Source: Chrysomallon squamiferum (Eukaryota > Animalia > Mollusca). From it: a stretch of 64,000 bases of DNA. This document shows, piece after piece, positions 1 to 64,000 of this stretch (position 1 is its first letter; each line of letters begins with the position of its first letter). The stretch lies in assembly GCA_012295275.1 (NCBI GenBank), contig CM022672.1, positions 32,922,001-32,986,000 of the forward strand. The letters run 5' to 3'. The notes under the pieces are model-generated. The model saw only the letters and a list, made by a program, of their open reading frames with translations. It was not told where the DNA came from and did no database searches. The translations under genes and the position numbers were made by a program.

Positions 1-2330
1 CGTCTGCTATGGTTTTTACATTGGATCGTGGTTTTGAGATGTTAGTTTTTAGTTTTTAGTTTGTTTTATCGTCTGCTGTGGTTACATTGGATCGTGGTTT
101 TGAGATGTTGTTTTTAGTTTGTTGTTTTTTATCGTCTGTTATGGTTACATTACACTGGATCATGATTTTGAGATGTTCGTTTTACTTTGTTTGTTTTATC
201 GTCTGAGTGTGGTTACATTGAATCGTGGTTTTGAGATGTTAGTTTTTTTTGTTTGTTTTTATCGTCTGCTGTGGTTACATTGGATCGTGGTTTTGAGATG
301 TTAGTTTTTAGTTTGTTTGTTTTATCGTCTGTTGTGGTTACATTGGATCGTGGTTTTGAGATGTTAGTTTTTAGTTTGTTTGTTTTATCGTCTGCTGTGG
401 TTACATTGGATCGTGGTTTTGAGATGTTAGTTTTTAGCTTTTTGTTTTATTGTCTCTGCTTGGTTACATTGGATCGTGGTTTTGAGATGTTGTTTTTAGT
501 TTTTGTTTTATTGTCTGCTGTGGTTACATTGGATCGTGGTTTTGAGATGTTAGTTTTTTTAGTTTGTTTGTTTTATCGTCTGCTGTGGTTACATTGGATC
601 GTGGTTTTGAGATGTTTTTTTATTTTTTTTTCTATTATCGTCTGCTATATTTTGAGATGTACACTGGATCGTGGTTTTGAGATGTTAGTTTTTTAGTTTG
701 TTTGTTTTATCGTCTGCTGTAGTTTGTTACATTGGATCGTGGTTTTGAGATGTTTTTTAGTTTTAGTTTGTTTTTATCGTCTGCTGTGGTTACATTGGAT
801 CGTGGTTTTTAGATGTTAGTTTTTTTAGTTTTTTTTTATCGTCTGTTGTGGTTACATTGGATAGTGGTTTTGAGATGTTAGTTTTTAGTTTTTAGTTTTT
901 TTTTTATCGTCGTCTGCTGTGGTTACATTGGATCGTGGTTTTGAGATGTTAGTTTTAGTTTTTTTTTTTTATCGTCTGCTGTGGTTACATTGGATCGTGG
1001 TTTTTTAAATGTTAGTTTTTTTTTGTTTTTTTTATCGTCTCTTGTGGTTACATTGGATCGTGGTTTTGAGATGTTAGTTTTTAGTTTGTTTCTTTTATCG
1101 TCTGCTGTGGTTACATTGGATCGTGGTTTTGAGATGTTAGTTTTTAGTTTGATTCTTTTATCGTCTGCTGTGGTTACATTGGATCGTGGTTTTGAGATGT
1201 TAGTTTTTAGTTTGTTTGTTTTATCGTCTGTTGTGGTTACATTGGATCGTGGTTTTGAGATGTTAGTTTTTATTTGTTTTTTTTTTATCGTCTGTTGTGA
1301 TTACATTGGATCGTGGTTTTGAAGATGTTAGTTTTTAATTTGTTTGTTTTATCGTCTGATGTGGTTACATTGGATCGTGGTTTTGAGATGTTTTTTAGTT
1401 TTTTTTTATTTTTATCGTCTGCTTGAGATTAGTTTTAGATGTTAGTTTTCGTGGTTTACATTGGATCGTGGTTTTTAGATGTTGGTTTTTTTAGTTTTGT
1501 TTTTTTATCGTCTGCTGTGGTTACATTGGATTTGGATCGTGGTTTTGAGATGTTTGTTTTTAGTTTGTTTGTTTTATCGTCTGCTGTGGTTACATTGGAT
1601 CGTGGTTTTGAGATGTTTTTTTAGTTTCTTTTGTTTTATCGTCTGCTGTGGTTACATTGGATCGTGGTTTTGAGATGTTAGTTTTAGTTTGTTTTTATCG
1701 TCTGCTGTGGTTACATTGGATCGTGGTTTTGAGATGTTAGTTTTTTAGTTTGTTTCTTTTATCGTCTGCTGTGGTTTTTGGATCGTGGTTTTGAGATGTT
1801 AGTTTTTTAGTTTGTTTTATCATCTGTTGTGGTTACATTTGGATCGTGGTTTTGAGATGTTAGTTTTTAGTTTGTTTGTTTTATCGTCTGCTGTCATTAC
1901 ATTGGATCGTGGTTTTGAGATGTTAGTTTTAGTTTTTGTTTTATTTGTTTTATGCTGTGATTACATTGGATAGTTGTTTTGAGATGTTACTTTTTCAGAG
2001 TTTTTTTGTTTGTTTTATCATCTGCTGTTGTTACATTCAATCGTGGTTTTGAGATGTTAGTATTTAGTTTGTTTGTTTTGTCGTCTGCTGTGGTTGTTAT
2101 TGGATCGTGGTTTTGAGATGTTAGTTTTTAGTTTGTTTGTTTTATCATCTGCTGTGGTTTTTGTTAGTTTTGTTTGTTTGTTTTATCGTGGTTTTGAGAT
2201 GTTAGTTTTTTTTAGTTTGTTTTATCGTCTGCTGTGGTTTTGGATCGTTGTCAAAAAGATGTTAGTTTTTAGTTTGTTTGTTTTAAAATCTCCATGTTTT
2301 CATAAAATGATTTGGATTTGAGATATTAGT
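1..2330. repeat. ~63-bp tandem satellite/minisatellite array (about 35 copies), decaying into unique sequence to ~2800
   Basis: Unit TTATCGTCTGCTGTGGTTACATTGGATCGTGGTTTTGAGATGTTAGTTTTTAGTTTGTTTGTT repeats head-to-tail. The 21-aa periodicity in the ORF track (SSAVVTLDRGFEMLVFSLFVL) reflects the 63-nt period. Length variation is mostly in the T-tracts. Confidence 0.95.
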
Positions 2331-3479
2331 TTGTTCAGAAAGTGACGTTATTATTTGTGCAGGAAATGACGTTATCAGTCTCTAAAGCAATGTTGTTTTT
2401 TCTATACATATAAGGGACGTGGTTTTAGAGTTAGTTTTTCAGTTAGAGTTTTTAGTTTTTTTTTAAAAACTTTGGATCGTGTTTTGGATGTTAGTTTTGA
2501 GTTTGTAGATCATAAATAGTTATGAAATTGGAAAATGTTTAAAAATGTTGTTAGTTTTAGTTTGTTTAATCAAATGTTTATTCAGAGAAATTTAATTTAA
2601 TTTTTAACTTAGTTTTTTAATCGTCTGCCTACCCTGATTGAAATTGGATCGTGGTTTTGAGATGTTAGTTTTACTAATCTATCTGCATCAACATATTAAT
2701 GAAAATTTATCGTGGTTTTGAGATGTTACTTTTTTAAGATACATTTAATTTTAAAACAAACCCTGATCTGGTTTTAAGATGTTAGTTTTAGATTTCTTTT
2801 ATTATCAAAACCCATTTAATATCAGCATCTTAACATAAGACTTGTTTTCATTATCTGATCCGGACCCTTTTATTTTATTTAAATGCAAATCTAATGCTAA
2901 ACAAGACATTTATAATATTAAAACTCATACCAAGACAAACCAGCATGCAGTAGTTTTACTGACTTTAAAACTTAAGACTTATTAATATATACATATATTC
3001 ACACACAAAAGAAAATAATCTATATCAGAAATGATAGTAGAGGTCGTAATATTAAATAACAGAAATGATAATACTGGTAATAAAAATAATAAATAGCAGT
3101 AATAGAAATAGAAATAATAACAGTTGTAACAGAAGTAATATCAGCAGTAGTAATAGTAATAATAGAAGTAGTAATAATAGAAATATAGTAGTAGAAATAG
3201 TAATAAAGCTACTACAAACAGAAATAACAACAGCAGTAGTAATAGAAATATTAGCAGCACAACAGAAATAATAGTAGCAGTAGTAATAGAAATAATAATA
3301 ACAATAATAATAGAAATAACAGTAGCACTAACTGAATTTAAGTTATTCAGTGAATCTTTATAGTGATACAGTAATGTCTTCTGTAACAGACACATTCTCG
3401 TCTAAACCGTACAACCACAGAACGCGAGAGATTTGAAATGTAGTCAGTTTTAAAAATAAATATAAAATAAATTAAATAA

Positions 3480-3560
3480 ATAAAGCCGGTTTTCTGTATT
3501 TTTTGGATTTGACGAAGGCGGATAAATGGCGGTGCCTGGAAAAAGAGGTTAAAATTGGAA
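3480..3560 (-). promoter_or_regulatory. Candidate TCT/5'TOP-type initiator with downstream YY1 site
   Basis: The minus strand reads CCTCTTTTTCCAGGCACCGCCATTT (3548->3524): a pyrimidine initiator followed by a GCCATTT YY1 motif, inside a local CpG-rich patch. The downstream gene is not identifiable in the window. Confidence 0.45.
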
Positions 3561-3789
3561 ACAGGGTGCGGCCCGTAGGTAACAGGCTGGATTTACCAGA
3601 ATCCTGGTTATATTCATATGTTGTTTTGTTGTTGTTGTTTTTATTTATTCTTTAATACGACATATATATATTTATATTTATATCATGATTTTGTTTAAAT
3701 GTTGTTGTTTTTACTAACATCCCTTTATTTGCTTAAGGTTTTGCTCTTGTTTTGGTATATGTTACTGTTATTACTATTATTATTATTAT

Positions 3790-3827
<38 letters not shown>

Positions 3828-4556
3828 CCACTACTAGTAGTGGTAGTATTGTTTACAGGGGTTTTGGTTGTTGTTTTTTTTCATGTATAGCAATTGAAAT
3901 TATATTAATGGAAATAACAAAGTTGATAAGAAAAACAGTAATAAAAACTGTATTCAAGACAGAAATAAATAAATAAAGGAAATAAAATAATTTTAAAAAA
4001 TAATAACTTCTTATAGTGTACAGTTTTTCACTGCAGTTAGAGTGAATGTGAATTGATTTTGCTAAATTAAATATATTGGCATTTTATTAGATGACGTAAT
4101 TGTTTAGAAAAAAAAAATGGCCCATTTTAAAAGTCGATACATAAGAAATTATTTTAACCATGTCAAAACAAATGTCTTAGGTGTTCTTAAACGAACTGAA
4201 ATAAAGAAAACATTACGAAAATATATATAGGTAATGTCAACACAATTAAAATTATTAATTAATACGAAAATACTAATGAAAAAATATAAAGATGTTTTCT
4301 AAATTTATACACCTACAAGTTCGATTTATCTACGCAAATTTTGAAAGTTAGAGATTAATAATTCACTGATGTCGTGTCTAAACACAGTGGAGATGTATTC
4401 CTAACAACAAAACTGTGGCATCAAAACTAACAACAAAAACAGATCTCTAAAATATTCGGGAGGAAAAAAGTACAACTTTACGGAAATAAACTGGTTTTCA
4501 TATTTGCTCTTTTTTAAATAATTTTATTTCTCTTTCATTTATTTATTTATTTTCGT

Positions 4557-4611
<55 letters not shown>

Positions 4612-4689
4612 TTATTTATTTATTTATTTATTTTCATTACTTAAGAGGGGTTTGTTTGCTCTCTCTCTGTCTCTCTCTCTTAGAGTTGT

Positions 4690-4791
4690 CGCCCTTCACA
4701 ATGTGCGGAAGTGATCGTCTGGCGTGCATAGCTTTAATTTAAAGTGTAAATATATTTATGGCAAGCGTGGGACGACAGAATTAGAGAGAAG
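4690..4791 (+). promoter_or_regulatory. Probable promoter and non-coding first exon of POFUT1 copy A
   Basis: CpG-rich patch with ETS site GCGGAAGTG (~4705-4713), ending in donor AAG|GTATTT at 4792. The first coding exon of copy A is preceded by an acceptor (AG 7813-7814), so an upstream UTR exon is needed. Confidence 0.5.
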
Positions 4792-7700
4792 GTATTTATT
4801 TCTTAACTAGTTTATTAAAAATTTTATAGTACGGTTACTGCGTGTGTCTTCCATTTACTGCTATTCATTGAAACTAAATGTGCGGATCTGGTCAAGTCCA
4901 GAACAGAAATACACATTATATTCAAATTTCATTTTAAAAAAAACAAATAATAATAAATATATGAATGAAATATTTTGGTACAGGGGTAAAAGACGCTATC
5001 GTGTTATCCTTCATAAATACAGTCACTGTAGACCCATTGGGTATCTGTATCAAATGAGCTTTATTTAAATTATAACATTAAATATAATTAGCTGTTCTTA
5101 TACAAATGATAGGCATTGTCAGTTAATATCATTTATTCACTTGAGAGTGGTAGCCTGCAAAACCGCAGCTATTAGTATTACCAAAAACTAAATATGGGAC
5201 TCTATGTATGTCAAGATCATTATATATATATACTAGCAATTAAAATCAACTTTTCTATAAATATACTTGCATATTTATTGAACTCTCATAAACAATATTA
5301 ACATATTAAAAAAAAATAATAATTTAAAATTCAAGATCTTATTTAATGGATTACCAACTTTTTTATTTGATCTTTGTGAATAGAAGTATTTATGGTATGT
5401 CCTAATAATAATTCATTATTCCAGTAAAAAAAAAAAATCACAAAAAAAACCACCTACATTTTCAAATAACCAAAACAAAATAAAATAAAATAAAATATTC
5501 TCACAGAGTTAGTGCCTGACCTTCCCATCCTCACAGACCTTAGCATGTCCGAAGTTCCTATAACTTATTTCCTAAATAAATGTGCTATCCAATTCTCATA
5601 TTTCTCATGCTTGAGAATCCAAGCAGTTGTAATTTACAGGAATCATGAAGTTAATTTGTTGTTTTATTAATTCTTTGATAAAATTATTATTATTAGTGGA
5701 TTTCTCTGGTTACTACATTTTTCTTACTTGAACTAATTAATTGTCTTGGGGATATAGTTAGTATCATTTAAAGTTCTGTCCTAAAATGAAAAGCAGAAAG
5801 CATTATGTTCATTATGGTTTTTATTTGTCTGTTTGATATGTTTTTTAGTAATAAATAAAATATGTATTTAATAAAAATAAATAAATATGTATGTATATGT
5901 ATATATATTCATGTTCTATATAAAAGTAATAATACATGCATCAGATAAATTACATACTGCAAATACTTAAGAAATATATTAGCTAGTTATAATACAAATT
6001 TTATATATAGTTAATATATAGAGGGCAGTGTTGAATGTACTCTTTATTTCTTTGCAGAATTGTTTTTAATGTTCATGAAAATGGATTCTGATTGCATAAT
6101 TTGTTTCTCTTCAGTCAGGTTAATTAATTAGATGTTTTGACGTTTTGAACTTTAGTAGTTTTCATAAACGCGACTAACAAATAATCTAAAAATCTTTAGT
6201 CCATAACATTTTATATGGAAATTTTTATATTGTTTACACTGCCTTTATTGTTTCAAAATTAATGAAAGCTTTGAAAATAAAACAACAACAAAATAAGAAT
6301 GTTTTGTTACAAAGAGAAAAAAATGTGGATCTGTTACAAAATAATGATTATTTATTGATTATTTATAAAAAAAAAAAATAAAAAAAAAATTATTCTTTTG
6401 ATGATATAGGGTGTTAAATTAGTGTAAATAGCAATTCTGCTCATAACTGTATATAAACAAACAGTACAAATATGGCCAACATGAAATATTATTTTGAAAA
6501 ATGATTGGCAATTTGTTAGAGAAACATTTTTCATTTAGATTAATAACAAAAGGATAAAACTTAAAAGTGATTATTTTAAATTATTCTGAATTTTAGAATT
6601 GTGTAGTAGTCTCAGAAATTTGTTTAGAGGATGTATTACTCTGTATTGAACAAAATGTTCAGCTGATCACACAAGTAATCTTTTCAGTAGTAACCACTTA
6701 TTTCTTTTAACTTGTAGTCCTAAATGATAAAAGAAAGTTACTTAAATTAACTGTTTTATTTATCAACTCATCCCTCTAGAGTAGTAGATTTATTATTCTT
6801 TATTTCCTTGTCATCCATTCATCAAAATAAAATAGCTCTTAAATAACAACAGTTTATATTTTTAAAATGGAAACTGGTTTCAAAATTATTTTAAATTTTT
6901 CATCATTTTTAAACCAACAATTAAAGATTAAAGAAATAGCTCTGAACAAGGAATTTATCAAAGTAAATATAATTCTGTCCCCAAAAGCCATAATTTATCT
7001 AGTCATCATATCTTCCAATGTCTATATATATGTGTGTGTGTGTGTCTGTGTGTGTGTGTGTGTGGCAAGATACAAATACCAATTTTCAGACTAATCTATA
7101 GTAGTATATTCAAAAAAAATTAATAAATATTTATTTGAAAATTTGAAAATCTCAGAAAAAGAGTAAAATCTCTGTAACTGTGAGACTGATATGAATTATT
7201 GATTGTGGGGAAGGATGTACTTGTTTCTCAGAGATAATTTGTCAATATTTTGTACGAAACACATGTGGTACAGTTATGGAAACAGGTGGGAAGTTACATT
7301 AGTTAGGTGCAAATGGGTACAAGTGACTCTCGGTATGTTTTTTTTTATTAAATTATATTTTATTTAAAACTTGTTAATAATTTTTAGATAAAAGACAGTG
7401 TGATTTGCCAGTGTTTTCAGGTGTAATGTGTCAAATAACACCTGTAATATTTGAAGATGGAGGATATTGTAAATATTCATATTATCAGTGTATTCAAGTT
7501 TGCATGACCTGATGTGTACATAGCAGCTGTGACTACGTTTTCAAGTCTTTATTGTCAGACATGTTTATGTTAAAAACTTGTACCCAGTATACAGGTCACA
7601 AATATGTCCAGATAATTTTCAGCTTGACTGGCTGAAAAATATTGCTAATCAGAGTAAGCTGTTATGATGCATGCTATTCATATTTGCGTTATATTCAGAA

Positions 7701-7838
7701 TCTTCATTAATTTGTGATAAAAAAATATTGAGATATTCATTACATAACTTTTCATTCTTTTATTATTATTATTTTTTTTTATTCATTTTTATTTTTATTT
7801 TTATTTTTGTGTAGCAAACAACAACAACAACAACCGAC

Positions 7839-8572
7839 ATGTGGTTGGATAAGATGTTTTTGATTCTGGCTTGGATTAATTCTTTAACATGGATGGCAAC
7901 ATCACTGGAAGCTGACCCCAGTGGATACATCGCTTATTGTCCCTGTATGGGTAGGTGAAAATGTGTGTATATTTAACCAAGCAGTTCTGTTATTTTGTTC
8001 TGAATAACCACACTGTGAAATATGATTGTAATAATAAAAAAAATTAAAAATTAATAATACTGTTATCTAAGTAATTTGTGTGTACATGTGCACGTGTCTG
8101 TCTGTTGGTCTCTCAGTCTGCATCCATTTGTGTCTGAATGTTACTTTTTTTTTTTTTTAGGTGTGAGTGTGTGTTGTGTGTTGTGTGTCTGTCTGTTTGT
8201 GGGTGCATTTCATCTAGTTTTATGTTTTTTGTTCCAGGACGTTTTGGCAATCAAGCTGACCAGTTTCTTGGTTCATTATCCTTTGCAAAATCTTTAAACC
8301 GAACTTTGATACTCCCTCCATGGGTTGAGTACAGAGTGGCTTACACGAATTCGGTAAACAGCTTTGTAACAAAATAGTCGAAACTATTTAATCAGAGGCA
8401 CCATTAACCAGTCTGATTCCTACGTATATACAAAATGAATATATACACAGCACAAGTAAAGTTTCAATTATTAGCAAATTATTTATTTTGAAGATAATGG
8501 AATATGCTTGTTGTTGTTGTTGTTTTTTTTGTAGATATTTACGTTCATGATTGTATATGAGTGTGTGTGTGT

Positions 8573-8619
<47 letters not shown>

Positions 8620-9442
8620 GTGTGTGTGTGTGTGTTTTTTGTAACAGATGAACATAGTTCATGTGATGTGAAAACTAACACAACAGGATACCAGAACTGT
8701 TTTTAATAATCATGTGATAAAGTAAATCATCTCCTACAATGGTTATGGTGTCTGTATCATAAACTGAGGTTGCCAGTTTCTCTATAGCAAGAGAACCTCT
8801 TAAGATTATACAAGTAAGCGAGAGTCAGCAAGACTACTGTTTAAATTAAAAACAATTTTCTATAGGTGCAGGTGCCATTTGACACCTACTTCAAAGTGGA
8901 ACCACTGAAAGAGTACCACAGAGTCATCACCATGGAAACCTTCATGAAGCAGTTAGCACCAGAAGTATGGCCTCCTGAAGAAAGAGCATGTATAATTTTC
9001 TTTTTATTTCATCTGAATTTTTATACATCAAAATTATCACTATTGTTACTATTATTTTTCTTTGTTATTTGTTTATTACTTATTTTTTAATTGTTTTACA
9101 ATTATTATTTATCTTAATACTTAAATTTATATTTTTTATGTTTTCTTATTTAAAACAGTCTTGTTTTACTATTATTATTATTATTATTGTTAGATGTTTC
9201 TGCATAGTTATTTGTTCTCCTCACAGAAAATGCATACATGGTGATGTCGTAAATTAATTTTTTAAAACAACACATACTGAAAAAAAGCCACACACTTTTG
9301 TTCCAGCCCAGTGTAACAACAATGACATTATTATTATTATTTTTATTATTATTATTAGTAGTAGTAGTAGTAGTAGTAGTATTTTTATTATCATTATTAT
9401 TATTTTATTATTATTATTATTATTTATTTATTTTTTTATTAG

Positions 9443-9473
<31 letters not shown>

Positions 9474-11991
9474 ATTAATATAATTGTTGTTGTTCAATTT
9501 TTTTTCCTTTACAGCCTTTTGTGTTGTTTCAAGGTCAACTGGTTCAAAAGGAGATAGCTGTGAGGCTAAATATGGAAACCCATTTGGGCCATTTTGGGAC
9601 ACATTTGGAATAGATTTTGTTAGATCAGAAATATTTTCACCCCTTACCTACACGACTGAAAATTCTCATGAAATGAAAAGATGGAAAGAAAGGTGATTCA
9701 GTTACTAACTCATTTATTATTGAATTAATTTTCTTGCTTATATTTTTATTCATTTGTTCATTCATTCACTCACTCGCTCGTTTATTCATTTATTTAGTTA
9801 TTTATTTATTATTTGTCGTTGTTATTCCTAAAGAATTAATAAATAAATTCTGCTTCATTTCTCTTCAGTTTTACAATCAATTTGTAATGCGAGAATGTCT
9901 TTAGTTGCCTGAGATTTAGGGAAAACATTTAATAGAATATATGTTTTCTTTATAATAAATGTGTGTCTGTGTCTGTTTTTATATAATGTAGGTATGTAGA
10001 TAACTATGTTTGTATTGTATATATGTATGTATACAAGTATCATCGCTTTATTTTTCTTCAGATTTATATATGTATACATGCATATAATGTATCTGTTACA
10101 TGTATATGTGTATTTGTTCTTGTGTATTTAAATAGCTATTTATTTTTGTATTATTTGTGTGTGTCAAAACTGGACCACCACAGTATTTTAAAAAATGTCC
10201 AGTTTGACTGGGGTCTGGTTTTTAGAAGATTCTCTTTCAACATGTGTATATATAATCTATGTATAATGTGTGTATCCTTGTATGTATGTATATAATCAAT
10301 GTATTTATAATAGTAGTATAATATTTGCATTATATATATATTATAATATATCTGTATGTGTGTGTGTATATATATATAAACCTATAATGTAGTATCTTTG
10401 TGTGTGTGTGTGTGTATAAAGTATATGTCAATATATGTTTATACATATTAAGTATAATGTATATATTTATGATTGTGTGTGTGTGTATGTATGTATGTAT
10501 ATATATATATGTGTGTGTAATGTATGTGTCTGTTTATGAATGTGTGTTTATACTTACATACAATATAGTATAATGTATCTGTTTATGTATAGCAGTGGTT
10601 CTCAAACTTTTTGAAGTTGGGGCACACTTGAAGCCTTACAAAAACTTACACGGACCCTAAAACACAAAATGCTAAGAAATAAAATGCATAATGTAAGAAA
10701 AATACAGAAATAACTGAAAGAAGGGTACATACCTCTATTCATCATCTATTTTGTGCTGATGAGAAGTATGAGCCTGATGTGTCTTGGCAATTTCTTCAAA
10801 AATATTGGGTCATTATGTGTGATAAGCAAACTCTCATTTCCTCGTCAATAAACTGTAGATTTGTTCTTTTGTTTGCAACTGATGTTGGTGAGAGTTGGAA
10901 AATCCTAATTTTGTGGGGCACACCCTTTGAGAACCACTGATGTAGAGATATAGGTATAATGTGTGTATTTTTGTATGTACGTGTTCATAATCAGTGTATG
11001 TGTAATACATGTGTGTAATATATCAGTTTATCAATGTATATATATATATATATGTATAATCATCTGTGTTTTTCAGATATCCACCAGACAAATTTCCCGT
11101 TCTTGCTTTCACAGGCCCACCAGCCAGTTTTCCTGTGAGACAGCACCATGTCTGGCTTCAGAAGTTTCTCAAATGGTCTCATGAATATGACCAGAAGGCT
11201 GAAGATTTCATCAGAACAAAAATCATTGAAAGACCTTTCCTAGGAATACACCTAAGAAATGGATACGATTTTGTAAGTTAATTAATTGTTATAATGAATA
11301 TGTTTTGATGGAGACTGAACTCAAGTGAAAACACATATGCTTATTGGTGTCTTGATTTAGTAAGTAATTCATTTTTAATACTTAACACCATTTGAAAATA
11401 TATGACAAGTGATTCAGATATATTTGGTGGTTTTTTTTTTTTTTAAATAAATTTTACTTGCAAGAATTTTAGTTTAATTTTTTAATTTTTTTAATTTTTA
11501 ATTTTTTTTAAATTACCTTTTTAAAAAAATTTAGAATAAAATTTATAAAAATGAAATCAGATAATTATTTACAGCCTCAGCTCTACATTACCATTTTAAA
11601 AATCTTTTTTTTATTATTATTATTTTTATGGCTGAAATGGAGCCAAACATAAAAATAAACTACCTGTAACAACAAATGGTGTAAATATAGTTTGTTAACT
11701 TGCAAATCATTGTTTTTTTCCTTACTTGTGAATGAAGGTAACAGTTATCGTATACAGACAGTTTTTTAAAAAGTTATATAAAAGTGATTCCTTTTATCAT
11801 CAAAATTTGTTCGACAATCATTTGCTGGCAGTAAATTTTAATTTTTAGATTAATCTTTACAAACAGTTCCCAGTGTGCTAAATGTATTGATAAAAATAAT
11901 TATTTTGCAGAGTTTTCTTCAATGTAACTCTTGAAGTCCATTTTAGACCAGTTTTATTTTATTTATTTTATTTTTTTATTTTATTTTATTT

Positions 11992-12031
<40 letters not shown>

Positions 12032-13003
12032 CTCTCATGAAATATTGAATATGAAAATGAATATAGGAAAGAAGGGGTTGAGAATCTTTAACCATTTAAG
12101 TTTGAAAAAAAGATGTATATATATTTATGTATGTATGTATGTATGTATGTATGTATGTATGTATGTATATGTATATATAGAGAGATAGAGAGATAGAGCT
12201 ATATATATAGCACATGTTGATAATGTAACTATGTATCCTCTACAGAAAAATGCCTGTGAGGAGCTGAAGGATTCGCCATCGCTGTTTGCGTCTGCTCAGT
12301 GTATAGGGTACAGAGGTGAGAGAGGGAAGCTTACAAACGAGATGTGTTTCCCTTCAGACAAAACAGTCATTCGACAAGTGAAACAGCTAGTTAAAAAACA
12401 CAAAGTTAAAGCTGTGTTTGTGGCTTCAGACAACAGATACTTGATCAAAGAATTTTCAGAAGCTATGAAGAAGGTAAGATAAAATGTCTAAAGTGTTGTT
12501 ACTGTTAATAGTTGCTGTATTAATTATAAATATATATAAGTAATTTATATATTGGGTTGTATTGTATAATAAAGCAAAAAACAATTTTTTTTAAATTCAA
12601 ACATTAAAACTTGTAAAGAAATAGATTACAAATTTTTCCAATAATAATAAATGTATTTTTAATAATAATTTTTATTTTTTTTAGTCTGGTCAAGTTTTTG
12701 CAATAATAATAATTATAACTGCAATTAACAGGAATAAATAATAGTAATAATAATTGTATTTTTAATAATAATAATAAAAAAAAAAATTTTTTTTTTTTTT
12801 TTTTTTTAAAACAGGTAAAGTTTGTGAAGCAGTCAGGTGACCCAAGTCCACATGTTGACCTGGCTGTACTGGGAAAAGCTGATTATTTTATAGGAAACTG
12901 TGTTTCAACTTTCACAGCATTCGTCAAACGAGAAAGAGATTCTAACAATCTGCCATCGTCTTTCTGGGCTTTTAAACCAAAAGACAAACGTGACGAACTT
13001 TGA
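7839..13003 (+). CDS. POFUT1: GDP-fucose protein O-fucosyltransferase 1, copy A (380 aa, 7 coding exons)
   Basis: Exons 7839-7950, 8238-8353, 8866-8989, 9515-9692, 11077-11272, 12246-12473 and 12815-13003 have GT-AG boundaries and join in frame (1143 nt). Features: signal peptide, [73 protein letters not shown], and C-terminal RDEL ER-retention signal. Confidence 0.96.
10593..10939 (-). mobile_element. Internally deleted hAT (Charlie-like) DNA transposon in POFUT1A intron 4
   Basis: TIRs CAGTGGTTCTCAAA / TTTGAGAACCACTG; 8-bp target duplication ATGTATAG / ATGTAGAG (7/8 match). The minus strand retains a transposase C-terminal relic [20 protein letters not shown]...[10 protein letters not shown], resembling the Charlie-type QAHxSH end. 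Confidence 0.88.
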
Positions 13004-13842
13004 TAACAACTAAACTTTATTTTGTTTTATGTTATTTTTTTTTATAAATCCAAATATATATGAAGTGCTGTTTTTTTTTTTTAAATGTTAAATTTACTTT
13101 TTAATGTATGGGTGTAAAATATGTTTGTGTGTGTGTGTGTGTGTTGTTATGCATATATACTTTTTTAAACAATGTGACAATTTTCAATAATTATATTCTT
13201 AATTTTTTTTCTATCTTACTTACACATTATACATATGTTTTTCAGCATAATTATAAAAATTATTTTTTATATTCTGTCATATTTTTCTGTATCTGTTGAG
13301 GTAAAGCTCGACTTGATGAGAACTCACAAAGGAAATTTAAAAATCTCAGTCTAGGTTATCCTCCTCCTTGTTTCTGTTTTACAGTCAAGTATTAAAATCA
13401 GAATTCATACATCAACTAAACGTTCACATTTTAACGAAACAAGTGAAACTTGAAAATTCTGTAGTTATTTCTTACATAAACCTAAACTGTAACCAGATCT
13501 GAAATGTCTCTTTAATATGGGTGATGGTGACTTGTGAACAAGGTGACTATGAATGTAAATATTTTTTTGGTTTAGACTCTACTTGTCAGAATGATCTAGT
13601 TCAGACAACTTGGTGAAATTTGTAAATCTCAAAAAACAATTAGAAGTGTCATGATGCAGGTTTTGTATTTTATTTTTTATTTTTTTATTACTGATAACAA
13701 CAATAATTTTTCTGACCAGAAGCTTTGTGATATCAGTTTTGAATGCTCTGATGGTGTAATTTCCAATTCAGGGTCTGATTTGAATGAACCTGCTGCTAGT
13801 TTTCTTAGACTTTTAGAGTGCTAACACATATTGATGACACGG

Positions 13843-13878
<36 letters not shown>

Positions 13879-14878
13879 TCAAATCATATCTGGTGAAGGG
13901 TAGTTTAGAATAGAATGTAACAAAAAGAAAATATAGATTTATAAACTTTTATATAACTTTTCAGTTTTTTAAAAATGTATTATTGGCATAAGAAAAAAAT
14001 GTATTTTTTATTTTAGTTTTTTTTTTTATTACTGTAGTATCCACTATCTTCAGCACACACACACACACACACACACACATTAACAGAAATAAATCAGTCT
14101 TTACATATTTCAAAATAAGTTTAAAAAAATAAATAAATTATTTTATGGTAACATGTGGATTGTTTCTGTCAAGTTTCAGTTCTATAACACAAAAAGTAAT
14201 TCTTTTTTATTTTCAATCACACGTCCACTTATTTATTCACTTAATAATTAATTTCAAGATCAACGGGTATTTTAAGATTTTTAACAACCACTAATTATGT
14301 AAAAGGTTGTGTAAAAAGGGGACTATATACCTGTGTGTATGTCAGTGTCAGCGTCAGAGATCTTGCTATATTTTGTAAGAGATGGTGGGCCTGCCATACC
14401 TTATGGCTTACGACAAGTTCACCCACCATTCATCAGCAATATCCACCACCTGTTTATTCAGACTGGCTGTCAAGTCACTGTTTTGCACTTTTTGGGTCAG
14501 CAGTTCACGTGTTTTGTCCTTAAACAAAATAAATGTAATCTGAAGCAATGACTGTCATATTTACAAAGGGACACAATCCAATTTCTCTGAAATTTGCTGC
14601 AACTCCTCGCAATGCCTGTGTAATTAAGGCTACTGTAGCAGGTGCTTGTGTGGCTGAATTATTGTGCATGAATTTTAGAACATGCAACTGTGTAATATTT
14701 ATGTTATCCTAGATAACTTAAATAATTTTTGTTAAATATTATTTTTGAAAGAAAAAAAGTGCAGTATATAAAAATAATTATTATAAACAGCCCATTGCCA
14801 ACTCAACGTCACATTCTCATAAATATTCTTTATCATAACTGCGTGGCAAATTTTTACTTTCAGAGCAATAAAAATGAT

Positions 14879-14921
<43 letters not shown>

Positions 14922-16548
14922 ATATACAACAAATACAGAAGGTTACAAAACAATATATATAATTTTGTATAACTATATTCAAGTAAAGAATATAATTCAC
15001 AGAACAACCAGTCAAAACTTGATACAACAGACACATTGATTTTATTTAACTGCAAATAAAATAAACTTGTTATTTATAGGAGTATTTTTTTTTTGCAAAC
15101 AAGTAATTTGAACATTGTTCACAGAACTTGTACCCCTGAAAATTTTCTGTACCATCCCTTCATTTAACTTGCACCAGTTATATCAGTCCCTGCCATCCCT
15201 TTCACAAATGCTGGGGAGACCACTGTATTTTATATATGTTGTTACCATTTCTATATAAAAGTTTTGGGGGTTTTATTCACAGGGTTATGTTACAGTCTGT
15301 GAACTCAATTATATACAGTTTTTAATTTTGTAATAAAATACGTATTTAGCATTTTATCAAAATATTATTTCTCCACATTGTATCTATTAAATTTATTAAA
15401 TGTTTTGGATACTGTTTGTGTTTGTTTATTTTTATTTTTATTTAATTTTTTGTAAGGAACATTTAGATAGAAAATGTTTTGATTATTTTGATTGAATTTC
15501 ATACTTGTAATAAAATGATAATATTAACATATATATATATATATATATATGTATGAATGTATGTATATTTATTTGTTACGTATCTGTTTGTATGTGTGTA
15601 TGTTATGTATCTGTGTGTGTGTGTGAGAGACAGAGAGAGAGAGAGATTGAGTATTGCACAGTTATATCAAAGATTGGTAGAGAATTAACCAATACTAAGT
15701 CCAAAATCTACTTTAAATCTGCCAAAATTTTATAATTTATATTTGAGTGATAACATGAATGTGCATGGTTATGTGAGTAGCTTATGTAAAATTAATAAAA
15801 ATTGGTAAAATAAACTTTTTAATAACTCTCTCTGAAGTAAAATAGCAAAGTTATATGTTGTCATTATAAACTAGAAACAATTAAATTCTTGTTTTAAATT
15901 ATTATTTTTTTGTCTTAATTTCATTAATTAATAACCAACGAATAACACAAGTACACAGAGTTGTATTATTGATCAGAGAAGGAAGCAGATAGCATCAAAA
16001 TCAGCAGATGTTGACATTTTTATACTTGCAGTTGATGTTCTAATTTCACTCTGCCTGATTGTGTAGGGTTTTTATGTGTATTTAATATCAGTTGTTTCAA
16101 CAGCGTTTTAAAACACTGAGGCTGTCATTGTTCACATTAAATCAGCTGGATTCATTTTTCTTATTTTGAGTGTCATTAACCATATATCCACTATCATACC
16201 CATTATCTTCCACACACATACACAAACAAACACACACACACACAATAACAGAAAGAAATTAGTCTACATATTTCAAAATAAATAAAATAAAATAAATAAT
16301 GTATTTTTTTTAAAACTGAAAAGTTATATTAAGAGAATTTACAAAATTTTCTTTGACATTTTGTAGTGTTTGCTTCTATATATATATATATATTCCAAAT
16401 TTGGAATCTCCAGCACAAATAATTTTCATGCAGCATCTTGACCTGAATTTTAAGATAGTATGAAAAACAAAATGTGACAAAAAATAAAATTAATTTTCAT
16501 AAACCATATTGCCAATTAATATAGTTAGAGGGGTGATGCTATGCATTA

Positions 16549-16603
<55 letters not shown>

Positions 16604-16929
16604 CTGAGAAATGCACTTTCTCTTGATAAAAAGACCTGAAACGTTCACCTGAAAAAAATAAAGTTTTTATATACATTTTCTAAATTGTTGTGTTAGAAAC
16701 TAAAAGACAGTATTGTTTCTTCAAATTGTCTTTCTTCATTTTTTTGTCTTGTATATCCCTGTAAGTAAAAAACAAAATACTTTTTGACTTAGTTATGTAA
16801 ATACAAAATAAAAATGGCTGGACATTGGTCAAAAGAGTATTTTCTTCTCTTTGTGATGGGCAGAACACCATGGATACAAGATAAAATTACAGAAGCTTAG
16901 TCATAAATGTCACAAAGGCTTGAAATATA

Positions 16930-17268
16930 TGTAGCCAAAAATGATATTTGAAATCTGCAGCCAAAACTGATATGTGAAATCTGCAGCCAAAACTGATATT
17001 TGAAGTCTATAGCCAAAAACTGATATTTGAAATCTATAGCCAAAAGTAATATTTTAAGTATATAGCCAAAACTCATATTTGAAATACACAGCCAAAATTC
17101 ATATTTAATTTATATAGCCAAAACTGATATTTGAAAACTATAGCCAAAACTGATATTTAAAATCTATAGCCAAAATTGATATTTTAAATCTGTAGCCAAA
17201 ATTGATATTTGAAATTTATAGCCAAAACTTGTATTTGAACTCTATAGCCAAAGCTGATATTTTAAGTC
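16930..17268. repeat. 26-bp minisatellite, ~13 copies
   Basis: Unit AGCCAAAACTGATATTTGAAATCTAT repeated at ~26-nt spacing (16933, 16959, 16985, 17011...). Confidence 0.9.
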
Positions 17269-17483
17269 TTTTACCAATAATTCTGGTGAAAGTCTTCTGT
17301 ACATGTGCAAGCAATAAAAATGATAAACTGTGCAATCCAAAGAAGGGCCTGAATCATAAGACAATTTTTTTTTTTTTACCTCTGTGAACTTGTGCATAAG
17401 TCAGTTGTACTTAAATGAACTATCTGGTATTTCACATTTCAAACGTCAAACATAAATCAATACAAACATGGAAGATAATCACC

Positions 17484-17684
17484 CTATAAAACGACAGGTA
17501 TCTCTAATTAACTCACAGGTGTTCTAACAATACCTGATTTTAATCCACATGCTCATATTTATATCCACAGCAGGTTTCAGAACAGTAACAGTTTGAAAAC
17601 TAAACGAATTTATATTACTTTTCAAAGCATCTTGAAAACTAAATGTATTTATACTATTTTTCAAAGTATCTTGCAAACTTACAG
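17484..17684 (+). promoter_or_regulatory. Candidate TATA promoter and 5'UTR exon of POFUT1 copy B
   Basis: CTATAAAA at 17484-17491 and a strong donor CAG|GTGAGT at 17685. The copy B ATG exon is preceded by an acceptor TTTTAG (~18328). Confidence 0.35.
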
Positions 17685-18335
17685 GTGAGTTCTTGTTGTT
17701 TCCGAATTTTTAATTTTTGAAATAGTTCTTGATGCTAAATGTACCAGCATATTGGATTATTATGTTACCTTGTTTTAATATAAACAGTGTGGAAAAAAAA
17801 CAACTATATTTTATTAATAGTTTTTCTACTAAATGTGTGTATATTTTAATTAACTTTCTTTTTATTTATTTGTTTATTTATTTATTTATTTGTTTGTTTA
17901 ATTTATTTATTTTATTTTATTTTATTTTATTTTTTTATTTCAATTTGATATAAATATACTAATATTTAAAAATTATAGAAAAATATAGAAACTATAGAAA
18001 AAACTCAATGTTTGCAATAAAATAAAATCTATTGTTTTGAAATGAACGTATCACTTTTAAAAAATTATAGAAAATATTTTTAAAAAAGTATTGTGATAAA
18101 ATAAAAACTATTAGTTTGATATGAATTTATTAATGTTTAAAATTTATAGAAAATATAAATATTAGTGAAAAAAAAGAAACTTTTCTCTTTATTCTTTATT
18201 TAAGTAGTATCTTTTTTTGTTTCAGTCTGTTTTTAAATCTGATTAAAAGCTAACAGGTATGCTTTTTCTAGATAGATGGATATAGACATACATACTTATT
18301 GTTTTATTGCAATATTATTTTATTTTAGGCGCGAA

Positions 18336-18709
18336 ATGTTCTTCATTCAGATGATTTTTGTTCTTGTTTGGATTAAATTGTCAACATCTCTTGAAATTGA
18401 CAGCAATGGATATATTGCATACTGTCCTTGTTTAGGTAAGTTTATAATAGTGCATACATAATATATTCACATGCATTTGTCTACATATTTATACAACATA
18501 TAATAATATAATCTTTAAGATACATATAAATGCGTGTGTATAACATACATATACATAAACACACACACACACACACACATACACACACTTACACACAGCT
18601 AATATATATAACATAACCAATATTATTATTATTTATATATATATATATTATTGATACATTAACAGCCTTTGTTAAAAACAGTCATTTAGTATTATCAAAG
18701 CACTGTGTA

Positions 18710-18778
<69 letters not shown>

Positions 18779-19224
18779 GGCAACAAAAATCATATTTTTC
18801 TCACTCAAGACATTTTTTCTACAAAACTCAACTTCATGGCAACCAGTTCTATCATCATGGGAACTGTAAATAAATGTTTGAAACAACAGTGAATGTATTT
18901 TCAACGTTTACCCTATTTTTATCTTCTTCTTTTTTTTTTTTTCTTTATATCTATATATATATATAGATAAAAACAGTGTGTAAAAAGTAAAAAGTAAAAA
19001 AAATATATATATTATTCTTCTTTCAGGACGTTTTGGCAACCAAGCAGAACAGTTTCTTGGTTCACTGCATTTTGCAAAATCAATAAATCGAACTTTGATC
19101 GTGCCTCCATGGATCGAATATAGAAATAAAATGACACCAGTACGGATACATCTATAATAATAACTGAAATTTATTTGTGTGTGAAATAATCATAATATGT
19201 AAAAGTATATTTATAAATGTGTGT

Positions 19225-19283
<59 letters not shown>

Positions 19284-19607
19284 AATCTTAATTTTTATAA
19301 ATTTTATTAATATTGTTACTATTACTACTGCAACCTCTACTTCAATTACTGATACTACTCTACTTCTATTACCATTACTAGAACTACTACTACTATGACT
19401 ATGACTACTACTACTGCTGGCACACTATCATTATTGCTATTACTATTACTACAGTTGCTACTACTAGTATTACTACTGCTACTACTACTGCTGCTATTAC
19501 AACTATAACTACTGATACTACTACTTGTATTATTACTACTGCTACTACTACCGCCAGTAGTATTACTATTGCTACTACTACTACTATTACAACTATTACT
19601 ACTGATC

Positions 19608-19640
<33 letters not shown>

Positions 19641-19969
19641 ACAGTATTAACTTATAATTTGTTTTATAAAATTATGTTATCATCTTTTCGGATGTAGTTA
19701 TTATTATGTTTACTTTATAATAATGGCTGCTTAATTTGCAGATAAACAAACAAAAAAAAAAAAATATTTTCATTTATTTAAGACTACTCTGTTAATTTGC
19801 AGGTGCCATTTGACACCTACTTCAGCATAGAAGCACTGAAAGAGTACCACAGAGTCATCACCATGGAAACCTTCATGAAGCAGTTAGCACCAGAAGTATG
19901 GCCTCCTGAAAAAAGAGTATGTTAGTATTTTTTTTTTTTTTTTTTTTTATTATTATTATATTTATTGCT

Positions 19970-20020
<51 letters not shown>

Positions 20021-20340
20021 AGGCAAACTTGGCTAGCTCAAGTGTTGCTGTATCAAGAATCTCAATCTGTACAGTTTAGTAAAAAATAACCTTCGAATAA
20101 TCAAAACACTGATATGTTGAAAAAATATTCTTTTTTTCATTCTAAAAAAAATATTTTTAATTTAATTTTAATAATTTATTTGTTGTTAATTTATAATAAT
20201 AATTTTAATTTATGGTCTGTATTACTGTTGTAATTATTATCATCATGTTAATATTATAATTATGATTACTATTATTACCATTATATTATTATTATTATTA
20301 TCATCATTACAGTTATTATTAGTAATAGTGTTATTATTAT

Positions 20341-20378
<38 letters not shown>

Positions 20379-22689
20379 TTATTATTATTATTTCCAGCTT
20401 TCTGTGGCAGATCTAAGTTGATAAAAAAGATTGTGAAACAAAAGTTGGAAACCCATTTGGTCCATTTTGGGATTCATTTGAAATTAATTTTGTTCAGTCA
20501 GAACATTATAATGGAGTATTCAACATCCGAGATCAGAAACACGCTAAAAAATGGAAAGAAAGGTGAACTTTTTTTTATAATAATTTATATACATATATAT
20601 ATATATAAACAAATTAAAATGTTGGTTTATGCAATAAATTAATAACATATTTTGTATGTATTTCTTTTCAAAGTTTATTATCTTTTATTTAGGTTTTTGT
20701 TTCATTTTAAACTGTTATCAAAATTTGTTATAAACAACGGTTTTTTAATTAATTTTTTTTATTTTATACGAACGGTTTTATTAATGAATGGCTGAATGCA
20801 AAATAACCTCAAACAAAAACTATATAAGTTTAATTTACAATGATAACATAATGTTGCGAACAGTGTAGCCACTCATTATAATATAATGCACAGCGATGGA
20901 CAATAACATCTTTCTCTGTTGCCAGATATTTTTCCTGTGATCTATATTTCAGCCCTGTCACATTGAACACACAAACACACGCACGCACGCATGCACGCAG
21001 GCACGGACGCACACACAACACACACACATACACATCTCTCTCTTTCTCCCCTGACAAATAAATGCAGACTACTGTTGTTCTTGGTTCTTTAAAAAAAAAA
21101 TGTCCCAGAGACTCTGTTTATATTTTGAGTGTCTAGGAGGAATTTCCCAAGTCCCGTAACTCTAAATAAAGAGAAATAACTTGCAGACGGCTTTAATTGG
21201 GTCTACGCTTATTTAATAATAAACACATGTATAATAAAAATAAAAAAAACTGTACACGTTAGTTCAATCTCTCATAAATGTGAGTTGGTCATTTTAAATT
21301 TAGAAAAACAACTGAATTATAATTCAAAATTTCTTTTGAATGAAGAAAGTTTTATTATCACGATAGAAAATTTCTGTTTACTTTTAAAGCTTCGGTTGCT
21401 GTCATTGCTATTCAGTCAGTGCTGTTTCTACTGTTACAACTACTACCAATACTGCTACTACTACTGCTGCTGCTGCTGCTATCACTATTACAACTATTAT
21501 TGTTGTTAGTTTTGTAATGAGTAACTGGTTACATTTTTTTTTACATTAACATTTGTTACATTTATTTTTCTGTTTATTTTATATTAACATTTTTTTTACA
21601 TTTATTTGTGGAAATTTTTTTCTTTTTTTTTCCCCAGTCACCCAGGTGATGAATTTCCTGTCCTTGCTTTTAAGAGTCCTCCTGCCCAGTTTCCAGCTCT
21701 CGAAAGCAATCACTGGCTTCAGAGGTTTATCAAATGGTCTCATGAATATGAGCAGAAGGCTGAAGATTTCATCAAAACAAAAATCACTGAAAGACCTTTC
21801 CTAGGAATACACCTAAGAAATGGACGTGATTTTGTAAGTTAATTAATTGCTATAATGAATATGTTTAGATAGAGACTGAACTTCAATGAAAACACATATA
21901 CTTATTGAAATCTTGATTTAGTAAGTAATTCATTTTTAATACTTAACACCATTCGAAAATATATGAGAATTGATTCAGATATATTTTGACAATGGATTAT
22001 ATTTATTGGCAATTACATTTTGTAAGTTTTTAATATAAATTAATATACACACATATATATTTTGACAATGCACTATATTTATTGGCAACTCAATTTTATA
22101 AGTTAATTTTTAACATGAAAGTGAGTTAATATGTATTGAACACCACTGAAAATATGAGATTATTTACATATATTTTGACAATATTTTTGACTTTATTTAT
22201 TGATAATGTTGTTTTGTAAGTTAATTAATTTTTTAAAATGAAAGTGAATTAATATATACTCAACACTTTTGAAAACACACCAAGGTGATGCACTGAATTT
22301 ATTGATAACTTGATTTCATCAAAGTAGGGGGTTTGCAATGGCAATAACCAGAGACATTAAACTTCAATGAATTTTACAAGAGAGTTAATGTAAAACTAAA
22401 TCAGGAAGATGTGAATGTGAGCACTTTGCAGAAGTCAAAAGCTAAGCAGTATCAGGATGCATCTAGAATCAGCCTCTTTAACCATTTATCTTGCAATACC
22501 TGTTCAAGATCTCAAACCCACGTGGAAATGATCTTGTTCAGATCTATGGATTAGTGGAAAAAATTTGATTTCTTTTGAAAACAAAGGCACCTTCCACTAC
22601 TGTTTACTTAAAATTGTCTTCTGTTGTATCTACATATCTGAGTATGAGTGTGTTGTCGAGTAAGTTGTATGTTTGTGTGTTTGAGTGTG

Positions 22690-22723
<34 letters not shown>

Positions 22724-22819
22724 AATGAAAAAATAAAAAATCATTTATATTTCTAACAAAAATAATCATTATTTTCATTTATTTTTATTTTATTTATTTT
22801 TATTTTATTATTTTTATTA

Positions 22820-22860
<41 letters not shown>

Positions 22861-23945
22861 TTTTTTTTTTTTTATATTATTATTATTATTATTTTTTTTT
22901 TTTTTTGAATTCAGGAGAAAGCTTGTAGGAGAATAAACGGTGAAAAATCCAAACTGTTTGCATCAGCTCAGTGCACTGGTAATGAAAACGAGAAAGGAAA
23001 TTTAACACAAGAAATTTGTTTCCCCTCAGATCAAACTACAATTGATCAAGTGAAACAAGAAGTGAAACGAACCAAAGTCAAAACTGTATTTGTGGCTTCA
23101 GACAACACACATTTGATAGAAGAGTTTTCAGCAGAAATGCCTCAGGTAAGATGTGTACTGAGTCTAACAAAATGTTCCTTTATTGATGCTAACAAGCATC
23201 ACTGGTGTTTTGTGTAAACTCTTTCCTTGAACTAATGAGACATTCTGTTAATTACAAAGAGCTGCAAGAAGCTCTTCTCCTCAAAGCTTTCCATCTACCA
23301 TGTAGTATAACCTACTAGTTCTGTTGTATTGCCAAGAGCTATTTTTAATTAGTAAAATGAGCAGAATGTTATTGTAATAAATACATTTTATAAACTTCCA
23401 AGTAATTATTAAAATTATTTCTTTTGGTCCAGTTGTAAGAAAATATTTTATTTGCTTCTCATATTAATAATAAAGAAATACTTGTTTTTATTTTATTATA
23501 TCTTTTTAATATGCCTGACTTTAGCTTAATTGTTTATCTAATGAATATAATTTAACTGTTTCTTCTTTAATTTTTATTTATTGAAATTTATTTATTAAAA
23601 AAAAAAAAAGAAAGAAAGAGGATAAATAAAAATTAAGAAAGAAAAATTACAAAATTTTATTTCATATGATTTCAATATTGTTATTATTATATTTTTTTTT
23701 TCTTCTTATTGTTAATATTATGTTGTTTTTTTTTTTTTTGTTTTTTTTTAAAACAGGTCAAGTTTGTGAAGCAGTCAGGTGACCCAAGTCCACATCTTGA
23801 CCTGGCTGTACTGGGAAAAGCTGATTATTTTATAGGAAACTGTGTTTCAACTTTCACAGCATTCGTCAAACGAGAAAGAGATTCTAACAATCTGCCGTCG
23901 TCTTTCTGGGCTTTTAAACCAAAAGACAAACATGATGAACTCTGA
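18336..23945 (+). CDS. POFUT1: POFUT1 paralogue, copy B (about 370 aa, HDEL); apparent 1-nt frameshift in exon 4, so possibly a pseudogene or a homopolymer error
   Basis: Exons 18336-18435, 19027-19139, 19803-19920, 20398-20562, 21638-21833, 22915-23145 and 23757-23945 have the same intron phases as copy A. Motifs [38 protein letters not shown] and GNCVSTF...HDEL are present. The sum is 1112 nt, one base short of frame, with the break near the A6 run at 20423-20428. Confidence 0.85.
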
Positions 23946-25599
23946 TCACAAATAAATTTTACTTTTTGCTTACTCCTACAAATCTGAAGTGTTTTTTGTT
24001 TTTTTTCTTAAATTTTAAATTTAGTTTAAAGCTTTTGTAACTTGTAGTTTTGTTTTCAGTATCAGAATCAAGCCAAACTTCGCAAGTCACATGACATCAG
24101 ACATTAATATTACCCACTGTATGAATAATTGCTTTAATATGTATTTATGATAAACAGCAATATACTGGGTTTTTATTTGCTAAATCAACTTTATTAAAAG
24201 TTTACTCAGAGTGTCAGCAAATAACTGATTGATACATTAAACTCCAGGAATTGTTAATGATATACAAAATAAATTATCTGACAATATCAAACCTATCAAT
24301 CGTCATTATTTAATCTGGAGTTAGACAATGGAGAATATTAATATGAATATTAAGTATGCAAATTATCAAGGTCAAAGCAGGCTACAACATATGGGTTTAG
24401 AATCTTATAGACTGGACATGTTACTAATTTTTGCCACAGAGAAAAAATAGAGAAAGAGAAAACAAAAATAAACGAAATGGTTTTTTTTTGTAAATAATTT
24501 TTTTTTAAGATTACCGTATGCCTTAAACATAGGATAAGAAAGGCTAGTGAAAGGCAAAAAAATATCTTGTCTGGTGCAAAAGTAGGTTTTCTGCCTCATT
24601 TTGACAACAACACATTAATCTGTTTTCTTGACAAAACTAAGGGAATTCATTCTCATCTAATCTTTAATCAACCTACAGAATATAATTAAGTTCCTTTCAT
24701 AAATAATTTAAACAAAGTGCACATTTTGGTAAGGCATTTTAATTGAAAAGAAAAAGAGACTGATACAATGATACATGAGCAAACAAGTAATGTGAGGCTA
24801 TAAAATATCTTAAAAATATTTGTATATTCACATAAATAAACTTTTTAAATGTGCGTAAACATCAAAATGCATTCATAATTCTTATCTCAAGACAAATATG
24901 AAAACTAAGTTTGATCTTTGTGTTTTTATTCCTTTCTTTCCTTATTTATTTTGGTTACAACCTAACATTTGATTGTTTTTCTTTCTTTCTTAGAATTGTC
25001 TCAAAAAAAAAATTATATCTGAATTAAAAATACATAAACAAAATGAAATGTATTAGATTATACAATGTAGATATTTCAGTTACATTTCATATATATTCCA
25101 ATCTCAGGGCATTAATATAAAATCTAAGTTTTGATCTTATTTATTTTTTAGTTGCAATCTAACATTTGATTGATTTTCTTTCTTTATCAGATTTTTATTT
25201 ACATTTAAATTAAAATACATCAACTAATGATTATTGAAGATTGACACTTCAAATCCTTTTCAATGGAATCATAAGAATATTTGGCCCTGACATGAAAAAA
25301 TATGATTGTTATAAATAAATATAACAAATAAATATAAGTGTAATTAAATTACTTAAATATTTTTCTAATCTTGACATATTTGTAATTTCTTTTTTTTTTT
25401 TTTTTTTTTTTAATAATCATTTATATTTTCTTGAATGTTGCTAAATGAAATCTTTTATGTCTTATTTTATTACATAATGTAAACTTAATGAATTATTTAC
25501 AAAAACAAACTAAAAAAGAAGTACGCACATATGGCGCTCAGAATCTGCCTGTTTAAATCAGTGGATACACTGTAATTTTAATACAAAAGATACTTTACT

Positions 25600-25800
25600 G
25601 ACATAAACATCGTAAGTAAAACTGTAAAAATAAATATGTGATATAAATAATACTTGTAAAAATAAATATGTGATATAAATAATACTTGTAAAAATAAAGA
25701 TGTGATGTGATTGATATTGTTAAAAATAAATTGGCGATATAAACAATACTGTAAAAATAAACAAGTGAATGTAAAATAAATAATATAAAAGTAAATAGAC
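25600..25800. repeat. Degenerate ~31-bp AT-rich tandem repeat
   Basis: AATACTTGTAAAAATAAATATGTGATATAAAT-like units, decaying rightwards to ~26050. Confidence 0.6.
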
Positions 25801-27265
25801 AAAGGCTGTACTTAATGTTGTAAGTAAATAAAGGTTGTAAACAATATTGTAAACATGAATCAGTGAAGTAAACAATTTTGCAAAAATCAAGAAATCATGT
25901 AAAATGTTATTGTAAAATTAGATATTGTAAAAATAAGTGATTTAACTACAATAATATTGTAAAAATGATGTAAAAATATAATAGTAATAAATGATGTATA
26001 ATGATACTAAAATTAAATAAATGGTGTAATTAATAACTGTAATAAATGATATTTAAATTATGAACCTATCAATTAATGACTCTAATCTCCAACCTATTTC
26101 TGATTACAGATTTAATCAAATTCCTTACATTAAATTTAAGATGATAAAGACACAAAATATTAAACTTTCTTTTCACTGTTTCAAAAGCCATCGCATTAAA
26201 ATAACACACAACACTTCGCAATTGTTTGTTAATTTGAAAATGCACATTGAAATCTTCAACAATCCACTGTACAAACAAAATCATGTTGAGCCATTTAGTG
26301 TCCAAGCTAAACTGAAGGATATCTGTGATACACAAAAACAGTCTAAAATGCACCATGTATGCTTCCGTTTATTTATATCTTTATATTATTAAGTCAATAT
26401 AATTACTTACATAAATTGATAGCCAAAATATTGCAATCCTAAATAAAACAAAAATTAAATTAATTGTTTTATTTTTCAACGTTTTAGATTGACAAATATT
26501 GATTTTGTTGTTACGTCAAAACAAAATAGTCTTCAATAACAATTTGTTTGTTATTTTTCTAAAATGAAAACCTTTTTAATAAGTGGTATTTTGGATTTAA
26601 AAAGATTCAATTAAAATTAAACTTTGAACAATATATAAAATTATTGTATCTAAATAACAAGTAATTTATTAAAGAATAATTCTGTCCCAGAACACCTAAT
26701 TTTAGTCAGTTCCCAACAATATAGTAATTCATAATTTGCCAGCACATTCAGTAGAGACACAAGCACAGACACACATACTAACTCTCTGTTTCTCTTTCTC
26801 TTGTGTAATTTTTGCTTTTATCTTTTATGTTTATATTTTAATAGATTATTGCAAAGTTGTTTTTATGTCTAAACAGAACATTAAAAGATATATATATATT
26901 ATATATTCTATACATAAGAAATAAAGAAAAATGGTTAATGCTGTTAACACAAAGTGGTTACACTGTTGTCATATTAGAAAATATTTTTCTCTAGAGTCTA
27001 TAAAATAAGCTGGAAGCATACAAAATGTATTTAGTCATTTTGTTTGAAATACCACAGGAAAAGAAAAAAACTTTTTTTTTTTTCAGCCATTTAGTGAATA
27101 CGTTTGTTTTTAATGCTGTCGTATGTCATATTAATCTTTATGGATTTTTCAATTTCAGCAACAAATCACTTTTTAACAATCCTTCAGTCAAAGAAATCAT
27201 CTTTCTGAAACCACAAATGTAACTGAAACAGTCAGATGAGCATCTCGTCGTCAAGGCAACTTTCG

Positions 27266-29854
27266 TTATTGTTCAAAATCCACGGTCAGTGCCTGGACTA
27301 TCCATGGATCACTTTTAGATCCCTCCCTAAATTCTTCCTTGGTTAGTTTACCATCATGATTCTGAAAACAGAAGAAGAAAAAAAAGATATCTATGGTTAA
27401 AATATATATAAACAGATGTAGGGTCCATGTTTGTATGTCAGTGATGTTTTTTTATATTATAATACAGTGATGTTTTTTTTATTTCTTTATCTTATATGTA
27501 TTTTTGATACTTAACAATGCTATTATAACTTGATAAATGCAAAACAAAAATTTACCAAAAACTTATTTTAAAAATTCATGTTTTTTTCTTTAGAAAGCTT
27601 ATGTATAAAAGCTAAATTACATTAAAAATAATAATTAGTAATAAAATTACTAAATAAATAAATAAGTAAACAACAGTTTTGAAAATTTCTTTACTCCTAA
27701 TATTTTGCCATTTGCAGACATTTAACAGTTTTCATGATCACATATTTTGGATGCAGTTTTGTCAAGTAATAACTCAGACTTGTAGCTATATTAATGATCA
27801 GAAGAAATATTTTATACATTGAAACTGGATAATTAACAAGAGTAAATTAGAAAAAATAAAGAAAAGTTTACTATAAATCTACAAATTATCAAATGAGTGT
27901 AAACTTTTTTAATGCTAAAATAGGTTCATCAATGCTCGGCACAATTAAAAATTGTGCACTTTTTCCACAAAGCATATGTTCTTAGTAAAGAATATATAAA
28001 AAAATGATTTTAAAAATAAAATGGATAAGTTTAACAGATTTAAATATTAGATTCCAAAGTCTGAATATGTAAATAAAGATTACCTTATACTGATTTCTGT
28101 CACATTTTAACTGTGTATAAGTGATATATACAAAAACCAATTAAGACAGCTGCTAATAGATGTACAAATTCTTTGACCTATACAAAACATCATATAAGAC
28201 TGAGCTACAATTAATTACGCATTCTCATTCATAACTAAATAAATAATTGCGACACAATTGTTGCAGATTTAATGTTGACAATCGTCAATGAATAACTATT
28301 TTCCAGAAATCTTAAATCATCCATCTGAAAGAATAGTTTTTAAAAAAAGACTCATTCATTTATTAAGATCATTACAAAATTAATAATTAAGTATTTTATA
28401 GAAATTTACTATAAAAAAAACCTCTCACCAGGTCCATCTGAAGGAATATTTTGTTAACTCGTTTCTGGGGTGTGTCTTCATCCCTGGGTAGGTCCAGTAA
28501 CTCTCCCACCATGCTGTAGATAGCATCAACAATGTCCACCATCTCCTTTTTGGTGATGAAGCCATCATTGTCGAGGTCATACAAGCTGAATGCCCCTGGG
28601 GAAAAACAAAAGGTAAATTTTTAATTAAAATTAATAAAATAATTAGAATTCCTTATTCAGAACTGATGATTTATTTTTAAATTCATAATTAAATTGCAGA
28701 CAGAGTGGTGTAAATAAGTAATTAATTTCATGTGCGAGTATGTCTGTGTTTATATCCAAATAACTTTTTTAGTATTTGTTTTTAAAATGTAAATATTTTT
28801 GTGTAAATGTTTGTGTATATCCATAATTACATTAGTTACTAAATACTCTATCTTTGTTAAAAATAAAATATATTTGTATTATAACTAGTCATACTTTATT
28901 TAACTTTTCTTTTTATCTTATTATGATTGTTATTTAAATATAAAACTAAAAACTTAAAAAAGAACATTTTTTAAAAAACATCTATTCCGAAAAGATTGAC
29001 AATACTTAATTTTTACTTCCATTGATTTTAAATTAACAAATAATACAGGGATACATTTATTTTTACTATTATCATTTTTAAATAGTTTGATAATTTTTGG
29101 CATTTTATCACTTTTTCTAAAGCATACTTGTCATGGATACAACATCTTACATCAAGAACAGAGGTTTCAAATAAAGATGGATATATACATGGCTACACCA
29201 CATGCAAGCAATTACACATATTAACTCTTTTTTCTTTTTTTTAAATTATCTGATACAGATACCATAAATTAAAATAATAATAATTTCTAGATTAACAATT
29301 AAAAATATAAGAACAGGCTAGCATCAACAAAGGGTAGAAATTGGAGCAGCCTGAGATTAAAAGCGGAAGAACTGTGACATAATGAGATCAGAATGGGAAA
29401 AATATGTTCTGGAAAATTGAGAACCATTGCTTTAAATGAACATCACATATTTCATCAAGCAAAATCCATATCTCAGACATATAGTAAGTAATTACATCTA
29501 TCTGTCCACAATTACCAGTGACTGAACTAATGAACTCCCACGTCTGGGCTTACTGTTATCCTATAGTGTGGTTGACAGTTAATTGCTAAGCAGTGGGTGG
29601 TCTCCCTTGCCACCAGATGTGTCTTTCATTATAATTTTCCTTCAATTAATAAAGTAAAAGTAACGAAAATAAACCTAGTGAAAATATACAAAATATGTTT
29701 CAGCTGTTCAGTTAAAAACCACCAAAGCAACAGTTCATTAGTAAAAAATAATAATAATAATTAATTATATTCATATTCTAACCACTGTAAATGTTATTAT
29801 GTGGAGGTTCAGTAAAATGTATTTGGTCTGTTTATTCAAACAATGCATGTATTT

Positions 29855-29935
<81 letters not shown>

Positions 29936-30293
29936 AATATACATATTTATATTTATTTTATAAATCTCTACTTACAGTCCAGTTTCTCATCTAGTGTACC
30001 CCTTGATGTGACAGAAAGAGCACAAACAAACTCTTTGAATGTGATGTAGCCATCCTGTATAGAAAGAAAAACTTATGAAGAAATGTCCAACAGAAGAAAA
30101 TTTATAGAAGAAATTAACTAATTGTTTAATATTATGATATAACTGAAAATGATACATATTGTTTGCAATTTAATTCAATCACCTTCTCTTAAGATATTTT
30201 GTGAAATAAACAAGACAAAAACAAATAAATAAATAAATAATTCACTATTTTTATCATCATCATCATCATCACCATTACTGAAATTGTTTCTTA

Positions 30294-30371
<78 letters not shown>

Positions 30372-31300
30372 GTCTCTCAGTTCACTGTTGCTAGGAGACC
30401 AACAAGTAATTCAGATAATTTATTTACCTTATTTGCATCAAATACATTGAAGACTAATTCAGCAAATTTACTTGGGTTTCCATGAGGAAAAAACTGCTGA
30501 TAAATACTTTGAAATTCCTAAAAAATAAAATAAAAAAGATATAAAAGGAAAAAAAAAAGAAAAAAAATAGAAGAAGAAAAAGATGAAAAAGGTAATAATG
30601 GTTTTCATGACAGCAGCATGATTATATTCTGCTTCTGTCTTAAGCAGGTTTCACATAAAATGACTTATCTTACCAACTCTTAATCTAATTAAGAAAAGTG
30701 AATAGAGTCTTTTGTAGTGTGTCAGTGATTATAACCCGTAAAACTTTTAATTGTGAATCTATCCATACTTTAATTAAAAGAATGAGATACAAAGAATGAA
30801 ATTCACATATTTTACACAAAGTTATGAATGAATGATTATTTATTCTCTTTACTTGCTTTGTTGGGCATTTGTTGTTACCAAAATAAGATATCATCTAGTT
30901 TATACTTGAAAAATCCCTATCTAAGTATATTATCTGAAAATTATTCTTATTTTTCAAATTATCACATTTTATACACTTCATATTTACTACTAGTGAATTC
31001 CTGAAAAAAATAAACTGTACTCTATCAAGGTTATTGTAAGTTGTACAGTGTGAAATTTGCTTTAGGAAGAGATACTCAAAATGAGTCATGAAAATAATTT
31101 AAAGAAAATTGAATTAAAAAAAAAAAATTAAAAAGTGTCTCATCAAATGGTGAATTAAGCATTAAGCTCAATTTATGTTCAAATTTAATGGATTATATTG
31201 ATTAATCCAAAATTTCTTATGTTATGTGGATTTTGTTTTGATTTATGTTTGACATGTACTTAGGCATAAATCAGTCTTTGATAGACATACCATAATAATG

Positions 31301-31337
<37 letters not shown>

Positions 31338-34300
31338 GGGAGGCAGTACATTGTAGACTAAGTTCTGTTTTCTGATCTGACATTTTTTATACCAGAGAAG
31401 AAATTAGAAATTAGAACAAACAATAATAATAATAATAATAATACTAAATAAAAGTAATAGTATTATAATAATAATGTAAGCAACAGTAACAGTATTAGCA
31501 GTAGTAATAATATATGATGATAATAGTAAAAACAATTATAACCCCCAAAAAGTAAATATATATCAAAATTATACTAAATTAAATAAAATTATAGTAACAA
31601 ATAATTAAAAATAAAATAAATTACACACACATATTTATATTTCAACTATTTTCTGCTGTTCATCTGGATGAGTAATGTATATGAAAAAAGAGAAGATTTT
31701 TTGATATATCAATGTTGGATTATTCAAAGGTCAAATACTAATTATTACTAAATTGTGTAGGAGGTAAGCTATAACTGATAGATGGAGGTTTTTGAGAAAA
31801 CATCAGTCAAGGTATTCAACTTTGAGTGTTATATATGTTTACGACAACAACAACAACAACAACACAATAATAATAATCGTAATAACAATAATAACAATAT
31901 CGGGGAGCGTGAGAAAAGAACCATCAGCAGTTCACCTTAAGTTAACCTCAGTCTGTAACAAAAAATAATAATGTAAACATCATCAGTAAACGTGAGCTAA
32001 TTTTATTACTCAGACATGAGATAAACAGTGTGTGCTGTAAAACAGCTAACATTTAAACTACTGAATAAAAGAACAGCAGTAGCAGTAGTTGTAGTAGTAG
32101 TAGTAGTAGTAGTGGTGGAGTAACAGTAGTAGCAGCAGCAAACAGCAGCAATGTGGTAATGGTAGTACTAAATAGTAACAGTAGATGGATTAATATTAGT
32201 AATAGTAGTAGTGATAGTAATAGTAGTAGTAGTAATAGTAATGATAGTAATAGTAATAGTAGCTGTAGTGATAGTAATAGTAGTAGGAAATAATATAAAG
32301 ATGATGATGATGATGATGATTAACAAGTAACTGCCTATAACAAAATAAAATCATTAAAGAAATGTATTAATTCAAATAATGTATTAGGACTGGCGAAGAA
32401 AAAAGACAACACAAAACCCTTCTGTGTGATATTTTAATTTACTTACATTTTTTTTTTTTTTTTTTTTTTTTTTTTGGTTTATAAACTATACAGGTGAAAA
32501 GGTCAATTTATTAGGATAACAGAAGATACACATTGAGATAGGGTAAAAAATACATGAAGACTCTTTATTTGAAAACCAATAAATCTAACATCCGTTGTTT
32601 TATTCCTTAGCTTTTTTTACAAGCTAACGAAGATTTTTAAATGTTATATAATATAATTAAAACACACTTAAATGTATAATATATACATATATACAGGACA
32701 CACACACATAGATAGATAGAATTAGATAAAATAGCACACACACTCACACAAAACCATTCAGTAAATGTGACAGATAGATAAAGATATATAAAGGTAACAT
32801 TGAAATACAACTGTTGTGGATATCTGTTAATAAACATTACAAATATAAATACTTAAAAACATCAAAACTAAAAATAAAATAAAGATAGATTTTAAAAAGA
32901 TGCCTATTTATTCTTGATGATAGGACATTTATCTGGCTATAGTTAAACAACTCTTTCTATATTTTGTTTGTAAAATATACACAGTAAACAAATAAAGAAA
33001 GAAATAAAATAAATTAAAATAAAATAAAATAAAATAAAATAAAATACAGTTTTTTAATTATATTCAAAATATTTAAAATAAAGATATCAATATATATATA
33101 TATATATTATTTTTTTTAAATTTAAAAAAAAAAAAAAAAAAAATTATTTAAGAATTAGAAAATGAATTCCAAGATCTTGAATCACCCCAACATATATTCG
33201 TCTTTCCCAGATGTGTATGGATTTGTTGTTGTAACGAAACCCAACTTGTAATAAAGCGAGCAACTCTACACAGCTGGCAAAACAGACCTGCAATGTCTAG
33301 CAATTTGTATACCCCCTTCCACACTAACACAGAGTACGAGAAACCCAAATGTGTCTGGTATATACATTACATAACACGATGGCCCCACTTAAACAACAAC
33401 AAAGCACATACAGATGTGTGTGAACAGTTTGAAGATTGTACTTTGTTGTGAACTGTTTTTTTGTTCTCGAAGGAATTAACTGTAATGCTTACAACATATT
33501 TTAATAATAAATGGTTATAATGTTTTGTGTGTACAGCTGACTTTGGACCATTTCTTAATAGAAATTAATAATATAATGCTACAGCGACTCCACTACTGCT
33601 TCTACTACTATAACTACCACTGCAACTACTACTGCAGCTGCTAATAATACCACTACTATTAGTTACTAATGCTGTTACTGTTATAGCTACAATTACTAAT
33701 GATAATAATAATTAAAATACATTCATAATGAAATATAACAGAAAATAAATATTAATAAATGAAAATATACTTAAAATAGTTTATTCATATTTATGGATTG
33801 TTTTAATAATAAGGATAATAATGTAATAGTAGTAAAAGTAGTAGTTATAGCAGCAATAGTAGTAGTTGTTGTCATAGCAGTACTAGTAACAGTAATGGTA
33901 GTAGTAATAGCAGTTGTAGTAAAAGTAGTAGTAGTAGTAATTCCAGCTACAGTTGTCTAGGGTTATGAGAAATACGACAGTGTTTAAAGATAATTTCATG
34001 TCCTTTTCAAATTAATATTGTTGTTTAATTAGTCAATAAAGGAATTACAATTATGTTAAAAAAAAAAAATAATGTAAAAGTATAAATGTAATGTCTGTAC
34101 TGACTCAATCTGGCAAATAATCTAACAGATATTGTCAGTTTTTATTTTCAAAACATGGATGGAAAAGACGTATATTTTCTCATGATAATTTCTGTGCATG
34201 AAGGGAAACTTTTTTCTCTGTCTATAAACTTCAAACAAGTCAAGTCTTCATAAATCACTTTGTAAAGAAAACTCTGTAATTCCATTAGGTTTATAAAAAA

Positions 34301-34479
34301 AATATTAATAATAACATAAGTCAGGAACATGTGACATTGATCCATGACCTGATGTTTACACCTGGAAACTAATAAACAGACATAAGCTGTAAGATACACT
34401 AAATAAAAAATCATGTTTTTAGTTTAGCTTATTTTGTGGAGGAAATTTTAATATTTATTAATGATTTCCTAAATTGGCT

Positions 34480-34511
<32 letters not shown>

Positions 34512-37500
34512 TTTATTAACTTTTTGGGGGTGGGGAGGGAGGGGAGTGGGATATAAGATCAGCCTCTTTGTTTCTGTTCTTGACTTAAATTCACCTCATC
34601 TTTCTCGAGTAAGATATAAGTTAAGAAATAAAATATATAATAAGCTAGTTTGTTTTCAGTTGTTGATATTACACTTCACTATGTAACATAGTTAAAAGCA
34701 TGCCTTTCATCTACAGATAAAAATAATTATCTATAATTATAATTAGCTGACTCTCAAAAGAAAATATATTTCAAAAATCAATAAAACCAAAATTGTTTAA
34801 AAATCAGACTGGAAAATGTACAGGGACTGGTACTATAAAGATGAAAACATAGAGAGAGTATTACAACATTTTCATATTCTATAGTCAGTGGATTGATTAA
34901 AAACAGACAGGTAGATGGATTGATAATCACAGAATTTGACAAAAGAATGCAAACAATAATACATCTTTTTTTATTTATTAATAATATTACTTATTTTTTC
35001 AATTATTATTAGTAATAGTGGTATTTGCATAAAATATCAATGAAATCTTTCACATCTTAATATAAATGAATTCACTACCTTAAATGTTTGTTTCTTGTTA
35101 ATTTTTGTTTTAAGATAAGATACATAATATTATTTTACTGTATAAATATATCACTGTTTTAATATAGCATTATTTGTTTATAATAACTATATCACTGTTT
35201 TAAGATAGATACATAATATTATTTTACTGTATAAATATATCACTGTTTTAAGATAGATCATAAAATTATTTTCCTATATAAATACACCACTGTTTTAAGA
35301 TAGGATACATAAAATTATTTTACTATATAAATATATCACAGTAATAAAAAAAAAAAATTAAGACTCCATATAACTGTAGCATACTAATAAGCACACCAAT
35401 TTTATTTGTTTTTAAAATTCATACAAGTTAAGTAAATTCAACAACATATATTTATATCCAAAAAGTGTACGTTTTTATATTTTTTATCATTATTACAAGA
35501 AGCAAAATAATTTTCTGAACAATGAAAAAAACATGAAAATAAGGTTTATAAAGTTTGTAAATAAATAATAAAATAAGAACAATAAACAAGAAAGAAAATA
35601 AACAGGATACTGAGGGGGTATATGTGCAAAAAATCTTATATTTGTTTAATTTTTTTGTATCTGTTATATTCTAAATGTTCTCACTATTACATAAAAACAA
35701 CTACAAACAAATATATAATAAAGATTACTGAAGAAAGCAGGCCAAACTGCTTAGAAGTAATAAAATTGAATACTTTTGGCAAAATTTGAAAAAGTTTCTT
35801 TTTATTTTTCTTTCCTTTTTTTTTGTTTTGAATTTTTTTTTTGGTGATATTTATATATATATTCTGTTTCACTTTATTTTCTTCACAGAATGTTTTTATA
35901 AAGAAATTATTAAATCAGCATTAAGTTTAGTTTAAACAAGAATTAACAATAAAAGAATTTTGTAACTTAAACCATAAAGAGTTCTACAGACAACTTCTTT
36001 CATGTACAGATTTTAAATAAATAAATAAATAAATAAATATAAATAAATAAATAAACAAATAAATAAGCATATGCAAAAATATGGTTAAAACTAAGTAATA
36101 TAGAAAATAAATGATAAAAAAAAGTACTTATAAATAATTATACAAATACTGATTGGAAAAAAAATTAATTTAATAAACTAAAAACAAATAAATAAATAAT
36201 GCAGAAAACCAGTCATGTAAAATAAAATATTTACATAGCATTTTGTATGTACGTAAAGAAATAAAAACAAAATTAAAATAAATACCACTAAAAATATTAT
36301 CAAAAACAGAAAAATAAACAAATATTTATGGAGAATAAATTAATAAAAAAATGAAAATATTATATCAAAATTTTATACATAGTTAAGGGAAATAAAATTA
36401 AAACATAAAAAAATACCTCAGAAAAAATAACTAAATAATAGGGAAAACAAGTAATGAAAAAGAAAACTAATAATATTTGTTAACTATGTCATGGACTGAA
36501 TAACACTATGTGCTAACATAGCAAACAGAAATGTATCAGATGCTTATATAAACACAATGGATACATAATGTACTGTTTACAACATCTTACAAAATACCTT
36601 TACAGTGAACAACTATGATTTATACATTTTTACAAATCTGTCATAAACCCAGCAGTTCATCTAAAAGTTGCTATAAACAGAAATTTCCATTGAAATATGT
36701 TTTCTTTATATTAAAAACTTGAATTTTTCTTCTACACAACATACTTTCAGTTGTTTTTAAGAAATAAGCCACGCTTGTTAAAAATCATTTTTTTTAAGAC
36801 TATTAGTATATTCAGATATCAACATAACAAACTTTCAGTTACTTTTCAAGAAATATTTCAAAAGTTAGTTATAAATCTTGCTTTGCCTTAAGCTCTGCTC
36901 TTAAATTTAGAGTATTTTCATGAAATAATACTATATGGTTTAAAAACCCAACAAATTATCAAACTGTATTTATAACTTTAAATTCAGATAAATAACCAGT
37001 CACTTTCCAGCAATATAAACGAAAAATAATTATAAATTTCTCTTCCAACAACATTTTTTTTTTTTTTTTAAACAGTATTTATAAATCTTATAATCAACAA
37101 TGTTAACATTAACTATTTACAAACCATGTTGCTAAATGTACTAGGTTTTCCCTTCACTTTGCTTATCAGGTTTCACTTAATACGAAATGTAAATCACAGC
37201 CTCGATGAAAAAAAAGAAAACAATCATAACTCAGGTCTTTTGTGAAAACTTATCCCTTCTCGGAGATGTGTCCACCCAGGTGTTGGGGTCGGGGCCAAAC
37301 TTGGCCGTGTATGCGGCGGTCATCCTGGTCAAGCGGGCCACTATGGCTTTCATTTCCTGCTGCGAAACCGACTGCAGCCCCAAGTAGCGGCGCTCAAGAC
37401 CTGGAACTTCAGGCATCGTTTTCCTCGGTCGCGGCGTGATGTACACAAAGTCCTTGTCGAGAAGATCGATTCCCCCTCTGCTCGCCACAGTTGGCCGAAC

Positions 37501-38472
37501 AAGCCTGGAGACAATGGAGTCGAGCTCTTTCGAATTCACCGTGCGCCCGCGAACAACTTGCGACTGAGACGACTTCACCACTCTCGGGCGCAGAAACTGT
37601 CGGTCGCCTTTGGTGGAATTCAAGTACTTGCTGGCGCTGGTTGCAGAGCGGGTGTGGTCGGTTTGCTGTTCTTCGTTAGAGTTTTCACTCATATTCAGCC
37701 TCCCAGTGCTGTCTGTTCGTCCCTCCGTTGTCACTGACTGGCCTGATCTCGGTCGCAGCAGAAGTAATTTTTCCGTGTGTCCAGCGCCGATGATGTTGTC
37801 ACTTTGAGAACATTTGCGACAGAGTTGTTTCGACGGGTGAAGAGCTAAGCGTTCGGACAACTCCAACTGTTCACTGCCACTGACAGAATGCCAAGGACCG
37901 AAACGACGTGAGGGTTTATATTTTTTAATCCTGTACTCACCGAGGTTGTGCGAGGTCGCGTTGTAGCTAATATCCGCCATGTAGTCCTCAATACAGCAGC
38001 CAATTCAGTCAATGAAACTATGATCCAGCGTGGCGTAACAAAACATATTATACGCATTACCTTGCTTGGTCAGCTAACAAGACCAAATTGTTACATCAAC
38101 TGAAGCCATATGAACCAGTGTGGCTAAAAAACATGATATGTCACAGTCCACTGCACAAATGTGCCTTCACTGAGTGTGTCATATCTTCACAATGGCTAAT
38201 CAGTCTCAGCTAATCTCTGTAACTCAAACCATAATCTACCCACTTCAAATGACCCACCATTATCCGCACATTAGCCTTTATGAGTTTTCTAAGTGGTAAA
38301 TTTCTTTAACAAGCTTAAATAAGGTGTTAAGAATTACCAGAGCTGATTACTTCTATGTGAAGGTCTTTAATGACTGGCAGAGGTTGGGGTTAGGCGAGGT
38401 TGTTGTCAGAGGTTTGTGTGTTGTGTGTGTGCACGTGTGTGTGTATGTGTTTGTCTGTGTCGTGTGTGTCTG

Positions 38473-38513
<41 letters not shown>

Positions 38514-39023
38514 TGTGTGGAAGACAGATAAAAACTGATCTAATGAAAACTCAAAACACAGAAATAAAAGCAATATATCAACAATACAATTCTGCTACTA
38601 CTATGTACAACAATAATACTATTACTACTATTATAGCAACTACAGCTGCCACTACTATCGCTATTGATAACAATAATTAAAATTTAATATACATACATTG
38701 TAAATATATATATGATTTAAATGACTATTTTAGACAAAACATTCTAATTTATTTTTAGTCAGCATAGCTTAAAAATAATGATATAATCAAACTTTTCCTT
38801 GAAATAAAGCATGCATCTGTCTGCAACTAAACATAAAACAGACAATATTTTAGGGTTTATATCATTAGTAAGATATTGATCCTCAAACATGAGCAGTGTT
38901 ATTCTCATCCGCTTAAAGAAAAATGAGAAATCTCAAGGCTATTTTTTCTTTTTTTAATGTTGACAGGATAAGCTGGGATAACAAACTGGTGTTTTGTGAA
39001 ACAATATATGCTTGTTCACATTT

Positions 39024-39087
<64 letters not shown>

Positions 39088-39449
39088 ACACACACACAAA
39101 AATAATTGATTCTTGGTGTATTAATGGTAATTCTTAAATAAATAAATACACTCTAGAAGACCAGCAACATGTAAATAAAAACAAACATACAAACATACCC
39201 ACTCAATACACATGTATACATATAAATCCAGATACTAAGACAAACACAAACTAACACATACACACATACATACACATAAAAGAAACCCACTGAAACAGAA
39301 ACATACACATAGATACAAATGCACTCAAAACACTTACATAACACACATTTTATTTTTTGTATTAGATATGTTTATATGTATGTACAAATAAACATTTCAA
39401 AATATATATATATATATGCAAAAACTGTCAGAAGTTTGAAACACACACA

Positions 39450-39482
<33 letters not shown>

Positions 39483-39790
39483 CATAATTATAATTCATCT
39501 GATTATAGCCTCCCAGTGAATAAAACAAACTAGATAGGACTGACTTGGAGTTATGGTTCTTGATCAGACATTAATACCTGTGAGATAATCTTATTATCTC
39601 CTGTATTCAGTATCATGGTGTTTATGAAATATTAGCCTTAATCTAATGCACAGTGTGGGGGAAAGAATTTTAACTCTTGCCAGTCAAACTATTTATTGAA
39701 ACAAATGTGATGTTTTTGATTATTTTAATCTTGTTTGTATCACTCACTTCAAACACACACACATACCAACAGACAACACCCACACTCACA

Positions 39791-39835
<45 letters not shown>

Positions 39836-41157
39836 TATATATCAGAACCATTTTTTCTTTACTTCTCTTATCCTAAATTCATTTTGGTTCTTCACCTTTC
39901 TTTTATTGTTAATGATTGGTTCATTTTTCTCTTTTTATTCTTAATCAATCTTTACTTCATTTTCTTCAATTCGTTTCATCTTTTCTTTAACATTCCTAAT
40001 TATTATTTTTTTCTTTCTTTAAAAAGAAGGATTGTTTCAGACATATACAAAAAAAGACAGGCCTGAGGACAGTTTAGTATTTAATCAAAGGAAGACTGGA
40101 TATATAAATAGAACTCTATTAATCTCGTGGTAAACAACCAAAAAAAAACCTCATAGTATATTAAAATAGAAAATGTAACAGAATAAAGATATTTTTTATG
40201 ATTCATCACAGACTGCAGGTTCTATCCTCTTTAATGTACCATCTTTCATTAAAGCATATGTATGTTTGTGCACTGTGTTCAAGTTATTTGTGTCTTGTGT
40301 TTTATGTTTGTTATGTATTTGTTTATATGTAGGTTTGTGTTACATGTACTATTAACTTGTTTGTGTGAATTAATCTCTATCAAATTCAAAAGGAAGAAAA
40401 AAATTATCTCCATTTGTTATAATTGGTGTAACACTTTATTAACAGATATCAGACAAATATTATTCCTAGAGTCAGTAGTACAAACAACAATTGAATCACA
40501 TTGTTTTTAATGCTTTTCTTGGATACACCACATGTAGGTAGATAGGTATGAGGTAAACAAATAACATATTTATGCTGTCTGACGTATCAACATAAGTGCA
40601 GGAATGTAAACTGACACTCCACCCTGGTGAGACGTCAATCAAAAATTTGTCTCGACTAATCCACGTTCATCAAGTCATCTAATTAACGTATTAACCATTA
40701 AATTTATTTTATAACCTATTAATTCACATCTGTGACACATGACCCATATCATTAAATGTCATCTATGACATACAGCTCATATCATCCGATATCATCTATG
40801 ACATACCACTTAGGACATGACATATCACCAAACTGTTCTTTTGTGTATGGCAAATACTTGTTTTTAACGTGTAAACAGTACAAAAGTTACGTCAGAAACC
40901 TGCCCTTAAATGAACTCTAAATTAAAACGAGCCATCGTGGATTAAGGTTTGACCTAAAAAAAACTAAACTAAGTATTTGAATGGAATTAAAAATGGGGGT
41001 AAAGTTAAATTCTGTCTCCAAATCTGATTAGAGATGTGCTCAACTTCTACATTGGTTTCATCTTCAGTGGTTGATGTTGTCAGAGAGATGGACTCATTAA
41101 TGAAGAGTGAGACAGAGAAATAACAATATACCAATGGATGAACTGGACAGATGGATA

Positions 41158-41206
<49 letters not shown>

Positions 41207-43469
41207 GTGTGTGTGGGTGTGTGGGTGTGTGTGGGTGTGAAAAACAAAACAACAAATACAGCATACTGAACAGTTTGGGGTAATAGCAAAAAATTTAAAT
41301 ATTACATTTTTAATTAAAAATTAAATATCTCAGTTTTAAAATTATTAATAAATTAACAATAAACATGAATATAAAAATCACACACTTACTTCTTTTTTCA
41401 GTACTCCTTTGGGACAATCTTTCATGAAGTCTTTGTACCTAGAAGTTGAGAAAAAAAATATACACTGAAGTTCAAGATTAAATACAGATAATTATGCAAT
41501 CTACAGGTAATCTAAATACCACAGAGAAATAAACACAATATTTATGGCTCACTATGGACTAAAAATATCCAGCCGTAAGGTAATAAGTATCAAATAATTC
41601 CAACATAAATTTATTAGCCGATTTATCAAAAATCCTTTTAAGAACTACCTAGAGGCAAAGAGTGTGGTAGGTATTTCGTGCTTATTTAGAATTAAAAAAA
41701 ATAAATACATTTTGACAGAAAGTTAAAATGTACTCCATTACATGAAAATATTCTTTCATACACCTTTCTGTTCATCTGTCTTTAACCCTTTGTTTGTCTG
41801 TCTCTCTGTGTTTCTTTATCTCTGATCTTGTATCATTTCTCTTTCTGAAGCTGTCTCTCTGTCTCTTTCTCTGTCTCACTCTTTTCCTTACACTCGTGTA
41901 AACAGGTACTCTTATTTACATGATTCTTTTTATACAGATATTCATTTTATATATATAACATTGTTTGTTAGCAAAATACTTAATATTTTTAACATATTCA
42001 TATTCACACACATGCATAAACACGCAAACACACACACTTGTACACAGCCACGCAAATACATTACTCTTTATTTCTCTCAATATTTATACTCACCAATTCT
42101 GTAATTCTACTTGACTAACTGAAAGTAAAAAGACAGAAAACTTTTTTTTTAATAAAGTAGCTGTTGTTAAATTAAAATTAAATGCAAATTAAAACTTAAT
42201 CCTGTTTTTGTTTTTTAAATTAGTGTTTAGTAGTTGTAATTGTAAGAACGGTAGTAGTAGCAGTAGTAAGAAGTACTGGTTGTTATAGCTGTAGCAGTCA
42301 TGGATAGTAGAAATTGCAGTAGTAGTTATGGTAGTAGTAGTTGTCTGTAACAGTAACAGTAATAATAGTGTGTGCTAGTTGTAGCATCAGCAGCTAGTAG
42401 TAGTAGTTAACAGCTGTAGTTGTAGTAGCTGTAGTAACAATAGTAGTTGAAGTATTAGTTGATATAGTAATATTAATAGCTGTACTAACAACAGTAGTAG
42501 TAGTAGTAGTAATAGTAGTTGTAACAGTATCAGTAGTGGTGGTTGTAGTATTTTTGTAGTAATAGTTGTAATAATAGTACAACTAGTAGTAGTAGTTGTT
42601 GTAATTGTGATAATAGAGACTAATAGTAATAGTAATAGTATTTAACTCCTTTATTTATGGTGGGGAGTTGTTTGTGTGTTGATGTGTTGTTTTTTTCTTG
42701 TTGATCATCTATATTTTTCAACAACCAAAAACTAAGGTAAAGAAGAACATAAATAACAGAAGTATGTTTTACAAACGTATAAAGAGAAAACTGATTAAAG
42801 TTGTCAATACTGCAGAGGTGAACAATAGCTTGTAGAGTTAAAGGGATAATTTTAGACTGAAGTCAAACACAAATTTGTGACTGTCGCAGTTGCAGACTGA
42901 TAATTTGTTGCTCAAAATAACTTCCTTGATGATGGATATTTTAGCAAACTTTTATTTGTTTTTAAGTGAAGTTTGTACTTTAAGAGAACAATTTATTTTA
43001 ATTTAAATTGCTATTTTCTAAAATAAATTTTAAAATAGTCCAGTTATTTTCTTGCACTAAAGATAGAACCGTCTACTAGACCCAAAATTAATATAATGTT
43101 TACTTCAGTTTGAATCTTCTTACAAAAATAAAATTTTAAACATTTGACGAATTAAAATTAGTATAGGAAGTTAAAACTCTAAAGATGGTTATTATAAAAG
43201 TCATTCTTCTAAAGATATGATGTAATAATAATAATAATTATAATAATAATAATATAATATTCAGAATAATAATAATATAATATTCAGAATAATAATATAT
43301 ACATTTGTTCAAAAATCCCATCTCAAAATACAAAACGTTATTCTTTTGTTTGTAAGCATGTATTATTTTCATCAATTACAGAGAAATGTAATAAGCACTT
43401 TCCAAAATACAAAGCACGTGAGTTGGAATGAGACTGCAACTCAGTTTATCTCAGCTTAACTCATTATTG

Positions 43470-43507
<38 letters not shown>

Positions 43508-45269
43508 TTACATATAAATGTATATTCATATACACACCTACAAAGACCACACACACATACACACACAGCTAGAGAAATAAGATAAGATAGATATTTACAT
43601 ACATACATACAGAAAGATATACAGACAATTAATTACATGAACACAAAGAAAACAGAAACACAAAGGCAATACATACACACACTCATACACATATACAAAC
43701 AGACACACATAAATATTACTTTGCCTCATGATAACCATAACTAAATACTTAAATACAAAAAATATGCAAGATTTAGATGAGAATGGAAAAAAAAAGAGTC
43801 TTAAAAGCTATAGAACATGTAACTGATCCATGCTCATTGGCTGTGAATGATATTGCTTGTGTGCATGTACAAAGTAACAGCTTTTTTCATTAATTTTTTT
43901 TTTATTTTTTTTTTTCTTTTGGTTTACAGTTACTTTTTAACTTAGTAATTAAACTCATTTCTCAGGTTAAGTCATATCTTAAACTGCAGAAATATCACCA
44001 TTGTTTTTTTAAATATTTTTTTTAAATACTTGTTCTATGGACTAATTACTGAGGACTTTGAAACATAAGCACACTTACATCATTCTTATATATTAGTAAT
44101 TTACATATTATGTTTTTTCACATATTTTTATAATTTTTAGTTTGCCATTTTTTTTTTTTTTTAATATATATATTATTTTTTCTCTGTACATATAGAGATG
44201 AAAGAGGTGTAAGTGGAGTTATCTACACTTTAAAAGCACTTGTGAAATAAAATATGATAAATGTTATTTTATGAAAAAATCTGAATTATTTGCTGTGAAA
44301 GACTTTTTGATATAAAGAACTGGTGTTTTTTTCTGTTTTTTTATTTATTTTTAATCATTGTTGCTTTAAAGTTCAAACCAAACTCACAAACTTCAATTAA
44401 ATATTTGTTCTTGTAAAAAACAAAAAGACACTTAAAATGTACATTAAACATAAATATGGATATGATCTTAAATATACATGCAGACACATACATAACATAC
44501 ATACACACTATCATACACACACAGATACAAAAATACACATTATAGACAAGAAGAACACAGATCAACAGAAGTATTGTTAATTATCATGATGGCATTTGCT
44601 ACATCCTCAAAATGCCCTCAAAAAGTACTTTTTTATTAAAGAAATTAATACAAAGCAATTTAAAAATCATTTTAAATTATATGAAAAGAAGGTTTGCAAA
44701 TCTACATTTTTTATTATTCATCAAAATATGTTGTCATAGCAACAGAAATCATATTAATAACATGAAGAGATATTTTGTAAAATCTTTACTTTATTTGGAA
44801 TAATTAAAATACAGAGACAGAACTACGTAAGCAGATAACCATTAATCATTCATACTGTCTTAAAAACATAATTCCCAGAAATCCTGAGGGAAAAAATCCA
44901 TTTTTTCTTTATATTAAGCTCATTTCATCTTGAAATATAACAGATCTTCATCTGATACTTATGAATGTGAATTTCATTCAGTACAGTATTTTTATTTTTG
45001 TAACTTTTTCATGTTTATATATTTATTTATTTAATTATTATTAATTTTTTAAATTAATATATTATTGTTATTACTATTACTATTTAATTAAATTTTATTA
45101 TTATTATTATATTTTATTAGTGTTATTTATTTGACTTTTTAATATATATATATATTCAAATAAAAATAACCCCTAACTTTTTTTGAAAAACAATACCATG
45201 ATAGTATGACTATTTCTTGCTCTTTTTTTTTCTCAAAAGAATTCAGAGTATTTTTAGATAATGATATTC

Positions 45270-45303
<34 letters not shown>

Positions 45304-45593
45304 TGGAACTTTATTTTTATTTGTTTTCCTTTTATTATTATTTATTTATTAATGATTTTTTTTTTTTTTTTTTTTTGGAGGAAACCAAAATAACCATATA
45401 CTGATGCCATGTGATAGCTTTAAAAACCCAATAACTAAAAAAAAAAAAAACTTCAGTAGTATTAACATTATTTTACGTACATAATTTCTTGTAGTACAAG
45501 TTTTCTAGTTACTAGAAATAAATACTTACAGTAAGTACAGTTCATTAATTCCTTCAGTTCCGAAGATTTTAACTTGCTAGCTCTTTTGCCCAT
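27266..45593 (-). CDS. Neuronal calcium sensor, NCS-1/frequenin/aplycalcin-like (189 aa, 7 exons)
   Basis: Minus-strand exons 45593-45530, 42118-42094, 41438-41390, 30517-30428, 30054-29976, 28595-28429 and 27361-27266 join in frame (570 nt): [41 protein letters not shown]...[14 protein letters not shown]...[14 protein letters not shown]...[14 protein letters not shown]...QALTVDFEQ. It has a myristoylation MGxxxS start, a non-canonical EF1 (CPxG) and three canonical EF-hands. Confidence 0.95.
35107..35340. repeat. ~46-bp minisatellite, ~5 copies
   Basis: GTTTTAAGATAGATACATAATATTATTTTACTGTATAAATATATCACT-like units in NCS intron 3. Confidence 0.75.
37231..37980 (-). CDS. Intronless 249-aa uncharacterised basic protein nested in NCS intron 3
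   Basis: 750-nt open frame in a sharply GC/CpG-rich island within very AT-rich intron. In-frame TGA 27 nt upstream of ATG (context TAC ATG G). Two internal repeats: [16 protein letters not shown] and [16 protein letters not shown]. Confidence 0.75.
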   Translation of the reverse strand: MADISYNATSHNLGEYRIKKYKPSRRFGPWHSVSGSEQLELSERLALHPSKQLCRKCSQSDNIIGAGHTEKLLLLRPRSGQSVTTEGRTDSTGRLNMSENSNEEQQTDHTRSATSASKYLNSTKGDRQFLRPRVVKSSQSQVVRGRTVNSKELDSIVSRLVRPTVASRGGIDLLDKDFVYITPRPRKTMPEVPGLERRYLGLQSVSQQEMKAIVARLTRMTAAYTAKFGPDPNTWVDTSPRRDKFSQKT

Positions 45594-45599
45594 TTCTTT

Positions 45600-45850
45600 G
45601 AAAAAATCAGTGTTTTGTTTTTGCGAAACGCTTACACATGGCATAATTCCCACGCCAGCTAGTTAGACGTCTGTACGAGCACGCGCTATGACGTCATGAT
45701 GTTGTTGACAGCTGGAGCCGACTGCCGTATGCCGAGAGGCTGTAAAACTGAAACCGTGGAAGAGACGCCGCCAGAACATGAACCATACTAAGCTTGTAAA
45801 GATAACCATTAAATTAATGTCTCCGTACTTAGACTAATTCACGTGACGAA
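45600..45850 (-). promoter_or_regulatory. CpG-rich promoter/5'UTR of the NCS gene with CRE and E-box
   Basis: Palindromic ATGACGTCAT at 45688-45697 and TCACGTGA at 45839-45846, in a CpG-rich patch just upstream of ATG 45593. Confidence 0.6.
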
Positions 45851-46639
45851 AATAGATGTGATTTGTTTGTTTTGTTGTTTTGGAAGAAATATAAATCCAG
45901 AAATAGTTAAATGAGAGAGAGAAAAAAAAAAACGACTTTTTTGATTATTATTATTATATATTCAGGAAGAAAAATATTAATCAAAATAATAGAGGGTGGG
46001 GAATAATAAATAAATAAATAAATAATAAAACATGAAAAACAAACAAAAAAAGTTATTATTTTTAATTTTTCAAGTGTTTGTTCCTGCCTGGGCCTGAATG
46101 TATGCAAAAGAGCAGGCAACCTTTTGTACAAAAAGAAATTATTATTAACCAAAAAAAAAAAAAGTAAATGTAGAAAATATATTTATTCATTAATTTATTT
46201 AAAAACAGGAATTTACGATTCCGACATTATTGTTTATTTTTATTTTAGCGATTTTCGGCATGGGTAAAAACAGATATTTTCTAAATTACTTTTTTCTTAT
46301 TATTATTTATAATTAAACCCATTTCACTTAAAAAGTGATCGACAATATGGATTGCCTTTTTTGAAATACCGTATCTACTCTGGTTTGTGATAAACAGTTC
46401 GATGGTACCAGCTATTAATATCTCTTGATATGTTGTCGAGTTTCGACTTTCCTGTACATCATTTGATTCATTATTTTCTCCAAATTAAAAGCAGCGAAAA
46501 TCGGTGTACAGTTACTAAACGAAAATACGTCATGCGGCCACATTACATTTAGAAATAATAAATTACGTGTTTGAATGAACTCGTGATTTCTGAGTAAAAT
46601 ATTAAATAAATGAATGAAATAATTAATAATAATAATAAT

Positions 46640-46680
<41 letters not shown>

Positions 46681-46799
46681 TTAAGTTTATTGTTATTTTC
46701 TGCTAATTAATATCCAGATATTTTTAATTTATTTATTTAATTATTTATTTATTTTATGCCAGTCTAAATAACAAATTATTTTAACCTAGAATAATAAGA

Positions 46800-47059
46800 A
46801 CTTTGTAAAATCTTTACTTGATGTGAAATAATTAAATTATAAAAAATAGAGACAGAACTACATAAGCAGATAATCATTAATTATTCATACTGTCTCAAAA
46901 ACATAATTCCCACAAATCCTGAGAGAAAAAATTCTTTTGTTTCATTAAATTAAGCTCATTTCATCTTGAAATATAAAACATTTTCATCTGATACTTATGA
47001 ATGTAAATTTCATTCAGTACAGGATGTATTTCAATTTATTTTATTTTATTTTTCATGTC

Positions 47060-47100
<41 letters not shown>

Positions 47101-47760
47101 TATTAATTAACAAAATGGTACTTTATTTTTATTATTTTTAATTATTAATATTTATTTTCCTTTTTTTTTTTTTTTTTTTTTTTTTTTCAGAAGAGTGAAT
47201 AATAACCATAATTTTTATTGTTAATTTTTCAAATGTGTATGTGCGTTCGTGCGAGGGTCTGTTTGCGTGTAAAAGAGCAGGCAAGCAATTGCAAAAAGAA
47301 ATCAGTATAGGATATTTATTTATTTATTAATTTATTTAAAAACAGGAATTTACGATGCCGTCATTATTGTTTATTTTTATTCTACAGTTACATGTATGGG
47401 TAAAAATATACATTTTCTTAAGTACTTTTTTCTTATTATTATTTATAATTAAACCCATTTCACTTAAAAAGTGATAGACAATATCGTTTGCCTTTTTTGA
47501 AATACCGTATCTACTCTGGTTTGTGATAAACAGTTCGATGGTACCAGCTATTAATATCTCCTGATATGTTGTCGAGTCTCGACTTTCCTGTACATCATTT
47601 GATTCATTATTTTCTCAAATTTAAAAGCAGCAAAAATCGGTGTACAGTTACTAAACGAAAATACGTCATGCGGCCACATTACATTTAGAAATAATAAATT
47701 ACGTGTGTGAATGAACTCGTGGTTTCTGAGTAAAATATTAAATAAATAAATGAATAAATA
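46800..47760. repeat. Second copy of a local tandem duplication of ~44775-46620, lacking ~45400-46050
   Basis: 44775-44990 matches 46802-47022 and 46100-46610 matches 47270-47750, collinear and highly similar by eye. Confidence 0.85.
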
Positions 47761-48105
47761 AAATAATTATGATAATAATGATGATGATGACGACGATGAT
47801 GATAATAATATATTAATAAATTTAAAATGCACACAGATCCTAAGAGAGACTATTAATACATTTAAAAGCATTGATAAAATGTCTGTTTTGTACGTATAAT
47901 CAGCTTTATAATGCTAGAAATAATACAAATAATACTATTCTAATTTTTGCTATACTACTATTACTATTACTGTTACAATACTTCTATTCTTACTACTACA
48001 ACTACAACCACTACTGCTTAAATGTACTACCAGTATTACTACAATAAAAACTACTCTTCTGCTACGCTACTATTACTACCACCACTACTTCTACTACTAC
48101 TACTG

Positions 48106-48144
<39 letters not shown>

Positions 48145-48244
48145 ATAATAATAATAATAATAACAACAACAACCATTCTAGGAGGGTTCTTTCTATTCAT
48201 TAATCATTGTTTAGGCCCTAACTCAAGACATCATCGACGACGGA

Positions 48245-49142
48245 ATGGACTCAGAGGAAAATCCACAGCTACGACGATCACCTCATATGGAAACTATTGT
48301 GGAAGTCGAAGTCAAAAGAAAACGAGAGGACGGTATCATCAGTGAAGCTCCTGAGAAAAAGTCTAAAACCAGTCAGAAAGCTAATCACCTGATTGACATC
48401 ATTAATGAGTTACTGGCAGAAAATGGTGCCAAAAATAGAGATGATTTATTAACATGGATTCGTAAGAATAAACTTATGTCTGATCAGATTGTAGGAAAGA
48501 AAGCTCCAGGTAAGCCCTTAAGGGTTTTTTACTTATGTTATGGGTAAATTTTCTTTTGAGAGGATTCTTAAGCAACAGTTAGAACTGTTTGAAAAAGTCC
48601 TTGACCCTGACCAAACCATTCTAGATTATTTGGAAAAATGGTTACCAGGTGAAAAAGATTAAAAAAAAAAAAGAAAAAAAAAAGAGGTAATAATATTGCC
48701 GAACCTGAAGAGAACATGATCAATTTTGTTTATTGGTGCATCATTGCTCAACTCGATGGACTCAAACTGACTGCTAAAGTTATTAGCATCTTGAAAAAGC
48801 TGGACAATGAAATATCTTGTATCTGAGGAAACCACCATCGGTCAAGCTGGACAATTGCATGCTTTTCTACAAGGTGCAACATGTCCAAATCCAAAGATGT
48901 GGGTTTGCTTTGCAAAATGGTTTGAGAACAAGGATATTGATCTAGCTGATTATTGCAAGTATGGATGGGATGCTGAGATTGATGGTGTATTTGATCATCC
49001 AGGATTTGAGGATAATCTCATGTCAATCTCATTCAAATTGCGTAAAGATAACTGTTACTTCAAATCACATCCGCTCCTTTCATTGTTTCCGCTAATTTTT
49101 CAACACCATGGCGTTGTTATAAAAAGGCTGCCAATTTGGTAA
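48245..49142 (+). pseudogene. Fragmented ORFs of a decayed virus-like element, possibly a parvovirus/densovirus NS1-type SF3 helicase relic
   Basis: Consecutive protein-like frames broken by stops, frameshifts and an A-run: ...KANHLIDIINELLAENGAKNRDDLLTWIRKN..., FERILKQQLELFEKVLDPDQTILDYLEKWLPG, INFVYWCIIAQLDGLKLTAKVISILKKLDN, YLVSEETTIGQ (possible eroded Walker A), ...CKYGWD...FDHPGFEDNLMSISFK. The family call is resemblance only. Confidence 0.35.
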
Positions 49143-51833
49143 TCAAAGCGACGAACACGCCCGTTGACCTGTCAGAAAGCTTGGCCGTCGTAGACGTACT
49201 TCACAACAGCTTGCTCTGATTAGCACGTTCATTTTTTTTTTCAGTTTCAGTTTCAGGTAATCAAGGAGAGCAGAGCGAAGTAGGGGAGAGCGAAGGAAAA
49301 GGCCAAACGAGAGTCAGTCAATCGGAGAAAACAATGTTTTTGAATGACATTGTCTTTACGGACAGGTATGGTAAGCAATTGTCTATTCTTATTTTGATAA
49401 GGTGTAATGTGCAATTAACCTGTGTCGTCAACATTTATTATACCTAAAATTTTAATGTTTTAATCTGTCCTCCGTTTCAGATTCTTATTTTGTCTTGGTT
49501 ACACGTATGACCTTACTCGTATCATTAATCAAAATTATTTAAACGTATGTTTTATGACTGTAAAATGTATTATTATCAAGTCACCTGTATATAATAATTA
49601 AATAATTAACGTGAACCTTAATGGGTGTTGTGTTTATTTCTCTAGAGGATAGATAGAATTTTTGATTTATACAGATTGCTGTCGATTTATCGTTTATATT
49701 CCTTGTTAGGTGGCCATTAAAGAATCTTGTTACCATAGATTGAGCCTTAATAAAACATCCAAGGTGGTTAAAGGTGTGAGCCCCGTGACTGTGATTACAA
49801 AACATTTATTACTGTATAATCAGTTACTTTTTTTGAAGTTTCGTTTGATAGGAAACAGTGTCATTGCACTTCTCAGCCTCTGCTTGTCGGTCATAAAATT
49901 AGAAACTGTTCGATAAATAAAGTGATATGCAACAGGAATGGACAATGAAACCGATTATGAATGAAACATCTGTGTGATCATGAACAATTAAAAAAGAAAT
50001 ATGAAATTGTAAAAACTAAATTGTTAGGTTTACCAACAGGACAGTTCGATGTCACAGTGACTTATGTATCACGTGATGAATAAAAAATGGTGAAAACAAA
50101 GAACATTCAGCAAATTATTGATTAATAAAATTAAACAAAAACTTTACTAAAATAGAACCAACATTATATATATATATATATTTTTTATTTTATTTTTTTA
50201 TTTTTGCTATTGCTTATTTAACAAAATATAAAAATAAAATCATACCGGAAATGGAAGTTACATTAATGACGTCATATCCGATGGAAACGGAAATATACCA
50301 AGGTTACAGTGATATTTTATTAATGTTATAAAAGTTATATTTTTATTTTATTCCTTGCTTTTGCTTTAATAAAATTATAAAATTATGTACAATTGCATGT
50401 TATTTATTTAAAACATATATTTTTTAATGAAGTTTCTAAACTTAGATATTTTATATATGTCAAAATCACCTTTCAATATTTTAAACAATATACGACGAAT
50501 TAATGTAGCATCTCTAATACTTTCAGCATTTCATATGCTTTAAAATCTGCTCGTCCATTTTCCACAGTGTCAATGCCATTATCATATCGACACAAATACC
50601 AATCAGATGATTTAAAATTCTTCTTTCATTAATCAATCATTAATCTCCACATTTAGCCTTTTACATTTTTCTGTTTCTTCTATTTCTATAGCAATGATAA
50701 ATGTAAGAATATTCAGAAAATAGTTTTTCAGAAATAATAAATTTTATAATGTTAATTGTATCGTTAATGTCATTTAATAAAATAAAACAGATTATTGAAT
50801 ATATAGTAAATATCTATCTATCTATATCTATCTATCTATATATATATATATATATATTAAAAAATTAAAACAGCCTTCTAATAATAAAGACCCATTTTAT
50901 TAATAACTGTGTTAATACGGTTAAAAAGGTTTTACTTTTCTTTCGGTGAACATTTGATTTGACCCATTTTCGACTTGTCAGTAAGCAAACTGATGCTATT
51001 ATTATGTAGTCATGAAGAAAACACGACTTTGACGTCGCCTTTATAATCAGCGTTCTTTCAGAGCTGCGCAGACGCATTAAAATGTAATGATTTTAATCCA
51101 CATCGATCCTGAGCACTGGGAAAACTGAGCTATTTTTAGTTCCCATCCTGTGTATGATTATGCTGTATTATTATTATATTAAACATTTTTTTTTTCTTCC
51201 CAACATGCGTCTGCGAATAAATATATATATATATATATGGGTGTATTGTGCTGTTTCTAAGATAGAATATTTGTGAGATAACGTGACAGAAACGAAGATT
51301 TGTTTATTTCGTTTCTCTACGAAGCTGAAGTTGTAGGAGCCGAACTGCGAACCAACCAGCTATCCGGTGTGAAGACCGTGTGTTAACCGTTTCACGACAG
51401 TTGTTGATTTTAGCCGAATGTACAGAATTAATCAGCTCTAATTAACATGGAACTCTTTCTGTCTTTTGGCCATGTTCACCTGATACCAAATCGATATTTT
51501 TTTTTTTTTCTGACGGGCATATCTGCAGGTTACTAATTAATGAAAACGCTGCTAAATGTGACGAACTGACTTCGACTCTTCTTCCGCTATTCGAGTGGTT
51601 TAGACTACGAAAATACTGTTAAGAAATCGTTGAACGTAATATGAAGTACAGTGTTTACGATATATATATATTTTTTATACCAGTAAATATATCGTAACAG
51701 AAAAATAAATAAATAAATAAATAAATAAATAAAATAATGTTTGGTAACTGATAAAAATTGAAAGGAAAAAAATAAACGTTTTATTTAAAACTAATTTAAT
51801 AAATAATCATTCGTGAGTATGCTTTAATATTTT

Positions 51834-51867
<34 letters not shown>

Positions 51868-52182
51868 CCGGCAATCTCTGTTCCAAAAGGCAAAACATGA
51901 TAACTAAATAAGTTTCTGTATTTTTCTACCTTACTTACCAAATTATCTCCCTGTACAAAGTAATTATTGATAGTGCGGCGTTTTCAACTACAGTGTTACG
52001 ATCCTGTAATCTGGAGATATTAATTAGGAAATCTGTCACTAAATTAGATTCCCAAAACAACTAGAGCGGAAGATGTAGATGGTAGATAGTACAAATTAGA
52101 ACTGTTCAGAAAAGGTCGTCTGGCTTATACGTAAGTAGAAAAGCATTCCGACTGAATAGTAATCGTTTAATTACAAAGTTAA

Positions 52183-52484
52183 GGCCGTAACGGAACGGAA
52201 CGGGGCAAAACAATTTGGGCGAGAGGTCTGGGAACCGCATAAGGCCTCCAAAAGACAAAAAATTCTCGTTTCTGGCCATTTCCTAGCATCTTTTTCTTGT
52301 TCAGTAATCATATCTTTTTATGAAATAATTTTCGTATAATTTTCTAATTTACCAGGCAAGAGGGAGTATTTCGAAATCCATCTTTGTATAAAAAGAAAAA
52401 AATTAAAAATTAAAAAAGAACCCAACAAAATCGTCAATTTCGATATGAAGCATTTGCCTCATTTGCCGCAGTCTAGATACGGCC
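52183..52484. mobile_element. Possible degenerate MITE with short GGCCGTA/TACGGCC termini
   Basis: GC-rich ends GGCCGTAAC... and ...CTAGATACGGCC around an AT-rich core; no clean TSD. Confidence 0.35.
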
Positions 52485-53498
52485 ATGTAATGAGGTCAGA
52501 TGTACTTTTTCTAGGCGTTCTTGTTTTTCTTTCTTGCTCTCTTTTTTATTTTACTGGGTTTATTAAGAGAATAAAGAACATGTGGTCCAGATTTATCTGA
52601 TATAATTTCAATTTTCTAATTTTTTACATTTATAAATATTTCAGATTTCTTCAAACGAACGTAGCTGACAAAATGTAATTATACTGCCATGTTTTAGCAT
52701 GACAAGGTGAAAAATTAAACCTCATTTTAAGACTACACTGATACTCAACTAATTTTGCTGTTATTATGAATTACTACATGCACCAATTCACTATGGTGAC
52801 CCTACAAATATACCAGCGCTTGTCAAGTAGTCCTAAACAAACAACAAAAAAATCCCTTTATTTTTATCGTTCTACTTACTAGTATGAACTATAAAAAAAT
52901 AAAAATAAAAATAAAAAAGGATAAATGTATAAAAATAGTTTGAAAATGTAAATCGACATTATTTCCGTAATGTTCACTTTTTAAAAAACTGATACGTAAA
53001 AATATATTATTTAATTCGTGAAACGGATAAAAAAAAAAAAAAAATAATAATAATAATAATAATAAAATTAAATTAAATAAAATTTAAAAAAAAAAAATTT
53101 CCGTTCTGGTCGGCAGATGGCGGGATACTGGACGATGGGGATATTTTTATTACAATAAATGTGAATGGCAGTTTACCGGTGATAGGGGTATAATCAGAAA
53201 TGTGTTTCAACAAATACTGTATCATGTAAGTAACGATGAAAACTCGTAAAAACTCTCAAACATTATTTACGATATATAAATAAATGAAAATTACAATTCT
53301 ATATATTTTGGTTGTTTTTTGTTTGTTTTTATAGTTTTTTTTCTTTCCGAATGTTCAACAAATTGTTCAACAGTATATCTCATAACGCCGTATGTTTTGT
53401 TTTGTTTTTTGTTAAATTATTTATTTCGTTATTTTCAGAGACAGCAGTTGCGAAAAACTAACATGTAAAATTAGCCTTATTATTATCTTAATTTATAC

Positions 53499-53530
<32 letters not shown>

Positions 53531-55262
53531 CCACCACATTTCAGACTGGTTTCCCTTACAGACTCAAATTAAAAAAATAATAATAATAATAATAAACGTT
53601 TGTGCCCTAGGTCTACACCTACAGCAATCTCTGAACCCAATTAATAAATAAATAACAAGTTTGCTAAAGAAAAACATTTTTAGAAAAACGTATAAAAATA
53701 ATTGATGTCTCAATGTGTAATTTTTTTGCTTTCAACCGATATAATTATAGCATGGTTCCAGTGTAGTCTACTGAGACAAAGAAAGAAAATTGTCAGTGCG
53801 AAGCAACAGATTAAGAAACCGAGAAATAAAATACTTTAATATCATATTTATGAAAAATTTAATTTTTAAATCCTGAAATTTACAAAGGTCATGAGCGATT
53901 TAAAAAAAAAAAAAAAAAATATGGGAACGTTTTTAGATATCTATACTTCACAGGGTTATTTCCCTTGAACAGAAATGCAATACAGTGACTAGAAAATATT
54001 TTATTACTTTATTATTCTTTCAAATAGAAACAACGTTGCCATGACAATATTTTTAATAATATATAAAACATGTTAACCTAGGTATTTCCATAAATAGGTT
54101 TTACATTAACATACCAGTTTCAGTATTTTATAATAATTAATGTCTGACATTCTATATGCATGTCACACAATCTTCAAAATTTAAATCAAAATATCCATTA
54201 TAATGTAAATTTTTAAACAGCGTTCTTAACCATTTGGTAATCTGAAGTTGTTTTCACCTATAATAACGCCATTTAATCTTGTTAAAACTGAACAATCACT
54301 ATTAGCATGAAAACAAAATACAAAATAAAAATTTGAGTACATTTTTATTCATTTCATCAATTCAGTATCTGGTTTCCTTAACCACCCTAATCAATCAGTT
54401 TTCATTTGGCTGTAGTGAACAAAGAATTTACTCTACATTTAGCTCAAATAATTTAAATGGTTAAAAAGAATAAAGAAGATTACAAGAGTTTTGTAAGATG
54501 TTTTATAAATTACGCAGAATGTTGTACATTTGTCACTTACACATACATCTTGACTAACTTTTGTAGCCAATATTTCTTGCCACAAAGAACTCACTGAAAA
54601 GTAATCTGTTTATTATGAAGTTCACATCCATTTTGTTGATAACGGGAGATTTCAAAATTTCACTCATTGCAAGTAAAGACAAAATTTTAAAATTACATCA
54701 TCTTTCACAGAAATGAACGATTTTGTTCTCCCTTTTCCTGCAGTCAGTGAACAAGTCTTCATGATAGTTTTTAACCATCCAGAATTAGGATCAATCCAAA
54801 AACAACATTTTTTTTTTTAAAGATAATTTAAATATGAAATTTAAATTAAAAATAAAATAAAATTTTTTTTATTTCCAATGTCAATTACAAGAAGAGAAAA
54901 AAAAGCATTCCCCAATTTGTTTTGTATATTTACATGTTATTACTTTTGTTATAATTAAACCTGCTGATATTTCAACTATGCCTCAAAGTGATCTGCAATC
55001 ACTCTGCAAAAAACCCAAGAAACAGACTAACATGACAATGCCAATAATGCCAGGCAGTTCCATATCTAAATGATTTATCATGTAGTAGTTTATACATGGC
55101 AATATCAAATTACAGATAAAATATAAATTTAAATTGTACAAATTAGACATTTCACAACAATTCCTTATGGTTAATAATTAAACATTTTCATTTTTCCTTC
55201 ATTATCCCAATTTAAGAAATAAATTTCTTTAGAATATAAATTTAAATTTATTAATTAATGCG

Positions 55263-55325
55263 TTGCTTTCAGAGTTAAAAAATAATACCAAGTTTGTTTA
55301 TTCCCATCTGGTAATCTTGATTAGA
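55263..55325 (-). pseudogene. Degenerate SNORD74-like copy
   Basis: Shares the CGTTGCTTTCAGA flank and D box with the 56173 copy, but box C and the guide are eroded. Confidence 0.55.
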
Positions 55326-55827
55326 GATTTGTAATTTAATTGTTTAAATTTACATTGCTATCAAGGAAATGGTTGAATTTGGTTTTCATTTCAAGTCAGT
55401 AAAGGTTAACTCCCTTCAACATATTACTGGTTCTATGTAGAATTCATTTCCAAATTAAAACAGATGACATTTCTCATATAAAAGTTTAAAAAAAATAATA
55501 TAACATTTCACCACAAACAAATTGCAGAATTTCACAAAAATCATGAAACATATGCCAAATTTTATGAACTTTTAAAAAAACAAATCAATTAGCTCTTTTC
55601 AGTGAACGTTTTAGCTTGATCAAAAACATTCCAATGTGTACAATATTCAATTCTTTAAAGTAGCTTATAGACATACATACATACATACATATTAAATTAA
55701 CACTTTCTTCTCTTATAAACAACATGATTAAAAAACCAACAAAAAAATCCCATTTAAAACCATAAATATTGTTCCTTTCCAACCCCTCCCACCAAATGCA
55801 AATTAAATTAAGCCAGGTCATCTTGAC

Positions 55828-55903
55828 AACAGATCAGATATGGAACGGATAAATTTGATATCACTAAAAATCATTTGGCAGAATCATGATCATCATTTCT
55901 GTT
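55828..55903 (-). ncRNA. SNORD47: C/D snoRNA SNORD47 (U47)-like, copy 2
   Basis: Minus strand: aacagaa ATGATGA tcatGATTCTGCCAA ATGA ... TCCGTTCCAT at CTGA tctgtt. Both elements match human U47 (GAUUCUGCCAAAUGA, CCGUUCCAU) and are antisense to 28S GGAACGG...TTGGCAGAATC. Confidence 0.88.
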
Positions 55904-56172
55904 ATCCTTCAACAACCACTGGCATTCTTTCAAGTACCAATATTTTCACATTTCAAAATCAGTATTTTAATATTTTAAAAGTTAAAATGCTGCACACAAA
56001 CAATTGACCAATATCATTGATGTGTTATTACTTACCATTATTAATAAGCAATCATAGAATAACGTCAGTACAGAAGGAGCTGTCGTAAACAAATCAGACA
56101 ATCACCTACCTGATAAAATACTAGGTATTCCATTTTTGTTTTAATTAAGTATTAGAAACTGAGAATGTTACG

Positions 56173-56237
56173 TTGCTTTCAGATTAGATAAATAATCAGA
56201 AGATCATCTGTCCCTATCTTGTAATCATCATCAGCAA
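56173..56237 (-). ncRNA. SNORD74: C/D snoRNA SNORD74 (U74)-like, copy c
   Basis: ttgctg ATGATGA ttaca AGATAGGGACAG ATGA ... CTGA aagcaa. The guide is antisense to 28S CTGTCCCTATCT, as for human U74 (GGUAGGGACA before box D'). Confidence 0.85.
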
Positions 56238-56498
56238 TGTGAGCATTTCAAATCTGAAATTTTTCGTTTTAATGACAAGCGATTCTGAAGAAACTTTCAA
56301 AAAGGTTTCAGATGGTAACTCTTGTCAGAACTTCATTATGATTAAAATTTATTTATGTAATAATAAAAAAAGAAGACATTCTGGAAATGGCAATTTGAAA
56401 ATGTGTAACATTTAAAATCCCTACAGCACTCACAAGACCCAACAAAAAATTTAAAACTTTACAAATCTTTGCAAATAATGACATTTATATTTTAAAGC

Positions 56499-56564
56499 TT
56501 TGCCTTCAGATCAGATAAATAATCACAGAATTCATTTGTCCCTATCTTTATCATCATCGACAAA
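56499..56564 (-). ncRNA. SNORD74: C/D snoRNA SNORD74-like, copy b
   Basis: tttgtcg ATGATGA taa AGATAGGGACA a ATGA ... CTGA aggcaaa. Confidence 0.82.
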
Positions 56565-56866
56565 AACTACAATTTTTACACATTTTGTAACTAAGAAAAT
56601 GTTAAAAAACTAAATCATTTTCAAGAACACAGCAACTTAAAAAAAATCATTCAAAAAGATTTTACAGATGATAATCTTTTGTTCAGAGCTTCACTATCAT
56701 TAAAACTGCTTCATAAAAAAAATATTAAAAAAAAATTAAAATAAAAATTCTGGAAATGGCAATTTTATATGTCTAGTATTTAAAATCCATAAACCACCAA
56801 CATGTGTAAATCTTATCAAGATTTTGCAAATAATGAGACATTTTGTATTATAAAGATGTGTGGTGA

Positions 56867-56935
56867 TTTGCCATCAGATCAGATAAATAATCACAGAATT
56901 CATTTGTCCCTATCTTTATCATCATCATTGGCAAA
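56867..56935 (-). ncRNA. SNORD74: C/D snoRNA SNORD74-like, copy a
   Basis: tttgcca ATGATGA tgataa AGATAGGGACA a ATGA ... CTGA tggcaaa, with a perfect 7-bp terminal stem. Confidence 0.87.
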
Positions 56936-57279
56936 AACCACAATTTTTAAACATTTTGTAACATTAAGAAATTATTAATCAGCAAATAATGATTTTTAAA
57001 TTCTTAAATCCAGTAATATACAGTTTACCAGACCACAACTAATTATCAAGCTGGTTACCCATTTACTGGCATGTTCAATTATAAATATTATAAATTTTGT
57101 GATAATTTGACATACATACATACATACACATACACATATATACATACACACACACCAACAGATATTTAGTAATATGCATCCTTTTCTCACCAGCTTCCTC
57201 ACATACAAGTTTAAAAAAGTTTTCAATTTAAAAATGAATTTAAGGGAATTTATAAATATTTTTCTGATTATTAAAAACA

Positions 57280-57363
57280 GACAATGGATCAGAAATGGAA
57301 CGGAAACTGTTGATATCACTGAACTTTCATTTGGCAGAATCAATGTTCATCATATCCATTGTC
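57280..57363 (-). ncRNA. SNORD47: C/D snoRNA SNORD47 (U47)-like, copy 1
   Basis: gacaatggat ATGATGA acatt GATTCTGCCAA ATGA ... TCCGTTCCAT tt CTGA tccattgtc, with a long terminal stem. Confidence 0.9.
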
Positions 57364-57905
57364 ATCAATCAGAAAAATACCCCCCCCTCGTCATTAAGAT
57401 ACATACCTTATATTTGTATTAACTGGATGAAAAGGGCAAAATCTGTATTGACGAGTGAAAAATTGGTTTTAATATAAAGATACAAACCATATTAACCAAA
57501 ATTTTAATAAAGACCCCAAAATATTACCATTTGTAGATACATACTGATTTCAGTCTGCTTGGAAAGCAATTGTAGATTTTGTTAGTCTGAAATCAAACGA
57601 ATTAAAAGAATACATTTTTGGATTAATTTTAACTAACTCAGAACAAATTGTAAAAAAAAAAAAAAAAAAGTAAAAATAAAAGAAATAAAAGCAAAATTTA
57701 GAAAGTTTATCTAACCAAAACGAGGTATGCTGCAGTAAAAGATTATTTAAATGGATTATTTAAAAAAAAAAAAAAAAAAAAAAAATATTTACACTTGTAA
57801 ATTCTACTTTCAATGATTAAGCATCATAAAGGGACACAACTGAAGTTTTTTTGCAAGATATGAAAAGATAACCTGTATATTTATCACTGAAATAATTATA
57901 GTTCA

Positions 57906-57980
57906 CAGTAATCCTCAGGTACTAAATTATCAACAAAGAACTTCAGTGAGAGAGTTCAATTATTTCATCATTGGATACTG
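57906..57980 (-). ncRNA. SNORD81: C/D snoRNA SNORD81 (U81)-like
   Basis: cagtatcca ATGATGA aataa TTGAACTCTCTCA CTGA ... CTGA ggattactg. Guide plus D' matches human U81 UUGAACUCUCUCACUGA and is antisense to 28S GAGAGAGTTCAA. Confidence 0.9.
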
Positions 57981-58320
57981 CACGCTTAAAAAATCACTAT
58001 TCACATTCAAGAAATTATTAAAATATCAGATGGTTATATTGCATTTAATAAATCACATATACAACAAAAAATACAAGCGAACATCACATACCTAGCAACT
58101 CAACCCAAACTTCAAGATTTAAATGTTCAAATCTGAAATGAAAATAAACAGTTAAAAGTCAAATATATCATAAATGAATTGTTTGTTTTAAAATTAACAT
58201 TTGTGCATTTTCACTGTGGACAACCTCTGATTTTATTACTTTTCCTCCCCTTTTTAAAAACCAATGTGAAGGGAGATAAACAATTAAATCAAAAATATTT
58301 TACTTTCATCAAGTTTTCCT

Positions 58321-58372
58321 TGAGTCAGATTCTCATCAACAATCTACAGCTGAACTATGGAATCATCACTCA
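58321..58372 (-). ncRNA. Short single-guide SNORD80/SNORD77-like C/D snoRNA (D-box guide deleted)
   Basis: tga GTGATGA ttc CATAGTTCAG ctgt agattg TTGATGA gaat CTGA ctca. It lacks the TTCGCCCCTAT guide found in neighbouring copies. Confidence 0.6.
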
Positions 58373-58837
58373 CCGTAAAAACATGAGGAAAGATTGTAAA
58401 ATAAAATTCAGATAATATTTTCTAATCATTTTCTAATTCAATAACTATAAAACAAACAGTATTAAAGTGAGCATGCAAACAAATACTGAAAAATCTAAAT
58501 TAATTTTTCGTAACTGAATTAGTAATATTGAAATTTCATATTAACACTTTTTAATTTTATTTATAACAAGTGGGTTTAAACCAGTGATTATAATTTTGAA
58601 CAGCAACACACAACTCAAAATATTCTATTAAAATATATAATAGAATTTATCTTCTATATATAATCAAGAGGCTCCAAACAACAAAGCAAATTATTTAAAA
58701 ATGTAATACTGCATATCACCATTCATACCATTATTGTGTTTATAGTAGTGGAATTTCAGAAGTTGAACCAAATTTTTCTTCAGCGGGGAAATTATCTTAA
58801 ACATGTTATAAAAACTGCTAAACATTAAAAATGAAAA

Positions 58838-58916
58838 TTTGCTGGTGTCAGATAGGAGCGAAAAAATGTTCATCATCTTTGTACAGTTGAACTATGTAAT
58901 CATCATTCACAGCAAA
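58838..58916 (-). ncRNA. SNORD80: C/D snoRNA SNORD80 (U80)-like, copy d
   Basis: gctgtga ATGATGA tt ACATAGTTCA actgt acaaag ATGATGA acattt TTTCGCTCCTAT CTGA caccagc. Both guides match human U80 (ACAUAGUUCA and UUUCGCUCCUAUCUGA). Confidence 0.9.
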
Positions 58917-59543
58917 AATTCTGAATTGTATACAGATACGAAACAGTAGAATATGTCTTAAATAATTACCCATTATTGTGATATGGTATAGCTTACATCT
59001 AGCCTCAGAGAATCTGTATTCAATATACCACAGCTGTATAATTAAAAAAAAACAAAATCATTCACAGCAATACAAGATCAAAGTGTTTAAAAAAGAAAAT
59101 ATTAATTGTGTAAAACTGCTAACTATAAAACCAGCAAACAAATATTTAAAAATTAAAAATTATTTTTCTTTTGTTTAAGTAACTGAATTACTAATATCTC
59201 ATAAACTATTAACATTGTTCATCCTATTTCCAACAAGTTTTTAAAAAATCTTCTACAGCAACACACAACTCAAAATATTTTAACATACACAGAATAAAAT
59301 GTATCTACTATATAGACAAGGGGCTCCACCTGTAACAGGGAACACAAAAATAAAGAACTGCTTTATACCCATATATCATTAAACTAAATATAAAACAAAG
59401 TATTTAAAAATGTAGCACTGCACATCACCATTCATAACAGGATTATGTTTACAGTGGTGGAATTTCAGAAGTGGCACCAAATTTTTCTTCAGTGGAAAAG
59501 TAACAAACATGTTATAAAAACTGTTAAACATTAAAAATGAAAA

Positions 59544-59623
59544 TTTGCTGCTGTCAGATAGGGGCGAAAAAAATTTTCATCAACTTTGTACAGTTGAACT
59601 ATGTAATCATCATTCACAGCAAA
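59544..59623 (-). ncRNA. SNORD80: C/D snoRNA SNORD80-like, copy c
   Basis: Same layout with guide TTTCGCCCCTAT CTGA (antisense to 28S ATAGGGGCGAAA) and ACATAGTTCA. Confidence 0.88.
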
Positions 59624-60007
59624 AATTCTGAATTTTATACAGATATGTAACAGTAGAAAATGTCTTAAATAGTTACCCATTATTGCGATATGGTACAGCT
59701 TCCACCTGGCTTTGAAGAAACTATTCAAAATACCACACCTGTATAATAAAAAAATAAATTTATTAACAGCAAAACAAGATGAAAGTGTTTAAAAAAGAAA
59801 ATATTGTGTAAAACTGTTAACTATAAAACCAGCAGTATTAAAGTGAGCATGCAAACAAATATTTAAAAATAAGTTTTGTTTTGTTCCAGTGACTGAATTA
59901 CTAATATTTCATATGCTATTAACATTTTTCAGCCTATTTCTAGCAAGTTCTTAAACCAGTGAAAAATAACCATGGCATTAAAATTGGTTAAACATTAAAA
60001 ACGAAAA

Positions 60008-60080
60008 TTTGCTGCTGGTGTCAGATAGGGGCGAAAAAAATGTTCATCAACTTTGTACAGTTGATCTATGTAATCATCAG
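60008..60080 (-). ncRNA. SNORD80-like copy b, probably degenerate
   Basis: D guide is intact, but the 5' stem arm is lost, box C reads CTGATGA, and the D' guide is mutated (CATAGATCAA). Confidence 0.55.
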
Positions 60081-60247
60081 TAACTGTATTCAAAATACCA
60101 TACCCATTATTGTGATATTAAAAAACTTTTAAAAAAATTTTTAAAATTTAAAAATAAAACAAAAATGGAGAATATGCTTTTAACATGTATCTTGTGATTT
60201 CTGCATTTGTCTGTCTATTAAGTTAAAAAATCAGTAGTTTTAAATTG

Positions 60248-60324
60248 TTTGCTAGTGTCAGATAGGGGCGAAGATTTTCATCAACAACATACAGCTGAAC
60301 TATGGAATCATCATTCACAGCAAA
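60248..60324 (-). ncRNA. SNORD80: C/D snoRNA SNORD80-like, copy a
   Basis: gctgtga ATGATGA ttc CATAGTTCAG ctgt ... TTGATGA aaatc TTCGCCCCTAT CTGA cactagc. Confidence 0.88.
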
Positions 60325-60759
60325 ATAGAGAACTACATGTTTAAAATGTTTCATTTCACGCCCTTTTTCTTCTGTATATAATATAATACGATATATGATA
60401 TGATACAATACAAGCCAATATAATGTAAGGCATTATAACAAAACAAATCTATTTTTGTATACTAATCATGAACAACAATCTTACAAAAATTACATATCAG
60501 TTACATGCAATGAGTTTCCTACACAATTTAGCTGAACTGAAATCTTTCATAGCAATAAAAAAAAACAAAAAAATAAAGGAAACCTTAACATTTGCATTTT
60601 TATCAAATAAGGTTAGAAGTTTTTAATAAAGATTGAAAAAATTCATGTATTATTAACAACACAATTCACTGTAAACTACAGTGGATCATATTGTGATTTT
60701 TTAAACGATTACTTTCAAAATAGCATTTAAAATTTAACAACTTTACATTTCTCTTTCAG

Positions 60760-60830
60760 CTTGCCTCAGTTAAACATTCTCATCATTCAGTAGTCAAGAG
60801 TAGCAAATATAATTTGACATCACTGGCAAG
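60760..60830 (-). ncRNA. SNORD76: C/D snoRNA SNORD76 (U76)-like
   Basis: cttgcca GTGATGT caaatta TATTTGCTACTC TTGA ctactga ATGATGA gaatgtttaa CTGA ggcaag. Matches human U76 UAUUUGCUACUCUUGA and its 3' UAACUGAGGC. Confidence 0.88.
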
Positions 60831-61292
60831 AATCTGACACACAGCCTTTTGTGAGAGTTGCTCTTATTTAATATACATTGTAACTCCATCTTATAATTGT
60901 TAATCTGTTACTTTAGCTTAATTGCAAACATTTGTTCCGAAATTATCTACAATTAGAAATTTAAAAATGACTTTTCTTTGAATTTAAACCCACCAGTTAT
61001 ATTACCTACAGAAATAACCATAGAAAAGTTTAAAAAAAAGAAAAAAAAAAGTGTTTATAATCAAAATAAGAATAAAATATCTAAAATGCTGTACATTTTC
61101 TAAACCTTTTTCAGGCATCTTTAAACAAAAGAAATTTACATACTAAAAATATTGTATTATATTCATTTCAACAGAAAACGTCCTATATTCAAGCCTACCA
61201 TTTTATCCTTATAAATTTATTTAAAATAACAACTTGAAATTAATATGGCTGTATCCCCCAATTTTGAGCTAGCAATTTATTTACCCTTGAGA

Positions 61293-61361
61293 CAGTATCA
61301 GAACAGATAGTGCTATCTACATTAATTTCAGAGAGATTCCCATGTTTGTCATCACATACTG
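61293..61361 (-). ncRNA. SNORD79: C/D snoRNA SNORD79 (U79)-like
   Basis: cagtat GTGATGA caaac ATGGGAATCTCT CTGA ... CTGA tactg. Guide plus D' matches human U79 AUGGGAAUCUCUCUGA and is antisense to 28S GAGATTCCCA. Confidence 0.9.
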
Positions 61362-61728
61362 CCTCAACTAAAAGAAATGTTACGATAGTAAAACATTTTT
61401 ATTTATACTGGACTCTTCACTGTAGAGTTGTATAGTAGATTGAAAAAACTACACCAAAAAAAAAAAAAAATATATTAATAAAATTCTTTAAAAACTATTC
61501 ACCAAAAAATGTATTTATTACTGGATCTTTTTCACAGTAGAGTAGTATAGTAAGGGGAAAAAAAAAAAAAGAAATATCAATAAAATTTTCACCAATTATT
61601 TCTGTACAGGTAGACACATTTTCTGAACTGATCCGTCAGGCTTTCTGAAAAATAATTAGAAAATGCAATCATTAAAGTGTTTTGAATTTGTTTTCATTGC
61701 AAAGTAATTTATATCATATCTGTAATAA

Positions 61729-61803
61729 ACCCAGATCAGTATACGAATACAGAATTGATCATTCACGACTCATGGGTAAAACAAATGTTCATCATTTCTG
61801 GGT
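61729..61803 (-). ncRNA. C/D snoRNA with SNORD41-related guide shifted by 2 nt
   Basis: acccagaa ATGATGA acatttgttttaccc ATGA ... TCTGTATTCGTA ta CTGA tctgggt. 7-bp terminal stem; the guide is antisense to 28S TACGAATACAGA. Confidence 0.82.
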
Positions 61804-62780
61804 CACACTTTTCATCTGTCCCAATCGGCAAACATGTTAAACGCTGGACTCAAAACACAAGTCTGACATGTTTGGTAGCCCAAACAAAAATATTCATTTT
61901 TCACCTTTCTTAGTGAAGGAAAAGGTGTAGGCTGACAAGATTGCATTTAAAAAAATGTAACAATTTCATATAACTTATCAGTAGGCACCAAATTAACTAG
62001 CCAATCAAATAATTTTAAAGAGGAAAAAACTCTGCAAATGTATTTTAAACCATTTTTTATAAATGACAGGGAAATGTACTGATTTAAACTGTCATCTTTA
62101 TTAAGTTAAAAAATATGACTTGGGATTGGCACAAAGAGCTGATTTTGACTAATTGCCCCAGTCTAGTAAACTTGTACATGGGCTTTTTTTTTTTTTTTAA
62201 AATGACTTTTTAAAAATATACAACCTGCAAGTTGAAAATACTGGAGGATTCTGTCCAACGATCAAATGACTACACTTTATCACTGTTATTACCATTCAAA
62301 TTATATTTATTTGTAAATCACTGGGGTAAAACTAGTTTTATAAACACAAAGGACTGAATCAATTTATGGCAAGGAAACAAATGTTTTAAATGACCCTGCC
62401 AACTATTCCAGTTTCAACCAGACATAACAGGCTTTCTTTGTTCCTCTGAGCCACAGCTTGTTTATATATGTAATCAAATTAAATTGAAGTGGATATCATA
62501 AATGACTGTACACAATTATATACAATAAAGATTTTAATTAAAAAAGCAAAGTAGGTCTAAAACTTGAAACAGGCTGCAGGAATCATGAACAAAAGTAAGA
62601 ATATTTATTTTTTAATTACTTTTGTCACTTACAGCATGAATGTGCTAGAAAAACTATCAATGATTTACGTATTCATGACACTGGCTTGCTGAACTTTTCA
62701 TATTTAAAAAATGTTACTTTGTACATGTCTAAGAGAAAAGTGACCTCTTCTGACTGTTCTAGCCTAGTGCAATCCTTTTG

Positions 62781-62858
62781 ACTTAGATCAGACAGTACGA
62801 ATACAACATTGTAGTCAATCAGTATTCTTGGATGTTTTTTTGATCATCATATCCAAGT
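62781..62858 (-). ncRNA. SNORD41: C/D snoRNA SNORD41 (U41)-like
   Basis: acttggat ATGATGA tcaaaaaaac ATCCAAGAAT a CTGA ... GTATTCGTACTG t CTGA tctaagt. The D guide matches human U41 GUAUUCGUACUG. Confidence 0.85.
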
Positions 62859-63263
62859 CATTAACAATTAATTAATTTCATGTCTCTGCTATTAATGCTA
62901 AACTGGGAAGGGAACTAATCAAAATGATTCAGATTTAAAGATATTTAAAAGACTACTTCATCATTTTCAAGCTTTATTCCATTTGTTAACTACTTAAAGC
63001 TGTGCGAACAATAAATTCATTAGACTTTCATTAATGATCTTAAATTTAAAATATTAGGTATGGAGAAATTGGTTTTGTTTCTTCTTTTAATTTAAATTAA
63101 AACAATACTATATATATATATATATATTAAATTTCTATAAAATCAGATATTGACTGGTAGTTGAAAGGAACAGTACTTTACTCAACAGTTTATAAAAATT
63201 CCTACAAAGGTATGGTGTAACTATAACTATTTAATAGCATAGCCTATACATTCCTTTTGTTGC

Positions 63264-63390
63264 AAATGTAACTTTCAGGATTTGTATGGTCACGACAAAA
63301 CCAGAATTGGGGACACTTGGCATTAATATACCTTCTGATTATATTGCTTAGGTTATATAGACGCCTAAACAAATAAAAAGTCAAAAGGTT
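63264..63390 (-). ncRNA. Candidate H/ACA snoRNA
   Basis: Minus strand: 9-bp lower stem ACCTTTTGA/TCAGAAGGT, upper stem TTGTTTAGG/CCTAAGCAA, H-box ATATTA (ANANNA) about 14 nt after the upper stem, a second weaker hairpin, then ACA-TTT. Confidence 0.5.
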
Positions 63391-63810
63391 AATGTAAATG
63401 AACTAGTGTTACTACGTATTCCTGTATTACAACAGATTCAAATGTATTTTTCAAACAGGAAATCTTTTGAAATGTTAAAATTCTTCTGCCTACTGCAGTT
63501 TTGCTTGCAGTTAGCTTTGAAAATAACACGTGGTCAGTGAAACAAAGTATTAACTAACATTTTATCTTAACTTTTTAAAAATTATACAAACAAACGAGAA
63601 GTAACACATTTATTATTCAGTTTATCTCCCCGGAAAAGTTTAAATTAAATTTAAAAAATCTTATACTGATGTAACCTAAGCAAAAAAACCCAACAAAAAT
63701 GAAAAAATATGAAAACATAATACTCTGAATCTGTAGTACATGTTACATTAATGTTAGTACTGTGTAATAGTTCAGATTGCAACGGATAATTTTGACTCGC
63801 CAAACCTCAC

Positions 63811-63900
63811 ACTGCTTTCTCGCCCTGTTTATCTCAGAAATAAACCGGAAGCCAATTTCGAGTCACGTGACTTGTTTTGCCGGTGCGTTTTTCACGTTAA
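63811..63900 (-). promoter_or_regulatory. Promoter and first exon of the snoRNA host gene
   Basis: CpG patch with ETS CCGGAAG (63845-63851), palindromic E-box AGTCACGTGACT (63861-63872), pyrimidine-rich minus-strand start (CTTCCGGTTTATTTCT) and donor CAGT|GTGAGG at 63810. Confidence 0.55.
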
Positions 63901-64000
63901 TTAGAAAGATTAATAAATTAAAAATAAAAATAATATTGAAAACCTATCAACAGTTTACAAGTCATCTGACCTACTGATAATAAATACGAACCATCGTTCT

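Follow-up and report, generated by a model that had tools for sequence, protein, structure and literature searches.

Non-coding genes that host snoRNAs are well known in vertebrates and flies, and what would be new about the locus described here is its age. The human GAS5 gene carries its snoRNAs in the order U74-U75-U76-U77-U44-U78-U79-U80-U47-U81, and chicken and Xenopus forms of the gene have also been described (PMC2653536, PMC4408788, PMC6984369 supplement). It lies between DARS2 and ZBTB37 in human and mouse and its reported conservation extends "at least across the gnathostomes"; its action as a glucocorticoid-receptor decoy is a recent, primate trait. Tracing long non-coding genes past vertebrates is seldom possible, and for Trichoplax U76 host homology outside vertebrates has been termed "virtually impossible to determine". 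The fly is the sole protostome with published host data, and GAS5-type linkage is not kept there. Fly Uhg1 has cargo in common with human SNHG1, and it is also the host of the fly U76. The fly U74 homologue resides in Uhg3, the U79 homologue in Uhg7, and the U80 homologue in mfl/Nop60B (PMC1821038); since the fly splits these three among three hosts, function does not force co-hosting. The four snR60 copies of mfl/Nop60B were first attributed to a non-coding host, dUhg6 (PMC1821038). For the fly, methylation is not listed at the U47, U81, or U41 sites, and among the model organisms compared U47 methylation is so far listed for vertebrates alone.

The window, the whole 64-kb stretch of mollusc DNA analyzed here, contains 15 box C/D units on the minus strand between 55834 and 62850; upstream of them lies an H/ACA-shaped RNA, and downstream a U74 copy that has decayed. 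This guide-RNA cluster is real. Its snoRNA sequences, stems, single orientation, and guide-target pairing, the last computed on 28S rRNA of other eukaryotes, are directly supported. A preliminary description had reported the same 15 units, all of which were confirmed in place, order, and strand; a further U74 copy, the fourth and in decay (55261-55331), had been overlooked. In 13 of the 15 units we found boxes C and D, a terminal stem, and 10-21 nt complementary to rRNA that end close to a D or D' box. The terminal stems reported earlier hold for these 13; the stemless unit at 60021-60080 and the weak-stemmed 45-nt unit at 58325-58369 are doubtful as methylation guides. A strict scan for a C box, a D box, and a 5-bp stem returned 13 hits in the unit, none on its opposite strand, and 1 on both strands of the remaining 54 kb, compared with a mean of 0.415 (maximum 3) expected in the unit over 200 Markov resamples. 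Independently of Rfam, we searched for 10-nt stretches that adjoin a D or D' box and are complementary to 28S fragments of eukaryotes; 14 minus-strand matches were obtained, all within 55874-62795, and 1 plus-strand match elsewhere. The box C/D units are likely guides for 28S rRNA methylation, as predicted from this pairing.

Rfam models gave 6 matches at gathering score in the whole 64 kb, all inside the cluster unit: SNORD47 (55.6 bits), SNORD79 (50.8), snR60/Z15 (44.5 and 44.3), ceN111 (44.2), and SNORD24 (43.0). Below gathering score were a second SNORD47 (43.7 bits), three Me28S-Cm2645 (36.2, 33.9, and 25.5), two SNORD41 (34.2 and 32.8), two further snR60/Z15 (35.3 and 31.9), and SNORD26 (28.4). 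Together with guide registers, the spacing of rRNA targets, and published human sequences, these matches confirm on sequence grounds the six GAS5 families recognized in the preliminary description, U47, U74, U76, U79, U80, and U81, as well as U41.

All units below lie on the minus strand. U41/SNORD41 (62788..62850, box C to box D; 32.8 bits) has the consensus register and a 14-bp D guide directed at a U in 28S. U79/SNORD79 (61298..61355; 50.8 bits, above gathering score) has a 10-bp D' guide and an 11-bp stem. U76/SNORD76 (60766..60823) scored 43.0 bits with the SNORD24 model and was assigned by its guide register and by 16 nt identical to a human SNORD76 primer. Its fifth base pairs with an A, 2 bases 5' of the U24 C (human A2350 versus C2352), and the U24 D guide is absent, which sets it apart from U24. 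U81/SNORD81 (57915..57971) shares 17 nt, comprising guide and D' box, with human SNORD81 and forms an 11-bp duplex on 28S. The Rfam label SNORD26 was not followed for this unit, which is separated from the SNORD26 consensus by a 2-nt gap and is identical with nematode ceN114 there. The U47/SNORD47 family is represented by copy 1 (57289..57353; 43.7 bits, E 7e-6) and copy 2 (55834..55896; 55.6 bits, 9-bp stem). Relative to the U79 target, the U74 and U47 targets are offset by +11 and +57 nt, as are the human sites (3809, 3820, and 3866). Between the stems of the two U47 copies there are compensatory changes, two double and one single; guides and compensated stem are kept while the flanks have diverged, which we count as selection.

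Several units are duplicated, shifted, or decayed. A U41 paralogue (61736..61795; SNORD41 34.2 bits) has a 2-nt gap before box D and a target at offset +407, against +405 for U41; its predicted methylation site is a C that lies two bases further 3' than the U41 site. Four U80 copies are present, as had been claimed. The double-guide copy (60258..60314; ceN111 44.2 bits, snR60/Z15 35.3 bits) has an 11-bp D guide, and the copies at 59554..59613 (44.3 bits) and 58848..58906 (44.5 bits) share a 707-nt tandem duplication (repeats D1-D6). The remaining one (60021..60080; 31.9 bits) has a deletion upstream of box C, has lost its terminal stem (stem duplex -0.8 kcal/mol), carries an altered D' guide, and is likely decaying. 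The U80 sites are 91 nt apart in 28S fragment L008, in agreement with human 1521 and 1612; for the D' guide the match is to the consensus in Rfam, because the 28S fragment used differs at that site. The unit earlier called U77-like (58325..58369) proved by alignment to be a 45-nt truncated U80 copy that retains the D' guide alone; we rejected it as a U77 orthologue and regard it as a parallel to mammalian U77. Its stem is weak (-3.5), three listed differences in other individuals fall in or beside that stem, and Rfam gave no match at E<=10. The three U74/SNORD74 copies were detected with Me28S-Cm2645, the fly equivalent: copy 1 at 56874..56928 (36.2 bits; target displaced by 11 nt in the 3' direction from that of U79), copy 2 at 56506..56557 (33.9 bits; 98% identity to copy 1 across 60 nt), and copy 3 at 56179..56231 (25.5 bits; 12-bp guide). 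The fourth, at 55261..55331, has 70% identity to copy 3 across 71 nt, has lost box C, and carries a changed guide. Taken jointly, we lean towards the reading that U47 methylation is bilaterian and that guide invention is under way here, in the 2-base-shifted U41 copy and in a U80 copy that, independently of mammals, has been cut to a single guide like that of U77.

The H/ACA-shaped RNA at the head of the cluster (63255..63389, minus strand) has the hairpin-H box-hairpin-ACA layout, with 14 nt from the 5' pocket down to the H box and the ACA 3 nt from the end. Its two hairpins together have a z of -3.35, with 0 of 200 shuffles equally stable; taken by itself, the 3' hairpin does not exceed shuffled sequences in stability (z -1.19). 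We rejected SNORA72, the best Rfam match, which reached 22.9 bits (E 1.2) where the gathering score is 43 and whose consensus differs in the 5' pocket; no convincing target was found in 28S.

Six of the seven box C/D families belong to the nine-family GAS5 set, the seventh being U41. With families treated as independent and their total assumed to be 50-120, the chance of this overlap is P 3.5e-5 to 1.6e-7, or 0.014 to 6e-5 after correction for 400 comparisons; if five families are counted, the corrected P is 0.005-0.43. U44 guides were at chance level in a guide search, and neither Rfam nor the 28S-complement scan recovered U75 or U78, as the preliminary description had stated. We consider that the locus is probably a spliced non-coding host sharing an ancestor with GAS5, a reading drawn from the snoRNA cargo alone, and common descent accounts best for the 6-of-7 overlap. 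The order is partly common to the mollusc, human, and Xenopus: the first U76 and U79 precede U80, and U80 precedes U47 and U81. Xenopus GAS5 differs from human GAS5 in order and has two U47, two U79, and three U80 copies; since these two already differ, changed order and copy number are compatible with descent from a common ancestor.

It is unlikely that the locus is instead a non-coding host in which mobile snoRNAs gathered independently, their overlap with GAS5 being convergence or chance. snoRNA location is unstable over long times across eukaryotes (PMC3511168), the fly homologues sit in different hosts, the mollusc order differs, and U41 and an H/ACA RNA are added. The targets of U79, U74, and U47 fall within 57 nt, and cluster cohesion through coordinated neighboring modifications has been proposed (PMC6984369). 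The U76, U80, and U81 targets, however, are far from this block and the targets as a whole are spread over 28S, which together with the family overlap and the shared partial order argues against independent gathering. U53 (C3848), U30 (A3804), and SNORD17 (U3797), guides for neighboring 28S sites that are located elsewhere in human, were not found here by Rfam or the 28S scan. The one flank inside the window offered no synteny: DARS2- or ZBTB37-type domains were absent from the 87 of 469 frames (at least 35 aa, 24.5-64 kb) scanned. Scans of metagenome and viral contigs for the linkage returned chance matches alone. The deep orthology with GAS5 proposed earlier is thus partly supported, by the snoRNA cargo.

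The three promoter elements reported earlier are all present near 63850, and their promoter function is predicted. A palindromic E-box 10-mer of Myc/USF type (63862..63871) is the sole copy in 64 kb, its 6-mer core occurring 9 times in the window; an ETS site lies at 63845-63851; and CpG observed/expected is 1.25 at 63501-64000 versus 0-0.53 in the unit body. In fly Uhg1, a Myc-bound E-box lies 14 nt ahead of the start (PMC4430873). A C followed by four pyrimidines occurs 13 nt below the E-box core here, and a candidate first exon (63811..63851, minus strand) begins at this short run, overlapping the ETS site, and ends at the best donor, 63810 (score 2.8); its start at 63851 is a guess, and one contig from the RNA runs extends upstream to 63908. 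At the other end, a candidate last exon (54325..54409, minus strand) has the best acceptor of the 3' interval (score 7.2), followed by the poly(A) signal noted previously, AATAAA at 54349-54344, with a U-rich tract behind. Four further AATAAA between 54614 and 55302 make the 3' end uncertain. The unit is free of long reading frames, as had been claimed: its longest unspliced ATG frame on the minus strand has 78 codons, and no Pfam family exceeded the cut-off in the unspliced frames scanned. That the snoRNAs sit in UTR introns of a protein-coding gene with coding exons beyond the window edge, in which case the cargo could still be GAS5-related, seems to us quite improbable. The fly mfl/Nop60B provides a precedent with four copies of the same family (PMC1821038), the edge lies about 150 nt above the proposed start, and one RNA contig reaches 63908; against this, the CpG-rich E-box/ETS stretch heads a CpG-depleted body, and the poly(A) signal closes it before a second CpG-rich stretch at 53001-53500.

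The splice-site scan gave an exon signal of 83.5 in sense and 16.6 in antisense, the maximum of 100 resamples being 78.7. Candidates exceeded the 5% level in 6 of 16 intervals and in none of the other 10; between the first two U74 copies and in the 5' intervals none rose above background. The best predicted small exons (minus strand) are 61005-60994, 59738-59706, 59033-58997, 58132-58092, 57422-57407, 57263-57191, and 56109-56036, each equaled in no more than 8 of the 100 resamples made for the interval concerned. Contigs from the RNA runs, compared with the part above 57799, cover the 5' two thirds of the unit (24, 21, and 23 of 30 bins). The RNA pieces listed, with a depth of 2-7 and no silent control, were all unspliced, and none of the 7 joints listed in the contigs had canonical ends; the tiny exons described earlier stay candidates. 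A mostly unspliced or sparsely spliced polycistron, with several snoRNAs per intron freed by nucleases, would suit the missing joints and the intervals lacking candidates, but it is very improbable, as the overall sense signal exceeds all 100 resamples, the 707-nt duplication carried acceptor, exon-like block, and snoRNA together, and exons under the assembler's word length are hard to detect in contigs.

For the spliced GAS5-related host that we favor, we infer a single transcript under Myc control. Transcription by polymerase II would begin near 63850, at the CpG-rich promoter with its E-box and ETS site, and run for about 9.5 kb as far as a poly(A) site near 54330. The RNA spliced together from the short exons would lack a useful reading frame, and the released introns would be trimmed to 55-75-nt snoRNAs that load fibrillarin complexes. 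The marked 28S sites would be the equivalents of human A391, A1521/G1612, A2350, A3809, C3820, C3866, and U4276, with perhaps an additional mark at a new C, two positions away from the site of U41. U47, U74, U76, U79, U80, and U81 would be inherited from the bilaterian ancestor, with local duplications and losses altering their order and copy number. U41 and the H/ACA RNA may have been gained in the mollusc lineage or lost from the vertebrate gene, and U44, U75, and U78 may be elsewhere in the genome or absent.

If this is true, GAS5 is far older than the jawed vertebrates, to which it has been traced so far, and is among the oldest identifiable non-coding genes. Its ancestral role would be snoRNA delivery, with the mammalian exon functions as late additions, and the "constrained drift" view, in which snoRNA location is not kept, would be limited. 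The linked six-family core would offer a cheap test applicable to any bilaterian genome.

Compared with known systems, the locus resembles the Drosophila Uhg1-Uhg8 genes, invertebrate non-coding hosts of multiple snoRNAs with an E-box at the promoter (PMC4430873, PMC11014333), of which Uhg1 carries 16 snoRNAs (PMC4430873); no fly host has been reported with the mollusc set. The mfl/Nop60B 3'UTR cluster likewise combines four tandem snR60/U80 copies (DmSnR60 a-d) with an H/ACA RNA in a single transcription unit, but its host is protein-coding, and the other five GAS5 families are not reported there in the portion of the source considered (PMC1821038). In contrast to GAS5, the mollusc locus adds U41, its shifted paralogue, and the H/ACA RNA, has U74 tripled near the 3' end where human GAS5 has it first, spans 9.5 kb versus about 4 kb, and is not expected to act as a glucocorticoid-receptor decoy. 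As in mammalian U77, for which the same origin has been proposed, a U80 copy has been reduced to an A1521 guide. U80 and U47 copies are expanded here and in Xenopus GAS5, and with GAS5 the locus shares six of nine families, equal target registers, and the lack of a long reading frame.

Rfam comparison at the gathering score detected six RNAs in the 64 kb of the window, all of the box C/D class, on the minus strand, and located in the cluster, between 55830 and 61363. At E ≤ 10, 14 of the 15 units named in the preliminary description were recovered, the 45-nt unit at 58325-58369 giving no match. A search for box C and box D with a stem of at least 5 bp yielded 13 occurrences in the unit (54325-63900), none on the opposite strand, and one in the other 54 kb; in resampled sequence the same scan reached a maximum of three (n = 200 resamples). 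Independently of Rfam, we scanned for 10-nt stretches next to a D or D' box that are complementary to 28S rRNA, with targets taken from contaminant contigs, that is, fragments from other eukaryotes and not from Chrysomallon squamiferum. This gave 14 minus-strand matches, all within the cluster, and one elsewhere in the window. No additional snoRNA was detected by Rfam at 53600-55820. Both the cluster and the families assigned to it are confirmed. The H/ACA-type RNA reported in the unit was also upheld as a predicted two-hairpin fold with H and ACA boxes (z -3.35; none of 200 shuffles as stable); Rfam comparison returned no family for it, and no target was found on 28S. At 62378-62520, another H/ACA candidate (SNORA1, E 1) was rejected, its fold being no better than those of shuffles (z +1.0).

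The family calls (U47, U74, U76, U79, U80, U81, and U41) are supported by Rfam, guide register, target spacing, and sequence identity with human snoRNAs. U47 and U79 passed the gathering score under their own Rfam names. The U80 units were recovered as snR60/Z15 and ceN111, and U80 is the mammalian equivalent of snR60 (PMC1821038). The three U74 copies matched the fly Me28S-Cm2645, which is paired with SNORD74 in Table S4 of PMC11014333. The labels SNORD24 (60766-60823) and SNORD26 (57915-57971) needed care, because they point to relatives outside the GAS5 set. The Rfam score of the unit at 60766-60823 comes from the SNORD24 model, but the U24 D guide is missing and the base selected is an A that lies two positions ahead of the U24 cytidine (human A2350 versus C2352); identity as U24 was ruled out by register. 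This unit has 16 nt in common with a human SNORD76 primer (PMC5390076). Register likewise ruled out U26 for the unit at 57915-57971, whose match to SNORD26 has a 2-nt gap ahead of D'; over 17 nt, this unit is identical to human SNORD81 (PMC10743478; PMC3349704 supplement 2).

When paired on the 28S rRNA of other eukaryotes, the U79, U74, and U47 guides select positions 0, +11, and +57. This predicted spacing agrees with the published human counterparts, 3809, 3820, and 3866. In L008, a 28S fragment from another eukaryote, 91 nt separate the two U80 sites, the same distance as between human 1521 and 1612; the U80 D' guide rests on the Rfam consensus because this fragment differs at the D' site. 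U41 forms a 14-bp pairing on 28S, and its paralogue, with the guide two bases nearer box D, is predicted to select the C at +2. The region before the U41 D' box (62823-62840, minus strand) has no 28S complement of at least 8 bp. U44, U75, and U78 had been reported as lacking convincing candidates, and none was found: the U44 guide search gave three matches at three mismatches versus 2.26 expected, none of them in the unit, and U75 and U78 were detected neither by Rfam nor by the 28S scan.

Individual copies differ in their condition. Both U47 copies keep the two conserved elements between diverged flanks. Between their 9-bp stems there are two double compensatory changes and one single one, a count from two sequences only and without statistics. 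The U80 copies at 59554 and 58848 are parts of a 707-nt tandem duplication, the copy at 60021 has lost its 5' stem arm by deletion, and the 58325 unit keeps only the D' guide of U80. The last had been called U77-like; it parallels the origin from U80 that has been proposed for mammalian U77 (PMC2653536). A decayed fourth U74 copy, absent from the preliminary list, is present at 55261-55331. Among the 40 of 82 rows listed, and leaving out six rows found only in X5 (a sequencing run whose contigs were compared with the window), 1 of 34 substitutions falls inside a snoRNA versus 14.8% expected (P 0.03); two further substitutions sit 1 nt outside the chosen boundary of the truncated U80. The shortage of substitutions within snoRNAs is weak. 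A long minus-strand hairpin at 57359-57470 (z about -2.7 to -3.0) shares sequence with the 5' stem arm of U47 copy 1, and its loop contains the exon candidate 57422-57407 (16 nt); as folded, it could couple exon use with snoRNA folding.

Six of the seven C/D families of the cluster belong to the human GAS5 set, which comprises nine families with U77 counted with U80. With families placed independently, the chance of such an overlap is 3.5e-5 to 1.6e-7 if the pool is taken to be 50-120 families; after 400 comparisons it becomes 0.014 to 6e-5, and with five families 0.43 to 0.005. This favors the proposed deep orthology with GAS5, and we judge it probable that the host is spliced, non-coding, and orthologous to GAS5. 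On the other side stand the flank and splice observations: DARS2 and ZBTB37, which flank human GAS5 (PMC6789762), were not recognised downstream of the unit, the one flank that the window covers, among the 87 of 469 short frames scanned, and none of the seven joints listed at 57800-64000 has canonical splice ends.

The same families could instead have been assembled independently, which we consider unlikely. The fly U80 homologue is hosted by mfl (Nop60B; PMC1821038). Those of U74 and U79 lie in the snoRNA hosts Uhg3 and Uhg7, and the fly U76 name derives from band 54E. We take the fly U76 host to be Uhg1. Since the fly keeps U74, U79, and U80 homologues in different hosts, convergence through function is weakened; for the same reason, linkage finds no confirmation in the sole protostome for which host data have been published. 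Elsewhere, the nematode ceN114 carries the U81 guide, and host homology of Trichoplax U76 was judged impossible to determine (PMC2655684). Table S4 of PMC11014333 gives U47 and U81 sites for human and Xenopus only among its species. Published descriptions of GAS5 extend to chicken, frog, and zebrafish and place the gene "at least across the gnathostomes" (PMC4408788), and our literature search, with most subscription papers beyond its reach, found no homologue outside vertebrates. The search for a second invertebrate locus yielded none. The U47 pattern had one match in metagenome contigs, a bacterial coding sequence without an Rfam match. Viral contigs gave no match to the U80 pattern and 15 to the U47 pattern, with the second U47 element in none of the 15. 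snR60/Z15 was found in 0 of 5 assemblies with eukaryotic rDNA contigs, a search without a positive control.

The promoter-like stretch described at the head of the unit is present in sequence. Over the last 500 nt of the window, CpG observed/expected reaches 1.25, versus 0-0.53 over the unit body; these 500 nt also contain an E-box 10-mer together with an ETS site. Myc binds the E-boxes of fly Uhg1, 2, and 5 and of most vertebrate SNHG promoters (PMC4430873). With approximate splice matrices and the best exon taken per interval, the summed score was 83.5 in sense and 16.6 in antisense, with a maximum of 78.7 in 100 resamples. The sum exceeds all resamples, but 10 of the 16 intervals miss the 5% level and 6 reach it, and the tiny exons remain candidates. 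The unit has no long ORF, the longest sense-strand ATG frame having 78 codons. That the cluster occupies untranslated introns of a coding gene appears improbable.

Between 21% and 26% of sampled words were found in four RNA runs of one study. Contigs from three of these and from one run of unspecified kind were aligned to 57800-64000 only, without a silent control stretch; the RNA-run contigs reach 24, 21, and 23 of 30 bins. Among the pieces listed, all RNA contigs are unspliced, with depth 2-7, which fits precursor RNA and also DNA. We regard a mainly unspliced polycistron as very improbable. snoRNA bases lie under RNA contigs at 0.65/0.54/0.53 versus 0.42/0.34/0.35 elsewhere, and 127, 59, and 91 of 2000 shifts were as high (both among pieces listed), a borderline enrichment.

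The window has about 27% G+C and contains spliced animal genes. A POFUT1-like O-fucosyltransferase gene occurs in two tandem plus-strand copies (7854-13000 and 18351-23942; Pfam O-FucT, exons by tblastn), for which the single named relative found is from the gastropod Gigantopelta aegis, with 68% identity over one exon (one match among 46 candidates). Minus-strand exons at 27269-30517 encode an EF-hand protein that, in our reading of the family, looks like a neuronal calcium sensor. A 257-codon minus-strand frame at 37231-38004 has no Pfam family and 15 unnamed relatives, one of which clusters with a Magallana gigas (oyster) protein. Judged by these two relatives, the animal is likely a mollusc, a placement that is weak in detail. 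Several protein-like plus-strand frames in different phases at 48215-49142 have no Pfam match, homology search with the frame at 48795-49139 found no homologue, and together they are perhaps a decayed mobile element. A second CpG-rich stretch at 53001-53500 (CpG observed/expected 2.06) is probably the next gene's promoter, and an array of tandem repeats, strongly skewed between strands, lies at 235-2321. Outside the window, a 28S rRNA motif forms the end of contig L005 (1-4868), which belongs to a tubeworm-symbiont assembly; the 4.8 kb before the motif gave no rRNA match, and the contig is possibly a host retroelement inserting into rDNA.

A spliced host orthologous to GAS5 is ranked as most likely, followed by independent assembly, untranslated introns, and an unspliced polycistron. 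If the cluster is orthologous, its interest lies in the age implied for GAS5, and a simple comparative test follows. In the published order, Xenopus GAS5 reads U74, U76, U79, U80, U44, U78, U47, U75, U79, U80, U80, U47, U81, with U47 and U79 present twice and U80 three times. Reordering and duplication are therefore normal for GAS5, and the Chrysomallon squamiferum cluster too is reordered and carries duplicates.
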